DNA from: a virus
IMG/VR virus record: IMGVR_UViG_3300025141_013434
Location: 32,001 to 96,000 of that record
Length of the DNA: 64,000 nucleotides
Strand: one strand, 5' to 3'
The notes under the pieces are model-generated. The model ran no database searches, was not told where the DNA came from, and was given only the letters and a program-made list of their open reading frames with translations. The position numbers were made by a program, and so were the translations under genes. Shown piece by piece: positions 1-64,000 of the stretch (position 1 is the first letter of the stretch; each line of letters opens with the position of its first letter).

Positions 1-87
1 TACAAGCCACCCAACTAAGACCGTGTCTAAGGTGCCTATAATTCTCCAAGTTATGGCCTTGGCGATATGACGTTTTCGCTTTATCAT
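1..87 (-). CDS. DUF2061-like small membrane protein (runs off window edge)
   Basis: Not in the ORF track. An ATG directly after the nrdJ stop translates to MIKRKRHIAKAITWRIIGTLDTVLVGWLV..., matching the KAxxWRxxGTxDT pattern of DUF2061. Confidence 0.7.
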   Translation of the reverse strand, partial: MIKRKRHIAKAITWRIIGTLDTVLVGWLV

Positions 88-1953
88 TTACAAATATTTA
101 ACCTCACATGCACCGCCAGCACAGGCTAACTCGCCTTTGAGATCAGTGTTGTCGTCTGATTCCTCTATTTTATCAAGCTTAACCTCTCGCAAAGAGTCCA
201 TCATTGCTTCGTAAGTCTCCTTAGAGCACTCCTCGAACGGAGCTTGAACATAAGTACCACCGTCATAAGGCAACACCGAAAGTCCGTTATAGTGACTTCT
301 ATTGTCCCACATCCATTCCCCCACGTCAACCCATTCTGCATCTTTTATTGAAATTGTCGCAGAAACATTGTGTGTGTTCTGGCCCTTGCTAAACCCCGGT
401 TTAATCCAACCATCAGTGACTTGTTTAACTCTCTTTAAGAGTTGCAGGGCCGATTCGGTCCTCAAGATAGAACCTTCTGGTGCTTTCTGCGGGATACCAA
501 TGACAGCTGTGTCGTGTGGCCTGAAATAATCGTCCTCTACCAATTCTGGATGGAACTTGAATAGGTGATTATAAATTGGTTCATTCTTTCCTACTCTTAT
601 TCTCCTAACGTAGTATTCAGAATGCCACGCGTGGATGCCGGAGGATGTACCCAGCACCAGTGAAGTAGTGCCTGCAGGTTTGACACAAGTTGTCCTAGCC
701 GCTGGACGGACGCCTATCAGCTCTGCTGCGCGGGCATTTTCTTGCTTTACAACCTTCGCGGCTGCGACCATATCTAATTCTAAAACTTTTCCAGACCCGA
801 TTCCTGTCATGGATACGCCGATAAGGGCGTCCTTTTCTGTGACTCTTCTCCATACGTCTCGCAAGTAATGAAAGTCTGTATAGCTTGCTTGTAGCGTGCC
901 AATAAAAGTAGCAGCCCTAACCCTCTCTTCGAGGTCTTCCTGACTTTCAACATTAGATACGTTAACCTCTGTCAAGTTACAGAACTGGTTAGGCCTTAAA
1001 CCAATCTCACAGCAAGGATTGGTACCCCAGTCCTTATCATTAGAAAAGTAAAACCCTGGCTCGCCTGCGCCGGAAGCCTTTACCCTCTCCCATAGGTCCA
1101 TAAAATACTCTTTGTCGATCTTGTGTCTCAATAGGACCACCGAATTGTTCGCCCTGCCTCTCTGAGGGTTCGTCTCCCACCAGTTTCCCGTTTTTGCGGA
1201 GAGCATTGCATGATCGTCTGCAGAAAACAAAGATATGAGCGCTGCGCGCCTTATTCCGCCAGCCAAAACTGCATCAGCAATGTGACAGATAATATCGTGG
1301 ACCTCGATCGGCTCAAGCTTATCGCCGTTCTCTTTCTCCGAAAGCATTCCCTCGATCTTAACAAGACACTCTCTCAGGGGCTGTGACCCGGGTGCCTTGC
1401 CGCCAGAAGTTATTAATCTGGCCCCTTTTGGCCTAATATCCGAATAATCAAATCGTAACCTGGAACCACCGTTGAAGTAAGACCTCATGAGGGCCTTAAC
1501 TGCATCGGCCCAGCCCTCAATTGAATCGTTGACAAGAAACCTTCTAGTTCTATTGAAATTGGGTCGAGTAATTTCTGGGAGCTTTTCAACATGATGTTTT
1601 TGAACACTGTAGCCGACGCCTGTACCGCCGAGAAGGAGAAACATTGTCTCGCCAAAAGAACGCCAGTCATCTGCGGGCATATAGGCACAATTAAAAATAC
1701 GGTTAGGAGCGACCTCGATTGGCTTTCCGCCAAACTGCATAGACCTCATCGATGGTAAAACCCTCTTATCATAGACTGATTTATATGCTTTTCGTATCTG
1801 CAATTCCAGCTTGGGATACTTTTTAATATGCATATTCATATTCCGCGTCACCAATTCTTCCCAAGTTTCCCTTCTTTCTTTTTCTGGAAAGAATCTGGCA
1901 TACTTCATGTAAACAGTTATGTCTGATAAAATTTTACTCGATAGCTCCATCAT
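88..1953 (-). CDS. nrdJ: Class II (adenosylcobalamin-dependent) ribonucleotide reductase
   Basis: KYAR...RETWEE N-terminus, VLPSMR, FNC, TNPCCEI active-site loop, CNLTE, KPAGTTS, C-terminal CAGGAC redox pair. AAGGAG RBS. Confidence 0.93.
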   Translation of the reverse strand: MMELSSKILSDITVYMKYARFFPEKERRETWEELVTRNMNMHIKKYPKLELQIRKAYKSVYDKRVLPSMRSMQFGGKPIEVAPNRIFNCAYMPADDWRSFGETMFLLLGGTGVGYSVQKHHVEKLPEITRPNFNRTRRFLVNDSIEGWADAVKALMRSYFNGGSRLRFDYSDIRPKGARLITSGGKAPGSQPLRECLVKIEGMLSEKENGDKLEPIEVHDIICHIADAVLAGGIRRAALISLFSADDHAMLSAKTGNWWETNPQRGRANNSVVLLRHKIDKEYFMDLWERVKASGAGEPGFYFSNDKDWGTNPCCEIGLRPNQFCNLTEVNVSNVESQEDLEERVRAATFIGTLQASYTDFHYLRDVWRRVTEKDALIGVSMTGIGSGKVLELDMVAAAKVVKQENARAAELIGVRPAARTTCVKPAGTTSLVLGTSSGIHAWHSEYYVRRIRVGKNEPIYNHLFKFHPELVEDDYFRPHDTAVIGIPQKAPEGSILRTESALQLLKRVKQVTDGWIKPGFSKGQNTHNVSATISIKDAEWVDVGEWMWDNRSHYNGLSVLPYDGGTYVQAPFEECSKETYEAMMDSLREVKLDKIEESDDNTDLKGELACAGGACEVKYL

Positions 1954-3323
1954 TGTTTCTCCTTCTTAAAACTTTTGTATTTTTCTTTCAAATTCTTAAA
2001 CTGTTCCTTCGACGCTTTCTCGACAATGTCATCTACAGTATCTCCAGTCGGCGGCAACACCTTTATTTTTACACAACTGGTATCCATGAAAATTGGATAC
2101 ACTAGTCCATCCGGACCATTGCGATTCTTGGCCACAAACACACGACCACCATTGGTGTTCTTGTCTTTTACGGTTCTCGAAACAGAAAAGATGAAATCCG
2201 CAACGAAGCATTTATTGAAAGCTTCGGATATAGATTCCATTGTAATTACTTCGGCATTTAACCCAGACCGGTTTGTTTGAGAGGCTGTCCAGACTGGACA
2301 TTCATGGGTCTGTGCTATCCCTCGTAACTCCTCATAAATAGTCTCCAGCTGGTGTCTTTTCTCATCTTTTCTCGAAGAAACTGGTTTAATTAAGTCGCCA
2401 TAATCGACTATGATCAGGTCTGGAATAAACCCCCTTGTTTTCATCTTCTCTAAGTGACTTTTGATAGTTTGAATGGACGCTGAACGAGTTGGATACTCCT
2501 TAACTATCAGCTTTCCTTGCACCGATTGAATTTCCTCAAAGATTTTCTCTTTAAACACAGAAAGGTTCTTTAATTCTATCCCCGTTAGGCAGCTATCATA
2601 CCTACCAGCGACGATTGTGTCTGCTAATTCCAAAGTATAATGTACAACATTCTTACCAGCCTTCAAAGCATGAGACCCCAAGTGAACTAGGGCCATAGAC
2701 TTACCTGCGCCTGTGGGAGCTACACAAACACCGAGTTCGCCGCGGCCTAGGCCACCCTTGATCAAGTCATCAATCTGAGGCCAGCCTGTAGTGACGGGAT
2801 TTCTGGCCTTTAATTGAAACCTTAACTCAAAGTCTGCAAGATAATCATATCCGAAATTATTATCGCTGCCCAATTTGATTGCTTCGTTGATCAACATACT
2901 GACTTCATCAAACGATGATCTTTTAATAAGATCGACAGACTTAATCAAGGCCTCTTTGAGTTTTTGCTTTCTGCAAAAATCAAGAGCAACATCTTTTATA
3001 TATTCAGAACCTTCAAGGCTCTCCGTGGAAGCTAAGACTCTCGCGTAATAATCTCTAATACTGATCTGTGTTGATTCGTTTTCACTCTTAAGTTCAGTCC
3101 TGATTATGGACTTCATTATCTTTTCGGTGGGGTGGATACCATATTTATCTCTGTATCCAATTATTCTCTTCACAAACACCCTAAGGTGCTTTAGTTCCAA
3201 GAAATTTATATCCAAAACTTCAAAAATCTGATCCGCAAAGGGCCTATCTGTCAGGATAAGCTTACAAAGATCCTCTTGAAATGATTTTCCGAATTTGGAA
3301 AAATCTTCTTTTTCTTGTTTCAT
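1950..3323 (-). CDS. Replicative DNA helicase, DnaB/T4 gp41-like
   Basis: Walker A APTGAGKS, YTLEL, IIVDYGDL, WTASQTNR, KNRNGPDG. Confidence 0.92.
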   Translation of the reverse strand: MKQEKEDFSKFGKSFQEDLCKLILTDRPFADQIFEVLDINFLELKHLRVFVKRIIGYRDKYGIHPTEKIMKSIIRTELKSENESTQISIRDYYARVLASTESLEGSEYIKDVALDFCRKQKLKEALIKSVDLIKRSSFDEVSMLINEAIKLGSDNNFGYDYLADFELRFQLKARNPVTTGWPQIDDLIKGGLGRGELGVCVAPTGAGKSMALVHLGSHALKAGKNVVHYTLELADTIVAGRYDSCLTGIELKNLSVFKEKIFEEIQSVQGKLIVKEYPTRSASIQTIKSHLEKMKTRGFIPDLIIVDYGDLIKPVSSRKDEKRHQLETIYEELRGIAQTHECPVWTASQTNRSGLNAEVITMESISEAFNKCFVADFIFSVSRTVKDKNTNGGRVFVAKNRNGPDGLVYPIFMDTSCVKIKVLPPTGDTVDDIVEKASKEQFKNLKEKYKSFKKEKQ

Positions 3324-3373
3324 TAAGTTCCCACCTATTTTATAATCTTACCACACATTCCTTAGAAAAGGAA

Positions 3374-4348
3374 CTAAAAAGGCGAGACCATCCGATTAAA
3401 ATTTTCGAACAAGGAATCCAATGACACCTCCCCGATGCCATCTTGAAGCATCAAGGCTCTAAGCCCTGTCTTATTGAGTTCTGCTTCATAGTTTTCAAAA
3501 GTTTGCCTGATTCTAGTCCTACCCTGAGTGGAGATAGAAGGAGAGTAGAGTTGCATTATTTTATAATTAGACTCAACAAGTTCCTTGCTCTCGTAAATTC
3601 TTTCGAAAACTTTTAATTTGTTATCTTCCTCTTCCATTACAGCCCGGCAGGCATTGAACAAATCTTCTACGAGAAAGTCCCTATCTTCCCCGAAGTCTTC
3701 GAAGCGCTTTGCCACGGTAGCCAGACCCACACCCTGAACACCAGGAAGGTTGTCGCTTTTATCGCCTGCCATAGCACGGGCAAGAGCAAAGTTCCTTGGA
3801 TGAATGCCAAACTTTTCAACCACCTTGTTCTTGTTCAAAATCTCATCTTGTGTTGGCCGAAATAATAACGTCTTGTCATCCAATAACTGGATAAAATCTT
3901 TATCACTGGACACGATAACCTTCTGATAATCTGAGAATTCATTCATTTGCACCACGTAGGATATCACATCATCAGCTTCGACGTGAGGTTCCATGAACTG
4001 TACGACTGGTGTCTGATTAAGATAATCAACTACTCTCATCTGTTGCCAGATCCTGTTATCTTTTTCTTGTTCTTCTGTTAGGTGTCTCGATGATCTATTC
4101 AGGCGAATTGGCTTCCTGCCTGCCTTATAATTCTTGTTAACGGTTCTGCGTTTCTTCGAGCCGCCTTCACCGTCCCATACAACCACGATCATGTCCGGTC
4201 GTATTTGTCTTGAAAGTTTATTTAGAATCTTTAGAAAACCCTTGGAGCCCCCAATGGGAGCACCATCACTAGACAAACTAGGGTCCACTATATAAGATCT
4301 TAAAAATTGGTTGTGCGCATCGACAACCATTAATCTCTTGTTACTCAT
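3374..4348 (-). CDS. 5'-3' exonuclease / flap endonuclease (PolI N-terminal domain, T4 RNase H-like)
   Basis: VVDAHN, VWDG, YKAGR, EADDVI, SSDKDFIQL, GDKSDNLPGVQGVG. Confidence 0.92.
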   Translation of the reverse strand: MSNKRLMVVDAHNQFLRSYIVDPSLSSDGAPIGGSKGFLKILNKLSRQIRPDMIVVVWDGEGGSKKRRTVNKNYKAGRKPIRLNRSSRHLTEEQEKDNRIWQQMRVVDYLNQTPVVQFMEPHVEADDVISYVVQMNEFSDYQKVIVSSDKDFIQLLDDKTLLFRPTQDEILNKNKVVEKFGIHPRNFALARAMAGDKSDNLPGVQGVGLATVAKRFEDFGEDRDFLVEDLFNACRAVMEEEDNKLKVFERIYESKELVESNYKIMQLYSPSISTQGRTRIRQTFENYEAELNKTGLRALMLQDGIGEVSLDSLFENFNRMVSPF

Positions 4349-4485
4349 TATTTATCTCCATCGCCCAAAACTTTGCACTGTTTTATTCTCCAGAGCCCCC
4401 ACCAAAGAGATCCAAAAAACAAGATGTCGGCTAGAACGCCGTACATCAATCGCTCATCCAGCATATATTGTGTTAAAGTAAACAT
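4348..4485 (-). CDS. Putative 45-aa small membrane protein
   Basis: Below the ORF-track cutoff. MFTLTQYMLDERLMYGVLADILFFGSLWWGLWRIKQCKVLGDGDK has one hydrophobic segment. Its stop overlaps the next start (TAATG) and it lies just downstream of a sigma70-like promoter. Confidence 0.5.
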   Translation of the reverse strand: MFTLTQYMLDERLMYGVLADILFFGSLWWGLWRIKQCKVLGDGDK

Positions 4486-4503
4486 AATTGCATTTCTTTC
4501 TTT

Positions 4504-4540
4504 AAAAAAACACCCCAGGTATAATCATACCTGGGGTGTT
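4504..4540 (-). terminator. Intrinsic terminator after recA/uvsX
   Basis: Perfect 14-bp inverted repeat AACACCCCAGGTAT-4nt-ATACCTGGGGTGTT followed by a T-run on the minus strand. Confidence 0.8.
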
Positions 4541-4552
4541 AAGGTTTGTCAA
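4524..4552 (-). promoter_or_regulatory. Sigma70-like promoter TTGACA-N17-TATGAT
   Basis: Minus strand reads TTGACA AACCTTAACACCCCAGG TATGAT. Confidence 0.65.
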
Positions 4553-4572
4553 GGCCTAATTAGGGAGGATTA

Positions 4573-5706
4573 TTATTCCTTGACAGGTGGGATCTCGTCC
4601 TCTTTCTCGTAATAGTCAGAGGCGTTTCCTGTTCTATTGTCGAATTTCATTATAACATCTTGATCAATGATTTGCAAGACTCTTTCACGAAATTTCTCAT
4701 TTTCCAATTTATCTAGCCACTTCTTACGCTGAAACTTTTCTTCTGTACCATCCTCATGAATGATAGAGAACCATGCTCCAGACTGTTTAAAGTTTTCAGA
4801 GATCTGAACTGCATCAAACCAACTCTCTTCATCTTGAACTCCGATCTTATCTGAATTCCCCCACAAGATCTTAAAGTTACAATGTCTTCCTGCAGTACCA
4901 AACCGAGACTTTTCTAATTTAACTTTTACCTCGGACCCAACCCTGAAACCGTTCTCATCTGTTACGAACGATGCCTTTGCCTTTCGGCCAGTGAGCCAAA
5001 TCCTCAAAGAATATGCGTAGTGCATAGCCTTGCCACCCGGAGTTACCCACGGAGTTGTCATGGCCTCAGATGGAGATCGAGTAATATTGGTTTTAAGTTG
5101 ATTCAGAACCAGAAGGGTTGCTTTGCTGTTGGCAATTGGCACGGTCAACTTTGACATGCCTTTCGACAAAATTCTAGCCTTCACTGCCATTGAAGACTGT
5201 GGGTTAAAGTCGCCCTCAACATCTGAAATAGCGGGAGTCAAAGCAAGGGAGTCCCATATAAACAACCACTTGTTTCCCGTGTCCAAAAGCTCTTCGATTG
5301 TCTCTAAGACAAACTCTACACTTTCAGCCTGAACATACATCAGGCTTTCAAGATCGCAGCCAGCTAGTTCTAGAAAGCTCGGATCAATTGCAGACTCAGA
5401 ATCGAAGTATACCACATCAATCCCCATCTTCTGTGCGTTGGCAGCGATCTGGGTAGCCATGTAAGACTTCCCAGTCGCCTCAAGCCCTGCTATTTCAACT
5501 ATCTTTCCAACCGGAATGCCTGCTAGCTTTCCTTTGCAGATAATGGAGTCCAACCAGCGCGAGCCGGTTGGAATCCACTCCTTCACTTCTGTCGGATTCT
5601 CTCCGGAGAGACTATGTGCGACATCTCTACCTGCTTTCTTGTTGATAATACGTCGCATCTCATCCATTGAGATTTTTCCAGTTTTAATTTTAGCAATCTT
5701 TGCCAT
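4573..5706 (-). CDS. RecA/UvsX-like recombinase
   Basis: IPTGS, GIPVGKIVEIAGLEATGKS (Walker A), FDSE, IWDSL, NQL, TPGGKA, KSRF. Confidence 0.93.
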   Translation of the reverse strand: MAKIAKIKTGKISMDEMRRIINKKAGRDVAHSLSGENPTEVKEWIPTGSRWLDSIICKGKLAGIPVGKIVEIAGLEATGKSYMATQIAANAQKMGIDVVYFDSESAIDPSFLELAGCDLESLMYVQAESVEFVLETIEELLDTGNKWLFIWDSLALTPAISDVEGDFNPQSSMAVKARILSKGMSKLTVPIANSKATLLVLNQLKTNITRSPSEAMTTPWVTPGGKAMHYAYSLRIWLTGRKAKASFVTDENGFRVGSEVKVKLEKSRFGTAGRHCNFKILWGNSDKIGVQDEESWFDAVQISENFKQSGAWFSIIHEDGTEEKFQRKKWLDKLENEKFRERVLQIIDQDVIMKFDNRTGNASDYYEKEDEIPPVKE

Positions 5707-5715
5707 CTATGTACC

Positions 5716-6477
5716 TCAAGTATTCAAAAGATCGTTGAAAGCTGCTTCCACGGCATCTGTTCCCGTTGGGGGTGCCGGCTTGGTGTCTCCGTACCGCTCG
5801 ACTTGTCCGTCAGTGCTGTCTCCGTCAAGAAACGTATCCAGGAGTGCCTGGACATCCTCCGTTGCCTTGCGTTCGAAGAGCCTTTCAAAGTCTGGTACTG
5901 ACTCCAACAACTCTGCACACCTATCATCACCGCCAACTGCATCGTCGCACAAGCGAGACTTGCGTGGGCGGGGTCGGATATCCGTGCGAGGGAAGGAAGC
6001 GCCCGGGGGCTTACCATACATTACCTTGAGATCATTACCATCCTCGTGGTCAGTAACATCGCCGTAATCAGGATCGAGAACAATGGTAAGAAGCTTTTCA
6101 TAAGCCATCTTCCCGTAACCCCAAACCTTAACACCTTGCTCTTCTTCTCCCCGAACGAGTACGGGCGAAAAGAATCGCTGCTTTGCGAAGAGGCCCTTGG
6201 CCATCTTCTTACTATCCTCCGTTCCTTCGTTCCAAAGCTTGGTAGCGAAATCACAGACTGGACATTCATCTCCGAAGTTCTTCTTGGGGCATAGAAAGCC
6301 ACCATGTGTCACGTTATAGTGAAAGAACTTTTCCTTAAAAGGGTCCCCATCGGAAGTGGGAACGATTCGAATGTTGTTTTCCCCATCTTGGGGCTTCCAG
6401 AAATCAGTTCTGTTTCCGTCACCTTTTCCGGTAACGTTATTAAGTTTTGCACGCATGCGGTCTAAATCAAGAGCCAT
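5716..6477 (-). CDS. Single-stranded DNA-binding protein, T4 gp32-like
   Basis: FWKP..G.N.IRIVP, H...CP...CPVC zinc site, DYGDVTD..DGNDL, acidic C-tail ending FNDLLN. Located next to the recombinase. Start moved to the ATG with an AAGGAG RBS. Confidence 0.85.
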   Translation of the reverse strand: MALDLDRMRAKLNNVTGKGDGNRTDFWKPQDGENNIRIVPTSDGDPFKEKFFHYNVTHGGFLCPKKNFGDECPVCDFATKLWNEGTEDSKKMAKGLFAKQRFFSPVLVRGEEEQGVKVWGYGKMAYEKLLTIVLDPDYGDVTDHEDGNDLKVMYGKPPGASFPRTDIRPRPRKSRLCDDAVGGDDRCAELLESVPDFERLFERKATEDVQALLDTFLDGDSTDGQVERYGDTKPAPPTGTDAVEAAFNDLLNT

Positions 6478-6547
6478 TGGTTTCTCCTTAGTTTTTTTGC
6501 TCAATTAGCTAAAGTCAAGTCGGCAAATCTCCCGACTTGCTATAGAC

Positions 6548-6576
6548 AGTATCCCATAAAATTTATAAAATGTCAA
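6548..6576 (-). promoter_or_regulatory. Sigma70-like promoter TTGACA-N17-GATACT with extended TG
   Basis: Minus strand TTGACA TTTTATAAATTTTATGG GATACT, upstream of the SSB-recA genes. Confidence 0.65.
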
Positions 6577-7430
6577 CTATTTTTTTCAGTATCGCCCTGA
6601 ATTGCGGAAGAATAATATAATGCGTACCCACAAATATAATCATAGCTCGTGGAGAAGATTCCGTAACTTATCTTTTTGTTTTCGTCTTGATGTGCACGAG
6701 ATCTCATTTGTTCTACAATCTTTCGATGAAGGTTCGCTTCTTTTTCTAATTTTTCTTCAGGAATACCGTAATAATATCTGGTTTCCCGGACAATGTCAAG
6801 AGGAAAAAATGATTTTTCTGAATCATCTTCCGGATTGAAAAGACCTATCGTGCAAATCTTAGAAACCTCCATAAGGTCTGAAAATGTATCCGTTACAGAT
6901 TCAGAATGGTTAAAAACATTTATCATATGAAAAGAAGAAGCTATCACTTCATTTAAGGAATCGTAATAGTTCATTATTGAGGCATCTTGCACTAGGGGAT
7001 CCAACTCTTCGTTAGATATTAAATACATCTTCTCAAAAACTCCAGAACGAGAGTATTGTTGTAACACATTAAATACAGTTCGCTCCTGAAGCCTCTTTGT
7101 GTCGCTTGACAGAGAAACGTCCGGTTGAATGTAAAGGATGTTGATCCTGCACTTGCTATGAAGGTAGTGCAAGATCAAAAGTGAAGCTCCGGAGCAAATG
7201 CTTGCTCCGGAAACTATAAATAAAACTTCCCCTTTTACATTCTTCAAGAAGTTCTTGAATTTGGGGGGGTCTTTCTCATACCCTTCTGGAGAAGGGTGAG
7301 ACTCGATTTGTAGATAGTTCTTTTCATCCGATTCTTCTGTATCTATTTTAAAGACAGAATACTCAGGATATTTTTCGAACCTTCTGGCAACCCTTGTTGC
7401 AACGCCGCCAAGAGAAATTATCTTATCCAC
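6573..7430 (-). CDS. Divergent tubulin/FtsZ-like (PhuZ/TubZ-like) protein with degenerate GTPase signature
   Basis: The motif order matches the FtsZ fold: IISLGGVATRVA (T1), KIDT, VLFIVSGASICSGASLLIL (T4 position, normally GGGTG[ST]G), ILYIQP, YLISNE, then the helix ending LNEVIA. Confidence 0.6.
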   Translation of the reverse strand: MDKIISLGGVATRVARRFEKYPEYSVFKIDTEESDEKNYLQIESHPSPEGYEKDPPKFKNFLKNVKGEVLFIVSGASICSGASLLILHYLHSKCRINILYIQPDVSLSSDTKRLQERTVFNVLQQYSRSGVFEKMYLISNEELDPLVQDASIMNYYDSLNEVIASSFHMINVFNHSESVTDTFSDLMEVSKICTIGLFNPEDDSEKSFFPLDIVRETRYYYGIPEEKLEKEANLHRKIVEQMRSRAHQDENKKISYGIFSTSYDYICGYALYYSSAIQGDTEKNS

Positions 7431-8629
7431 TTTATTTCCTTCATATCGCCAAAATTCTTTCCCAACTTAACATTGACCATATACTTGCCGAACCTAGTAT
7501 TCTCGAATAGGCTTACTATTTCTGGGATTTTGTTTTTCTCTTCTTTTGTAACATCCAAAACTATGGAGTCATGCATAATGAATGCTATTTTGCTCTTCAT
7601 GTTTTTCAAAAACTTATGAACCTTTGATGCCTGCTCTAAACACACATCACTAGTTGTTGACTGTAGAATATAATTCACACTGTGATACTCATCTGATTCT
7701 ATTTCGCGGAGAAAGGGTGTGGTGACGTTCTGGCCATCCCAGTATTTCTCTTTGATGAGAACCCTGTCATAAGCGCGGTTTAACAGAAAATCCTTAGAGT
7801 CTGGATTATACAGCCAAGAAAAAACCCTCTTCTTTGCTTCCTCCCTTGTCGTGGAGGGCCCGAAAATGTTCTTGATGTTCCAGTTGTGAACGTCTTCTTC
7901 GGGCTGGGCGGTACCAACCAGAGCCAACAAAGTTCTCAATTCCGCGGCATTAAAGTCAATCTCTAAGAACGCATCGTGATTCGGCTTTATGAATTCTCTC
8001 AAGTCTTTATCCAAAGTTAGGATCGGGAAGGATCCGCGCTCAGTTGTCAAACGGCCGGTCTTGGTTCCAAACAGGTTATAACGTATTGATAACGACTTTT
8101 TATTTAAATCCTTCATAAAGTGTCGGACTTTCTTTTTAAAAAATCTTGCCTTCATGGCTGAGCGGTCAACACTAACGGCTTGAAATCTTATCTCCTCTAT
8201 CATCCTGTGAGCACCTAGGAGGTGATCATAATTTTGAGGTCTGGAATGATTTTCAAACACGCTTTTTGTTATTTCGTTTTTCAAATACAGGTAGTTCAGT
8301 AAAAACTTCTTTGGAATTATATCAAAAATACAATTTTCTGTTAGGCTTACCTTTGCAGTACTTAAGGATTTTTTGTATGCCTCCAGCTTCTTAGTCGCAG
8401 ATTCCCACGAATTTCTTAGAGAATCCGGACAAACTGAATCCAAAGATCTCCCCGCAACGTAAAGCCAAGCAAACTCTAAATGTTCGTGTTCTCGCAACGA
8501 CTCTGAATATTTCCAAGTCCTTGTGAATCCTTCTAGGTTGATTTTTTCGAAAACGAGTTCCCTACCCCAAGGGCTGTCAAAAAATGCGCCGGCGCACTCT
8601 CTCTTATCGTCGATGTTTTGAAAATACAC
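7418..8629 (-). CDS. Miniature family A DNA polymerase-like protein
   Basis: TKTGRLT, motif A DFNAAELR, DVH, motif B REEAKKRVFSWLY, NYILQSTTSD, motif C MHDSIVLD, VKLGKNF. Only 403 aa. GTG start. Confidence 0.8.
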   Translation of the reverse strand: MYFQNIDDKRECAGAFFDSPWGRELVFEKINLEGFTRTWKYSESLREHEHLEFAWLYVAGRSLDSVCPDSLRNSWESATKKLEAYKKSLSTAKVSLTENCIFDIIPKKFLLNYLYLKNEITKSVFENHSRPQNYDHLLGAHRMIEEIRFQAVSVDRSAMKARFFKKKVRHFMKDLNKKSLSIRYNLFGTKTGRLTTERGSFPILTLDKDLREFIKPNHDAFLEIDFNAAELRTLLALVGTAQPEEDVHNWNIKNIFGPSTTREEAKKRVFSWLYNPDSKDFLLNRAYDRVLIKEKYWDGQNVTTPFLREIESDEYHSVNYILQSTTSDVCLEQASKVHKFLKNMKSKIAFIMHDSIVLDVTKEEKNKIPEIVSLFENTRFGKYMVNVKLGKNFGDMKEIKWIR

Positions 8630-8647
8630 ACTCTTTCCTATAAGCCA

Positions 8648-10087
8648 TTACTGGAATTGACCGATGACGATATCTTTCTGTCGTTGCATCGGTGTATAAG
8701 TCCCACCAGCGGCTGTGACTGCTTGCTGCCTGAGTTCAACATATTCTTGAGCACGACGCAACCTTTTTTCTTCTTCTGCTGCGATACTTGTGAATCCAGC
8801 TTCGGCGGCCTCTTCAGTAAAATCTGCAGTCTGACCTATCGTCAGGGAACTGTCAACAGATGCAGGTGGTATCGGACCAGTATGGCCCGCGGGAGGTGAC
8901 CCTGGTACTTTTTGAAACTTTGAAGTTCTTGGATCTGCCTTTTTAATATGATCGTTCATGAACCTTAGACCATGGGATGTGCCCAGCCTGTTAAAAACCA
9001 CCATGGTCTTGTCAAGAACCGATCGCCACTCAGGTGAGTTGGTCTTCTCCCTTCCGTAGCCACACTCAATTAATCTAGCTTTCATATAAACATCAAGGCG
9101 CTGCCTGTTTGAGAATTCTCTAATAATTTCTTCTGGCATTAGAACCTCTCTTTTCACCCTTGTCTTTATAAGTTTGCCATCGCATATTCCCCTCTTCACA
9201 ATGTAGGGATGATTCGTCATAAAAGTATAATAGCAGTCTAACATGAATTCATCTAGGATGTCAAGGTCTTTCAAGTAAGACGGATAATAAAATGCGCTAA
9301 AAATATTTTTGGCATCTCCATCTATGCAGTATTTCGACATGAAATGATGCATTGAAGGTGACGACAAGTCCGCGACGAGGGCCCACGGGGCGTTCTTGTC
9401 TACTTTAAAGCCAAACCTAGCTGCCATGGCGAGGTACTTTTTAAAATCTCTTGAGTTTAAAATATCATTTTTTTCTTTATCTTTGTCATGTTCTGCTTCT
9501 GCCAATTCTATAATCAAGCCAGAGCACCTCATAGGGCATTCGTTGGATAATATAAACCCGGTCAAAGTTAATGGAAAATCAGCCACATGATTTCTGATAA
9601 ACAGTCTGTAGAATCTCATAAAATCAGAAAAGTTCACAATCTGATCAGTATACCTATATAAATAAGATTCCAAGAAGTTGGTCTTCATTTCATCTAGATG
9701 TCTCTGATGTAACCCCCTTGGATCTACGTGGGCTTTGCGTGGAAAACTACCATCCACAACTCCAAGTAGTCCCCTCATTCTCCTTTTCGAAATGGCGTGC
9801 TCATAGTAATTCACAAAAGCAGTATAGGCATCCACGACAAAATCCATTGCAAAATGTGGCTTATTTTCATTTAAAGCTGACATACCAGTACTCAAAGGAA
9901 AAATTGCGTTGCCATGGCCATCGACTTTTCCGAAGATACTATTCAAATACCAAAAATCCTGAAATCTTCTTCTGTGTTTTGGTTCTATTTCTTCTAGAGC
10001 GCGAACTTTATACTCTCTTCTAGCATAAAACAGGTGCTTTGGGCTAGACTTATTGAGTGCCGGGGTATGAATCACTTCTTTTGCCAT
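8648..10087 (-). CDS. Hypothetical protein (tail/baseplate operon)
   Basis: Long ORF co-oriented with the baseplate genes, GAGG RBS. No recognised motif. Confidence 0.6.
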   Translation of the reverse strand: MAKEVIHTPALNKSSPKHLFYARREYKVRALEEIEPKHRRRFQDFWYLNSIFGKVDGHGNAIFPLSTGMSALNENKPHFAMDFVVDAYTAFVNYYEHAISKRRMRGLLGVVDGSFPRKAHVDPRGLHQRHLDEMKTNFLESYLYRYTDQIVNFSDFMRFYRLFIRNHVADFPLTLTGFILSNECPMRCSGLIIELAEAEHDKDKEKNDILNSRDFKKYLAMAARFGFKVDKNAPWALVADLSSPSMHHFMSKYCIDGDAKNIFSAFYYPSYLKDLDILDEFMLDCYYTFMTNHPYIVKRGICDGKLIKTRVKREVLMPEEIIREFSNRQRLDVYMKARLIECGYGREKTNSPEWRSVLDKTMVVFNRLGTSHGLRFMNDHIKKADPRTSKFQKVPGSPPAGHTGPIPPASVDSSLTIGQTADFTEEAAEAGFTSIAAEEEKRLRRAQEYVELRQQAVTAAGGTYTPMQRQKDIVIGQFQ

Positions 10088-10108
10088 CTTTTAATCCTCT
10101 GTTTCGCC

Positions 10109-12649
10109 TTATTTGCTTTCTTTTTCTGCCTTTATTGATTCATCTGCGAGAGATTGATACTCTTTCTCTTCTTCCGCCTGTCTTGCTGCGGTGGCCCTCT
10201 TTTGAGACTTAGTGGATTCATTGTTCCATATCCCCTTCACATTCATTAAAAACGAACCAGGAGAGATTGTGGCGTCAACCCCTTGTGTTACATAGTATCC
10301 ACCCAGACCCAAGCGATCAGCTATTTGTAAACTGCCGCGGCCAGGAACTGTGGGCGTTATATAAAAGATTGTCCCTGGGCGCATAAACGTGTTTCCTGCC
10401 AACTCTAGGTCCACGTTGTATGGCTGTCGCATACGATCAATGGGCGCTCCGACTTCACGAGTCATACGATGTTCAGACAAGCCAGCAACATTGTTTCTAG
10501 CAAAATTTGCCCTCTTTAATAAACCCTTATCCCTTCCCAAATGATAATGCATAATTCCCCTCTCGGAGTCCTTATATTGGTCTCCACTAGTTGGAGGGTT
10601 CGGGTCCATCATAGAAGTAAACAAAAAGTTATTATAAAGAGGTTCCGAAGTTTCGCCACCCGGGGAATGAAACAAGCCCCCCTTTTCAGAAACCAATTGA
10701 TCAATGGTGACCCTGCCCTTTTTTATATTTTTGCGGGTTGTAACCACAATTCCTCCAATTCTGTTCAGATCCCTGCCTATCATATCGGCACCAAGGAAAC
10801 ACTCAGATGTCAATCCTGGACGAATCAACTCGACCATCACTGATTGGAGAAAATCCTTAAGAGGAATTGTGTTTACTGGCCTTTCATTGTATTTTTTGTG
10901 AAACCAAGCAGAAAAGCGCCTCAAAGAAATGGGTATATCAACTAAATTTATTATTGATGATTTTTGTGTAATGGGATTGTTGTAAATCATTGTACCCAAT
11001 ATAAAATTAACCCTGGAAGATCTTAATTGAAACTTGCAAATTCCCAAAACAGCCTCTAACAAGTCTCCTAGGAAAATAAACGGTATGACAATCGTTCCTT
11101 GGCCGGGATGTGCTCGATCTATCATTTTCTCCAACTTAAACGATCGATTGTATTTTCCTGTGCTCTTGTTGGGCGGTGTCTTCTTCGGCTTCTTTGGAGG
11201 CGGTTTCTTCTCGGGGCCTGGAACCTTCTTTATAGCATCCTCTTCTGACATTCCTTCTTTTACTAACTTTTTGCGTTTCTCTCTGGCTCTTTCTAGTTCT
11301 GCTGCACGAGCTTCTTTGTCCTTCTTATTCTTTTCCGCCCCTTCTCTGTCGACAGTTGATAGTCCACCATACTTATCAAAGTACGCGTCCAGGTCTTCAG
11401 CACTGACCCTGACGTTATACACACGAGACTTGTGGGTCGGGTCGCGATCATCTGTACCTATGTTCTCGATCGCTCGTACAATACGACTCATCCTCTCGTG
11501 GCCGCGGCCAGTTAGTATTTTTGTTTTTATGAAGTCATAGGTTATTTCACTCGGATCAAGATTCTCGTTGTCAAGAGCTTCGTGAATTAACTTCTGCGCG
11601 TCGGTATCGCCTTCGGCCAAGTGAGCTGCCATTTCTCTTCTCTTGTCCGATTCAGTAGAGCGCCAGGAGGAACCGAACAGGCCTATCGTTCTTTCCTTAA
11701 AGTCTTGTGCCACTTTTGTTGTCTGGACTCTAGATTTCACCCCAGCCAAGGCTAAATCGGTTCGGCGCTCATCGGGGCCTGAAGCGCCCAACAAATCCAC
11801 CTTACTTAATGCAACGTCAAGTCTAGCCCTGTACTTCAAAGTAAGATTAAATGAACCGTCCTGTTGAAAATCAAAGTCATGCTCTGTCAAGGTAAGCAAG
11901 AAATTCATCGATTGATCCTTGATGGCTTTGATTTCGGCTGGACTCAATAAACCAGCAACCTTTGTGGGAACGTTCCAGCCAACGACAACTTTTATTTCTA
12001 TCAATCTTCCAGGCTGAGGGAGGAGAAGGAGAGACTCGTACTGTGGATCTTCAAAAACTTTTAAAGAATCTCCCCACAGGCTCATGTTCGCTTGAAACAA
12101 GTTAGTTGCAGTCCAGGGATCTGTGCCATTCATTTGCCATGTGAAGCTCTTTAAACCTAAATTTTGGCCGCGAGATGCCGGGTCCGCTAGTAGTTTTTCC
12201 AGATCGTATGAAGTCCCTTGAAGCCTTACTTCTTTTTCTGTTGTATTTGATTGTTTGGGGACATCACCTTTGTAAGTAACCACGAACACTCTTATCTTTG
12301 GTACTAAGAGTGCCATTTGAGCAGGAGAGAGAGACATTAACAGCTGCTGATCTTTGTACCAAAGAAGTTGATTTATATTTGCGTTTGGGCTCGCATCGTT
12401 TCCCGCGATAACTGTAAAATTCTTATATTTTGTACCAGTATAAGAGTTGTCACGGGCCAAATGCTCCATCTTAGAAGTCAAATAGCACTGCTCTCTAAAT
12501 TCTTCCGCTCTTCTTTGTCTTGCTTTTTTGTTGGCTTCTTCCCGGGCCTTTTGAGCTTCGGGTGAGGTGTCGACACCTTCTGTTTCTTTGTTCGTTTCTT
12601 TTGGAGCCGTCTGGCTAGATGGGACTCTCGATCCGGGTGCGCCGTACAT
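10109..12649 (-). CDS. Putative baseplate hub protein (gp27/gp44-like)
   Basis: C-terminal 'YNVDLELAGNTFMRPGTIFYI...LGLGGYYVTQGVDATISPGSF' resembles the hub-protein barrel end. Position after the tube initiator and LysM-like genes. Confidence 0.55.
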   Translation of the reverse strand: MYGAPGSRVPSSQTAPKETNKETEGVDTSPEAQKAREEANKKARQRRAEEFREQCYLTSKMEHLARDNSYTGTKYKNFTVIAGNDASPNANINQLLWYKDQQLLMSLSPAQMALLVPKIRVFVVTYKGDVPKQSNTTEKEVRLQGTSYDLEKLLADPASRGQNLGLKSFTWQMNGTDPWTATNLFQANMSLWGDSLKVFEDPQYESLLLLPQPGRLIEIKVVVGWNVPTKVAGLLSPAEIKAIKDQSMNFLLTLTEHDFDFQQDGSFNLTLKYRARLDVALSKVDLLGASGPDERRTDLALAGVKSRVQTTKVAQDFKERTIGLFGSSWRSTESDKRREMAAHLAEGDTDAQKLIHEALDNENLDPSEITYDFIKTKILTGRGHERMSRIVRAIENIGTDDRDPTHKSRVYNVRVSAEDLDAYFDKYGGLSTVDREGAEKNKKDKEARAAELERAREKRKKLVKEGMSEEDAIKKVPGPEKKPPPKKPKKTPPNKSTGKYNRSFKLEKMIDRAHPGQGTIVIPFIFLGDLLEAVLGICKFQLRSSRVNFILGTMIYNNPITQKSSIINLVDIPISLRRFSAWFHKKYNERPVNTIPLKDFLQSVMVELIRPGLTSECFLGADMIGRDLNRIGGIVVTTRKNIKKGRVTIDQLVSEKGGLFHSPGGETSEPLYNNFLFTSMMDPNPPTSGDQYKDSERGIMHYHLGRDKGLLKRANFARNNVAGLSEHRMTREVGAPIDRMRQPYNVDLELAGNTFMRPGTIFYITPTVPGRGSLQIADRLGLGGYYVTQGVDATISPGSFLMNVKGIWNNESTKSQKRATAARQAEEEKEYQSLADESIKAEKESK

Positions 12650-12651
12650 GA

Positions 12652-12987
12652 CTATACTCCATAATAAGACGTGATTTGATCCAAGGGCGAGGGAATATAA
12701 ATCAGATCTCCTTGAACGATGTGTGCCTCTGTTGGCATCTGATTAAACCAAGCAATGACCCACCACAAACTAGAGTCACCATAATATTCGTGAGCCAGTT
12801 TAAAAAATCTGTCCCCCAAAGTCCAACGATGGGGATAAAGTGTCAACTTTTCTATCTCTTCTTCAGTGGGATGTCGAAAATCCGCACTTCTGAACATGTG
12901 AATATTTTTTATGCCTCTCGCTTTAAAAAAATCCTTATACCTTTCTAGATCATTTAAGATCACATCTCTTTTTCTATATCTATCCAT
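12652..12987 (-). CDS. LysM-like baseplate wedge protein (gp53/P2 gpX-like)
   Basis: GDRFFKLAHEYYGDSSLWWVIAWFN...GDLIYIP. Confidence 0.8.
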   Translation of the reverse strand: MDRYRKRDVILNDLERYKDFFKARGIKNIHMFRSADFRHPTEEEIEKLTLYPHRWTLGDRFFKLAHEYYGDSSLWWVIAWFNQMPTEAHIVQGDLIYIPSPLDQITSYYGV

Positions 12988-12993
12988 TCGATA

Positions 12994-13824
12994 TTACCCT
13001 ATGACCTTATTCTCTTGCGCTTTCTTGATTTTTGAATTCTTTGGCTTACCCTTGGAGTAGGCCAGATTACCACCAGCACCCTTAACTCCGCACATCGACT
13101 TCATGCCAGTAATTTGATGCATCCCATAAGGATATCCCTTTGCGTGCTTTTTGTCCTGACCAAGCCAATGTCCGTTTGGCGAGCCATCCCGGAATCCCAG
13201 ATCGTGTGTATGGAGAACAGTGAAATTACAATTTATTTCAAAAGCCTTCGGAAGTAACACGCCGGCTTCGGGGTTGAAAAAGCCCAGGTCTAAATCTGGG
13301 CTCATATCTATTCCGTCGATGAAGCCAAGCAGTCCGTTCTCGAAGGCGCTAGGCGACGATGGTGCCGGTACCGCGTCACTAATCAGGTTTGTAAACTTAA
13401 TTTTTAATAGTGGAGGACCTTGTAACGTATTTATATTATCCGCCACCTTGTAAGTGGGATAGAGCATGGTAGATAGATGTTCAAACTTGTGCAAATTCTT
13501 TCGAGCGTCGACTTCAGACTCTGCGGGAACCGAAAAGCCAAAAGTAATTTTTCTAGTCGTACCTTGAAACATCGCTATCGGATCCATTCTACCATAAACC
13601 TGCTCTTCTGTCCAGTTCGAACTATAAGAATCGCTGAAGGTGGTTATGAAAGATTTAAAATTTACACACTTGCCCGTTGCCACATGATAGAAGTCTATTA
13701 CCCACCCCTGATAATTAGCCCAGCCATCTTGGGCCGCGGCCACCCAAGAGCCGGCGTCGTGCGAACCGTGCTTTTTGGCGTTGTGGCCGTGCTTATCTGC
13801 TTTCGGGCCGTGCTTGTCTGCCAT
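12994..13824 (-). CDS. Baseplate/tube initiator protein (tube fold)
   Basis: FSDSYSSNW...YGRMDPI..FQGTTRKITFGF...LYPTY...PPLLKIKF. Follows the tape measure gene. Confidence 0.65.
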   Translation of the reverse strand: MADKHGPKADKHGHNAKKHGSHDAGSWVAAAQDGWANYQGWVIDFYHVATGKCVNFKSFITTFSDSYSSNWTEEQVYGRMDPIAMFQGTTRKITFGFSVPAESEVDARKNLHKFEHLSTMLYPTYKVADNINTLQGPPLLKIKFTNLISDAVPAPSSPSAFENGLLGFIDGIDMSPDLDLGFFNPEAGVLLPKAFEINCNFTVLHTHDLGFRDGSPNGHWLGQDKKHAKGYPYGMHQITGMKSMCGVKGAGGNLAYSKGKPKNSKIKKAQENKVIG

Positions 13825-13835
13825 CTGTGATCTCC

Positions 13836-16580
13836 TTATGTTATACTGTACAAATCATTATTTATAGTTCTAACAACTGATTGTCCAACCTTTCTTCCGT
13901 CTAACTCTATGACCGTGCTGCCAGTCTTCTTTTCCAGTGCGACCAAAAGGTCTGCAATCTTATCTAGCTTCTTCGCGAGAATTCCACCCTCTTTTAATCC
14001 GACCATTTCGTCAGACGAACTCGGCCTGTAAACCACAAAGTCATTAACCGGGGTCGGCGCTGGCGAAGACCCAGGACCGGCTGCGCTGTAAATCGCCTTT
14101 CCGACCATTTTCGTGGGTAGGACGGGCTCCAAAGCTCGCGATAACATTCGACCAAGAATATCCCCTCCCATATAAGCAGCCGTACTAGCTAGTATCCCGG
14201 CACCACCTGTCAACGCAGTCACTAGCGCTGCTGCTGCAGCACCGCCGCCGACACCGCCAATGGCTTCAAAAAAGCGCTCACCAATCGGACCATACATGTC
14301 CTCTGGGGTGTTGCTCGGATCCGACATAATGCTTTTAATGTCACCAAAAGCGAATATACCCTCCAGCAAAGATGCGACAATAGGTATTTTCCCCATGTTT
14401 CCGAACATTCTTTTGATCAACTCACCACCGGGAATTTTGCCTAACATGTTTCCCAGATGCTTTCCCACGAAATCCTTCCCGCCAGAAAGCATTCCCCCTA
14501 TCTTCGAGAAAAGGCCGGTGCCAGCTTTCGTTGTTGACATTTTCGTAATATCGCCTCCGGCCGCGGCCAAAGCTTCCTTAGCCCCCTTGCCGGCAAAGCC
14601 GGCTTGGATCTGCTTGGCGCTGAAATTCTTTCCGCCGATGTTGATTTTTCCGGCTGCGGCTTTGCCAGCTTCCGCGGCCTTTGATGCAACGCTGCTGGAG
14701 GAGGTTTGAGTTCCTTGGGTGGTGAGCTTCTCCGTAGCTTTGGTAGCTATGCCGGCAGCTTGAGCCATAAACTTAAAGCCGGCTACGATTTTGTCTACGA
14801 TAAACTTTACGCTCTTAAGTGCGACCGTGAGAATGCCCAGCGTTTTCACCATAATAACCATTTGAGGAGGGCCGTCGAAACCTAAAAGCTTAAAAAAGTC
14901 GCGCATGTAACCGTCTAAAGTGGCCATAATCTTAACCACCATCGCGATGGGTTTCAAGAGGGCTATAAGTGATTCTTTCATAAACACCAGAGATTCACCT
15001 TCGCCAAAAATGTCCTTAAACACCTCCTTAAAAATCGCTCTAACTTCCATCATAAACGTTGCAAACACACCCATCATGTTTTCAACATTCTTCGCCATCT
15101 CTTCCCGGGACTTTGCCTCTTTGTCTGCTTTGGCCATGGCCGATTCAAGCTCTTCTGGGCCTTTTGCCATCAGTTTGCCGAGTTCATCAATGTCCATGCC
15201 CAAAGTCTTTGCAATGCCTGCTTTCTGAAATTTCGACATCTGTTTAAACGTTAAGCCTTGAGCTTTCAATGTCCTGGACAAGGTCACCAGCCTTTCTGAT
15301 TCTGTTTGACCTAGAAGTTCTATTGAGTTCAAGTATGGGCCACCCAGCATTGCGTTTAGATCACCGGCCATATTGGCTGCGCCTTCGAATGTGTCCATGC
15401 CGGCCATAGTTTCGATCAAATTGCCGACGTCCATGTTTAAGGTCTTCGATGCCGCCTGCATCCTCTTGAACTCGATAGTCATACCATCGCCGTACTTGCT
15501 CAAAGATTTACTAGCAGCATTAAAGCTCTCCATTACCTGTGCGGGCGGGAGAGAGAGGGAATGCGCCAAAGTGACCATCTCTCGATTTGTCCTGTCTGCC
15601 TCTTCTGCGGTCATTCCAAGCGATGTTATAAGGAAGCCAGTAGACTGAGCAGTGGCTTGTGCGTCGATACCCATCTTGACCATTATGGCGGAAGTCTGCG
15701 CAAGGCTCACCTGGGTCTCTTCTGATAAGTCATAAAAGCCCTGAAACTCTGTTTGCATAGATTTCAGAGTTGCTGTCATTTCTTCTGACGCATTATCCAA
15801 AAGCTTTATATCTTGAGAAAATGTAGATACCTTATGACCTAGGTTTTCTATTCCCGTATCTGTGTAGAGTTCTTCGTTTAATTGATCGACTGCATGAAAA
15901 GTTTCCACAACCTTTGCAAGAAGAGCACCAACAATGACATAAGGGTTGAAGGCCGCGGCCAACTGAGCACCGACGCCTTGGCCGATACTTCCCAACATCT
16001 TCATGGAACCACCGGCTTCGCCGGCTTTGGCCATCAGCCCGCCGAGGCCGTCAGTCGAAAGACCGAAGAGGCCGGCGAAGGTTTTACCCATGCCTTCGCC
16101 CATGCTCTCGGCTTCACCTAAAAGTTCATTTTGTCTTTCAAGTGCGGCGTTCTTTTTCTTCTGGGCGTCTAGTTCTTTTTTGAGAGTCTTGAGAAGCTTC
16201 TGGTGTTTCTTTTCTTCCTCTTCACTCAGGCCCGTTACATTTTCAAGTATTTCGATCTTCTTTTTTAGATGATCTTCTTCTTCGCGTGCGGCTTTTTCTG
16301 CAGCTTGTCGTTCGATACTAGCTCTGGATCGGTTCGTATCGCGAATAGCGACAAGCTCCATCTCCATCTCAAGGTTAACTTGGCGGATCCTCTTCTCAAC
16401 TTCGAGATCTTTTATATACTGATCTGATTGTGCTCTGGAAATATCCCCAGTAGGTGTCTGAACGCCGTCTGAGCCGCTGGATGCAAAAGCTTTCTTTAAG
16501 GCTCTGAGTTCAGCGTCAGTTAAGTTTGCTGCGCTCTTGATTTTTTCGAGGATCGCTTGTAGTTCTCTTGAGATTGCCAC
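13836..16580 (-). CDS. Tail tape measure protein
   Basis: 914 aa, helical and Ala/Gly/Met-rich, coiled-coil N-terminus, C-terminal IELDGRKVG. Located downstream of the tube and chaperone genes. Confidence 0.8.
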   Translation of the reverse strand: MAISRELQAILEKIKSAANLTDAELRALKKAFASSGSDGVQTPTGDISRAQSDQYIKDLEVEKRIRQVNLEMEMELVAIRDTNRSRASIERQAAEKAAREEEDHLKKKIEILENVTGLSEEEEKKHQKLLKTLKKELDAQKKKNAALERQNELLGEAESMGEGMGKTFAGLFGLSTDGLGGLMAKAGEAGGSMKMLGSIGQGVGAQLAAAFNPYVIVGALLAKVVETFHAVDQLNEELYTDTGIENLGHKVSTFSQDIKLLDNASEEMTATLKSMQTEFQGFYDLSEETQVSLAQTSAIMVKMGIDAQATAQSTGFLITSLGMTAEEADRTNREMVTLAHSLSLPPAQVMESFNAASKSLSKYGDGMTIEFKRMQAASKTLNMDVGNLIETMAGMDTFEGAANMAGDLNAMLGGPYLNSIELLGQTESERLVTLSRTLKAQGLTFKQMSKFQKAGIAKTLGMDIDELGKLMAKGPEELESAMAKADKEAKSREEMAKNVENMMGVFATFMMEVRAIFKEVFKDIFGEGESLVFMKESLIALLKPIAMVVKIMATLDGYMRDFFKLLGFDGPPQMVIMVKTLGILTVALKSVKFIVDKIVAGFKFMAQAAGIATKATEKLTTQGTQTSSSSVASKAAEAGKAAAGKINIGGKNFSAKQIQAGFAGKGAKEALAAAGGDITKMSTTKAGTGLFSKIGGMLSGGKDFVGKHLGNMLGKIPGGELIKRMFGNMGKIPIVASLLEGIFAFGDIKSIMSDPSNTPEDMYGPIGERFFEAIGGVGGGAAAAALVTALTGGAGILASTAAYMGGDILGRMLSRALEPVLPTKMVGKAIYSAAGPGSSPAPTPVNDFVVYRPSSSDEMVGLKEGGILAKKLDKIADLLVALEKKTGSTVIELDGRKVGQSVVRTINNDLYSIT

Positions 16581-16594
16581 TTATAAAACCCTCG

Positions 16595-16900
16595 TTACTT
16601 GAAAGGCCAGATCAGCCCTGTGTCTCTTTCAAACTTACTTACAGCAGAGTTAAGCCGATATCTACTCTTGTAAGTAGCCGGATTGTTTAAACCGTATTGA
16701 TTGAAGGCTGTTACATAATTCTTTTCAGCCGCAAGGGCCCGCGAAAAGCGGTCTAACTGAAGAGGGGAACCCTTCACTCTGACACGGGGGAAGTAAGAGC
16801 CCGTCATGAGAGCCCTTAGTATGAATCTTATCTTTGTCGAAAATTGAGTCATAAACGACTCATTCATTAACGACAAATCAATTATTATTTCTTCATCCAT
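16595..16900 (-). CDS. Hypothetical virion-associated protein
   Basis: 101-aa ORF preceded by the late motif, ending ..FERDTGLIWPFK. Confidence 0.6.
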   Translation of the reverse strand: MDEEIIIDLSLMNESFMTQFSTKIRFILRALMTGSYFPRVRVKGSPLQLDRFSRALAAEKNYVTAFNQYGLNNPATYKSRYRLNSAVSKFERDTGLIWPFK

Positions 16901-16939
16901 TTACATGCCCCATATACCTAATAATAATTATACTTAATT

Positions 16940-16947
16940 TAATTAGT
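16940..16947 (-). promoter_or_regulatory. Putative late promoter motif ACTAATTA
   Basis: Recurrent intergenic motif upstream of the tape measure operon. Confidence 0.55.
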
Positions 16948-16954
16948 CTTTTTA

Positions 16955-16982
16955 AAATAAAACAGGGCCGTGAAAACGACCC
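16955..16982 (-). terminator. Putative intrinsic terminator
   Basis: Minus strand GGGTCGT-TTTC-ACGGCCC followed by TGTTTTATTTT. Confidence 0.55.
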
Positions 16983-17183
16983 TATTTGTTTTTGTTTTTA
17001 CGACGAGACTTTTCTATTTCGTCTCGCTCGTCCTCGAATTGTTTAGATAGTCTCTGAAGAAACCATCTCCTTATCTTAATCGGGAGATTATATGCTTCTG
17101 TGAATCCCCATCCACCATGGTACTTCAACAGAAAGAATTCTTCATACACTGATTCTATGTATTTACTGCTTAGGCCAAAAAAA
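16982..17183 (-). CDS. T4 gp51-like / tail chaperone C-terminal extension, probably reached by frameshift
   Basis: FFGLSSKYIESVYEEFFLLKYHGGWGFTEAYNLPIKIRRWFLQRL. No convincing start or RBS of its own. Overlaps the upstream gene at a T7 run. Confidence 0.65.
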
Positions 17184-18029
17184 CTCGGCCGTGACGGGCA
17201 CCTCCGTTTCCGCAACGTTTCCACAATTGGTGCACTCCGCGGCCTGGGAGAAATTCACGCTTGGCATAGCTTTAGTGTATGCTACTCTTAAGTATCTAGA
17301 ATCCATGGCTGGCATGTTATCTATAAATTCTGCTATTTGAGACTTATTCTCGATACCGTTTGCCTTTATGATCATTGATCTAAAAAGGTCTGTTAGGTTC
17401 GTCTCTGGAAGATTGTTTTTCGATTTCATATCTCTTGCTTTTTGCAAGAAATTCTCTTCGCGACCGGTCATGGCTTTTATTTCTACTAGAACTTTCGATG
17501 TTGGAAGTTCAATTTCAAAAGTTTTTTCTCTCGTAAAATTAAAAAGACTTTCTTCTGGATCTTCGAAGTCATACCCTTCCGCATATTTGGAAAGATCAAA
17601 TTCGTTTTCAAAAGAATTTTCACAAGCTGGACAAACTACTGTGACAGGATAATTTGCCCCGTATCCTGTAACTCTAGCCGCCATTAAAACGGCGTTTCTG
17701 TCCGCTATTAGCAAATCAGCTGGATTAACATTGTCTATCATTATACTCTGCATCAACCTTTCCAGAGCTTGCCCCTTTTTCAAAAGGGCCGGGGAAGTCA
17801 ATATGTCCTCTTCTTTTGCTGTCATAAACTTTATTTCTACAGTATCTTTACCGTGCAAAGGGTGGCCTGGGCCATAAAAAATACCCCTCGATGGCAACTC
17901 AACAATTTCTGTTGGTGTAGCGAAACTTAATAAAGAATTCTTGGTTGGCGCGGACTGATCATCCACCATGGTAGGAGTGTCGTCGGCGCTTGCAACCATT
18001 TTGCGCCGAGAACTATTTCTATCAGACAA
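17163..18029 (-). CDS. T4 gp26-like baseplate hub assembly / tail assembly chaperone
   Basis: VELPSRG..Y, IKFMTAKEEDIL, DR..VLMAAR..GYG..Y, CPAC and CTNC, ends EFFWP. Confidence 0.75.
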   Translation of the reverse strand: MSDRNSSRRKMVASADDTPTMVDDQSAPTKNSLLSFATPTEIVELPSRGIFYGPGHPLHGKDTVEIKFMTAKEEDILTSPALLKKGQALERLMQSIMIDNVNPADLLIADRNAVLMAARVTGYGANYPVTVVCPACENSFENEFDLSKYAEGYDFEDPEESLFNFTREKTFEIELPTSKVLVEIKAMTGREENFLQKARDMKSKNNLPETNLTDLFRSMIIKANGIENKSQIAEFIDNMPAMDSRYLRVAYTKAMPSVNFSQAAECTNCGNVAETEVPVTAEFFWPKQ

Positions 18030-18075
18030 TTTTTACCTCACTTTCTCTTTGTGCATTGTCTTATTCTATTTAATG

Positions 18076-18702
18076 CTATTCCACTGCTCTGCCGCCGGAG
18101 ATATTCCCGACGCCACCGCCTGCGCCACGCATTCGGCCGGCCGACAAGTCGGGTTCGCCCTTGGCTGTGTGATGTACACCCCCAGCACCAACGCTGGAGT
18201 TTATTCTTGCCCAGTCATAGCGCAGGGTAAGCTCTACATTTAGGAGATCGTCACTTTCATAGTCCAATTCATCAAAACTGATGGATTTTATCCAAGGATT
18301 ATAAAGCTGCCATTCTTCCAGGGGAACGCCCTCTGCGTCAAGTTGCTGCAGGTAGATCTTCCCGCCCACAGCGGAGACGGCTCTTTGTTTTGATATCGTT
18401 CTTGGAGCGCCGGCGAAATAATCGCCTGGGTCGTCATACCCAGAATCAAACAAAAGTTCCATCATCGTCTTTGATGCGTCCGGATAGACCGGATCGACCA
18501 GTGTGAGGGATATTTCCGCCCATTCGACTCGACCCGGATAGTAAAATTTATAATTCAAAAAATTATGTTCAGCTTCGGAAACAGTCACATTAGGTTTTGT
18601 AACCTTTTTGACAATCCACTGAGGAACGCCTCGAAAGCTCATGAGCCACCTGAATTTTCTTTTTGGCTCTACAGTAAAATCTGACCAAAAACTCTCTGAC
18701 AT
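18076..18702 (-). CDS. Tail tube protein (gp19-like)
   Basis: EPKRKFRW, YYPGRVEW..ISLTLVDP, EEWQL...WIKSISFDELDY, LTLRYDWA. Directly after the sheath gene. Confidence 0.88.
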   Translation of the reverse strand: MSESFWSDFTVEPKRKFRWLMSFRGVPQWIVKKVTKPNVTVSEAEHNFLNYKFYYPGRVEWAEISLTLVDPVYPDASKTMMELLFDSGYDDPGDYFAGAPRTISKQRAVSAVGGKIYLQQLDAEGVPLEEWQLYNPWIKSISFDELDYESDDLLNVELTLRYDWARINSSVGAGGVHHTAKGEPDLSAGRMRGAGGGVGNISGGRAVE

Positions 18703-18736
18703 CGGAACAATCCTCCTAAAAAACTTCTTTCACCAC

Positions 18737-18744
18737 TAACTAGT
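18737..18744 (-). promoter_or_regulatory. Putative late promoter motif ACTAGTTA
   Basis: Upstream of the tube gene. Confidence 0.5.
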
Positions 18745-18767
18745 CAGCGATATGCGTTTATGCCACC

Positions 18768-21700
18768 TTAATCTTCAAAAGCGGCACCGGTTCTTGTAAT
18801 AACAAAATCAATTGCAATAAACTCAATTGCTCTAGCTGGCTTTAAGAAAATCTTAGCATACATTATGTTTCTATCAACCAAGTCAGGGGTTGTGGTCGAC
18901 TCATCGAGAATAACCTTGTAATCTGTTAAGCCAAATCTAGCCTTGACACCGTCAAGGAATGGCTCAACCTGACCCCTAAACCTATTCCAAGTGGACTGTA
19001 CATTCTGGTCAAACAAAAGCCTAGCTGCCATTATGGAAATTTCCTTCTTGAGGTAAATCATGAGCCTTCTGACGTTGATTCTGTCAAGAGCAGACTTTGT
19101 TGTCTGTAGAGTCTTTTGTCCAAAAATGACTATACCTTCTGCGGGGAACGTTGCGATAGGGTTGATGTTGTTTTCATACAAATCATCTCTGTCCTTCGAC
19201 GTAAGCCTTTGCGAGACGCCAAGGACTGGGAGACCAGCAGAGCCCTCTGAGAGCCCGCCTCTCGTAAAGCCAGCAGGGGCGAACCACAACTCTGAATTGC
19301 GCTCTATCGAACCAAACGTGCCGATTGCGACGACAGATGGCGGTACCCAGACACGGCGATCATTTATTTCATCATAGATTTTAACCCAAGGAAAATAAGC
19401 ACAACCATAACTGTTATTGAGGCCCCTCTTTTTGATCTTTGAGACTGCATCTCTTACACTGTTGTTTGTGATCCTTGTCTTAAAGTCATTCGTGTTTTCA
19501 GTACTAGGAGCGTATCCACCATTTTCGGGGTCAATGACTGCCAAACAATCCGCTCGGTCTTCTGCCGTGTTGAGAACATGATTTGTGATCAACGGGGCTC
19601 TCACACCAGGGACCGACAACATGTTAATTTCTACAACTTCAGGATCTGACACCGAGTCAATTGCCCTCTTAATAGAATGAGCATGAGCGTTTGATTTGAA
19701 GGCCAAGCCTGTTGTACCTAACCCAGAAGTGCCGCCGTGGAAAGGTTCCCTCTCTTTGACGTTTAGCCCATCAATACCGCCGAAAATCGGAGATGTAAAT
19801 CTGTCGAAACCTGTTTCCAGAAGATCTTTCCAGCTATTTCTTCTAGCTGTGTAAGAAGCGCCCAGGGCCCTAGAGCCTGAAACGTAAACTGCAGTCGATG
19901 CTTCGAACGGTCTCGAACCGGTTGCGAACGCTGCGGTACCGCCGTTGACACACAAATCATCCAAAGTAAAAACGAAGGAATCTTCTGTGAGTGACCCCGC
20001 ATCGTACTGTGCAGAGTTAGTCAAACCCTTACCGCCGCGGACAATGTCTATAACAGACTCATCAAACCGGTCACTCGCCTGTGCACGGTAAGTGCTCATT
20101 CCCCAGTAAGCATTCTTTTGATCGGACAAGCCCTCGTCCGAAGAGGAGATCCTCAAAGGAAGTGATGGGAAAACAATCTTTCCCTCTGTGAGTCGGTCCA
20201 TACCGAATATCCAATGGTCCGGACTCGACTGGGATACTACTACACCCGTATTTGTAAAATAGTTATTGGTAGACGGAGCGGCCATCAATGAACCGGTTCG
20301 AGCGATGCTAGAACCAGGATTTCTATTCGCCGTACTTCCGCTGCCCGGGTATGGCTGCCAATCCTTGGTTTCAAAGGTTGCCGTCTTAAATCTCGGAGGA
20401 CCGTAAAAGCCAAACGGGACGAACTGTGGATCGGTCGCGCCTTCGTCGACATTGGCATCTACCACAACTCTAATAAACCTGGACTGATTTGGATATTGAC
20501 CATAGGCCCTATATCTATTAGCAGCGGTGTCCCATTCCTGGTACATGTCCCCTACCTTTATCCCTATGTAATTACTAGAATTAGGATTAAGATTGCAGTT
20601 GCCATAAGATTCCACGACTTGTGGGGCCGAGTCCTTATCTCTAAGTCTTCTAACCTCTACTGTGAATGTTCCATATGGGTCGTTATCATTGCCCGCCTTT
20701 ACGTCCTTGATAGAAATTTTCAGATTTGTACAACCCCAAGTACCATCATCCAAAGTTACAAACCGGAATAGCTTCTGGGGCTGCTTCTTCGGGCCGAAAG
20801 CCGAACCTGAAACAGTAGTTATGTCTTGCGAAATAAACCAGCCTGTCTTTCCGGGTTGTGTGTCTAGTTGATTAACTGACCAGTCGACTGTGCCCTTTTT
20901 AAGTGGCATAATGACACCATAAAGAGAGCTTGCGCCCGCAGTGCCGCCCACAAACTGATCAGTCTTGTTGTGGAGGTCATACACCGACCTTTCGAAGGTC
21001 TCTCCAAGGAAGTATCTCTTGCGAGCTGTAGTCGATATCGTATTCGTACTCATTAGGCCGGGATTAGTATTGAACACCTTTCGAATATAGTTATCACTAT
21101 TTCTATTGAAATTGAAGACAACCTTTTCTTTATTTCCAATGGCTGTATTATCCCAAAGCCACCCAGTGAACTCAAATTTTTCAGTGTCCGTGGACTTAAC
21201 AGCTGTTACCGAACCCGAAGCTACGGTAGGATGGTTGGCCGAGGCCAAAACAATGTTGCTGCCATTTCCCTTATCTGTGGCAGAGCCGGAACCAACCAAC
21301 GAACCAGACAGTGCAATGCCGCCTGCATCAAAATACCAGACCGCGGCCAGAGAACCTGTCGTTTGGCGGCTGCCTGTAATAACTTGATTTCCGAAAGCGC
21401 AAGCGCCTCGTCGGTCGTATCGTTTTGCCGATGTTGATCCCGAAGAAAAGAGAAATAAGCCGAGTGCACCACCGGAGGTAGTCGGGGTTCCCCCAACAGA
21501 TGAATAGGTCGTCTTCCAGCCAGCTTCGCCGTTTGTTACTTTAGCCGGATCTGCCACGCCCAACAAACGAACAAAAGTAACCGGAGAAGAATTTCTTAAA
21601 TAAGCCTGTGCGGCATACGCAGCATAAGTGGGCGCGCCACGGTCGCCGTCTCTCCAAACGTCGCTAGTGCCGCCTCCGCCTGGAACGGGTTCACCAAAGA

Positions 21701-21872
21701 TCTCAACAAACTCGGACATAGAGCCAACGGTAACGGGTCTAAGCGAGGGGCCGCGAAGGGAGCGGCCGATGACACAAGGCCCGATGGGATCCGGAACGGC
21801 TGGCAGCTGAGAGTTGTCAATCTCGTTGATGAAAACTCCCGGTGAGACAAATTTAAATCTTCTAACGGACAT
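18768..21872 (-). CDS. Tail sheath protein (gp18-like, contractile)
   Basis: FVSPGVFINEID, WFAPAGFTRG, LYENNINPIATFP, GQKTLQ, LDRINVRRL, KPARAIEFIAIDF. Confidence 0.95.
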   Translation of the reverse strand: MSVRRFKFVSPGVFINEIDNSQLPAVPDPIGPCVIGRSLRGPSLRPVTVGSMSEFVEIFGEPVPGGGGTSDVWRDGDRGAPTYAAYAAQAYLRNSSPVTFVRLLGVADPAKVTNGEAGWKTTYSSVGGTPTTSGGALGLFLFSSGSTSAKRYDRRGACAFGNQVITGSRQTTGSLAAVWYFDAGGIALSGSLVGSGSATDKGNGSNIVLASANHPTVASGSVTAVKSTDTEKFEFTGWLWDNTAIGNKEKVVFNFNRNSDNYIRKVFNTNPGLMSTNTISTTARKRYFLGETFERSVYDLHNKTDQFVGGTAGASSLYGVIMPLKKGTVDWSVNQLDTQPGKTGWFISQDITTVSGSAFGPKKQPQKLFRFVTLDDGTWGCTNLKISIKDVKAGNDNDPYGTFTVEVRRLRDKDSAPQVVESYGNCNLNPNSSNYIGIKVGDMYQEWDTAANRYRAYGQYPNQSRFIRVVVDANVDEGATDPQFVPFGFYGPPRFKTATFETKDWQPYPGSGSTANRNPGSSIARTGSLMAAPSTNNYFTNTGVVVSQSSPDHWIFGMDRLTEGKIVFPSLPLRISSSDEGLSDQKNAYWGMSTYRAQASDRFDESVIDIVRGGKGLTNSAQYDAGSLTEDSFVFTLDDLCVNGGTAAFATGSRPFEASTAVYVSGSRALGASYTARRNSWKDLLETGFDRFTSPIFGGIDGLNVKEREPFHGGTSGLGTTGLAFKSNAHAHSIKRAIDSVSDPEVVEINMLSVPGVRAPLITNHVLNTAEDRADCLAVIDPENGGYAPSTENTNDFKTRITNNSVRDAVSKIKKRGLNNSYGCAYFPWVKIYDEINDRRVWVPPSVVAIGTFGSIERNSELWFAPAGFTRGGLSEGSAGLPVLGVSQRLTSKDRDDLYENNINPIATFPAEGIVIFGQKTLQTTKSALDRINVRRLMIYLKKEISIMAARLLFDQNVQSTWNRFRGQVEPFLDGVKARFGLTDYKVILDESTTTPDLVDRNIMYAKIFLKPARAIEFIAIDFVITRTGAAFED

Positions 21873-21927
21873 GTTGAATTCTCCTTAAACGATCACTGTC
21901 GAATGGACACTAATACTTCTTCATAAA

Positions 21928-21935
21928 TAAATAGT
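21928..21935 (-). promoter_or_regulatory. Putative late promoter motif ACTATTTA
   Basis: Between the terminator and the sheath start. Confidence 0.6.
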
Positions 21936-21961
21936 ATTTAACTAGCCAAAACGCATCGAAT

Positions 21962-21993
21962 AAAAAGGGCCTGCTGGAAAAACCAGCAGGCCC
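21962..21993 (-). terminator. Intrinsic terminator
   Basis: 11-bp stem GGGCCTGCTGG/CCAGCAGGCCC with TTTTT downstream on the minus strand. Confidence 0.85.
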
Positions 21994-22015
21994 ATGACAG
22001 TTAAAATTTATAATC

Positions 22016-25000
22016 TCAGCTGTTAGTACCGGAACCTGACAAATAAGTCACCGTTAGGACATCATCAGAATCCAATGCAAGGTCATCATGGAGATATACC
22101 TTATATGCATTAGCAGAACCAGTTGACAAATGATAATCTGCACCCGGGGATTGGTTGTCTGGCATATGGGTAATGTGGTCTCCGTGCAAAAGAACACCAT
22201 TCAGGTACACCATCAAACTACCAGACATGGGCTGCGCACCCAGGGAAGCAGTGAGATATGGAGTAGGAACGGCTTTCGATGCAAACATACCACTAGTAGG
22301 CACTGAGCCACTAATGTTTGAACCATCAGCTCGGACGAAAATATCCTTTCTCCAGCCAACACTAAGTCGACCAGAAGTAAAGGTTATACCACCGTTTGCA
22401 TCAGTCTTATTGATAACAATATCTTGATGAAGCTTCGCCTTAGTTACCGCCAAAGAGCCAATTTGTGGCGCGGTAACTGAGCCAGTCTGTATGTTGTCCA
22501 CAGTGACAATAGCAGTACCGTGAAGTGCATCAATGTAGCCAGCGTCGACGTGGAGTTCTGCCCACTGCAAGGCACTAGTACCCAGGTCTCTTGCACTATC
22601 AGTAGACGGGACCAAGTCAGAGTCGAAGCGACCCGTAGCAGTGATAGTGTCCGAAGTAGCATTACCGAGGTCAACATCACCAGTTGCAGACAGTGTAGTA
22701 ACAGTTGCTGCAGCAGCAGTGTTAGCACCAAGGATGCCATCAACATTAGTTGCAGTAACAGTGTCAATGTGACCAGTGTCTATATGAGCTTCAGCAAATT
22801 GCTTTGCAGAAGTACCAAGGTCAACTTTGCTATCGTTCTGAGGCACAAGGTCTGTGATGAGACCACCAACAATGGCGATGTCATCCGCTAGTGCATTACC
22901 AATCATCATACCACCGGAGGCGGTCAATGAAGTTATAGTTACCTGCCCGGCAACAACCTTGTCAGCAGTAGCAGTGTGGAAAGTACCAGACGCACCAGAA
23001 ACTGATGTCGAGCCAACAAGTTTCACACCACTAACTTTACCTGTCGAAATGTGGCCAAGTTCTGCTCTCTTAGCTTGCAAGAGAGAACCAGAAACAGAAC
23101 CAGTAACGCCAAAGCGCATGCCGGCTGTACCAACCGCTGCCATAGTGTCGGAACCAGAAACAAAGCTCGCGCCTGACTGGCCGCCAACGTTGACAAGCAA
23201 TGCGTCACCAGGAGTGGCTGCAACTCTCGTACCCAACGTCAAAGACATGAGAGGAGAAGAACCAGTTCCCTGTACACCGACCTTGCCACCAAGTTGAAAA
23301 CCTGCTCCGACATAGTCGCCTCCCTTAGAACCGGAAACACCCGCAATAATCAAGTTATCCTTGATTTCTAGCGAATCTTTAGTAACGGTTCTGGAAACAA
23401 TCGTATCAACGTCCAAAGACGTGATCTTTGCAAAAGAGGCCGTCAGTGCAGTTGCAACAATCGTGTCAATGTTGCCAGTGTCAATGTGAGCTTCAGCCCA
23501 TTGCTTGGCACTAGTACCCAGGTCTCTCGCACTATCAGTAGACGGAATCAAATCCGAATCAAACTGACCTGTGCAAGTAATGGTATCTGAAGTAGCATTA
23601 CCGAGGTCAACATCGCCAGTTGCACTCAGGGAGGTGACTGTTGCGGCTGCAGCAGTGTTCGCACCAAGAATACCATCAACATTAGTTGCTGTTACTGTAT
23701 CGATATGGCCAGTGTCGATGTGGGCTTCAGCAAATTGCTTTGTAGAAGTACCAAGGTCGACCTTGCTATCGTTCTGGGGAACAAGATCTGTGATCAAGCC
23801 ACCCAAGATTGAAAGGTCGTCAGTGACCGCAGTACCAAGCATTACACCGTTTGAGGCTGTCAAACTATTGACTGTAGCTCCACCGAAGACAGCGTCGTCA
23901 CCAGTAAGATCATGGAAGTTACCAGTTGCACCGGAAACACTGTTTGATCCAACTACGTCATAAACGCTAGCAACAGCATTTGCTGCACCACCAACATAAT
24001 AAGTTGTGCCGCCACCAAGCAAAATCTTGGAAGTAGCATTTCTTACCTGCATGTCTGCATTACGACCACCAAAGATAGCAGTCGAACCAGAGTAGATGGT
24101 AACAGTGTCAGCACTATTATTCGAATCAAAGCGAATGCTGCCGCGGCCATCGCCGTCGATGAAAGCACCAGTGGTGCCAATTGCAACGCCTGATTTACCG
24201 TGACCAATAACACCAACACCACTCTTCACACCCATGGTAAAATAATTTGTACCCGCGATCTTGAAGTTAAGTGCCTGAGCGTCAAGAGCCACAGTACCTC
24301 TGGTGTTACTAGTACCTTTTGATTTAACAGTGAGGATTGGCTTGTCAGGCGTACCTGAGTTGTAAATTACTGATGAGGTAGCACTACCAATAGCCAAACA
24401 AGCGCCGGATAAGTTCGTGCCCGAGTTGTCACCAATGACAAAAGCATATGCGTTATTGGTATTGGTGTCGAAGCCCGACTCACCTTGGCCGTGCGACGAT
24501 GTAATGTTAACGACAGTTGCATAATAATTACCACCGTTATCAACGGTCTTCAATCTAATGCCCAGTTCACCAACTTCACTCTGAATCTGTGCAGCATCAT
24601 CGCTAGCAACGTCATGCCAGAGAGTCATAAAGTGGGTTCCCTTTGCCAGGAACTGGTGACCTGTGGTTTGTGTCGTACTACCTACGTTATATTCTATTTC
24701 CCTATTGGAGCCTGAGCCAATGTTAATCCAACATGGCAGATTGCCGCCGCCGAGACCGCGGGCAATAAGGTTGATGGATGAATTGACTCCACTGCCCGGG
24801 CCATGAGATACAACTCTCAATTCGCCTTGGGCCGGTGACCAAACCTGAACGTTTGATCCCGATACATTTTCTGCTTGAAAAATAAGCTGGCGGCCGTTGC
24901 TGCCCGTCAAATTGTGTCCATCAGTTTTCCAATCAAGCAGGCCACCCAGGGAGCCATTATGATTAAACTGAATTGAGCCTGACGTACCTGCAACAGCGGA

Positions 25001-25234
25001 ACCACTGTTTATGTATGCTTTGAGGTCGCCGGCTTCGATGCCTCTAACCGTATCTGCGCTAGTGTCGTGAAGAGCTACGATATCGCCATCAGCGATAACA
25101 CCACCCCACGCAGGGCCGCCGCCCTCGGTCTTTATAAAGTTTAAGTGACCTATCTCAATCGAACCGGAAGCAATGGCATCTCTTTTAACGCCTCCGGTGG
25201 CGATAAGCCTTGAATCTATCTTTGTTCTTGCCAT
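22016..25234 (-). CDS. Fibre-like virion protein with internal repeats
   Basis: 1072 aa, G/S/T/A-rich, repeated DL(V/I)P..DS..DLGTS.KQ(F/W)AE.H(I/V)D modules, C-terminal VYLNG...DY...LTVTY beta-domain. Confidence 0.7.
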   Translation of the reverse strand: MARTKIDSRLIATGGVKRDAIASGSIEIGHLNFIKTEGGGPAWGGVIADGDIVALHDTSADTVRGIEAGDLKAYINSGSAVAGTSGSIQFNHNGSLGGLLDWKTDGHNLTGSNGRQLIFQAENVSGSNVQVWSPAQGELRVVSHGPGSGVNSSINLIARGLGGGNLPCWINIGSGSNREIEYNVGSTTQTTGHQFLAKGTHFMTLWHDVASDDAAQIQSEVGELGIRLKTVDNGGNYYATVVNITSSHGQGESGFDTNTNNAYAFVIGDNSGTNLSGACLAIGSATSSVIYNSGTPDKPILTVKSKGTSNTRGTVALDAQALNFKIAGTNYFTMGVKSGVGVIGHGKSGVAIGTTGAFIDGDGRGSIRFDSNNSADTVTIYSGSTAIFGGRNADMQVRNATSKILLGGGTTYYVGGAANAVASVYDVVGSNSVSGATGNFHDLTGDDAVFGGATVNSLTASNGVMLGTAVTDDLSILGGLITDLVPQNDSKVDLGTSTKQFAEAHIDTGHIDTVTATNVDGILGANTAAAATVTSLSATGDVDLGNATSDTITCTGQFDSDLIPSTDSARDLGTSAKQWAEAHIDTGNIDTIVATALTASFAKITSLDVDTIVSRTVTKDSLEIKDNLIIAGVSGSKGGDYVGAGFQLGGKVGVQGTGSSPLMSLTLGTRVAATPGDALLVNVGGQSGASFVSGSDTMAAVGTAGMRFGVTGSVSGSLLQAKRAELGHISTGKVSGVKLVGSTSVSGASGTFHTATADKVVAGQVTITSLTASGGMMIGNALADDIAIVGGLITDLVPQNDSKVDLGTSAKQFAEAHIDTGHIDTVTATNVDGILGANTAAAATVTTLSATGDVDLGNATSDTITATGRFDSDLVPSTDSARDLGTSALQWAELHVDAGYIDALHGTAIVTVDNIQTGSVTAPQIGSLAVTKAKLHQDIVINKTDANGGITFTSGRLSVGWRKDIFVRADGSNISGSVPTSGMFASKAVPTPYLTASLGAQPMSGSLMVYLNGVLLHGDHITHMPDNQSPGADYHLSTGSANAYKVYLHDDLALDSDDVLTVTYLSGSGTNS
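22539..23806 (-). repeat. Internal duplication of about 110 aa (approx. 23474-23806 and 22539-22868)
   Basis: GGLITDLVPQNDSKVDLGTS...NVDGILGANTAAAATVT.LSATGDVDLGNATSDTIT..G.FDSDL.PSTDSARDLGTSA.QWAE occurs twice. Confidence 0.9.
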
Positions 25235-25307
25235 TTTGTATATAATCTCCTGTTGTTGTTGGGGTCATTTTGACCCATTAAGAACAACCTTAAGAAAACA
25301 AAAACTA

Positions 25308-25535
25308 TCAGGAAAACAAAACTTTCTTTAAATTTCTAATATTATTATCAAACTTGCAAAAATCAGAATTAAGGAATTCAACTGAAAGGGAACTGCAAAC
25401 AGAATTGGAATCATCGAATTCGAAATGGAAACGGCCGGTGGAAAGACGATGACACTTCAATATTGATACCCCTTTAAGCTGCAAATAAGCGGCTATACCT
25501 ATATCTGACGTAATGTATCTTTTGTCTTCTGACAC
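25308..25535 (-). CDS. DUF5659-like small protein
   Basis: TSDIGIAAYL.LKG...F.F pattern. Confidence 0.5.
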   Translation of the reverse strand: MSEDKRYITSDIGIAAYLQLKGVSILKCHRLSTGRFHFEFDDSNSVCSSLSVEFLNSDFCKFDNNIRNLKKVLFS

Positions 25536-25575
25536 CTTCTAAAATCCCCATCTCATCTATTTGTTATACTCTTAC

Positions 25576-26100
25576 TTAACTAGGGTCATTTTTTATGAAG
25601 GCACCTTTTGTTTGATTATCGTTAGGAAAAACCAGAGTATAGCCAGACTCAGGATCTAGAGGAAAAGCGCTTTGAAGTTCTTCCATTTTTTTGTTCAAAG
25701 CGCTTTGAGCTAGCTCTATTTCATCCAAAAGCCTCTCTTTGTCCACCTCATAAGCCTGTAACAGCAAACCCAACGAAGATATTAGTTCTTTTAATCTTGT
25801 CCTTACGGAAATTATAAAATCAATATCCCCTTCTTCTATTTCAAAATATGAATCATCTATCTCGGGCTCGGGTTCGGGCTCGGGTTCTGGTTCGAGATCT
25901 AAATCTCCAGAAATCAGCTTTCCACCTCTTATTACATATTTGGGATTTGAGACCTCTTCGGAAACCTCTTCTTCAACTTCTTCTACTAGAGCCTCTTCGT
26001 CCAAAAGAACGTCCAGGGCCTTGTTGGCCTTGTCGTGCATATCTGGACTTGTCTCCTTGAGGTGTTCTAACAAATTTATTAATTTATCTAACGCTGACAT
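25576..26100 (-). CDS. Hypothetical acidic protein with PE repeat
   Basis: AAGGAG RBS, late motif upstream, EPEPEPEPEPE linker. Confidence 0.65.
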   Translation of the reverse strand: MSALDKLINLLEHLKETSPDMHDKANKALDVLLDEEALVEEVEEEVSEEVSNPKYVIRGGKLISGDLDLEPEPEPEPEPEIDDSYFEIEEGDIDFIISVRTRLKELISSLGLLLQAYEVDKERLLDEIELAQSALNKKMEELQSAFPLDPESGYTLVFPNDNQTKGAFIKNDPS

Positions 26101-26132
26101 ATTATGCTCCTTGAATAAAACAGATTCAAATA

Positions 26133-26140
26133 TAAATAGT
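26133..26140 (-). promoter_or_regulatory. Putative late promoter motif ACTATTTA
   Basis: Upstream of the 26100 start. Confidence 0.55.
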
Positions 26141-27363
26141 CAGCTGCCGGCGGTTATAACATAACTAATCAAAAGATTCTCATCACCGCCGGGGGCTTCT
26201 GTGAATGTTATGGTCGTACCGTTATCATCAACAGTATAGTCAAAGTTGACACCAAGGGTCATCAAAAGCCCACCCCTGAAAACCATTTCCGTTCCCACAA
26301 CGAAAGTATGAAGTGTAGTGAAGGACGTCCTAGTGCCATTTGGAGATTGGTTAAATTTTATTCTTGCAACATAATTATCTGTCGTCATCACATTCCCGCC
26401 CGCTTTCGCGCCAGAAGAAGTCGAAGTCGACGGGCCCGCTTTTGCGTTTCCTGCAAACTGAAATCTGGATGGCAACTCTTTTCTTGTCTCCTCTTTTACG
26501 ACTCCTGCAAGACCATAGAACCTTCCCCTTTCGTGCTCGGGGTGATCACCAAAAACAAGCCGTTCTCTGGGAATTTTTATCTCTACAGCATTCTCTCTTA
26601 TGGCGAACTTCGGTTGCTTTTGATTTTTACCATCCCCTATAAGATAAGCTAAAACTTTTATTTGTATTGTAGTTTCCAGCTTTCTTTCCTCGGACGTAAA
26701 CGAAGAAAAGTTATGATTCTGTGTGAAGCCCTCCTGTATAAACCCTTCGTATCTGTGCCCTTCGTTACTTATGAGGATGTAGTTTATAGCGCCGGGGGAT
26801 GTAATAAAAGGAGTTATCAAGTCATTCATCTGCTCTTGAAACTCTGTCCTTACAGTGATCTTATAAGTTAATTCGATATACACCGGCAGGGGTACTGATA
26901 TTGACTCATAGACAATTTTATTATTTTGCATGCCCGGAAAGTTCAATTGTCCGCGCTTTCGCATTGCTGTTCTGTTTGCAAAGTTTGATGTTTTATCTTG
27001 TTTGATTCTTCTGGATATCTGGATTGTTCCGCCTCTTTCGTCTTTGTTTGGCAGAATGTTTGCCCAAAGAGAACCCTTTTTGTTCGGATCCTTAACCATC
27101 TCCGTTCTTTCCAGGGAAACAATCGGCAATATTAGTGTACCGTCCTTGTCTCTAAACGATCTTTCCCTCTTCGAAGAGAGAGATCTTTCGGGAGAAACCC
27201 AAATTACCGGCGATTCTTTGAATCCATCCTTTGTGTCTGTATGTAATTTTAAATCTTTTAAATAATTCAACATTGCCTTATCGACATTCTCTATTGTCGA
27301 GGGCCCGAAGGGGATCGGTTTGTCTTTAAGTGCGCCTGGAGCGGTATCTATAGCAAATGCCAT
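26140..27363 (-). CDS. Tail terminator/neck-like protein (gp15-like), paralog B with an extra C-terminal beta-domain
   Basis: STIENVDKAM, PVIW...ER, LILP.VSLER, PVYIELTY. Position after the neck genes. Confidence 0.55.
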   Translation of the reverse strand: MAFAIDTAPGALKDKPIPFGPSTIENVDKAMLNYLKDLKLHTDTKDGFKESPVIWVSPERSLSSKRERSFRDKDGTLILPIVSLERTEMVKDPNKKGSLWANILPNKDERGGTIQISRRIKQDKTSNFANRTAMRKRGQLNFPGMQNNKIVYESISVPLPVYIELTYKITVRTEFQEQMNDLITPFITSPGAINYILISNEGHRYEGFIQEGFTQNHNFSSFTSEERKLETTIQIKVLAYLIGDGKNQKQPKFAIRENAVEIKIPRERLVFGDHPEHERGRFYGLAGVVKEETRKELPSRFQFAGNAKAGPSTSTSSGAKAGGNVMTTDNYVARIKFNQSPNGTRTSFTTLHTFVVGTEMVFRGGLLMTLGVNFDYTVDDNGTTITFTEAPGGDENLLISYVITAGS

Positions 27364-28232
27364 TATTCAATGTCCTCCAGGCCAGGAAGTCCATAGTAAA
27401 TGCCCCTTTCGTGTTCTGCTTTGTCGCCAAATATAATTCTCTCTCTTGGGATCTTTACTTCTACCGCATTTTCCCTCACCACTATATTGGGTTGGTCTTG
27501 GTTTTTACCTTCGCCAATCAAATAACCTAAAACTTCAATAGTAATTTTTGTTTTATATTTCCTTTCTTCTGAGGTGAAGTTCGCGATATTGTTGTCGTAA
27601 TCAAAATTCTCTTGTATGAATCCCTCATATCTATGATTATCCTTACTGTTCAGAAGTACGTAATTTATTCCACCAGGAGTTGTAACGAAGGGCGACACCA
27701 GTTCATTCATCTGTTGTTGGTATTCCGTCGATAGTATTATTTCATATGTGACTGTCACGTAAACAGGAAGAGGTATGGTTACCGTTTCGTACACTATTCT
27801 TTCATTAGCAGTTGGGAAATTTATCTGTCCCCTCTTTTTCTTAGCATGCCTGTTAGCAAAGGCCCCTGTCTTGTCCTGTTTGATTCTCCTAGCCACGGGT
27901 ATAGCTCCACCCTTTGCGTCCCTTACAGGTAGGATATTGGCCCATACAGAACCCTTCTTGGTGGGGGACTTAATCATGCCAGTTCTCTCTACTGTTACAA
28001 TCGGTAAAATGAGAGAACCATCGGGATCTCTTATTGCTTTATCCTCTTTGCTTTGAAATGCCCTTTCTGCGCCAACCCAAACCACGGGCACCTTTTTCCA
28101 TCCCTTACCAGTAGTTGTTCTGAGATCCATTTGATTGTTTAAGTAGTCCAACATAGATTCATCTATGTGTTCTATAGTTGAACTTGGGAAAGACAGCTCT
28201 TTTAGTTTTGCCAATTTCTCTCTAACTGGCAT
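27363..28232 (-). CDS. Tail terminator/neck-like protein (gp15-like), paralog A
   Basis: STIEHIDESM, VPVVW..AER, LILP.VTVER, PVYVTVTY. Clearly homologous to 26140-27363. Confidence 0.55.
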   Translation of the reverse strand: MPVREKLAKLKELSFPSSTIEHIDESMLDYLNNQMDLRTTTGKGWKKVPVVWVGAERAFQSKEDKAIRDPDGSLILPIVTVERTGMIKSPTKKGSVWANILPVRDAKGGAIPVARRIKQDKTGAFANRHAKKKRGQINFPTANERIVYETVTIPLPVYVTVTYEIILSTEYQQQMNELVSPFVTTPGGINYVLLNSKDNHRYEGFIQENFDYDNNIANFTSEERKYKTKITIEVLGYLIGEGKNQDQPNIVVRENAVEVKIPRERIIFGDKAEHERGIYYGLPGLEDIE

Positions 28233-28710
28233 CGAATAGGCCCTCTCTGGCCTTTACACACTCAGCCGTTATTTCCATCTTGTGTTGAGCTTGACCAAAA
28301 AGTTGACGTGGTTCGTTTAGTGTTACTATTTCATAATAAACGTCGCCATAAAAAACAAAATCGCCTTCTCTGACAAAGACGTTTTGATCTTCTGTCAGTC
28401 TTCTCTTGTGAAAATGTATGTTTATTTTAGGCTTCCTATCGACGCCCAAGTTCGTTGTCTCTGTTTCATACCCCATCCACTCAACAAGAGCGTAAACTCT
28501 TATTGGGCTCAAAAAAGTCTTATGAATCGCTTCTCCATAGACTGGGTGGTAGTTGGTATGTTCAAGGCTTATCGGGTAATATACGACCTGTTGACCTATA
28601 ACTCTTTCTATAAGTTCATCATTAACTTGTTTGACCAAGTCCCTCTCTTTCTTCCCAAGAAATAGAGGAGGTGGTGGTGCCGCGGGTTGTTTCCATTTGT
28701 TATCAGCCAT
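28222..28710 (-). CDS. Neck/head-closure protein (gp14-like)
   Basis: ELIERVIGQQVVYY...YGEA..K.F..P, VREGDFV, YEIV. Follows the gp13-like gene. Confidence 0.7.
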   Translation of the reverse strand: MADNKWKQPAAPPPPLFLGKKERDLVKQVNDELIERVIGQQVVYYPISLEHTNYHPVYGEAIHKTFLSPIRVYALVEWMGYETETTNLGVDRKPKINIHFHKRRLTEDQNVFVREGDFVFYGDVYYEIVTLNEPRQLFGQAQHKMEITAECVKAREGLFDAS

Positions 28711-28717
28711 GTTTTAT

Positions 28718-30028
28718 TTACCCCACAAAAACATTTAACGGCACTTTTTCTTGAATTGTGTTAGAAGAATCCAAAGTGGCTGCTTGTTGTTCCATCAGCT
28801 TTGGATAAGTCATTTCAGCAAGTGTTGTCTTCAATTCCTCTCTTAGTTTGTCCTGTTCTTCTCTCCCTTGTGAGATCAAATCAGAGCCATTCAAAGTGAC
28901 AGATTCCCCAGGAATAGGAATGCTTTGAAATTTGCTTCTCACCTGACCTAAAATTTCCTTGCACAGAGCCAGTGCAAATCTTCTTATCCATTGTTTGCCG
29001 ATACTATTTATACTACTGTACGGCAAATTTGCAAATGGTAGATTGTTCATATTATTAATACCGTCAACACCAGTTTTACCTGCGCCTTCGTCTTCTTCCC
29101 ATGGTTCAGACTGAACAGAAAACTTAAACCATATTTTGCTCGGATAAGTCGTACCTGGAGGTATTGGGAAAAGTCTCAATTTGTTATTTTTCAATTCGTA
29201 AGACCAGTGAGACATTCTTGTATAAATTGCATCTTCGAATTGCATTGCTTGCAGTTTATTCTGCCAAGAAGGTATTAACTCAAATGTCGAAGTATCAGAA
29301 AATTGACCATAACTGTGGAGATTCCCCACAACGTTCAACCCTCCGTAATATCCGTAGAATCTCCACATGGCCTGGGGTGTTTTATAGTAAACATTCCTAA
29401 CTAGTATCTTTTTATTTTTAACCTTGTTGTGCCAACCCTCTGAAGATTCAGAAAACTTAGATCCACTAAAGATTACTTGCTGAAGATCATAATCTTGAAC
29501 ACCGGTTTTAAGCTGCACTGATGCAGAATACTCTACATTGCCCGGGCCGACGCCAGCCTCTGCCCCAACTCCCTCTGCCACTCTTCTGGCGTACCCGAAG
29601 TTAAACTTTGGAAACTTTAAAGCAGTGTGGGTGCCGGCCAAAGAGGAAGATAACGTCGAGCCTTCGCCTGTGGGCTTAAGATGCCCAAGGTGGTCAAAGG
29701 TGCCGGTTGTTGCCCCTAGATAGGACGGCAGTGCATTGTTTGCCTGATGAATATTCAAAATATATGAGTACTCCAATACCGCCTCTTCATATGCTGAATA
29801 GACGTTTGCTGGATTTAACTCAATATCAAGAACATCACCTCCAAGCTTCCTATACACATAGGTTACTTGATCCACAGCGCCTGAAAGAAAATTAGGATCA
29901 AATAGTGCTGAGTTAGTTGCAGAATAAACGCCATATGGAACGCTTTTATTCACATTTCCCACACTACCCGAAGATGATAAAATACTTTTACTCGTTTTGC
30001 TAGCCGGAGTTAAAACTGGTGTAGCCAT
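28718..30028 (-). CDS. Neck/head-tail adaptor protein (gp13-like)
   Basis: RKLGGDVLDIEL, QWIRRFALALCKEILGQVRSKF..IP.PG..VTLNG.DL. Confidence 0.8.
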   Translation of the reverse strand: MATPVLTPASKTSKSILSSSGSVGNVNKSVPYGVYSATNSALFDPNFLSGAVDQVTYVYRKLGGDVLDIELNPANVYSAYEEAVLEYSYILNIHQANNALPSYLGATTGTFDHLGHLKPTGEGSTLSSSLAGTHTALKFPKFNFGYARRVAEGVGAEAGVGPGNVEYSASVQLKTGVQDYDLQQVIFSGSKFSESSEGWHNKVKNKKILVRNVYYKTPQAMWRFYGYYGGLNVVGNLHSYGQFSDTSTFELIPSWQNKLQAMQFEDAIYTRMSHWSYELKNNKLRLFPIPPGTTYPSKIWFKFSVQSEPWEEDEGAGKTGVDGINNMNNLPFANLPYSSINSIGKQWIRRFALALCKEILGQVRSKFQSIPIPGESVTLNGSDLISQGREEQDKLREELKTTLAEMTYPKLMEQQAATLDSSNTIQEKVPLNVFVG

Positions 30029-30050
30029 TCATGAATCCTCCATTACTAAA

Positions 30051-30058
30051 TAATTAGT
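30051..30058 (-). promoter_or_regulatory. Putative late promoter motif ACTAATTA
   Basis: Upstream of the neck genes. Confidence 0.55.
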
Positions 30059-30095
30059 ATTAAACTAGGCAAAACACTAGTACTTAAAAATTACT

Positions 30096-30461
30096 TTATT
30101 CTTTCGTAGTTTTTTCGGTGGCCGCGGGGTTCGTCGTTGGAGTAGATTTCTTTCTCGTTGTCGACCGCTTTCTCGTTGTTTTTTTACGAGTAGGTGCCTT
30201 ACTGGTGGAGGTTTTTTTTAATGCGTTAGGGAGAGGCCTCTTGGGAGACTCGGATTCTACTATCACCTCTGGTTCAGGTTCAGGCTCTACTATCACCTCT
30301 GGTTCAGGTTCAGGCTCTACTATCACCTCTGGTTCAGGTTCAGGTTGTGAGACGATTTCTTCTTTTTCTATATCTTTTTTAGTACCAAACAACGCTTCTC
30401 GTTTAGAAGAAAATTTCTTGGCAAATTTAGCCATTGTTAATCTTTTATTGCGTTTTCCCAT
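30096..30461 (-). CDS. Low-complexity protein (basic ends, PEPEPEVIVE repeats)
   Basis: Start MGKRNK with AGGAG RBS and late motif. Lys/Thr-rich C-tail. Confidence 0.6.
   Translation of the reverse strand: MGKRNKRLTMAKFAKKFSSKREALFGTKKDIEKEEIVSQPEPEPEVIVEPEPEPEVIVEPEPEPEVIVESESPKRPLPNALKKTSTSKAPTRKKTTRKRSTTRKKSTPTTNPAATEKTTKE
30256..30345. repeat. Three tandem copies of a 30-bp coding repeat
   Basis: TCTACTATCACCTCTGGTTCAGGTTCAGG(C/T) x3. Confidence 0.9.
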
Positions 30462-30504
30462 CGAAAACTCCTTTCTGGTTATATAGTAAATAGCAACCAA
30501 AAGA

Positions 30505-30536
30505 AAGAAAAACCCCAAGCAATAAAGCTTGGGGTT
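30505..30536 (-). terminator. Intrinsic terminator
   Basis: AACCCCAAGC-6nt-GCTTGGGGTT plus a T-rich tail on the minus strand. Confidence 0.8.
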
Positions 30537-30562
30537 AATTCTTTGATAAGGCGAGTTAACTA

Positions 30563-31069
30563 TTAGGTCGGATCTGTGAATACCGCGGATCCGTTCCCGT
30601 TGGCGTCAGCGGTGATTATGATACCATCTAACAACCAAGCGTCGTTTGAAATCTTGACGCATTCAATCCAGGTGCCTATGTTGCCCCCACTGTGATCTAA
30701 GTTGGCGTCTAGTGTGATCCTGCAATCGTTTGTAGCCGGGACGAGTATATTCACAGTATCGCCGCCCGCGCCGTCACCGGTTGCGAGTGTTTCGCCGTAA
30801 ATAACAGATCCAACGAAGTCGTCTCCGCCTGAGTCGGCAGTATCACCTGTAGTGATCGTATAAGCGTTGTTGTTTGCTGCAATTACCACGAACCTATAGA
30901 ACGTTCCGGTTTGAACCGTGCTAAGTTCCGGTAGTGTTACTGCAAGTGCTGAAGTTGAGTTTAACAACAGTGTCTTTCCAGAGTCTCCCTGTGTTAACGT
31001 TGCGTCTGCATCCAGCGTTTTGATATTCTTTCGGGCCCCTTCGTGGGCCGCTCTTCCTATCTTACTCAT
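30563..31069 (-). CDS. Putative capsid decoration/accessory virion protein
   Basis: Directly downstream of the major capsid gene, with its own late motif, RBS and terminator. DSGKT.LL...VTLP...GT.YRFVV pattern. Confidence 0.5.
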   Translation of the reverse strand: MSKIGRAAHEGARKNIKTLDADATLTQGDSGKTLLLNSTSALAVTLPELSTVQTGTFYRFVVIAANNNAYTITTGDTADSGGDDFVGSVIYGETLATGDGAGGDTVNILVPATNDCRITLDANLDHSGGNIGTWIECVKISNDAWLLDGIIITADANGNGSAVFTDPT

Positions 31070-31128
31070 TTTAAATCTCCTTAAAGTATATTTCAAGGCC
31101 CTGAACGCCTTATCATAGGTTTCACTTA

Positions 31129-31136
31129 TAAATAGT
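31129..31136 (-). promoter_or_regulatory. Putative late promoter motif ACTATTTA
   Basis: Just after the major capsid terminator. Confidence 0.6.
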
Positions 31137-31148
31137 TATCCACAAACG

Positions 31149-31177
31149 AAAAAGCCCCCTCAAATGAATGAGGGGGC
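31149..31177 (-). terminator. Intrinsic terminator after the major capsid gene
   Basis: GCCCCCTCA-6nt-TGAGGGGGC plus TTTTT. Confidence 0.85.
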
Positions 31178-31207
31178 CAAATCTTTTTAGTTAGTTATCA
31201 GACTCTA

Positions 31208-32992
31208 TCAAGAGCCAGCCTCACCAAGGAGACCACGGACAATAACAAGACCATACATATCTGGTCGGACCATCTTCTTGGCGTAACGGGTCATAACTCC
31301 CTTACGCGGCACGAAGTCTTCCGTACCAAAAATGGTCGGTGTCACCTGCAGTGGCACATACGGAGCGTAAACATAGCCACTCTCAAGGAATGAGCCACCC
31401 TTACGGCCGACGAGGACCACATTGCGAGGGAAGTAGGGGTCAACGTAAACGTCCCACTTCTTGCTAAGGGATCCACTCTTAACTGCACCAACGGTTCCGC
31501 GGTCTGCATCCGCAGTTACACTGGCTCGGAAGCCACTAGTAAACTCAAGGATGTTAGCAACCTCTGGAGAACAAACAACGAAGTTTGCGCCTCCGCGGAG
31601 CGTCTTTCTGTGGATCTGAGCCGACACGTCATTGATCGTCTCAATAAGGGTCTCGTACCACTCGCTGACGGTGCCGGTGAAGTCTGGAGCTGCCGAAGTA
31701 GCGCCGAGTTCACTTCCGTTACTATCAACGAAAAGGCCTGGAGCGCGGCTCCAGTAACGAGTACCAGCCTTTGCACCAACGATAAGATCACCAAGAATTT
31801 CCTGATCAATTTCAAGAGCAATCTGCTCCGAAAGAATACCAGTCAATTCGACTTCAGCATCAAGATTGTGGTATGCGTTGAGATCCTGTCCCAACTCAGG
31901 GGTCCACTTGGCCTTGAGCTTCTTAGTTACGGCCGTCACGGCAATACTGTCGACCTTGATGTCGATCTCTGGAATACGCTGCTTGCCCGAGGAAGAACCA
32001 ACTTCTCCTGTGGAAGGTGATGGCTCTTCAAGGCCCCAGACATCAGCACCTACAACTGCGCCAATCGTATCTGCTCCGCCATTTCCAGCATTAGCATTAT
32101 TGAAATTGTCTGCTACTGGAAATGACAAGTTGAGTCTCTGTCCATCGCCGCCGGCGACATCAGGAGCTGCACCGGGTCGACCGACGAAAAAGAGCTGCAA
32201 GTTGCCGTCAGAGTCGAACTTGGTAAGTCTTCTGACCAAGGTTGCACCGGTGGATGAACCAGTAACCTGGGAAATAGCAGTGAGTGCATTCCTATTCAGG
32301 GATGCAAGGTCGCCGCCGTTTGCAAAAGAAGAGGCACTAATTTGCAATGCCGTAACCATATTGGAATTGTCGGACAAAACATCAGGATCGAACCGGATAT
32401 GCTTCTTCTGAGCCTGTGTAAAGGCAGAAGCAGAAACGTCGATAATTGGATTTGACCCCAAGGTCTGAGCCAAACCAACGTGGCTTCCTGTTGGTGAACT
32501 GTAACCAGTTCCCAAATCGTAGAAGCCGCCGCCGCCATCCTGCTGCCGGTCAGACTGAGTGGGATCCAGGCCTAACTGAACACCACCGGTGATCTGACGA
32601 CCAACGACGTGGCCACCGTATACCGATTCACCGGGCAATACCCCGGCTCTACCATGTGTGTGCGTAAAATCAAGGAAAAAGATAAGGCCACTCGGCAAGC
32701 TCATTGGCTGAACCGATACCAAATCGTTAGCGATCAACCCGCCGAAAACACGACGAACGATCGGAAAAGCAACTGCGGCGAAGCCTTCGACATCACCTGC
32801 AGCCATCGATGAAGCTTCTCGGAGAAGCTCCTTAGCCTGATTCTCAAGGAGAACGGCCATTGTATTCTTGTTGCGATCGTCACCAAGACCCTCTAGAAGT
32901 CCAGTCTTTTCCCACTTATTAAGCAGGGCTGCTCCTTCCTTCTGGACGTCACGGTGAACGATGCCTTCTGTAAGTTTCTGTAAAACAGACAT
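31208..32992 (-). CDS. Major capsid protein (T4 gp23-like)
   Basis: KW...GLLEGL, LLENQ, FPIVRRV...LIANDLVSVQPMSLPSGLIF, KLKAKWTPELGQDLNAYH, YAPYVPL, PRKGVMTRY. Confidence 0.96.
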   Translation of the reverse strand: MSVLQKLTEGIVHRDVQKEGAALLNKWEKTGLLEGLGDDRNKNTMAVLLENQAKELLREASSMAAGDVEGFAAVAFPIVRRVFGGLIANDLVSVQPMSLPSGLIFFLDFTHTHGRAGVLPGESVYGGHVVGRQITGGVQLGLDPTQSDRQQDGGGGFYDLGTGYSSPTGSHVGLAQTLGSNPIIDVSASAFTQAQKKHIRFDPDVLSDNSNMVTALQISASSFANGGDLASLNRNALTAISQVTGSSTGATLVRRLTKFDSDGNLQLFFVGRPGAAPDVAGGDGQRLNLSFPVADNFNNANAGNGGADTIGAVVGADVWGLEEPSPSTGEVGSSSGKQRIPEIDIKVDSIAVTAVTKKLKAKWTPELGQDLNAYHNLDAEVELTGILSEQIALEIDQEILGDLIVGAKAGTRYWSRAPGLFVDSNGSELGATSAAPDFTGTVSEWYETLIETINDVSAQIHRKTLRGGANFVVCSPEVANILEFTSGFRASVTADADRGTVGAVKSGSLSKKWDVYVDPYFPRNVVLVGRKGGSFLESGYVYAPYVPLQVTPTIFGTEDFVPRKGVMTRYAKKMVRPDMYGLVIVRGLLGEAGS

Positions 32993-33011
32993 AGTTTTTC
33001 AAACCTCCTAA

Positions 33012-34124
33012 TTATTGTTTGTTCTTTTTGATGCCAGCCAAACGCTGCATCCTTTCCGCGAAGATATCACTAGTGTTGTTATCCACATCGTTTCTTCGGG
33101 AATTAATAATTAATGAAGGGTTTCTACTAACGGCTTCGCTCAGTGATTTCGGCAATGACTTCTTGTCAGTGCTTCCCACCGTGCTTTGAAGGGTCTCGTA
33201 AATAACCTTCGCTTCTTGTACAGTTTCAGCCTTGGAGATTGCTTCGACAATTTTTCTTTTTTGTCGCTCATTCAGGGAGGAATCTTCAAGGGACCTGTTA
33301 ATATATAAAAGTTTCGCATTGGAAACATTCACATTATCAATCTTTTCTTTTAAGAATAAGACAGCATCCCGGAATTCGTCATTTCGCTTGGAAAGCTTAT
33401 TCTCGGATGCTTTAGAAATTTTTATTGATTCTTCGAGTTCTGCGACTCGATTGCGCAGAGCTTCATTTTCTTCTTTGACCTCATCGTCGTTTTCTCTTGC
33501 GACGGCCTGGAGTTCAGCTTCATCTAGTGCTGGCTCTGGAGTTGCCAGATGACCAGTCTTTACCGGCTCAATGTCAACTTTAAGTCTTTCCATTATTTCG
33601 TCTACTAGGAAATCTTCAAGGTCAAAGTCTTCTGTCATCGTGCTGGCCGCTTCGGGAGAGGTCTCTGCAGCTGTGGCTAAAGTATCATCGGCAGCAAGTT
33701 CTTGATGAGTTTCTTCCGGGGCGGGGGGTGCGCCTTCTTCAGCTTCTATATCCTGTATCTTTTGAACCAGATCTGGCAGTTCGAATGTTACTGTTTCTGA
33801 ATCGCTAGCGGGTTGTTCGGGAATATCGTCGGCGGGTGCGGAGGGAATTTGTTCCAAGGATGGATCTTCTTCCACTTCTTCTTCTCCTCCAAGTTCCGCG
33901 CCAAGGTCACCGCCCAGATCGTCTAGGCCGCCGGCGAGGTCATCACCTGCGGGCTCTTCCAATCCAGCGAGAGGATCCTCTTCATCCTCCTGCTCTAAAA
34001 GAGCGCTTACAGCTTCTTTTATCTGATCAGAATATTTTTCGATGACCATGGTTTCGGCATTTTTGATCGCAGCCTCTTTCAAGGCCTTTGCATCAACGAT
34101 GGCTTGTTCTAAAAGTGAAGACAT
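33012..34124 (-). CDS. Prohead scaffold/core protein (gp22-like)
   Basis: Acidic coiled-coil protein directly upstream of the major capsid gene, ending RMQRLAGI. Confidence 0.75.
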   Translation of the reverse strand: MSSLLEQAIVDAKALKEAAIKNAETMVIEKYSDQIKEAVSALLEQEDEEDPLAGLEEPAGDDLAGGLDDLGGDLGAELGGEEEVEEDPSLEQIPSAPADDIPEQPASDSETVTFELPDLVQKIQDIEAEEGAPPAPEETHQELAADDTLATAAETSPEAASTMTEDFDLEDFLVDEIMERLKVDIEPVKTGHLATPEPALDEAELQAVARENDDEVKEENEALRNRVAELEESIKISKASENKLSKRNDEFRDAVLFLKEKIDNVNVSNAKLLYINRSLEDSSLNERQKRKIVEAISKAETVQEAKVIYETLQSTVGSTDKKSLPKSLSEAVSRNPSLIINSRRNDVDNNTSDIFAERMQRLAGIKKNKQ

Positions 34125-34159
34125 AAACTTACCCCTTAAAAAAGAAAATTTCTCACAAG

Positions 34160-34167
34160 TAATTAGT
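34160..34167 (-). promoter_or_regulatory. Putative late promoter motif ACTAATTA
   Basis: Upstream of scaffold and major capsid genes. Confidence 0.6.
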
Positions 34168-34212
34168 AATTCAAAAAGCTAAATGACAGTAAATATTACT
34201 TACAAGGTAGGA

Positions 34213-35295
34213 CTAGGGATTCTCAGTCACAGAGCCGTCGTCTCGAACGTACCAGCAAGCTTGATCATTAGCGCCCATGCAATGTGCAAAAGTGCTTCCG
34301 CCATAATTTAAAGTTGTAAGGCCTCCGGACTCGTTAGGGTTGCAATTACCTTCTTGACCCACGAGGATACAAGGAACATAACCAACAAAAGTCCAGTCAT
34401 CGGGGCTGGTGTTTTGATATTGATTGTCGAAAATGGCCAGCTTATAAAAGTTGTATGCTGCGGAAGACTCTTCATCATTCCCCGGATGCTGATTTCGAGT
34501 ATATGTCGCATGATTTTGAAAGCCCTTGTAGGCGACAGCAGGGCCAGCAACACAGGGAACCCACACGTTATTGCTGGATTCGTATCTCATATGAAAAATA
34601 TTATAAAGAGTTCCACCTACATTGGCCCAGCTGGTAAATTTAGAGCAGGCTATAAAAAACCCTGATGCGTTATTGCCATGGGATTCTATTTGACCCGCGA
34701 ACATACCAACATCATAATATTTATTATCTCCTGAAACCAAGTGCTTTCTCAAAAACACATAATTCGGAGTTTCTATTATTTTTGCATATGCATATCCACT
34801 ATAGTTTGCATATAGTCCCCCATAGTCTCCGCCGCCGGCTCGGGTCCATCCGGAAAAACGAGTAGCTGACGCAATTTGAGTAGCCCTATTTGTTATCGAA
34901 GATACTCCGCCGGCGGGGGCGATGGCGAGATGTACATCGTTTTGAGTATAGGTGCCGGATGATCCGTATGTGCCCACAGTGTCGCCCATAACGTTTGGGC
35001 ACTTGTTTGTTTTCATTGCACTACCGACATCATACCCATTTGCAAGGCATATCTCCACACCGGTTGTTGCGTTCTCTATAATAAACCCACCATCGCCGGC
35101 CGCTGAAGTGGTTGACGCGGTGCCCGATTTGATAGACCAATATTTAGAAACACCGTTAAAATGAGTATATAATGCTGCCAGAAAGTTTCTTACTCCCGAG
35201 GTTGCAGAAGCGCCCGTCCACGATATCGCAGAAAACTGAATATCAGTTGCGGTCGATGACCCGGGTGTTAGTTTTTTTGGTTGCTGCAATGACAT
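34213..35295 (-). CDS. Hypothetical beta-rich protein, paralog of 35297-36523
   Basis: Start MSLQQPK directly after the upstream stop. Shares motifs with its neighbour. Confidence 0.65.
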   Translation of the reverse strand: MSLQQPKKLTPGSSTATDIQFSAISWTGASATSGVRNFLAALYTHFNGVSKYWSIKSGTASTTSAAGDGGFIIENATTGVEICLANGYDVGSAMKTNKCPNVMGDTVGTYGSSGTYTQNDVHLAIAPAGGVSSITNRATQIASATRFSGWTRAGGGDYGGLYANYSGYAYAKIIETPNYVFLRKHLVSGDNKYYDVGMFAGQIESHGNNASGFFIACSKFTSWANVGGTLYNIFHMRYESSNNVWVPCVAGPAVAYKGFQNHATYTRNQHPGNDEESSAAYNFYKLAIFDNQYQNTSPDDWTFVGYVPCILVGQEGNCNPNESGGLTTLNYGGSTFAHCMGANDQACWYVRDDGSVTENP

Positions 35296-35296
35296 A

Positions 35297-36523
35297 TTAT
35301 TCAGCCACCTGCCCGTCGTCGTAAACCCAGAAGCTACCTGACATGTTTGCAGCATAAGTTGTATTGTTGGAATCCTTCATTAGGGCAGAGTTTGCAATAT
35401 TTCTACAGTGCTTCGATGGTTCCGCGGGACCAATCAAAACACAAGGAAAGGTTCCGATCATTATTGAGTTGTTGGTAGTTGCCAGTTGACCATAGTTGTC
35501 AACAAGGGCACACTTGTGCAAATTAAAGTTTGTGCCATCGTGAGAAGATGTAGGAAGATTCGGGTAAGAACCGCCGGCGTCCAAAAAGCCGCCTTGATCG
35601 TCCTCTGGTCGAGCCTTACCTATGCCAAACCGGCCGGCAGAGGCTTCATACACACACTGAACTCCCAATCTAGTTCCCCAGCCACCGTTAGAATCACGGC
35701 CGTCGCTGTAAGTAGTTGACCAGCTCCCACCACAAACAACATTCCTAGTAGTGTTAACACCGGGAGATTCTATCTTTCCACAAAAGACCCCAGTGCGATA
35801 AGCAGCACCATGATTCGTGACGACTGTTTGGTAGGCCTTGTTATCCGATGACCCGGTATAGTCCATTTTGGCCCGCACAAAGAACCAATCTTTAGTTTCT
35901 AATATCTTGAGCTTCACTATGCTGCCAGCCATACGACCACCACCAAACACGTCGTAACAAAGGCCAGAAAATCTACTATTTCCCGCTGAGGCTGTAAGAA
36001 CTCCAGTTATCTCACAAGCAGTATCCATACCAACAAACACGTCCCTATAGGTAGAACAGGTGACATAAGTGCCCGGGTCGTGGCCCTTATCTTTTACGTC
36101 CCTGAACTTCTTTTGGAACTCGTTTCTCCAGGATGCGGGAGCAGCGTTAATAAATAAGAATCGGGCGTCGTTATTGGCAGTACTTTCTGTTTTAGACTTT
36201 ACAATAAATCCCCGCTCACCGGTACCCTGAGAGTTATTTGCAAAAGTCATATTTGCATTACTTGAGCCAGAATCACCTGTATGTACAGTCCAATATTGGG
36301 ATTCCCCGTTAAAGTACGCATATAGTTCTGCCATTATTTTTCGTATGTTTGCGCCACCGCTATATTGCACAATCCCACTCCCGGGACTGGTAGAACCATA
36401 TTCAGCGCCGGAATCATTAAGGGTGACAGATCCATGATCCCAAGACCTAACGCCGATATAAGCATCTGCTAGGGATGGGACAGCTGTCGCGAAAGCTGTT
36501 CGAACTTTTACTGCTGTTGTCAT
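35297..36523 (-). CDS. Hypothetical beta-rich protein, paralog of 34213-35295
   Basis: LY.YFNG.S.YW, GFI, RFSG, KI.ET, G.IES, PC.L.G and DDG.V are shared with its neighbour. Confidence 0.65.
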   Translation of the reverse strand: MTTAVKVRTAFATAVPSLADAYIGVRSWDHGSVTLNDSGAEYGSTSPGSGIVQYSGGANIRKIMAELYAYFNGESQYWTVHTGDSGSSNANMTFANNSQGTGERGFIVKSKTESTANNDARFLFINAAPASWRNEFQKKFRDVKDKGHDPGTYVTCSTYRDVFVGMDTACEITGVLTASAGNSRFSGLCYDVFGGGRMAGSIVKLKILETKDWFFVRAKMDYTGSSDNKAYQTVVTNHGAAYRTGVFCGKIESPGVNTTRNVVCGGSWSTTYSDGRDSNGGWGTRLGVQCVYEASAGRFGIGKARPEDDQGGFLDAGGSYPNLPTSSHDGTNFNLHKCALVDNYGQLATTNNSIMIGTFPCVLIGPAEPSKHCRNIANSALMKDSNNTTYAANMSGSFWVYDDGQVAE

Positions 36524-36533
36524 TTTCTACGCC

Positions 36534-36608
36534 TTAAGCTCTATTGACTCCAGAGGGGATTTTCTCACAAAGCATTTTATTGTCTGTAGTTTGTCTTTTA
36601 CTGCTCAT
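36534..36608 (-). CDS. Possible 24-aa peptide
   Basis: GGAG RBS, then MSSKRQTTDNKMLCEKIPSGVNRA filling the intergenic gap. Confidence 0.3.
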   Translation of the reverse strand: MSSKRQTTDNKMLCEKIPSGVNRA

Positions 36609-36622
36609 ATTAAAAAAACTCC

Positions 36623-36853
36623 TTATGAAACTATCGTTCCGCCTGATGGTAGGTTTATATCATCACATGGTATCGTACAAAACCCCTTTCTAGGGTTCAT
36701 CTGGGTTCGAATCATTGCACGAGAAAACAAAATAAAAGGAACCTGATCAATGTCTCCGCAAACAACATGCTGACCAGAAGCGTCAATGTTTGTCTCTAAA
36801 ACTCCACTTTGATTAAAAGTTGTGAATCTTCTGTTTCCGTTGCCGTAGGCCAT
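36623..36853 (-). CDS. Hypothetical small protein
   Basis: AGGAG RBS before MAYGNG. Confidence 0.6.
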   Translation of the reverse strand: MAYGNGNRRFTTFNQSGVLETNIDASGQHVVCGDIDQVPFILFSRAMIRTQMNPRKGFCTIPCDDINLPSGGTIVS

Positions 36854-36867
36854 CTTCTTAAATCTCC

Positions 36868-37311
36868 TTAGAATGTTGAGCAGGCGGCCCAACACTTAGT
36901 ATCGGCAGTGACTCCAACAAAAGCAAGCCTGTCTACACCAAAGATTTCAAAGGTCTGGGCCTTCCGACCAGCGAGTGCTTCCGTACCATCATTATCCGGG
37001 GCGGTCAAGGTCACGGCGGTGGGTGGCTCGCCAGCATCCGAAGGGGCTAATAGCGGAAACCATTTTCCAAATGCATGGTTATACCCGTATACAGTAATTG
37101 TTCTGGCCCCGGCGGTGTCGTCGTCCGCGGAGCCGTTACCCACCAAAAGATGAAGGTACCTTTGATTTTCTGTTGCATAGCCATCGGTCACCGCGGTGAG
37201 AGCACCAACCAGTACGACGCTGACCTCAGCCGCGCGCGTGCTGGCAAGATTTTTCGGTCCCCTTGTTCTGCCCCAGCTAGTGTTCTTGTATACTTTGTTA
37301 TCATGCGCCAT
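36868..37311 (-). CDS. Hypothetical virion-associated protein
   Basis: AAGGAG RBS, 147 aa, located in the head module. Confidence 0.6.
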   Translation of the reverse strand: MAHDNKVYKNTSWGRTRGPKNLASTRAAEVSVVLVGALTAVTDGYATENQRYLHLLVGNGSADDDTAGARTITVYGYNHAFGKWFPLLAPSDAGEPPTAVTLTAPDNDGTEALAGRKAQTFEIFGVDRLAFVGVTADTKCWAACSTF

Positions 37312-37343
37312 TTATGCAACTCCTTGCTCTCTAATATATAGAA

Positions 37344-37562
37344 CTATTTATTGTTCTTTTTCGTTGTTTCCCTGGAAATTCTCTTTTTTCTTTCTCTTTT
37401 TCTTCGGCGTTTTTCAGATGCACTTTGAAAATGTCTTCTTTCCCTCACTAATTCCAAAAGTCCATCCTTTTTAACTTTCTTGACAAACTTCTTTATTAAC
37501 CTCTCATTCTCGTCGAGATATTTTGAATTCGCTTCCACCTCGATATATATAGCCTTGGCCAT
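37344..37562 (-). CDS. rpsU: Phage-encoded ribosomal protein bS21
   Basis: ERLIKKFVKKVKKDGLLELVRERRHFQSASEKRRRKR matches the bS21 consensus (E.AL.RFKR.....G...E.R.R..(Y/F)EKPS..R..K). 72 aa, basic. Confidence 0.85.
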   Translation of the reverse strand: MAKAIYIEVEANSKYLDENERLIKKFVKKVKKDGLLELVRERRHFQSASEKRRRKRERKKRISRETTKKNNK

Positions 37563-37579
37563 TAGGGTCCTCGCTTTCC

Positions 37580-38020
37580 TTAAATAAGTTTTTTCCAAGC
37601 ATCGCCGGCAACAGAAAGAATACCATCTATATTAATGCCCGGGTCGCCCGGGGAATAGTCAGACAACGGGGAGCTTGGGGTGGTGGTCTCCGATACAGAC
37701 CCGCCACGAGAGATGGGCTCCGTGCCTTCGAATACGTTTATTCCATTGAAAGCCTCTCCTCCAATGGCGTCGAGCATTTTCTTTCTAGTTTCTGTCAACT
37801 GCTTTCTTTTAGTTTTTTGTCTTTCTTTCAGAAGGTCTCCAGGCGGCGGGCTCATGTTGGCGGTAGCCTGTGGTCTCGACTCCACTATCGGAGTGCCAAC
37901 ATTTACACCTTTCACAACTTCTGAAATTATGCCCGAAAGTACACCTTCATCAAATATTACTTCTTTTATACACTGTTTGATAAGGGGCTTTAAGGCTTTT
38001 TTTAATTCTTCGTTTTTCAT
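37580..38020 (-). CDS. Hypothetical head-module protein
   Basis: N-terminal LKPLIKQCIKE motif. Confidence 0.65.
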   Translation of the reverse strand: MKNEELKKALKPLIKQCIKEVIFDEGVLSGIISEVVKGVNVGTPIVESRPQATANMSPPPGDLLKERQKTKRKQLTETRKKMLDAIGGEAFNGINVFEGTEPISRGGSVSETTTPSSPLSDYSPGDPGINIDGILSVAGDAWKKLI

Positions 38021-38025
38021 TCCTG

Positions 38026-38496
38026 TTAGCTTAACCTTTCATAATCTTCAACGCCAGCTGCAGCTAATCTCCTGCGACGGCGGTCATCATCGGAAACACC
38101 AGAGGGTTCATCTCCTGCGGGTTCATCACCTTCGGGGGCCTCGGCATCGTCGGCCGGCTCGGGGGTTGGGAGTCGTGCTTCTATTTCTGAATCTTCGAGC
38201 GCCTCCAGTGCGACCCAGGCTCCCTGAAGGCCTTCTGAGACTTCTTCTCCCGTTTTCTCTTTTGCCAACCCTCTTATGACTTCAGATATTTGATCTAAAA
38301 GCTGTAAAAATTCTGCTTGACTTTCCCCAGTAAATTTGCGGCCACCGGAAGCCTTGCTAATAAATACGGCAAGGCGCTTTTCCGGGTCCTCCTTTTGTGC
38401 GGGTTCTGCTGCAGGTTCACCTTCTACTTCTTCCAAAATTGCTTCTTTAATAATTTCGCTGAGTTGTTCTTTATTCAATGGATCAATCCTCTTCAA
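38026..38496 (-). CDS. Hypothetical acidic head-module protein
   Basis: N-terminal QLSEIIKEAILEE, C-terminal RLAAAG. Confidence 0.6.
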   Translation of the reverse strand: MKRIDPLNKEQLSEIIKEAILEEVEGEPAAEPAQKEDPEKRLAVFISKASGGRKFTGESQAEFLQLLDQISEVIRGLAKEKTGEEVSEGLQGAWVALEALEDSEIEARLPTPEPADDAEAPEGDEPAGDEPSGVSDDDRRRRRLAAAGVEDYERLS

Positions 38497-39082
38497 TAAT
38501 GCTGTTCAAAATTCGATTTATTTTATCGGCCTTCGTAAGGCCCGCAGATCGGTCCCTGGCTTCCGACATCATAAAAGCACCAGGAGTAGAGGGGTCCGAA
38601 ACCATGTCAAAACATATGAGTTGAAAATCATCTTCTACCATGGTGTTCCCGTTATCTTCCCTGACAGAACCCATGCCCCTAGAAGAGATTCCCAGCTTAA
38701 CTCCGCACGATATCAACTCTTTTAGCACCTTTCCCGAAGGTGTGTTGAGCACTTCTATCTTGCCCATAACTTTATCGCCGTCTGCCCATATTTCAGTGAC
38801 CAAATGAGACGCATTTGACAGGTTGACAACCGAAGTCTCTGGATGGTCTAATTCGCCCAAAGCTCTTCTTTCCTTTACGATTTTTTGATAATTTTTAACT
38901 TCCCTCATCAGGGTTTTTGACGGATATACGCGGCCATTTCCATTTCTGACATTTGCCTGTTGCATAATGCCTGTCAAGTAAACTGCGCCATTCTCTCTTA
39001 CCTTTCGTTTTTCGTCTTCAGTAAGAAGGTCTTGGCATATTCCGCCTTCGCAAAGTTCGTAAAATTCTCTAAGAAGTTTCAT
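38483..39082 (-). CDS. Prohead core protease (T4 gp21-like)
   Basis: NGNGRVYP, ALGELDHP, SH, TPSG, GISSRGMGS, FDMVSDPSTPGA. Confidence 0.93.
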   Translation of the reverse strand: MKLLREFYELCEGGICQDLLTEDEKRKVRENGAVYLTGIMQQANVRNGNGRVYPSKTLMREVKNYQKIVKERRALGELDHPETSVVNLSNASHLVTEIWADGDKVMGKIEVLNTPSGKVLKELISCGVKLGISSRGMGSVREDNGNTMVEDDFQLICFDMVSDPSTPGAFMMSEARDRSAGLTKADKINRILNSIIEED

Positions 39083-39116
39083 CTTTAATCCTCAACGCGG
39101 GGGCCACCCGCCTCAT

Positions 39117-39182
39117 CTAAGATCCCTTACAACAATTAGCAACAGGTCTTATATACCATCTTATGGTTGTGAATGGTCTCAT
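39117..39182 (-). CDS. Putative 21-aa Cys-Cys peptide
   Basis: AGGAG RBS and ATGA overlap with the upstream stop. Translates MRPFTTIRWYIRPVANCCKGS. Confidence 0.45.
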   Translation of the reverse strand: MRPFTTIRWYIRPVANCCKGS

Positions 39183-39517
39183 TTCCATCTCCTATAATTT
39201 GTTTTCTTTTTAAAACTAACACCATTGTGTTCTATCTTTAATCCGTTATCTCCGAACAACATATTAAGAACATAACTTGTTGCTGAACTAAGACACCCTA
39301 ATAAAAAACCCGTAACTAAAGATTCATCAAAACTAAATAGTTCTGTTGTGTCATTAAGGGCCCACAAAAATACACCTACCCAAAAACCCATACACATTGG
39401 GCAGCTAAATAACTTCCCTAGGGATCCTTTCGCTGGTCGTATTTTTTTTAAGATTGTTGCATAAACAAGTATTTGTGTTAATCCGTATGCACAAAGGACA
39501 AAATATATTAAGCTCAC
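39179..39517 (-). CDS. Membrane protein with CxxC (DUF1360-like)
   Basis: Hydrophobic segments and LFSCPMCMGFWVG. Confidence 0.65.
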   Translation of the reverse strand: MSLIYFVLCAYGLTQILVYATILKKIRPAKGSLGKLFSCPMCMGFWVGVFLWALNDTTELFSFDESLVTGFLLGCLSSATSYVLNMLFGDNGLKIEHNGVSFKKKTNYRRWK

Positions 39518-40131
39518 TTCTCCTCGCTTTCTCTAAGAACCGAATACATATACTGATAGCCGTATGGGCGCACCGTGTGATCAAGGGAGCCTTTTTTGTC
39601 AGAGTGGGGAATTTCTCCAAGCTCAGTACTATCCTCATCATCAGGATCTACGAAGTGTTGCAACATGTCCTGTTTGAGGTCTCTTCTTGCAAAAATGTCT
39701 GGCTTTTCTTGCTCCAAAAATATACTTGTCATAAAAATAGCAGTCTGTACAGAATCAATGCCTTCTATTTTTGATTCATGTATTTCCGCTTCCAAAGAAG
39801 AATATACATTCCCGCCTTGAATACTAGACCTTTCTATGACTCCTTTTTTTGCCATAAACTCATAGAACCTGTCTTGTGTAGGATAAACTTCTCTTTGTTT
39901 TAAATTCTTCGGAAACGTTATCAATTTGCTTTTTCCCGGAGAGACAACTATATCTATTAGATCATGATCGAATATCATGATGTCTCCATTCAGAGCCCGG
40001 CGAGCGACCATTTCGACTGTGACTGGTTTAGGTTCGTCGGGGGGATCCGCCACTATCTTTATCTTTATGGACCCTTCTTCTTGCGGGCCCTCTGTGACAC
40101 CAGTCGGAATTATCTTTACTTTAATTGCCAT
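39514..40131 (-). CDS. Hypothetical protein
   Basis: Coupled ORF between portal and protease. Confidence 0.6.
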   Translation of the reverse strand: MAIKVKIIPTGVTEGPQEEGSIKIKIVADPPDEPKPVTVEMVARRALNGDIMIFDHDLIDIVVSPGKSKLITFPKNLKQREVYPTQDRFYEFMAKKGVIERSSIQGGNVYSSLEAEIHESKIEGIDSVQTAIFMTSIFLEQEKPDIFARRDLKQDMLQHFVDPDDEDSTELGEIPHSDKKGSLDHTVRPYGYQYMYSVLRESEEK

Positions 40132-40951
40132 CTTTCTCTATCTCTTGCACAAGGCTTTGTATTTTTATAACCTCTTCTAGCATTATCATGTCTATACCGC
40201 TGTTCTTGTAACCCTCAAGTTTCGAAAGAACCGCCTCGGTTTTTAGTTTCATTTCTTGGTCTTGCTCCATTATCGGATCACCAATAGCTCTTTTAACTTT
40301 TTCTTTTAGTGCGCCTATTTCGTCATTGAGATAAATTTTGAGAGCCAAGCCATTGTCAGAAAACGATGCAACATACTTTGTCAAAAGCTCTTTTTGCCCC
40401 TCGTTCAGGGAGTCACAATACTTTTCATTAAACCTTTTTACAAACGATTTAAAAACCAGATTATCTATCGGGTCTTTAGTGTTCGCTTTTCGCGAGGAGT
40501 TTTTGTTTGTTAAATTATTTAAAAACTTCTGTTCCAGCAAGACCCTTTCTTTTACATTTGCCGAATCGTTGAATATCGCATAAAGGCTAGCTAAATTTTT
40601 ATAGTTTGGAACAAAGTTTGCGAACACGCCACTCAGAGACTTGTTTATCTTCTTTATAAGGGCGCTCTGTTCCACAAACAACCCCTTCTTGTCAAGCTTG
40701 GAATAAGCTATCTTTGCTTCCATCATTAGCTTTTCAGCGGTCGAAAGATCCAGTTCATTAGTTTCGTACAAGGACTTGTAAATTTCCAACTCCTTCAACA
40801 AATTAGAATCTTTTGGAAAATGCTCTTTAATAATTTCAACAATCTTGTTTTTCTTAAAAGTGTTGTTTTTTATTATACTTTTGGTTAATTCTCGAACCAA
40901 AGCCTCGTAAACGAAAGCCGTATTTCTTTTTTTATTATGTTTCAGTCTCAT
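40121..40951 (-). CDS. Hypothetical head-assembly protein
   Basis: Helical, begins KHNKKRNT, overlaps the portal stop. Confidence 0.65.
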   Translation of the reverse strand: MRLKHNKKRNTAFVYEALVRELTKSIIKNNTFKKNKIVEIIKEHFPKDSNLLKELEIYKSLYETNELDLSTAEKLMMEAKIAYSKLDKKGLFVEQSALIKKINKSLSGVFANFVPNYKNLASLYAIFNDSANVKERVLLEQKFLNNLTNKNSSRKANTKDPIDNLVFKSFVKRFNEKYCDSLNEGQKELLTKYVASFSDNGLALKIYLNDEIGALKEKVKRAIGDPIMEQDQEMKLKTEAVLSKLEGYKNSGIDMIMLEEVIKIQSLVQEIEKDGN

Positions 40952-42917
40952 CTTTGTCCCTCATTTCAAGGTCTTTGATTAGCTTTTTTACATCAAAACT
41001 AATTTCTGTTATTAGACGCTCTTCTCTAGAGTAACTAGTTTGCTTGTCTTCATAAATGCCCTTCGATAAAGACCTCAAACCCATTAAATCATCAAAACCA
41101 GAGCCACGAGTGCCTTTCGTCATTCCCGGGTTGATGGTCCTGTCGGTATTTCGGGCTTTTTCATCGGCGTACTTTGACTTCCGTGAGCGAACCCGTGCGC
41201 CGCGGTCGTTGCGTTTTACCTTTACCGGTTTGTAAGAGCCCTTTTCATAATGACGTATATCGTCATCCCTCTTGGCTGGTGCTGCCAAGAGGGATGATTC
41301 TTCGCCAGCAGCTTCTTCACCACCAAGGTCATCGCCGAGGTCACCGCCGAGGTCGCCACCAAGGTCACCACCAAGGTCGCCACCAAGTTCACCGCCGAGT
41401 TCACCGCCTGCGCCGGCGGCGGCTTCGGTGGCAGCTGCAACCTCTGCAGATGCTTGTTCGGCAGTGGCTTCAAGAATCGCATCAAATTTGCGATCATAAA
41501 ACATTTCTCTCTGATTTCTCAGGAATTCGTCTTCGGTCAAATTAAACAGGCGAGTTGCGACCCAACGCTTGCTGAAATAACCCTCTGTTGCCGACGACGC
41601 AGTCTCAAACTTTGTCTTCCAGTGCTCCAGTTCTTGTAGTTCCGCAATTTTGGATGGATTGGCGAGGGCCAACTTGAAAGAAGTCAGGTCTTCTCCTCGA
41701 AAGCCTAAAACATATAAATGGATAATCCCGATTTTTTCAAGCTCCGTTATGATAGATCTTTGTAAGCGTGTGATCGTCCTTGCGAACCTTATGTCCTTTT
41801 GAGCAAGAGTCGTTTTGTCGTCCTCTGCTCCGCCGTCTGTGGACGCCATCAAATACGATGCAGGGACCTTCAAGGCCGAAAACAGTTTATCTCTAAGATA
41901 TTTTACATCGTCGATATCCCCAGTATACTGACCACCCGCAAGAGTCTCAACCTTGGAAGAAACTCCTCCCCGAACGGGTATGAAATAATCTTCGTCTACC
42001 GACATGGGATTGTACCTAAGGTCCACTCGACCAGTAGAAGGGTCGACAACTTGGTTTCTCTTCATCTGTGTCATGACCTTTTGCATGTATTGCTCCACGT
42101 CAAGAGGGGGTATATTGCCAACATCAATATAGAACACTCTTCTCTCTGGAGACCTTACAATTCGATAGGCCATTACTGCGTCTTCTAACAACGTAAGTTG
42201 TCTCCAAATTCTACGGGCCGGTTCGAGAACCGATGAACCATATGGTGCATACTTATCATTTCCAAGAACTCGAAAGTGGGCCATTTGCCAGTTTTCGAAA
42301 GTCATCCCGGAAGAGTTCCACTGATATTGAATGTAATTCGGGTTTGTCTTGTCCTCGCCCTCCACTCTTTCAATCTCTTGAGTTGGTAAGCCTATTACTG
42401 ACTGGACTCCAATTGATTCATCTATGTCCAAGTACAGAAAGAAGTCCCCATACTTACACATGGTACGGCACCAGCCAAAAAGATTAAACTCAATATTCAT
42501 AATATTGCGATACAACGATTCTAAGGTATTCTTTATTTCATCATTATTACAATCAATGGCTAAAAGCGGCTGCAAAGGGCTCGAAGTTGTCATTTCGTCA
42601 GCGTATATGTCGAGTGCCGAAGCGATCTCCGGCGTATATTCCATTTGATCAAAGTCTACATACCTTTCCATCCGGTTTTGATTGGCCATAACATTGGCCA
42701 TCAAGTTATCAAATGGATTGTATTCCGTCTTCTTGAATTGTTGTCCACTAGCCGATCGAAATCTTCTGGCATATTTATCTAGCTGTCGTCTTCTTAATCT
42801 TCTTGCTGTTTGTGTTCTGTAAGTAACCAGCGGACCAGAAAGAAGCTTTGTTAGCTTTTTGAACAAACCACTGTCGGGATTCCTTGTGTTGTTTTTATTG
42901 TTATTGTTAGCTGCCAT
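40935..42917 (-). CDS. Portal protein (T4 gp20-like)
   Basis: PEIASALDIYADE, KYGDFF, EDAVMAYRIVRSPERRVFYIDVGN, EDYFIPVRG, ALKVP. Confidence 0.95.
   Translation of the reverse strand: MAANNNNKNNTRNPDSGLFKKLTKLLSGPLVTYRTQTARRLRRRQLDKYARRFRSASGQQFKKTEYNPFDNLMANVMANQNRMERYVDFDQMEYTPEIASALDIYADEMTTSSPLQPLLAIDCNNDEIKNTLESLYRNIMNIEFNLFGWCRTMCKYGDFFLYLDIDESIGVQSVIGLPTQEIERVEGEDKTNPNYIQYQWNSSGMTFENWQMAHFRVLGNDKYAPYGSSVLEPARRIWRQLTLLEDAVMAYRIVRSPERRVFYIDVGNIPPLDVEQYMQKVMTQMKRNQVVDPSTGRVDLRYNPMSVDEDYFIPVRGGVSSKVETLAGGQYTGDIDDVKYLRDKLFSALKVPASYLMASTDGGAEDDKTTLAQKDIRFARTITRLQRSIITELEKIGIIHLYVLGFRGEDLTSFKLALANPSKIAELQELEHWKTKFETASSATEGYFSKRWVATRLFNLTEDEFLRNQREMFYDRKFDAILEATAEQASAEVAAATEAAAGAGGELGGELGGDLGGDLGGDLGGDLGDDLGGEEAAGEESSLLAAPAKRDDDIRHYEKGSYKPVKVKRNDRGARVRSRKSKYADEKARNTDRTINPGMTKGTRGSGFDDLMGLRSLSKGIYEDKQTSYSREERLITEISFDVKKLIKDLEMRDKDETET
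41315..41410 (-). repeat. 12-bp coding tandem repeat (GG[ED]L)n in the portal tail
   Basis: GGELGGELGGDLGGDLGGDLGGDLGDDLGG. Confidence 0.85.
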
Positions 42918-42926
42918 ATTTTATTT

Positions 42927-44510
42927 TCAACCTTTGAAAAGCCAAGGAAATTGCTGTTCTTGTCTTTTTGTTTCTTTTATTTTATCAAAAACGCTATCTC
43001 TTTTATAGTTTGTTTGTCCAGCAATTGTTGTTGATATCGTTGTATTCGACACAAACATCGAATCTAGAAAGGCCCTTTTATATTCCATGCTTCTGCTGTT
43101 CTCCACCAGCGCTGTATCTCTAACCCAACAACCTATGGAGCAAGCCAAAATAAGGTCATCATTGTAGCTTCTCATCGCCTCCGGCTTTCCATTGTTCCAA
43201 ACAAAGGTCTTCATCTCGTTATAAAGACGAGAGGAGTATATTTTAATTAGTTTGTTTCTTATGAATTCTTCCATCTTAGCGATAATAAGGGGCCTAGTTT
43301 TAGAAGAAGTTGTAAAGCCTGCAATAGCATTAGACCTGTGCTCCGCTTGAATTTGATCTATGTATTCGTGAGACGACTTTATAGAATAATAAATATTTGG
43401 GTAATTTCTTTCTACCAGCTTGTCCAAAACAGAATACCCAACAGAATTATTCTCAACGATGATCATGCAATCACCATATTCTTTGCCGGCATCATGGAGA
43501 ATTCCAGCAAATATATCTGGAGTTACCTTTCCTTGATATTCTGCTATTATTTCCATGTCTGTTATGTTTAAAACGTGGAAAACCGAATAGTCTCTTCCGT
43601 CGCCCCGGGCAACGTCTGCACTTATAATATATTCTTTTGTGGGGTCAAACTCTTTCCAAATCCACAAGTTTCTATCAAAGCCGGTTCTATATTTTGGATC
43701 GGACAACATCGTCGAGATCCAGTCCAGATCATCTGAGTGGAATACAGTCTCCCCAGACATGTTGAAGTTACATTCAAGCTCTTGAGCAATTTCTCGCCTA
43801 GACATGTTTTTTGTTTCTTTTTCAAACCATTCTTGATCTCTATCAGGGTGCCTGTTCCACGTAAGTACTGTCGCGTTAAAATCGTTTGTCCTTTGTTCTG
43901 CTTCAGTATAAATCTTGTGAAACCAGTTACCAACACCATTGGGAGTAGAAAGAGCGATACAACGACCACCAGTAGAAAGAGTAGGATACAGACCCATCCA
44001 CAACTCTGCAAGACCCTCAACGTGAGCGGCCTCGTCTATAACCAAGAGAGACAGAGCTTCTGATCGGCCGGCATCGCCGCTAGTTGAAGATGCTTTTATT
44101 TGAGATCCGTTAGATAATTCGAAAGAGGTTCTGTTGTCTATCGATACCTCTGAAATCCTGATCCAATCTGGCAGATTCTTTAGTATGCTTTTTACTTTTT
44201 TTACTAAATTTGATGCTGTGCTGAACTTAGTTGCTATAACTAAAACATTCTTTTCTCGATGAAAGAGCATCAGCCAGCTAACATAAGCCGCGGAAATGGT
44301 AGATATGCCCAACTGCCTTGCTTTGAGAATTACATTAAACCTGTGATCCAAAAAGGACTCCACCAAATCTTCCTGAAAATCGTAAAGACGAAATGGTATT
44401 AGACCCTTTTGTGGGTGTGTGATTTTTGCATAAGTATTAATAAAGTATACTGGGTCTTTGCCGCACTTTACTATCTCTTTCATCACCTCTTTTTTGGTGA
44501 GTTGGTACAT
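42927..44510 (-). CDS. Terminase large subunit (T4 gp17-like)
   Basis: KARQLGIST, LLVIDEAA, LSTPNG, ADVARGDG.DYS, NDDL. Confidence 0.95.
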   Translation of the reverse strand: MYQLTKKEVMKEIVKCGKDPVYFINTYAKITHPQKGLIPFRLYDFQEDLVESFLDHRFNVILKARQLGISTISAAYVSWLMLFHREKNVLVIATKFSTASNLVKKVKSILKNLPDWIRISEVSIDNRTSFELSNGSQIKASSTSGDAGRSEALSLLVIDEAAHVEGLAELWMGLYPTLSTGGRCIALSTPNGVGNWFHKIYTEAEQRTNDFNATVLTWNRHPDRDQEWFEKETKNMSRREIAQELECNFNMSGETVFHSDDLDWISTMLSDPKYRTGFDRNLWIWKEFDPTKEYIISADVARGDGRDYSVFHVLNITDMEIIAEYQGKVTPDIFAGILHDAGKEYGDCMIIVENNSVGYSVLDKLVERNYPNIYYSIKSSHEYIDQIQAEHRSNAIAGFTTSSKTRPLIIAKMEEFIRNKLIKIYSSRLYNEMKTFVWNNGKPEAMRSYNDDLILACSIGCWVRDTALVENSRSMEYKRAFLDSMFVSNTTISTTIAGQTNYKRDSVFDKIKETKRQEQQFPWLFKG

Positions 44511-44512
44511 AC

Positions 44513-45097
44513 TTATTTGAGGTCAGTGTTTCTCTGGCCAGATTGAAGATTCCATGGCTCAAATTGTTTAAAATTGTCGGACTTTGACTTGTCGTTTTTG
44601 GGCCTCTTCTTTCCCGGCGCTTGGTCCAAAAACTTTTTAATATTGTCCCTCAGACCTTCAGGGTCGGTTTTGTCGAGGCCGTCAACACCGTTGATCGTAT
44701 AAACCTTGTTTGCTGTAACCGTGGTCCTAACTCTAGAAACATATTGCACTAGGACATCCACTTCCCCTTCTTCTTTCAGAGAGAGTGTACTCTTTGTCAA
44801 TTTGCGATATTCTTTCTTGATAAATTTAACGACATCATTGATGCTCGACTCAATTTCCGATTCAAACCCCTTGTCGTGTACGTGCTTGAGTTTACAGTCA
44901 TATTGATATGAAACAATCATCTTGTCCCTATTAAATCTTACTGAAAAGCCGTCTATAAGTCTAGAGTCTATCAGGGGATTCCCCTCTTCTCTGCGCAGGC
45001 CCATCTCCACGGGTGAACCTTCCGAATCAATAGCGCCATCGTGAGTGTTTGATAACACTTGCGATATTCCATTTACGATATCTAATATAGTTGCCAT
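44513..45097 (-). CDS. Hypothetical protein
   Basis: GAGG RBS, late motif, directly upstream of terminase. Confidence 0.65.
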   Translation of the reverse strand: MATILDIVNGISQVLSNTHDGAIDSEGSPVEMGLRREEGNPLIDSRLIDGFSVRFNRDKMIVSYQYDCKLKHVHDKGFESEIESSINDVVKFIKKEYRKLTKSTLSLKEEGEVDVLVQYVSRVRTTVTANKVYTINGVDGLDKTDPEGLRDNIKKFLDQAPGKKRPKNDKSKSDNFKQFEPWNLQSGQRNTDLK

Positions 45098-45120
45098 ATA
45101 AAAACCCTCTTGTCCACTAG

Positions 45121-45128
45121 TAAATAGT
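45121..45128 (-). promoter_or_regulatory. Putative late promoter motif ACTATTTA
   Basis: Upstream of the terminase-portal operon. Confidence 0.6.
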
Positions 45129-45132
45129 AGTT

Positions 45133-45522
45133 TTATTTGATAATAGCCCTAGTATTATCCGGACGCCAACCCGTTAACCAGCGCTTTTCGCGACCTTCGA
45201 CATATTGAATGTAACACTCGCGGCAGCAATTAAATTTATTCATATAAAGATCGTCCTTTAGCGAGAAAGAATATTTGTCGCAAACCGGGCAATCTCTTTT
45301 TGTTTCTCTTTCTAGAAACTTCCTTGATACTAGAAATCCCTTTTGCTTTTCTTTCTGCCCTTCTGAGCTGTTATGTTTTTTATAGAACTCTTTTAACTCT
45401 TCAAGATAGCGTTTTTCTTTCTCGTCTGTCCAACTAGACCTCGGATTCTGAACTGCTTCTTCTCCATATTTTTCTTTTATTGCCTTTTCTACTTTTACGG
45501 TATAGTTGGGGTCTTCGCTCAT
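45133..45522 (-). CDS. Hypothetical zinc-finger protein
   Basis: CPVC...CCREC, ends GWRP. Confidence 0.6.
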   Translation of the reverse strand: MSEDPNYTVKVEKAIKEKYGEEAVQNPRSSWTDEKEKRYLEELKEFYKKHNSSEGQKEKQKGFLVSRKFLERETKRDCPVCDKYSFSLKDDLYMNKFNCCRECYIQYVEGREKRWLTGWRPDNTRAIIK

Positions 45523-45523
45523 T

Positions 45524-45997
45524 TCACAATGAAGCCCCCATTGCGACGATCGTTAACACGGTGGTTAAAGCACCAACAGTAAATCCGCCGAGGGCCCATA
45601 AGTGAACATAGTCGTTCGGACGCTTAAGGGCGGCGGCCTCCAAGTCTTCTATTTCTTTGTTTTTTATCTTCATTACGGCGGTGGTCTCTTGCAGGATCGT
45701 GTCTATTCTCAATTCAAGGTTACTTATTTGCATGTCAAATGCTGCTTGCGCTCCTTGTAGATATTTTTTCACTCTAAGGTCGCACTTTTGTTCCGCAAAT
45801 TCAAGATTAGCTTGGAGTTTTGCTGTAGCCCTATCGTCAAAACACCAGCCGTCAAAAGGAACCAAGTGACCCTTCTTTACTTGTGCGAATTTTCCATGGT
45901 CGGTTTCGGTTGTTTCTTGGGCAAAGGCTGCCGTTGAAACAAAACTAATCAACGTAAGTAAGACCAAGTACCTCTTCAATCTTAGATCTAATAACAT
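45524..45997 (-). CDS. Exported coiled-coil protein with C-terminal TM helix (spanin-like?)
   Basis: Signal peptide ending AAFA|QE, coiled coil, C-terminal hydrophobic helix. Confidence 0.5.
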   Translation of the reverse strand: MLLDLRLKRYLVLLTLISFVSTAAFAQETTETDHGKFAQVKKGHLVPFDGWCFDDRATAKLQANLEFAEQKCDLRVKKYLQGAQAAFDMQISNLELRIDTILQETTAVMKIKNKEIEDLEAAALKRPNDYVHLWALGGFTVGALTTVLTIVAMGASL

Positions 45998-46349
45998 TAG
46001 GGTTTCCTTTCGAAAGAGCTACTATTTCTTTCACCCTCTCCTTTTCTTGTTCATCTAGTTTGCGATTTTGCTGTTCTAGTTCTTTCTCTATTTTAGCAAT
46101 AGTTTGGTTATATTTTTCTATAATTTTGTCTCTTTTGGAAATTTCTTCAATGTGGCTCTTTTTGAGAACCCCCATCTGACTCTCGTAAGAGGTCTTCTTC
46201 GCTTTGAGAACCTCAACCAGCGCGTCTGAATTTCTTCTCGTTAGCACCCAGACAACGAAAGTCCACACCAAAAGAAACGGTACCTGCCAATGGGCTTTAA
46301 GCCATACCCAGGTTTTCTTTATAGAAGATGTGAAACTAATCCAAAACAT
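45945..46349 (-). CDS. i-spanin-like membrane-anchored coiled-coil protein
   Basis: N-terminal TM segment (WQVPFLLVWTFVVWVL) followed by a charged coiled coil. Follows the holin-like gene. Confidence 0.5.
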   Translation of the reverse strand: MFWISFTSSIKKTWVWLKAHWQVPFLLVWTFVVWVLTRRNSDALVEVLKAKKTSYESQMGVLKKSHIEEISKRDKIIEKYNQTIAKIEKELEQQNRKLDEQEKERVKEIVALSKGNPNVIRSKIEEVLGLTYVD

Positions 46350-46364
46350 TTGTGCTACTCCCTA

Positions 46365-46565
46365 TCAAGACGGGCCGTGCTTCCATTTGACGGCCATGTC
46401 AACTAAGGCCTGTGTCCCTATATATGCTAGTGTGATTGCTGTCCAGTTATCGCTAGTCACCACACCGTAGGCGCAGAGGCCAGTGGCGGTAACCCAGGCC
46501 AAAAATTTACGAGATATAAATCTCTCTACATGTTTGTCTGCGAATGCTTTAAGTTGCGTCACCAT
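46365..46565 (-). CDS. Holin-like small membrane protein
   Basis: 66 aa, SRKFL plus two TM segments and YIG.Q..VD. AGGAGG RBS and late motif. Confidence 0.6.
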   Translation of the reverse strand: MVTQLKAFADKHVERFISRKFLAWVTATGLCAYGVVTSDNWTAITLAYIGTQALVDMAVKWKHGPS

Positions 46566-46582
46566 GCGCCCCTCCTTTTAAA

Positions 46583-46590
46583 TAAATAGT
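46583..46590 (-). promoter_or_regulatory. Putative late promoter motif ACTATTTA
   Basis: Upstream of the holin-like gene. Confidence 0.55.
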
Positions 46591-49500
46591 CAGATCTCGA
46601 CTTGTGCGTATCCATTGTTTTTCTCAATTATAATTTGTGAATCTACACAGTCCTTTAACGAATCTAGGTGTGATATAAGTATAACAGTTTTAAAATAAGA
46701 TTTAACCATATCTAAGATTCTGATAAACCCTTCCATGTTCTCCTCGTCGAGGGCAGTTCCTGGCTCATCCAAAATAAAGATATCTGGTTTTGGTAGGCTT
46801 GAAACTGATAACAAGGCCAAGCGGATAGCCATCGAGGCAATTGTCTTTTCTGCACCTGATCCCAATTCCAAAGGCCGATGATCATGTTTGGGGTGTTTTA
46901 TTGATATATCTAATTTGTTTCCGTCGTTTTCGATGAAAATGTCAAAATCAACAATGTTTGTTAGAGTTTTAGCAATTTCAGAATTGATCAATGGCAAACG
47001 CTTCTTAATAATATCGTAAGAAATACCATTTGAATGACAACAGGTCATCAGAAGATCATAGGCGGAATATTCCAAACTTAATTCAGCGATCGTCTCCTTT
47101 TGTTCCTTTAAGGTTTCAAGCTGATGCTCCAGAGATCCATGCTGCCTATAAAGAGAATGAACCTCTTCTCTGCATTTCTCGTGTTCGTGCTTCTTTTCAA
47201 ATCTTTCGTCGAGAACTTGTTCTCGGGTCGAAAGAAGCTGTTCTAAGCTCTCGATTACTTCTCTGTTGCTTTCATATTCTTCAATTTTTTCCTGCAGTTT
47301 TTCTATTTCTATTCTTGTCTTGATTATTTGTGTTTTATTTTTCTCTAAATTTACTTGATTTCTTGCAAGAGAGGTAGCCAAAACAGCTTTCTTTTCAGCG
47401 AGCTTGTCATATTTTGCAAGATAGTCATCTACCTTTGTTGGTTCGAGGTTATTTATTTTCTCGCCGAGAGAGCTAGTTCTAACACAATCGGCAGACATCT
47501 TCTTCTCTGTAATTTGAATTAGGTCATATGCTGCATGAGCATCTTTTATAAACTTACAAGACGGATATTGAGTACCGCATGGAACTTCAGATAGTAAATC
47601 CTGCTTTCTCCTGCTAGTGGTAACAATCTCACTGTTTTTTTCTGTCTCATGTATTAACTTAATAAGTTCTTCCTTGTGCTCCTCAATGAGCACTTTCTTT
47701 TCTTGATAGGAAGAGACATCGAAATTAACTAAAAAGTCGTCTATCTTTTTAAAGCTTTCTTGTTCTGATCTTATATTCTTCTTTAATGAAATTCCGTTTT
47801 CTTCTAAAACGGAGAACATATTCTCTGCAGAAGTCATGTCGTTCTTCGTAGTAATAATATCAATTATCTCTGCTGGAACAGAATCTATTTCCTCTTGTAA
47901 GGATCTCTCTTGAAAATCTAGTGATTCGATTTCTTTCCTTAGGGTTTCACACCTTTCCTTGTTTCTGTCCATCATTATTAAGCTCTTCTCTAGCTCAACC
48001 TCGACTTCTTTGATTTCTTCTATGTAATCCCGGCCTTCAAGCTTTTTAAGGGCACCGCGGGTGTCTTGTGAATCTTCTTTTGCTAATCTAAATTTTCTTT
48101 CAAAAACTTCAAGATCTAAGAACTTTGCAAGAATCTCTTTTCGTTTGGTGGAACCTTCGTTAATAAAAGATAGTGAACCGAGTTGACTAGCCATAGAAGT
48201 CATCAGAAAATCGTCGATAGTGCCAAACAATCTTCGAATATTCTTGTCAGTATCCATCCGAGACAAGCCGTTAAAGCTAATCTTGTTTTCTACAAAATCT
48301 TCACTGTAGAAATCCAAATCAGTTTTTGCCTCCAGGGTCTCTTCTCCATGGAGCCTTTTGGTGTATTTCTCTGAATTCCTCTCTATGATATAATTTTTTT
48401 CTCCAACACCGATGGTCACCTTTCCTATACCATAATCGCTTTGTTGATTAATGATATTAAGATTCTTTCTTATTGACTTGGACGTAGAGTTGTAAATTGT
48501 GTATAAAATGCTATCAATAATCGAAGACTTGCCAGAAAAGTTCTTTCCAAAAATACCAACAATCCCGTTTAAATTTTCAAAGTTTATCTTATTGCCTTCG
48601 CCATAATTAAAAAGATAATCCCACTCAATACTTTTGAGGTTCCAATTAATATTTCTGGACACCTCTTCGCTCTGTTCTATTATTGTATTGTATTTATTAT
48701 TGAGCTGTAGGACTTTTTTCATCACATCCTCTTCTACTTGAAAATCCTTCAAATATTCTTGAATGAGACTTTCCTGCACCTTTACATCTCTCAAGTCTTC
48801 TTGTACGAGACCCCTTGCTGCGTCTTCAACTGAGATGTTTCTTCCGGAGGCTCTGTTCAAATACACTAGAGATTCTGGCTTGAATCGGTGCTTTGCAATT
48901 TCTACCGCACGTCTGATCTTATCAAGAGAGATATTGGTCTTAGATGCCAGTCGTAACCTTGCTCCAAGCGGAATGTCGAGCTTTTTCGGCATACGACCTT
49001 TCGGCGTGAGGTTAATAGTAATGAACGGCTTTGGGTTTGTGAAGGTGATATGATCAACACAATACCTGTCTTTGTCCTCAATATCCCAGAGTAGATAACC
49101 CTTATCTAAAGTTTCGCCAAAATTCTGCTGAACTGTACTGCCGGCATATCGAATACGACCTTCTGGATCTAGGGCTTGGGTCTTATGAATATCGCCGAGA
49201 AACGCATAATCAAACGAATCGAAAATATCGATCTTATGATCTGCAGATTCCATCACCCACCCAATGTCAGTAGAGCAGCTTAAAATTGATCCGTGATAAA
49301 GGGCGATATTGATGCGGTCACTATCAGTTGGATCCATCCAACCATCCTCATCGAAAACGGAAAGAACATTTAAAGAAAAGTCATCACCTAGAAGAACCTC
49401 TCCCGAATTCTTGATCAAATGAAGATCCGGATGATTCATCGCATCCACGATTGGAGTCAATGCATCCTGCCTACTGCTATTTTTTAAATTGCCATCATGG

Positions 49501-49736
49501 TTGCCCAAAATAATATATGTCGGTGCAATGTTTGCTAGATTCCTAAAGAAGTCAGTACATAACTCCACAAACTCTGGAGATATTTGCGTTTTTGTATGCG
49601 CAATGTCACCGCAGTGAACGATATAATCTATTTCTTCTTCTAGTAAGGAATTATATAATTGTTTGAATACTTCCCGGTATTCGTGGTGATATTTTAAGTT
49701 GCGGATATGCGTATCCGCAATATGCGCAAATCGCAT
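46590..49736 (-). CDS. Fused Mre11/SbcD nuclease - Rad50/SbcC ATPase (gp47-gp46 fusion)
   Basis: N-terminal HIADTH, GD, GNHD, HG, LGDIH, YAGS. C-terminal GKNFSGKSS, Q-loop SQ, coiled coil, GSGAE signature, ILDEP, ISH. Confidence 0.92.
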   Translation of the reverse strand: MRFAHIADTHIRNLKYHHEYREVFKQLYNSLLEEEIDYIVHCGDIAHTKTQISPEFVELCTDFFRNLANIAPTYIILGNHDGNLKNSSRQDALTPIVDAMNHPDLHLIKNSGEVLLGDDFSLNVLSVFDEDGWMDPTDSDRINIALYHGSILSCSTDIGWVMESADHKIDIFDSFDYAFLGDIHKTQALDPEGRIRYAGSTVQQNFGETLDKGYLLWDIEDKDRYCVDHITFTNPKPFITINLTPKGRMPKKLDIPLGARLRLASKTNISLDKIRRAVEIAKHRFKPESLVYLNRASGRNISVEDAARGLVQEDLRDVKVQESLIQEYLKDFQVEEDVMKKVLQLNNKYNTIIEQSEEVSRNINWNLKSIEWDYLFNYGEGNKINFENLNGIVGIFGKNFSGKSSIIDSILYTIYNSTSKSIRKNLNIINQQSDYGIGKVTIGVGEKNYIIERNSEKYTKRLHGEETLEAKTDLDFYSEDFVENKISFNGLSRMDTDKNIRRLFGTIDDFLMTSMASQLGSLSFINEGSTKRKEILAKFLDLEVFERKFRLAKEDSQDTRGALKKLEGRDYIEEIKEVEVELEKSLIMMDRNKERCETLRKEIESLDFQERSLQEEIDSVPAEIIDIITTKNDMTSAENMFSVLEENGISLKKNIRSEQESFKKIDDFLVNFDVSSYQEKKVLIEEHKEELIKLIHETEKNSEIVTTSRRKQDLLSEVPCGTQYPSCKFIKDAHAAYDLIQITEKKMSADCVRTSSLGEKINNLEPTKVDDYLAKYDKLAEKKAVLATSLARNQVNLEKNKTQIIKTRIEIEKLQEKIEEYESNREVIESLEQLLSTREQVLDERFEKKHEHEKCREEVHSLYRQHGSLEHQLETLKEQKETIAELSLEYSAYDLLMTCCHSNGISYDIIKKRLPLINSEIAKTLTNIVDFDIFIENDGNKLDISIKHPKHDHRPLELGSGAEKTIASMAIRLALLSVSSLPKPDIFILDEPGTALDEENMEGFIRILDMVKSYFKTVILISHLDSLKDCVDSQIIIEKNNGYAQVEI

Positions 49737-49750
49737 ATAGCCTCCGTATC

Positions 49751-49758
49751 TAAATAGT
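49751..49758 (-). promoter_or_regulatory. Putative late promoter motif ACTATTTA
   Basis: Upstream of the Mre11-Rad50 fusion. Confidence 0.5.
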
Positions 49759-49790
49759 TTTATTTATTATAGGATAGTTTTGTTCTTAAG

Positions 49791-49982
49791 TCAAGAGTTT
49801 TCTTCGTTTAGAAAACCGACAAAACGATTTAGAAAGACCTGCTGGTCCTGAGGTGTAAGGTTGCGAAATTCCTTAATAATATTTTCGGCCATTTCGCTTC
49901 CCGCACTAGATTCTTCAGTCTCCACCATTCTGCTTATCTCTTCTCGAATGATCTGCTTAAGCCTACCTCTAGTGATTTCCAT
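49791..49982 (-). CDS. Small protein with RLKQIIREE motif
   Basis: AGGAGG RBS, 63 aa. Confidence 0.7.
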   Translation of the reverse strand: MEITRGRLKQIIREEISRMVETEESSAGSEMAENIIKEFRNLTPQDQQVFLNRFVGFLNEENS

Positions 49983-49994
49983 GTTCGCGCCTCC

Positions 49995-50924
49995 TTAAAA
50001 ATTTAAGTACTGATATAAGTAGTCAGTATTGTCAACAACAGTCGCCTCTTTCTGCAGTTTTAAGAAAGTCTCTTTTGGCATGTCTCCGACGTCCAAGTAA
50101 GAACCCAAACTTATCTTTCTTACTTCTACATCGTAATCCATCAAATTCTTAACTATCTTTCTTTCTTTGTGTTCTGCATCAGAATCTAAAGCTATATAAA
50201 CCTCTTTGCGACACTTTACAATCTTTCTGAATAATTTTGAGTTTACTCCCAGGCTTGAACCCAAGATAGGAATTGCGTTTTCCGCCCTCATTGCGTCAAA
50301 GACCCCCTCGACCAAAACAACCGGCTCGTCCCAATCAATGTATAAATCGTTGAAAACCACATCGCGACTTACAGGTGGATTTTTATATTTCGGAAAATGA
50401 CCTGCATAAGATCTAGCTATAAAATAATTTAAATCTCCATTCTCATCAAAAGAAGGTATACAAATCCTTTTTGCATAATCTCCAGCATCGCAATATCCTA
50501 TTTTCCATTTCAAGATGTCCTCCCTATCTATACCCCTGCCCTTTAAATAAGACAAGGCATGTCGAGCGCCGAAGGATCCTGTCTTGCCGGTCAGCGTTTT
50601 AAAGGATTCCGGTAAATGAACTATTGACTTTTCCTCTTTTTGAACCTCTGTTGAGAAGATATCTTCGAATCGAGCAAGGTCGACCACTTCTTCGAAAGAA
50701 GCCCACTTAGAATATTCAGAATATGGGGCGTATCGTTTTACCAGTGCAGAAATGTCTATACCTGAGTATCCACAAATCCAGCACTTAAAAACATTTTTAT
50801 CAACATTTACAGATAATTTACGTTTAGAGTGTTCGCACTTCGGGCATTTGAATAAATACTCTTCACCCGTCTTAAAAAATCTTCCAAAAGACCTTTCTAA
50901 GATTTCAACTTTTTCTCTTTCCAT
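49995..50924 (-). CDS. DNA primase (DnaG/gp61-like)
   Basis: CPKC...CWIC zinc finger, YL..RGI, KYKNP, TOPRIM VEGVFD and LDSD. Confidence 0.9.
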   Translation of the reverse strand: MEREKVEILERSFGRFFKTGEEYLFKCPKCEHSKRKLSVNVDKNVFKCWICGYSGIDISALVKRYAPYSEYSKWASFEEVVDLARFEDIFSTEVQKEEKSIVHLPESFKTLTGKTGSFGARHALSYLKGRGIDREDILKWKIGYCDAGDYAKRICIPSFDENGDLNYFIARSYAGHFPKYKNPPVSRDVVFNDLYIDWDEPVVLVEGVFDAMRAENAIPILGSSLGVNSKLFRKIVKCRKEVYIALDSDAEHKERKIVKNLMDYDVEVRKISLGSYLDVGDMPKETFLKLQKEATVVDNTDYLYQYLNF

Positions 50925-51442
50925 TTTAAGAAGCCAGCTTTCGCTATGACCCAGCTGTCGGCTCTATCAAAAGCTCCGGGGCGTGGGTTTCCATGTTTTG
51001 TATATTCTACAACGAAACCGGGTAAAATGTCAAGTACATGTTTCAAAACTTCTTCTTTTGCTTTCGAACCCCTTGGAACCTTTATTTCACAAGCCTTTCT
51101 GGCGGAGGGGGCTGATATGTATTCTGGCTTTATTCCCAAGGATTTAAAACAAATCCAAGATACAATTCCATTAAATCTAGATAAAGTGGATAAAGTCTGC
51201 GCAGACGAAAAGCCGGATCGAAAAGACTGAAGTGATTGTTCTATATAAACCTCTTTTATTTGAAACTTGTGCGACAAGGCAAATATTTGCAATCTTATAA
51301 AATCCGCCTTTTCAAAAAGGTCTTTAAACTTGTTTGCGTTCCTGGTATCCCAACTTTTACAAAAAACTACTTCGCCTTTTTCGTTTAGTATTGTGGCACC
51401 GGTTATGCTCGTCGAAACATCTAATCCCAATATCATTTGCAC
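50897..51442 (-). CDS. RuvC-like Holliday junction resolvase
   Basis: ILGLDVSTSITG, VYIEQ, K....K, DRADSWVIA. Confidence 0.8.
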   Translation of the reverse strand: MQMILGLDVSTSITGATILNEKGEVVFCKSWDTRNANKFKDLFEKADFIRLQIFALSHKFQIKEVYIEQSLQSFRSGFSSAQTLSTLSRFNGIVSWICFKSLGIKPEYISAPSARKACEIKVPRGSKAKEEVLKHVLDILPGFVVEYTKHGNPRPGAFDRADSWVIAKAGFLKWKEKKLKS

Positions 51443-52050
51443 GTCTCATAAATAAATTGAATATATCTCACCATTAGTATTTCTTTCACCTTATCATCTG
51501 CATTATACCATTCCCAAGAGGCTGTAGACTTCATTCCTTTTAATTCTTTTTTTAGTGTTTCTATTTCTTCGTTTAAGATTTCAATTTGGCTATCATCAGG
51601 CGGTGGCAGTTCAACTTTTAGTTTTTCCGAAATCTCGTACAGATCGCTCAAGTTCTTTTTATCCGCGGCTTCTTGAGCTACTTTAAATAATTCCTCTTTC
51701 TCTTTTCTCTCGTTGTCAGTCATTTCGACAAGCTTATCTGGATGGATTTCTTTTGCTATATTTCTGAATATCTTTCTTACTGTACTAGAAGGTGGTTGAA
51801 TTTCTTTTATTTCTTCTTTTTGAACTTCCTCTGCTCTCTTTTTCGAATTGTCTATCATCCCCTTCTTTGTAATATCCTCAAAAACCTTCCTATCTTCTTT
51901 TGAAAGGTTGTTTTTAATAAAATTATTAAAAGCCGAAGCAAAATGGGCTGAAGCAGCTGATGCTAGATCTCTATTTATTTCTAATTTTGCTTTTAAGAAC
52001 TTTAATTCTAAAAGCCGAAGATCGAACTCTTGCTTTGTCACGGAGGGCAT
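51433..52050 (-). CDS. J-domain (DnaJ-like) co-chaperone protein
   Basis: VRKIFRNIAKEIHPDK...EELFKVAQEA, flanked by coiled coils. Confidence 0.75.
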   Translation of the reverse strand: MPSVTKQEFDLRLLELKFLKAKLEINRDLASAASAHFASAFNNFIKNNLSKEDRKVFEDITKKGMIDNSKKRAEEVQKEEIKEIQPPSSTVRKIFRNIAKEIHPDKLVEMTDNERKEKEELFKVAQEAADKKNLSDLYEISEKLKVELPPPDDSQIEILNEEIETLKKELKGMKSTASWEWYNADDKVKEILMVRYIQFIYETCK

Positions 52051-53330
52051 TAAAAATCCAGTTTGAGCTTGAAAGTGTATTCTCTTTCTTCTGTCTTCCT
52101 CACTGGCTTAGCAAGCTTGGCTATACCGATAAGGTTTCTATCTTTATCATACACCCCTATCTTCGAAATGTAAACCTCTTTTTTATATGATCCTGTGGGA
52201 TCCACATATTGAGAATTGTTAAGATTAACAAACTCCAAATCGTCAAATTCTTTAAAATGTTGACTAGAAGTTTGTGGAGTTTTTGATTGATCGAACCTCG
52301 TTACTGTTGGATTTGTTGAATTATTTAATTTGCCGCGGCCCGCATGAGCCATCATCGTTACAGTTGGGATGTAGTTAACTCCCTGATATTCTAGCACGAA
52401 TGCCGAACCTGTCACTACGCCGGCGGCTGTACCGTCAAAAGCACCTGCGCCAAAGTCCGTCCACTTTGGAGTCGAAAAAGCCCCGCCAGTGTACTTATCT
52501 TGAAAATCTGCGTTTATGTTCCAGCTACCAGTAAGTGCAATAAAACCTTCATTGTACAAGACAACGCCAGCAACTTTGTCATTATAAGCAGTAGAAGACC
52601 CGGCAGTGCCGGATACCTGAATTAATTCGCCGTTCTTCTTCTTGTCCGTAATTTCTGCAGCTAAAGCGCCAGTGATATAAAATTTTAAAGATACTGATCC
52701 TTTTCTTATGGAGGATCCGTAAAATATCGAAGGTATCTCTATGAGATTTAGTAACTGGCGGCCCTTGTCCCAGTTTACATCAGGTGGTGCAGCTTCGACC
52801 GATGAGGAAGAAAACAAATAGTGTTTACTGATATTAGAGTAGCTATTGAAAACGTTCTTTAAAGCTAGAATATTTTTCTTACTATTAGCAACCTGGGTGA
52901 CTTCACCTTGCACAAATCTGTCTGTTATCGATGCCGTTGGTGGGCCGACCGCAAAACGAGTCCTGGTTATACTTGCCGTAAGGGGGTAATTACTTTTTAT
53001 AATATCCCCGTAATTGAACTGATTGGCAGAGTCAAATTCACTGGTACTTATTGTCTTAAATGCTGTACGAGCGCCGTTCTTTGTTACGAATGGAAAGATT
53101 GAACCTGAACCAGGAGGTTCTGATGTGCTTTGGTCAATTACCCTGTCTATATTGAGTTCATATAAACTCAAATATCCCTGTGTAGTTGCAAGCTCGTTAC
53201 TAAGGAGTGATTTGCTAGTCTTTATTCCGTCAATATAAACTTTAGAATCGTATATAAAAAAAGATTTTCTGGGATATGCTTTTACTCTGTTGTAGAACAG
53301 GTCTTCTGAATTGAATTTGTAAAGTGGCAT
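52050..53330 (-). CDS. Virion structural protein (baseplate wedge/collar-like)
   Basis: IP...YG..I.KGS, G.V.Y..G, C-terminal YISKIGVYD...LIGIAKLAKPVRK...KLDF. Confidence 0.6.
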   Translation of the reverse strand: MPLYKFNSEDLFYNRVKAYPRKSFFIYDSKVYIDGIKTSKSLLSNELATTQGYLSLYELNIDRVIDQSTSEPPGSGSIFPFVTKNGARTAFKTISTSEFDSANQFNYGDIIKSNYPLTASITRTRFAVGPPTASITDRFVQGEVTQVANSKKNILALKNVFNSYSNISKHYLFSSSSVEAAPPDVNWDKGRQLLNLIEIPSIFYGSSIRKGSVSLKFYITGALAAEITDKKKNGELIQVSGTAGSSTAYNDKVAGVVLYNEGFIALTGSWNINADFQDKYTGGAFSTPKWTDFGAGAFDGTAAGVVTGSAFVLEYQGVNYIPTVTMMAHAGRGKLNNSTNPTVTRFDQSKTPQTSSQHFKEFDDLEFVNLNNSQYVDPTGSYKKEVYISKIGVYDKDRNLIGIAKLAKPVRKTEEREYTFKLKLDF

Positions 53331-53345
53331 AGCATTTCTTAAATC

Positions 53346-54686
53346 TTAATAGTCTAGTCTAACTCTCAGAGTCAGTTCGTTTGTTGGATCTTTTCTAAGC
53401 GGTTCTGACAACTTCGCGGTTGCCATCAATTCATTGTCCGGAGAATATAAGCCAACTGAAGTTATATAAGATACCGGCATATCGCTTGGGCTGTTCTTTA
53501 CCCTTATCTTACTTTCTGTCAAGTAAGTTGGGTTGGAACTATAATTAAACTCATTGTGATTCGCACGACAGAAATAAACTGTTGAATTAAGTTCTGTCGT
53601 GTTGTTGAAAGAGATCTGCTTAATTCTGCGCCTAAGTGCGCTACAACCAGTTTGAATTGTAGAACCCGTCAACATAGAGTATACATCTGCTTGAGCTAAT
53701 GCTGTGATATCAATACCAGCTGCATCTACAATTTGCTTGTGCATCATGCAGCTTGCTGAATTGAGAATACCTCCAGTAAGAGCATATACAGTTGGGTTTC
53801 CGGCCGCTTTGGCATGGTGGCCTCCGCCGGCGGTAGTAGACGCGGTAACAAAGCGATTTACTGCACCGCCGAAGCCGGGCCCAGTGGTCTGGTCCGTTGG
53901 GGCGGCAGCTTTTGCAAAAACTCTAGCATCCAAAACAACAATGCCAGCCTGATAGAATACCAACCCTATATTTCCTGGTTTGGTCGGATGAAGAGAGCCC
54001 GTTGTCGCGCCATGCGCTATAGCGCCGGATGCTTGCGTAGAAGAAGCTGACAATATTCCATATTCACCGGCGGGAGAGTTGATCCTGTAATCGTTTTGTG
54101 CATTTGTATCTTTTACAGTGATTGTTCGACCAGTATATTTTCGTAAATCACCGCTAGTCTCTGAAGGAGAGTCTGGTGAACCATAGTTCGGCGCAACACC
54201 GAGTTCCATGCTGAAGCTGCCTTTCTTTATTTCATCTTTGACCAAAAGCCTTGCAAAACTGATGAAAAATGCTTCATTGATCTTCCCTCTCTGACTATCC
54301 ACAACATCACCGTCTTGATCAAACGCTCTAACGTTTCCGTGCTGATCGTGACCCATAAGAATCTGAGCCATTTGATTGTATATTGCTATCTTTTCTTCTT
54401 GCTCTGTTCTTGCAACTTCCGCAAGAACACCAGATAGTGCCGACCCTGTACTGAACCCAAGAGTTATATCAAAAATGTGATTTGCGGAAGAACTAAGATA
54501 AGGGTAGTCATATACGCTTTGAAACATTTTGTGAGAATAATTCTTAATGTTCAACTCTGTCGAAAGACTACCGTCTTTGTTGTAAGTCCCGGAAACAAGA
54601 GACCCGGTAATCGGTATTGCCTCGTGCAACAAAGTCTTTGTTGTTACGATGTCACTGTTTAGGAAGGGTTTGAAAGTTGTCGCCAT
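53346..54686 (-). CDS. Virion structural protein (paralogous C-terminus to 52050-53330)
   Basis: IKKGSF, G.VFYQAG, EFNYSSNPT, YITSVGLY..DNELMATAKLSEPLRK...RLDY. Confidence 0.6.
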   Translation of the reverse strand: MATTFKPFLNSDIVTTKTLLHEAIPITGSLVSGTYNKDGSLSTELNIKNYSHKMFQSVYDYPYLSSSANHIFDITLGFSTGSALSGVLAEVARTEQEEKIAIYNQMAQILMGHDQHGNVRAFDQDGDVVDSQRGKINEAFFISFARLLVKDEIKKGSFSMELGVAPNYGSPDSPSETSGDLRKYTGRTITVKDTNAQNDYRINSPAGEYGILSASSTQASGAIAHGATTGSLHPTKPGNIGLVFYQAGIVVLDARVFAKAAAPTDQTTGPGFGGAVNRFVTASTTAGGGHHAKAAGNPTVYALTGGILNSASCMMHKQIVDAAGIDITALAQADVYSMLTGSTIQTGCSALRRRIKQISFNNTTELNSTVYFCRANHNEFNYSSNPTYLTESKIRVKNSPSDMPVSYITSVGLYSPDNELMATAKLSEPLRKDPTNELTLRVRLDY

Positions 54687-54701
54687 TTATACAGTCCTTT
54701 T

Positions 54702-55739
54702 TTATGAAGTTCCAGACTTCTTAAGATATCTAATTGGAACATCAATCGATGCCCCCGTTGTTGCTGCCGTTATTCTAATGTACGTGTCTATGTAGAGATA
54801 TGTCTTCGATCCCCGAAAACCCGGGCACGCGCCAGATGTATCTTCGACCGAGGTAGCGCCGGTTGTAGTTTTTGAACTTCCAAGTTTCTCAAATAAGTAA
54901 GTGGAAGTTTGAAGATTGGTGCTTGGTTGTATCTTGAAATTAAGCATTTTTCCTCGGGGTCCACGCATGCGATGCCTAGTATGAGCACCACTGGTGTCGG
55001 TGCCGGTGCCGCGAATGCCGTCGAAGGGGTCGCCAATCAATCCATTATTGGCGGCATTTGCACTCAAATAATAAGAAGCAATTTGATCATCGTCAATAAA
55101 AGAAACAGGTACCTGACTGCCGGCAGGGTCGAGAAGATGACCTAGTCTGTCGTCCATCTCAACAATGAATTGGTTTTCCTGCAAGTCAATCGGGAGATTA
55201 ATCGCCGGAGATATTTGTGTCGTATCTAATCCTGATTCTATCATTATGGAATTGGTAGTTGGGCCCTGGGCCTGAGCCCCTAGCAGAATACCCTTACTTC
55301 TGACGTTTGCATTGATCAGGGATTTTTGGACATCCTCCGTATTCGGATCAACTGTTACAATGTAATATCCGCCGCCTTGCTCATTCGCGCCGGCTGCGGT
55401 GGTTTGACCGGAAGTACCAACGTTCTCCTTCCTGTACCCTCCATTATGAATTTTAAGAACGGGGAGGTGCAGAGCATTAGTTCTTGTGATTGTCATGAGC
55501 TTTGACTTCATCGCAGATGTGTTGTTCGTGAAAGCTTCCAAGATCGGAGTTTTTAAGACCTCCAAATCGTAGTAGGCAGAACCACTTGGATGACTTCTGT
55601 TGAAGAGAGAATAGTCTATCTCATCATCACCAAGGGCAAATTTTGTAATTTTAAAATCGCCGCGGGCCATTCGAAATCGGCCTGTGTCCGTAAGAACTGC
55701 ATCGAGGAGGATATCTCCTGAATTATCAAGAAACGCCAT
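54702..55739 (-). CDS. Virion structural protein
   Basis: N-terminal LDAVLTDTGR..MARGDFKITKFALGDDEIDY. Late motif and AGGAG RBS. Confidence 0.6.
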   Translation of the reverse strand: MAFLDNSGDILLDAVLTDTGRFRMARGDFKITKFALGDDEIDYSLFNRSHPSGSAYYDLEVLKTPILEAFTNNTSAMKSKLMTITRTNALHLPVLKIHNGGYRKENVGTSGQTTAAGANEQGGGYYIVTVDPNTEDVQKSLINANVRSKGILLGAQAQGPTTNSIMIESGLDTTQISPAINLPIDLQENQFIVEMDDRLGHLLDPAGSQVPVSFIDDDQIASYYLSANAANNGLIGDPFDGIRGTGTDTSGAHTRHRMRGPRGKMLNFKIQPSTNLQTSTYLFEKLGSSKTTTGATSVEDTSGACPGFRGSKTYLYIDTYIRITAATTGASIDVPIRYLKKSGTS

Positions 55740-55815
55740 ATTGTATGCTCCTAGTTTTTTTTACTAGAATAATTAGGATTCTAATCAAATAAAATTCTAA
55801 TTATTTGTCCATTTA

Positions 55816-58746
55816 TTATCTATCAACTATATTACTATAGTCTTTTGTAAAATTAAAATTTAAATCAATCTGTTTTCCTGTTGATTTAGATGTAATTCTA
55901 ATTTTAAATTGCTTTCCCCACACAGGGTGATCTGAAATTCCAACTGGGCCCGACTTGCCTGGAGCTGATTCCCAACTATTAAAAGACCCGTCTGCTGGTA
56001 AGTCTAGCATCTTCTGAGAAAATGCTGGTTCTATGAGAATGTCCTTCTTGAAGGACAATGTTCTTTTTCTTTCTTCTTTTGGAAAATAGAAAAGATCCGA
56101 CTTCAAATATACCGCATCGAGATCGCTAACTAGCTCAATTTGATATATGTTCGATGGATTAGAAACATGCCCATGGATATCCTCGGTTCTAAATGTGTAC
56201 CAGTATTTTTTATTCGGAACTATTTTATCTATAAATGATCCCGCGGTTGCGTCAGATTCCACTCTGCCTATTTTTGATTGAAAAAACGAACCCCAAGAGG
56301 TTGGCTCTCGGTCTACCCTGAAAACTTCGAATACTTGAGTTGGGTCATCGTTTTTGAATTCTACTGCGGAATTCAATATTTCTTCTCCAAGTTCGGGATC
56401 TGCTCCTTGACTTATGGCTATCAAGCTAAACTGAGACACGTCATCTGGCTCCAACACTACTGGCTTTGCTGCAAAATTCCCAGTCATGCTGTCCATATTG
56501 AACATCAGCCTCTTCTTGTCTCCCTTGAAAGGTATCACATCAACATTCGGAGATATCGGGGGATTATCCATTGTTATAATTTCTTTAGAATATACCGGGT
56601 ACTCCAATATTTTAACTGACGGAGTGTGAATAACTCCCATATAAAAATCCTGGAATCCTCGCTGGGATGCGCCGGTGGGATCCCAAAAATCAACAAGACC
56701 CGGAGAAGACATACAGTCAGAATAGGCGTATACCGTCCCGACAACAACCACCACTTGATAAATTGTGTACCTATACCTCTTTGAGTATTTCACCTGACTA
56801 TCTACCATTTTAATGACTTCTGTTTTATCATTTGTTGCAAGATAGGTTACTTGTATTGTTTCTCCGGTTTCTGCATCTTTCTTTTCGATCTTAAAACCAA
56901 CGACTTCTGAATGTGCTGGCTTTCCTCTCAAAATATCCATGAAAGATCTTTCATTTCTCTTGACGATATTCTTAATTCTTGTCTTCATTAAATTCTTCGT
57001 AAAAAGTAGTCTGAATTTCTCTACCGGGTGGAGATCTCTGCCCTCAACGTTGAACCAATCACGGAACAAGCTTGCAAACCACACTTCTCTGATCTTTGGG
57101 CTGCTAATTCTTGACAGAACTAACTCCTGAACATCTTCTGCGCTTTCGACAACTTGCTCTACTGCATTCCAGTTGTGATTGCGATTGAGACCTTGACGAG
57201 CCAAAATTCCGAAGATATTCTCGATAGCTGATGTATCTTCTCCTTCTCTCAGAGACTGGGCTATTAAAGATTTCTCTACTGAAGTTATTTGAATATCGGT
57301 GTACATCGGAAGAAACGGCCGATCGTTCTCGTAAACGGATCTGAATTCTTCTGAGGAAGGATCGCCATATGAAGATGTGAAAGGAGACCGGCCGGGCAAT
57401 ATACCGAAGACTTCTACGAGATTTTCTTCTGAAATTCTTTCCTCTGCGGTGAGGTGGCCATCTTCGTCTACTCTTATGTGTGCCCCGGGGCGTCGTATAT
57501 AATAATTTGGCAGTTGCCTTTCTTCATAATTCTGTAAAACTACACTTTCGTAAAGATTACTGTAAAAATTATACTTCCCTTTTACAGAAATCGTAGGAGC
57601 GCCTCGAAGCTGATTATCTTCTGTCTCTTTTTCGCTAAAAAGAATAGGAAAATTTGTGGCATAATCGTGAAAATAGTGTCTGCCGGTAAATGGAGGATTA
57701 TACACCGGCGAGTTGACGCCATTGTGTTGTCTTGATACGGGTGATTCGAGCTGCCATGGAACCGGGGTACCATAAAACGGTATAACTGGAAATAAATTTT
57801 CTGAAAAGTTGGACCTTTGAGTACTCCAGTTTTGATGATCGCTCGTGTATGTCTGTAAGCGGCCGTATCGGGCTCTTCGATGTTCGTCTCTCAATTCTCT
57901 CCAATTTTGTTCTATCATTTCACGAGGTGTGCCGTCAGAAAAATCACCATTCTCTTGCAAAGTTGGTCGACCATACAAATAACATGGCCATTGCCATCGC
58001 TGTTCTGGAGTGAAGACATACGGAAAGCGTAACTTTAAAGGCTCATACCTGATCGGGCCTAGGCGTCTTTCGCTGCGAAACGGTGGTCGATCGAGCAAAT
58101 CTTCCTTCTCCCAGAACCTTGTCGGGTTGATTGGACCATCATTGACAGCAAGCTGGCGAAAGCTTTGTTCGGAAACGGATTCGATGTAAGGAGCGCCGGC
58201 GTAGAGTTGGTCGTCCACCTGGGGGCCACGAAAAAGTATAGCTGAGGGATTATGAAAAGAGATGCTGTCCCTTCGATTTGCTTCAACTTGAGCCATGAGA
58301 TTCGGAACAAATGTTTGTATTCCATTTTTCCAAAACTTTCCTGTCACATATCTAAAACTATCTATCATTGTTCGGCCATCGGGGCCCGGGACGTTCGCAG
58401 GAATTCCGGCCGGGTTCAATGGATCAAACTTTGCATTAGAGTAAAGATAGGTCGTTTCATCTGTTGGCTCTCCAGCCAAATTATGTGAATGAAATAGCCA
58501 AACGCTTTTGCCGGCTGCATACTCTTCGTGATGAAGTCCAAACTCTTCCCGGTCTGGAGACACAGAAGAGAGCAAGATCTCTTCTGGTGCGCTCCCAGTT
58601 ATGCCTGTCTCTGAATCCCCACCAGGGCCATTATTATCATCAAGATCGGTATTCTGATCGCCGCCATCACCTTCGAATGGGTCATCATCGCGAGAAACCG
58701 GAGGAGCGAGGCATGGATCTAATATATTGTCATTTTCTTCTGCCAT
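55816..58746 (-). CDS. Large hypothetical virion protein, possible Ig/FN3-like C-terminal domains
   Basis: 976 aa. DSQVKY.K.Y.YTIY and DKIVPNKKYWYTFRTEDIHGHVSNPS resemble FN3-like strands. Confidence 0.55.
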   Translation of the reverse strand: MAEENDNILDPCLAPPVSRDDDPFEGDGGDQNTDLDDNNGPGGDSETGITGSAPEEILLSSVSPDREEFGLHHEEYAAGKSVWLFHSHNLAGEPTDETTYLYSNAKFDPLNPAGIPANVPGPDGRTMIDSFRYVTGKFWKNGIQTFVPNLMAQVEANRRDSISFHNPSAILFRGPQVDDQLYAGAPYIESVSEQSFRQLAVNDGPINPTRFWEKEDLLDRPPFRSERRLGPIRYEPLKLRFPYVFTPEQRWQWPCYLYGRPTLQENGDFSDGTPREMIEQNWRELRDEHRRARYGRLQTYTSDHQNWSTQRSNFSENLFPVIPFYGTPVPWQLESPVSRQHNGVNSPVYNPPFTGRHYFHDYATNFPILFSEKETEDNQLRGAPTISVKGKYNFYSNLYESVVLQNYEERQLPNYYIRRPGAHIRVDEDGHLTAEERISEENLVEVFGILPGRSPFTSSYGDPSSEEFRSVYENDRPFLPMYTDIQITSVEKSLIAQSLREGEDTSAIENIFGILARQGLNRNHNWNAVEQVVESAEDVQELVLSRISSPKIREVWFASLFRDWFNVEGRDLHPVEKFRLLFTKNLMKTRIKNIVKRNERSFMDILRGKPAHSEVVGFKIEKKDAETGETIQVTYLATNDKTEVIKMVDSQVKYSKRYRYTIYQVVVVVGTVYAYSDCMSSPGLVDFWDPTGASQRGFQDFYMGVIHTPSVKILEYPVYSKEIITMDNPPISPNVDVIPFKGDKKRLMFNMDSMTGNFAAKPVVLEPDDVSQFSLIAISQGADPELGEEILNSAVEFKNDDPTQVFEVFRVDREPTSWGSFFQSKIGRVESDATAGSFIDKIVPNKKYWYTFRTEDIHGHVSNPSNIYQIELVSDLDAVYLKSDLFYFPKEERKRTLSFKKDILIEPAFSQKMLDLPADGSFNSWESAPGKSGPVGISDHPVWGKQFKIRITSKSTGKQIDLNFNFTKDYSNIVDR

Positions 58747-58756
58747 TTATAACTCC

Positions 58757-61700
58757 TCAAAAACCACCGTAGCCGCCGGGTCCAGATGTTGTAGTGCCAC
58801 CAGTCGGTGCACCGCCGCCGCCGGGGGATGGTGGAGTGCCGCCGCCGCCAGGGCCAGGAAAACATTCATCATACAGTGTCGCCATGTCTTCGGGCGGGGG
58901 AGATTCCTCTCCATGATACTGACTCTCGTTTGGCATGTAGAATACTATTCCTGGATATTCTAAAAAGGTGTGAGCGTGGGTTTCTAAGCCCTCTATCGGC
59001 TCACACACACTTGTCAAGTATAGTGGATAGAAATATCCAGTCACGCCACTAGTGTCTCCCGAATCGCTGGTGCCGAACAAATAGTAAGGCCCGCAACCAC
59101 ATACTTCCTGAGGTGCTGCCTGCCTTGATGCTTGGGTTCTCCTCCTATTCCTGCGGCGAGTGCGTTTAGTCCTGCGACTTGGAGGGCTAGCGGGGACTTC
59201 AAAATATGACTGACCCTGCGCTGGTCTAGTAGCGGAAGTGTTTCCTCCATCCGCCTCTCCAGTGTATGGCCGCCAATTTGCAGCGGTTTGGTTTCCCGCC
59301 TCAGTTGAAGAGTCCTGAGCATAACGAAGTCTGTATTGGCCGGATAATACCCTACCAGCAGCAACCATGTCTTGATTTAGAGTGCTAAAAATTGGACGTC
59401 CTAAGTTTATATTCCCATCTGCATCCCTGGCAAAACCATCCATCCTCTCCACTACCACTGCGGCGTCAGTAACTGCACGACTAACCGCTGGGTAGGGTAC
59501 CGGGTCGGGACGGCTTTCGCCCCGGGGGCCGGCGAGGCCACCAATACCTGGACCTAGACCCTGAAGGCCATCCGACGTTCCTTGCACCAAGTTGCTTGTT
59601 AATACGTCCGGATTTATTACGTTTCCCATGTCACTTACTAAAACTCTCGATAAATCCAAAAAGCCAGTGTTGGCCCCTGCCAAAGAGCGCCAATGTTCAT
59701 CCCAATCAAAAGGAAACCCTTCGGGTTCATCTGGTTCATTCCCCACGCCACATAACTCGCCCTCATTAGGAATAGCCTGTGTGTCATCAGATAGAAGTAT
59801 TTCAGATGGCACCGTAACAGAAAAGTTAGTTACTGACGAAAGCTGTGCTGCCATTCTTGCCGTAATTGTATTTAGGGCGGTCGAGGGTTGATCAAAAGGA
59901 TTAGCTGTGCCGGCTTGGCCATCATTTGGACTAGCAGCCTCATTTACATCTCCCCAGTCAAACGACTGTATTGCAGGATCTTGTGTAGCTTGTCTAGACA
60001 TATTGATGACATCCATAGCTCTATTGACCTCTGCTGCACCTGCTTGCCAATTGATCACAAAAGACCCCGGGGTCGTCATATTGTCCCCCCAGGTAAAATG
60101 TGAGTTCGTTTGCGTTGCATTGCCGCGGTAAGAGCTAAAAGTCAATACGGCAGAATTACCCAAATAACTTCTCATTGAGGAACCCCAACGTGTAGTTTCC
60201 GTATTCATTCTTCCTGCAAGATTTGCCGCTGTTATAACGGGAAAGGTAGAAGCTACTGATCTGGCCGTTGTCACCGGTGAGGGCAGGGGTAAGAGCGGAG
60301 GCCTGGGAACCGGATCTGTGGTGGGTGGCCTATCAAGAAATGTATCTTCAGAAAGCTCGAAACCTGGGGTAGCAAAATCTTGAAGAGTCTCTGTCCTTTG
60401 TGGGTTGTCCGGACTGTCTTGGATGGTCGGCATTGTTGCCATGCTCCGGAGCCTAGCGCCGGCGGCGCGACGGTCAGCTTGACGTTGATTTTCGGCTAGC
60501 CACCGGTTTTCTTGTTCAACAAAACTAACAGAGTCGAGCTTTCTTTTGCTACAGTCGACATAATATGAACTGGGTTCGCTATCTCTGTGGCCGGTGAACC
60601 ACCTCTTGACTCTCAATGTTCTATTTTTTCCGGCCGTGAGATTTCTTCTGCCGCCGATCTCGGAAGACAAGCTGGACTGATCTGCTGATGAGCCCCCGCC
60701 CAAAAGTTTATCTACTTCAGCTGACAGGTCTTTAAAGGATTTCAATATTTGTAAAATTTGCTCTGGTCTGGAATTGTTTGGATTGAGAAGGGTAGCGACA
60801 AGGCCGACCATTGCGTCATCCCTAAGTGAGATTGCAGAGTCGACGGTGAAGAGGCCCTCCGAAACCGCGGCTTCGACAAAGTCGCCTTCGCCTTGTGCTG
60901 TCAAGTGTTCTGCAAATTTAGACGCCGAAATAATAAATTTCTTATTTGCGTATACCAAGCCCAAAAGTTCAAAAAAAACTGCCTGCATAGCTTCAAAATC
61001 AAACCTCTCCATGGCTTCACTTACGAAAGAGGGTGAAAACTTTTTTGTTGCTGTGTTGTAATTTCCCACCGGAGTGAATCGAACTCTATCAACATTGAGA
61101 ATTTCGTCTCGGGAGGGCCCATTGCCGCGAGTCTCCCTGAAGGACTTTCCCGTTATTACTGGAATGTTTGCTAGGTTATAATATTCTTCCAATTGGAGAA
61201 TTTGCTCTTTGAGTCGATTGAGTGCATGCTCGAAATATTCATAAATACTATCTTCGTATTCTAACTCTATTCCGTATTGATAAGTCCCATCAACTGTTTT
61301 CATTAGTGAATAATCGCGGCCATGGAAAATTCTATAAAACGGAAACAAGGGAGTACCTGCTAGTCTGGACTCTGACGAGTTGTCAATTGGCATAGGATCT
61401 TCGGGGTTGCCTGTTAACCAACTACTCAAGTTATCGAAATTGGCTCTCAATTGAGTCATAAGGTCTCTCACGAGCAAATCTGATATTGTTCCGGTCTCTC
61501 GACTATTATCGTTGGCACCCAAAAGAAACCGCGGGGCCGCAAATGCCGCGGGTAAAATTGCGTCGACGAGGTTGTCTTCATGTTCATATAAATCTGAAGG
61601 TAAACCAGCGCGCTTCATTGACCTTTCGTTCCGATTTAAGAACCATTCTTGAGATGCCTCTGCTACAACAAAATCTGGGGTGTTTTTGTCGAAAAGATCT

Positions 61701-63019
61701 TTTGCCGGAAAGCCAAGCGAATCAATTCCAATACTTCTGTCTGTAACCCTCCTTCTTAACACCCTTGTATTTAAGAGTTTGAAATTTACTTTCGGCCGGA
61801 GAATTTCATATTTTGTGAGATTTGGCAGATACTTAAACAGGTGACCCAGGCTCGATTCTTTTTCTAAAATTTGCTTTTGATCTATTATAAATTTATAATC
61901 AACAACTCCGGAATCAGGGTTTTGATGTACAAACAGTTGTGCATTGAAGTTTTTTTCTCTTTTGCTTTTTAAAAATTTTCTAACTTGACCCTGTTGCATT
62001 ATACTGGGTAACATTAGCGGAGTATACAAGTCGTTCGTTCTCTGCATTTTTCTAAAGTCTTGAATTTTCGTATTAGGTACATTTATCGCTGTTAGATAGT
62101 CGTCAGGACCAGAAGCGTCAGAATGCCTCAACCCCTTCATAAACACGGTTGTTCGATCGTCTTCGGGAGGCATCATATGGTATGGACCGCCATAAGGAAC
62201 TCCCTTGCTGTCCCTCAATACCATAGTATAAGAGTCGACTCGACCTCTTCTCAGTATTGTGTCCTTACTTTTTCTACCGTGAAGTAAGTTTAAATATTTA
62301 ATATCTGAGTGGTCGAGATCAAGACCCAGCAAAGAAAAATCTAAATATGTAAAAGCATGAACAGACAATTCAGTAGTATCTCCAGAGATCAATTCATTTG
62401 GAATTTCTGGATCATTACCTATCGTAATTGTATATGGAATTCTGTAAAACGCAGGTTGAGTTCCAACGTTAGTTACCCTGAAATGTTCTGAAAAATCATC
62501 AAAATATTGATTAGGAAGAGCCTGTCTTGCCGGTTCAGTCTTTATTAAAAAAGGGTGAAATCTTACATTCTCTCCGGTAGGTGAGTTGTCATGAGCAGAG
62601 CCCTTCTTGGTGGTAGTTTTAAGCTTGTCTAAGAAAGCCCCCATCGAGGCGGCGCGGCCACGCATGCCCGCTGGGAGGTGCCGCGAGACGTCTCGCTCGG
62701 AGGCTCCTTCGTCGATAGCGACCCTGTATTTCGCAAGCTTGTTGAATTGCCTGTTTATCCACGTATCGCGGCCGTGATGTGAGATGATTATCCCAATCTT
62801 AAGAGCTTTCATGAACTCCTCTTCTTTTGGCATTCCAGCATCAGCATCAAAAGAATTTGGAAGAGACATAATAAAACCAGCGCCTTCAGATGTGAGATGG
62901 TCATCAATATAATAATCAAGTGTCAAAATTATATTATTATTTGCACCCGACTCCAAAGTTGCCCTCCTCATCTTGACGGCAGGAAGGATCTGATACATTA
63001 AGTCACCTTCTCTTGACAT
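58757..63019 (-). CDS. Very large hypothetical protein (1420 aa)
   Basis: Uninterrupted ORF coupled to its neighbours, GGAG RBS. Confidence 0.7.
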   Translation of the reverse strand: MSREGDLMYQILPAVKMRRATLESGANNNIILTLDYYIDDHLTSEGAGFIMSLPNSFDADAGMPKEEEFMKALKIGIIISHHGRDTWINRQFNKLAKYRVAIDEGASERDVSRHLPAGMRGRAASMGAFLDKLKTTTKKGSAHDNSPTGENVRFHPFLIKTEPARQALPNQYFDDFSEHFRVTNVGTQPAFYRIPYTITIGNDPEIPNELISGDTTELSVHAFTYLDFSLLGLDLDHSDIKYLNLLHGRKSKDTILRRGRVDSYTMVLRDSKGVPYGGPYHMMPPEDDRTTVFMKGLRHSDASGPDDYLTAINVPNTKIQDFRKMQRTNDLYTPLMLPSIMQQGQVRKFLKSKREKNFNAQLFVHQNPDSGVVDYKFIIDQKQILEKESSLGHLFKYLPNLTKYEILRPKVNFKLLNTRVLRRRVTDRSIGIDSLGFPAKDLFDKNTPDFVVAEASQEWFLNRNERSMKRAGLPSDLYEHEDNLVDAILPAAFAAPRFLLGANDNSRETGTISDLLVRDLMTQLRANFDNLSSWLTGNPEDPMPIDNSSESRLAGTPLFPFYRIFHGRDYSLMKTVDGTYQYGIELEYEDSIYEYFEHALNRLKEQILQLEEYYNLANIPVITGKSFRETRGNGPSRDEILNVDRVRFTPVGNYNTATKKFSPSFVSEAMERFDFEAMQAVFFELLGLVYANKKFIISASKFAEHLTAQGEGDFVEAAVSEGLFTVDSAISLRDDAMVGLVATLLNPNNSRPEQILQILKSFKDLSAEVDKLLGGGSSADQSSLSSEIGGRRNLTAGKNRTLRVKRWFTGHRDSEPSSYYVDCSKRKLDSVSFVEQENRWLAENQRQADRRAAGARLRSMATMPTIQDSPDNPQRTETLQDFATPGFELSEDTFLDRPPTTDPVPRPPLLPLPSPVTTARSVASTFPVITAANLAGRMNTETTRWGSSMRSYLGNSAVLTFSSYRGNATQTNSHFTWGDNMTTPGSFVINWQAGAAEVNRAMDVINMSRQATQDPAIQSFDWGDVNEAASPNDGQAGTANPFDQPSTALNTITARMAAQLSSVTNFSVTVPSEILLSDDTQAIPNEGELCGVGNEPDEPEGFPFDWDEHWRSLAGANTGFLDLSRVLVSDMGNVINPDVLTSNLVQGTSDGLQGLGPGIGGLAGPRGESRPDPVPYPAVSRAVTDAAVVVERMDGFARDADGNINLGRPIFSTLNQDMVAAGRVLSGQYRLRYAQDSSTEAGNQTAANWRPYTGEADGGNTSATRPAQGQSYFEVPASPPSRRTKRTRRRNRRRTQASRQAAPQEVCGCGPYYLFGTSDSGDTSGVTGYFYPLYLTSVCEPIEGLETHAHTFLEYPGIVFYMPNESQYHGEESPPPEDMATLYDECFPGPGGGGTPPSPGGGGAPTGGTTTSGPGGYGGF

Positions 63020-63999
63020 TAATATTCTCCTCCTTCGGGATCATCATCCCCTGGACCGCCGGCAAGAGTAGAACTAGTATCACCTTCTGATATTCCCTGG
63101 CCAGGGGTTGCTCTTTCAAAACCTTCGTACAGGCTATCTTCACATATGTCATCATCGTGTGGACCGAAGTCATAAAGGCCCGGCTGTTCCTGCTCTTCAA
63201 ACATTTCTTCAGGTATGTTTTCATCAAACTTTATGTCAAGATACGTATTTATATTATCTGATCTATCCCACTCATTCGGTTTCGCAATATACAACTTAGT
63301 TACAGTCTCCATTCTTCTCGATGGTCCGGTTGTGGCCTCGACGAGTTCATCTTCGATGACAAAAACCTCGATATCAAAATTCTCGTTTTCAAAATCCACG
63401 TTATCTTCCGCCACTGATAGCAATATCGAATTTTCTTTCATGGTCAGTTTTATTCCACCCCTGAACGTTATTTCCTGTTCTGTTCCGTTCTGATATGAGT
63501 ATTCATATTCTGGGAGGTCGTCTTCATCTTCTTCTGATGCTAAGATCAAGTGACCAACCGACATTGATAATTGCGGCCTAGAAAGCCCATACCCTGCAGA
63601 AGAACTTAGCGTAATTGGAAGTATAAACTTTTGATTGTTTCGACTTCTTATGTTCCAAGACGGCACCTCTTGAGAACCCAGTTGTGAGGTGCCTATCAGG
63701 TTTCTGATAATCTTTCTGTCATCGGGTGCCATAGACACATGGTCCGCGTAATCACTACCGTAGACATCATCAACCGGAGTTCGATTGAGGTTCGCTCTCT
63801 TCCTGTTGTTGTTACCGGGCAGTTTCTCTAAGATATGCGCGTTTAATTGGGCCACGCGAGTTTCAATTCCATCTGTTTCATACAAAGCCTTGAATCTCAC
63901 AGTGTCGTTTTGAATTCTTTCGTGAGCTTTTGCAGCCAACTCTTTTGATCCACTGACATATGCTACATCGTATAGTACTTCATCGTCCGAAAAAGCATA
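63019..63999 (-). CDS. Acidic virion-associated protein, 5' end outside the window
   Basis: The frame stays open to the window edge (YAFSDDEVLYDVAYVSGSKEL...), so the ORF-track TTG at 63939 is not the true start. Confidence 0.65.
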   Translation of the reverse strand, partial: YAFSDDEVLYDVAYVSGSKELAAKAHERIQNDTVRFKALYETDGIETRVAQLNAHILEKLPGNNNRKRANLNRTPVDDVYGSDYADHVSMAPDDRKIIRNLIGTSQLGSQEVPSWNIRSRNNQKFILPITLSSSAGYGLSRPQLSMSVGHLILASEEDEDDLPEYEYSYQNGTEQEITFRGGIKLTMKENSILLSVAEDNVDFENENFDIEVFVIEDELVEATTGPSRRMETVTKLYIAKPNEWDRSDNINTYLDIKFDENIPEEMFEEQEQPGLYDFGPHDDDICEDSLYEGFERATPGQGISEGDTSSTLAGGPGDDDPEGGEY

Positions 64000-64000
64000 A

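Follow-up and report, generated by a model that had tools for sequence, protein, structure and literature searches.

Genes and signals at the locus

The window analysed here is a 64,000-nucleotide stretch of DNA from an uncultured marine phage (positions 32,001 to 96,000 of IMG/VR record IMGVR_UViG_3300025141_013434), in which a gene for a family-A DNA polymerase and a gene for a tubulin/FtsZ-fold protein lie next to each other on the minus strand, accompanied by the following genes and signals.

12652-12987: gp25-like baseplate wedge gene, upstream of the pair
8648..10087, minus strand: gene of the 479-aa upstream neighbour, without a database match
7418..8629, minus strand: divPolA1-type family-A DNA polymerase gene, 403 aa, GTG start
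7418..7442, minus strand: junction of the polymerase and tubulin-like genes, with their overlap and the Shine-Dalgarno-like GAAGGA
6573..7430, minus strand: tubulin/FtsZ-fold protein gene, 285 aa, GTG start
6548..6576, minus strand: sigma70-like promoter TTGACA-17-GATACT (with TG), overlapping the tubulin-like stop codon
6517..6538, minus strand: hairpin AAGTCGG-N8-CCGACTT in the SSB leader, from reading of the sequence
5716..6504, minus strand: downstream neighbour, gp32-like single-strand DNA-binding protein (SSB) gene (Pfam gp32, E 7.5e-14; phrog_1192, E 2.7e-25)

The 403-aa and 285-aa open-reading frames are genuine minus-strand genes. Both are conserved (83 and more than 2200 clusters of homologues) and have GTG starts that match the N-termini of the homologues (MxFQxLDDK and MDxIIGLG). 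As claimed in the preliminary description, the two frames share 13 nt (7418-7430), and the open-reading frame at 8648-10087 stops 18 nt ahead of the polymerase start. The Shine-Dalgarno-like GAAGGA (7442-7437) falls inside the conserved C-terminal MKE codons of the polymerase, with 6 nt separating it from the GTG at which the tubulin-like gene starts. In the SSB leader, an A-rich stretch comes after the hairpin at 6517-6538.

The tail and baseplate genes said to precede the pair were recovered in part, as the gp25-like wedge gene is present, whereas the frames at 10109-12649 and 8648-10087 gave no match in searches. For the 479-aa product of the latter, these covered Pfam, PHROG, PDB profiles, and the ESM Atlas, and no relation was detected to immuto gene 238 or to the Mel-JY01 219-aa gene. 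Its counterparts in relatives range from 362 to 566 aa at 20-36% identity, and the gene is evolving fast. Its junction with the polymerase gene was interrupted in 0 of 57 relatives.

A sigma70-like promoter, TTGACA-17-GATACT, does come at the end of the pair (6576-6548), ahead of the gp32-like SSB gene, which it probably drives; in 56 of 78 relatives, a site of this type lies no more than 150 nt ahead of SSB. The scan of the window found no consensus promoter within 200 nt upstream of the polymerase, and no copy of the T4 late-promoter motif TATAAATA precedes either gene on the minus strand. The proposal that the pair has no promoter of its own therefore stands for consensus scans of the window but not for the relatives, as 33 of 55 have TTGACA-17-TAnnnT a short way ahead of the polymerase, within the 3′ end of the preceding gene; two structural genes used as controls gave 0 of 24. 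With a sigma70-like promoter upstream of the polymerase in many relatives and a replication block downstream, the pair is better seen as the head of that block than as the end of a tail operon, and the late co-transcription first proposed is doubtful.

A known polymerase and a new tubulin-like family

The 403-aa gene product belongs to the family-A polymerases, as one of the divPolA1 type. Pfam DNA_pol_A (PF00476) matches it at E 8.9e-14, and its predicted model (pLDDT 92.7) superposes on family-A polymerases with Z 20-22 (Z 21.1 for Klenow residues 352-928), bearing out the PolA-like identity assigned to it at first. Residues D225, E230, and R232 of motif A, R262, K266, F270, and Y274 of motif B, and H353-D354 of motif C are invariant in 41 homologues, and with these motifs intact the protein is predicted to be catalytically competent as a polymerase. 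In a comparison of models, residues 1-150 match DEDD exonucleases (Z 7-8); the first strand, read by eye from the sequence, is FQxLD where the Klenow counterpart is DTE, and this N-terminal exonuclease-fold domain (residues about 1-150) is, as modelled, vestigial.

The type of divPolA1, published by Yutin et al. 2024 (Virol J 21:200; PMC11348598), is gene 1 of Flavobacterium phage vB_FspM_immuto, so the word 'undescribed', applied at first to the candidate two-gene module, does not hold for the polymerase. A profile of the 41 homologues matches immuto gene 1 (MW353176.1 412-1314), annotated as 'DNA polymerase family A', with E 7.5e-15 over profile positions 99-387 of 398; a single-sequence tblastn with the window polymerase did not recover immuto. 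The published divPolA1 has a thumb described as truncated and occurs in genomes that also carry a 'regular' polymerase near GroEL/GroES genes (PMC11348598). The separate replicative polymerase whose existence the preliminary description had raised is a full DnaE of 1149 aa with PHP, NTPase, finger, and HhH domains, encoded at genome 24021-27470, about 8 kb before the window, with GroEL/ES genes nearby. The divPolA1 of this genome is auxiliary, extra to its DnaE replicase.

The tubulin/FtsZ fold on which the preliminary description hinged is adopted by the AlphaFold model of the 285-aa protein (pLDDT 93.5, pTM 0.91), in which the Rossmann-like domain, core helix H7, and C-terminal domain of the two-domain fold are all present. 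Foldseek matched the model to tubulin/FtsZ folds with E about 2e-11, TM 0.63-0.72, and probability 1.00. Structural Z scores (VIA) were 24.0 for CetZ, 22.4 for TubZ, 20.9 for tubulin, and 20.7 for FtsZ; matches to these and to BtubA, at Z 20-24, extend over 261-279 residues, and the next unrelated fold scored Z 9. The chain ends about 10 residues past the last strand with no C-terminal tail, so that the protein as modelled is a complete but minimal FtsZ/tubulin core. Sequence searches gave no Pfam or PHROG match; PF00091 (Tubulin) did not match the window protein or anything else in the genome at E <= 1, 2 of 48 family members reached E 0.028 against it, and the family profile returned only chance Rossmann matches among PDB sequences (E >= 0.48).

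Conservation was computed over 218 members of the family. The consensus has the T1 glycines (GLGxAGCN; G8 99%, G11 82%), the T2 Asp (D30, 81%), the T5 Pro (P103, 87%), the T6 Asn (N140, 85%), and the H7 aromatic residue and Asn (Y155 82%, N160 89%), with a T4 pattern of G75(96%)-[ASG]-[GS]-x-x-S80(76%)-G81(61%). The T1, T6, and H7 positions were aligned to G-G-G-N, N165, F182, and N186 of E. coli FtsZ; T1, T2, T4, T6, and H7 are collinear by hhalign at a non-significant E of 0.03-0.24, and the mapping of the nucleotide pocket rests on the structural match, not on the significance of the alignment.

The motifs are degenerate, as the preliminary description had noted. The T4 signature GGGTG[ST]G is replaced by SGASICSGAS in the window protein, the T4 loop is 2 residues shorter than that of FtsZ in the alignment, and there is no T3 GxG loop. 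T7, placed by predicted secondary structure in a region that cannot be reliably aligned to FtsZ, lacks the acidic residue of NxDxxD/E; between H7 and S7 (residues 175-190), no residue exceeds 55% and no Asp or Glu is conserved (D181, 29%). Most other positions of the predicted pocket rank among the best-conserved in the family. The window protein itself reads SLGGVATR at T1, with S6, A11, and R13 against G, G, and N in the consensus. Further invariant motifs are specific to the family (E49-x-Y51-E52, Q124-x-Y126-x-R128-S129, and Q278), and its members are acidic (median pI 5.7), a character common to the family, FtsZ, and tubulins.

The family is large, unnamed, and confined to marine relatives of the window phage. 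It comprises 875 clusters at 50% identity, and no fewer than 595 loci in IMG/VR carry it; among 50,697 phage records, tblastn with the 285-aa sequence gave no match, a contig scan limited to exact peptide seeds found no cellular homologues of one consensus-like member, and no description was found in the searchable literature. The window gene is the first noticed member of this phage tubulin/FtsZ-like family.

Gene order and possible functions

The order baseplate genes, divPolA1, tubulin-like gene, gp32, UvsX, FEN, DnaB, and RNR was kept in 82 of 82 relatives, reaching down to 30% identity, and the polymerase lay upstream of the tubulin-like gene on the same strand in all 60 relatives with enough upstream sequence, in agreement with the linkage originally proposed. 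The self-contained two-gene module put forward with it did not hold. Among marine relatives, 17 of 73 (23%) have extra genes between the two, and this junction is interrupted more often than the flanking ones. A MazG-like gene is inserted in 10 marine relatives. In the cultured Flavobacterium phage immuto and Microcystis phage Mel-JY01, and in LR756508, divPolA1 occurs without the tubulin-like gene; the slot holds genes of 151 aa and 171 aa in immuto and three genes, one of them S-adenosylmethionine lyase-like, in Mel-JY01, all unrelated to the family. By hhalign, the family showed no relation to genes 2 and 3 of immuto or to the 428-aa gene of Mel-JY01. A search for longer forms found no fused polymerase-tubulin proteins, which is weak evidence. 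Because divPolA1 is accompanied by unrelated genes elsewhere, the junction is broken in part of the relatives, and no fusions were found, the pair is not a special unit. It heads a conserved block of divPolA1, a variable slot, gp32, UvsX, FEN, DnaB, and RNR, in which the tubulin-like gene is a lineage-specific occupant of the slot, and the two genes are neighbours in this replication block and not a proven two-gene machine.

We tentatively favour, at somewhat less than even chances, a static tubulin-fold scaffold for replicating phage DNA beside a divPolA1 that acts as part of a split Pol I. The polymerase and the separate FEN would together act like a split Pol I in gap filling and in the processing of Okazaki fragments or recombination intermediates. 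The tubulin-like protein would still bind guanine nucleotide through its conserved pocket (T1 glycines, T2 Asp, first T4 Gly and S-G, T5 Pro, T6 Asn, and H7 Tyr and Asn) and would self-associate head-to-tail like TubZ, RepX, PhuZ, or FtsZ. In polymers of tubulin and FtsZ, the T7 acid activates hydrolysis in the next subunit. Given the shortened signature loop and the lack of conservation of this catalytic acid, nucleotide turnover would be slow or absent. The product would then be static rather than a dynamic spindle, a scaffold made together with the replication proteins and serving to organise or position replicating phage DNA. Nucleotide binding is itself a prediction, since neither GGGTG[ST]G nor the T3 GxG loop is present.

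Some observations speak against a scaffold. T1 of the window protein is more degenerate than the family consensus, no C-terminal tail or TubR-like adaptor was recognised that could couple the protein to DNA, its acidic character speaks against direct DNA binding, and the model does not explain the invariant E49/Y51/E52, Q124/Y126/R128/S129, and Q278. The overlap with its embedded Shine-Dalgarno sequence, seen in about 70% of relatives, fits co-translation with the polymerase and would allow a direct partnership.

Such a partnership could be that of a dedicated divPolA1 subunit, a processivity or loading factor compensating for a truncated thumb and analogous to thioredoxin for T7 polymerase or POLG2 for Pol gamma, which we consider unlikely. 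Its gene lies immediately or nearly so downstream of divPolA1 in 60 of 60 relatives, and homologous junctions overlap in 50 of 72 (by 13 nt in 18, 4 nt in 17, and 1 nt in 9) with the Shine-Dalgarno sequence in the C-terminal codons of the polymerase, but overlaps are frequent genome-wide (44 of 113 same-strand junctions). The truncation reported for the divPolA1 thumb (PMC11348598) and the invariant surface-type motifs, which nucleotide binding does not explain, would suit a subunit as well; the genomes in which divPolA1 is accompanied by unrelated slot genes, the intervening genes in 17 of 73 relatives, in excess of neighbouring junctions, and the lack of fusions (again weak evidence) do not. 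The tubulin-like protein is probably not an obligate polymerase subunit.

Slightly less likely still is that the protein binds nucleotide without polymerising and serves, for example, as a GTP-dependent switch or as a regulator acting on replication or the nucleotide pool. Pocket residues are retained while T7 and T3, through which assembly is coupled to hydrolysis, are lost, which is consistent with this, as are the RNR gene and the MazG-like insertions nearby and, at another place in the genome, a gene of the GMP reductase/IMPDH family. We know of no tubulin-fold protein with such a role, and the C-terminal domain, which serves assembly contacts in the tubulin/FtsZ superfamily, is fully retained and conserved.

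Below this we place a host-takeover factor, an FtsZ mimic that would cap or poison the FtsZ filaments of the host, or another of its tubulin-like polymers, and so stop cell division in infected cells. A capping subunit would be expected to have just these features, an FtsZ-like core, a disabled T7 region, and no tail, and the slot does hold accessory or counter-defence-type genes, such as the S-adenosylmethionine lyase-like gene of Mel-JY01. At 10-15% identity to any FtsZ, however, co-assembly is unlikely, the structural matches are spread evenly over CetZ, TubZ, tubulin, and FtsZ without favouring bacterial FtsZ, and position and sequence are stable over a deep lineage with probably varied hosts.

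Lower still ranks the bolder idea that the tubulin-fold protein was recruited as a replisome component, co-translated with and binding a thumb-truncated, proofreading-dead divPolA1 or the gp32/UvsX machinery; if true, a cytoskeletal fold without assembly-coupled GTP hydrolysis would have become a new kind of accessory to a polymerase or of scaffold for a replication factory. The initial suggestion of a late-expressed gene pair, transcribed with the tail genes and serving in the processing of DNA ends, as the scaffold of a packaging factory, or in a function delivered with the virion, is very improbable, since the 18-nt upstream gap, the lack of a consensus promoter within 200 nt in the window, and the never-interrupted upstream junction are set against TTGACA-17-TAnnnT in the 3′ end of the upstream gene (33 of 55 relatives; 0 of 24 controls) and downstream genes that are all for replication and recombination, with no result linking either protein to virions or supporting a virion-delivered or DNA-end-processing role.

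Comparison with known systems

Known phage tubulins are PhuZ, of nucleus-forming jumbo phages, and TubZ, of plasmid-like prophages. The present family is a third and diverges much further; its proteins are minimal in size and escape Pfam, yet ocean viromes hold them in great abundance. It is carried by a T4-distant myovirus lineage in which no cultured member has the gene, and it shows that phage cytoskeletal genes are not restricted to nucleus-forming phages. With a predicted pocket kept and the hydrolysis-activating loop lost, it offers a natural test of a tubulin fold without dynamic instability. For annotation, two recurrent 'hypothetical' genes of marine viromes can now be named and their assignment to a tail operon corrected.

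The polymerase resembles published divPolA1 in its length (about 400-440 aa), its conserved palm with motifs A, B, and C, the SSB, recombinase, 5′-3′ exonuclease, DnaB, and RNR genes downstream, and the second, 'regular' polymerase in the genome near GroEL/GroES genes. Published divPolA1 also has an inactivated exonuclease domain, to which the exonuclease-fold domain of the window protein probably corresponds, and a thumb reported as truncated. It differs in that the marine clade of the window is only distantly similar in sequence to immuto and that the regular polymerase here is DnaE.

The best overall structural matches of the 285-aa protein are CetZ (Z 24.0) and FtsZ (Z 20.7; Foldseek E 2e-11), and the order of T1, T2, T4, T6, and H7 is collinear with E. 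coli FtsZ. In contrast to these proteins, to which it is 10-15% identical with a non-significant profile match (E 0.03-0.24), it has no GGGTG[ST]G, T3 GxG loop, predicted H8 after T7, or C-terminal linker or peptide. With PhuZ it shares a phage-encoded tubulin fold of about 300 aa (Z 15.7-16.3; BFVD PhuZ matches at E 1e-5), but this structural match is weaker than those to CetZ, TubZ, or FtsZ, the acidic C-terminal tail and the conserved T7 catalytic aspartate are lacking, and the window phage is a T4-distant myovirus with DnaE and sigma70-like promoters.

Compared to TubZ and RepX, the type III partition and replication tubulins of plasmids and prophages, the protein is about 100 aa shorter and without a C-terminal tail, which in TubZ binds TubR; its signature is degenerate, its T7 acid is not conserved, and Pfam Tubulin and TubZ_C do not match it. 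TubZ systems have an adjacent TubR adaptor and centromere repeats; the gene neighbours here are a polymerase and an SSB, and no TubR or centromere partner was recognised. The two-domain fold is the same (Z 21-22.4 over 274-279 aligned residues), and among named clusters of the ESM Atlas a viral TubZ-like family comes closest (TM 0.84). TubZ and RepX are encoded by mobile-element genes tied to DNA replication or maintenance (PMC2875224), and the 285-aa gene is likewise on a mobile element and associated with DNA replication.

The gene pair and its divPolA1-type polymerase

The source record, an IMG/VR sequence of 145,243 bp with a completeness of 68% (CheckV) of which the window covers bases 32001-96000, holds 120 of its 127 ORFs on the minus strand and encodes a myovirus gene set of sheath, tube, baseplate hub, portal, large terminase and gp23-like capsid protein, whose nearest cultured relatives are in Flavobacterium phage immuto, Microcystis phage Mel-JY01 and Rhodothermus phage RM378 (42-48% identity). 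The two genes were confirmed as real ORFs overlapping by 13 nt, with starts matching the N-termini of their homologues, and 18 nt separate the polymerase start from the end of the preceding ORF, p479.

7418-8629, minus: divPolA1-type family-A polymerase, 403 aa, GTG start
6573-7430, minus: tubulin-like protein, 285 aa, GTG start
Genome 24021-27470 (L084:11021-14470; some 4.5-8 kb ahead of the window): DnaE, 1149 aa, with PHP, NTPase, finger and HhH domains

The 403-aa protein matches Pfam DNA_pol_A (E 8.9e-14), and motif A (D225/E230/R232), motif B (R262/K266/F270/Y274) and motif C (H353/D354) are invariant among 41 homologues. Superposition places its predicted model (pLDDT 92.7) with the family-A polymerases, at Z 22.0 for Pol nu and Z 21.1 for Klenow (384 aligned residues, spanning Klenow 352-928). 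Taken by itself, the segment 1-150 is similar to DEDD exonucleases (Z 7-8), indicating that the polymerase keeps a shrunken exonuclease-fold domain, and the simple label "exonuclease-less" was rejected on this ground. The family profile also matches immuto gene 1 (E 7.5e-15). This polymerase is the divPolA1 of Yutin et al. 2024 (bioRxiv 10.1101/2024.04.26.591309; Virol J, PMC11348598), a group typified by immuto, so this half of the pair had already been published when the preliminary description called the two-gene module a candidate undescribed one. As described there, divPolA1 has a conserved palm, a truncated thumb and replaced exonuclease aspartates, is followed by a conserved series of replication genes, and coexists with a second, 'regular' polymerase elsewhere, adjoining GroEL/GroES genes (PMC11348598). 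This four-point description fits the window phage; for the exonuclease aspartates and the thumb the fit is putative. A search for a separate replicative polymerase recovered the full DnaE, on the same 19-kb stretch as GroES, GroEL, ClpP and a GMP-reductase/IMPDH-family gene, while PolB and PolA-exonuclease Pfam domains were absent from the 145 kb. A MopE-repeat protein of 691 aa is encoded between DnaE and GroES.

Fold, motifs and novelty of the tubulin-like protein

Pfam and PHROG gave no match for the 285-aa protein, and Pfam Tubulin is touched by only 2 of 48 family members (E 0.028). Its AlphaFold model, built from a 48-sequence alignment (pLDDT 93.5, pTM 0.91), retrieved FtsZ, TubZ and tubulin from the PDB with Foldseek (E about 2e-11, TM 0.63-0.72), and a second, independent structure search gave CetZ (Z 24.0), TubZ (22.4), tubulin (20.9) and FtsZ (20.7), compared to Z 9 for the first unrelated fold, the short-chain dehydrogenases; PhuZ was a weaker match at about 16. 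ESM Atlas and BFVD point the same way, with viral proteins resembling TubZ, FtsZ and PhuZ as the closest named relatives; in the Atlas the protein itself falls in viral clusters without a name, and BFVD holds no close member of the family. Because these approaches agree, the predicted tubulin/FtsZ fold is secure.

The degeneracy noted earlier was borne out across 218 family members, using an alignment to E. coli FtsZ that is collinear but non-significant. The family keeps T1 (GLGxAGCN), the T2 Asp, T5 Pro, T6 Asn and the H7 Tyr and Asn. T4 is reduced to G-x-x-x-x-S-G, two residues shorter than in FtsZ and without the GGGTG[ST]G signature; the T3 GxG loop is lost, there is no C-terminal tail, and no conserved acid occurs between H7 and S7, the expected place of the T7 catalytic residue. 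The family also has invariants of its own (E49/Y51/E52, Q124/Y126/R128/S129, Q278) that nucleotide binding does not account for. The window's own T1, SLGGVATR, is more degenerate than the consensus. An 11-bp inverted repeat within the gene (7187-7212, minus), terminator-like by scan, encodes the near-palindromic peptide SGAS-IC-SGAS, belonging to the degenerate T4 loop.

A word-index search yielded 83 clusters of homologues, none with a name and all from marine metagenomes, and an exhaustive profile search 875 clusters (50% identity), of which 350 have E <= 1e-30; nearly all clusters among the matches listed are about 270-300 aa, and at least 595 IMG/VR loci carry the family. It is mentioned neither in Yutin et al. 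2024 (PMC11348598) or its supplement, nor in a marine jumbo-phage survey or further literature searches. One automatic Atlas cluster name, 'Tubulin/FtsZ GTPase domain-containing', indicates that automated pipelines have glimpsed it. We rate the family as a new, strongly divergent member within the known tubulin/FtsZ superfamily.

Synteny and transcription of the block

Gene order (p276, gp25-like, p846, p479, divPolA1, tubulin-like, gp32, UvsX, FEN, DnaB, RNR) was invariant across 80 IMG/VR loci and two divergent contigs at 30-34% identity, and in all 60 loci with enough sequence the polymerase gene precedes the tubulin-like gene on the same strand. The whole block shares this synteny equally. 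The polymerase and tubulin-like genes overlap in 50/72 loci, but overlaps are frequent in the window genome (44 of 113 same-strand junctions). Extra genes, most commonly one for a MazG-like pyrophosphatase, interrupt the polymerase/tubulin junction in 17 of 73 loci, compared to 0/57 for p479/polymerase and 6/79 for tubulin/gp32. The divPolA1 profile matches immuto, Mel-JY01 and the 484-kb phage LR756508, in none of which the tubulin-family profile (own genome as positive control) or Pfam Tubulin finds a match. Taken together, these findings speak against the pair being a special two-gene unit, as had been proposed; a search for longer forms also found no polymerase-tubulin fusions, which is weak evidence. 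In ten relatives (L005, L024, L027, L043, L045, L062, L071, L073, L076, L081) the junction holds an ORF of ~105 aa with a MazG/PRA-PH-like motif (KLVRDRIPEII ... EE.AD..EV); in others the inserts, as long as 1.9 kb, are unrelated.

The neighbouring p479 (8648-10087, minus) is fast-evolving (20-36% identity, 362-566 aa in relatives), with a low-complexity C-terminal region and no detectable relative of known function. A window scan found no sigma70-like site in the roughly 200 nt that precede the polymerase; two lie farther into p479:

8857-8829: TTGACA-17-CAGACT, nearest upstream of the polymerase
9264-9235: TTGACA-18-TAGACT, next upstream

A 10/12 site lies between the tubulin-like gene and gp32. 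Among relatives, sites of 10/12 or better precede gp32 in 56/78 loci, and in 33/55 one falls inside the p479 homologue's 3' end, no more than 200 nt from the polymerase start, compared to 0/24 for each of two structural-gene controls; ahead of UvsX or of the tubulin-like gene the figure is 6-9% of loci. On this distribution the polymerase gene appears, as judged from sequence, to be the first of a host-sigma70 transcription unit in many members of the lineage. The tight join to the baseplate genes recurs in immuto and Mel-JY01; it is a conserved module boundary and not good evidence of late co-expression. In the preliminary description the pair had no visible promoter of its own and was apparently co-transcribed with late tail genes; the first point holds for the roughly 200 nt scanned in the window, and the second is doubtful.

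Several other signals were observed. An 11/12 sigma70-like site (TTGACA-17-TATTAT; 6798-6771, minus) lies toward the 3' end within the tubulin-like gene, ~270 nt upstream of SSB. Between UvsX and FEN, the junction most often interrupted in relatives (41/55), a strong 14-bp-stem terminator with T-run (4509-4552, minus) overlaps an 11/12 sigma70-like promoter, TTGACA-17-TATGAT. A single 1048-aa ORF (46590-49736, minus) joins an SbcD-like N-terminal to an SbcC-like C-terminal part; it follows an 11/12 sigma70-like promoter, the -10 hexamer of which ends 30 nt ahead of the ORF, at 49766.

Possible function and comparison with known phages

The identities, predicted folds, motif states, gene order and variable slot are established; the roles that follow are inferred. 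divPolA1 and the separate FEN may constitute a split Pol I alongside the DnaE replicase. The tubulin-like protein is predicted to bind guanine nucleotide and would self-associate without assembly-coupled hydrolysis, acting as a static scaffold that organises phage DNA during replication, the reading that we tentatively favour over its rivals. That it is an accessory subunit of the polymerase, whose gene is always upstream and also occurs in genomes lacking the tubulin-like gene, is unlikely; a non-polymerising nucleotide switch, with the same kept and lost motifs, is slightly less probable, and a decoy of host FtsZ somewhat less again. A late or virion role for the pair is very improbable given the promoter distribution.

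The hairpin AAGTCGG-N8-CCGACTT (6517-6538, minus), with an A-rich leader and AAGGAG after it, sits immediately ahead of the gp32-like SSB gene, an arrangement reminiscent of the T4 gene 32 translational operator. As in the divPolA1 genomes of Yutin et al., the regular polymerase of the window genome lies near GroEL/GroES, and there it is DnaE. Downstream gene order in immuto is identical to that of the window phage. In both immuto and Mel-JY01 unrelated genes fill the variable slot between divPolA1 and gp32 that holds the tubulin-like gene in the window phage.
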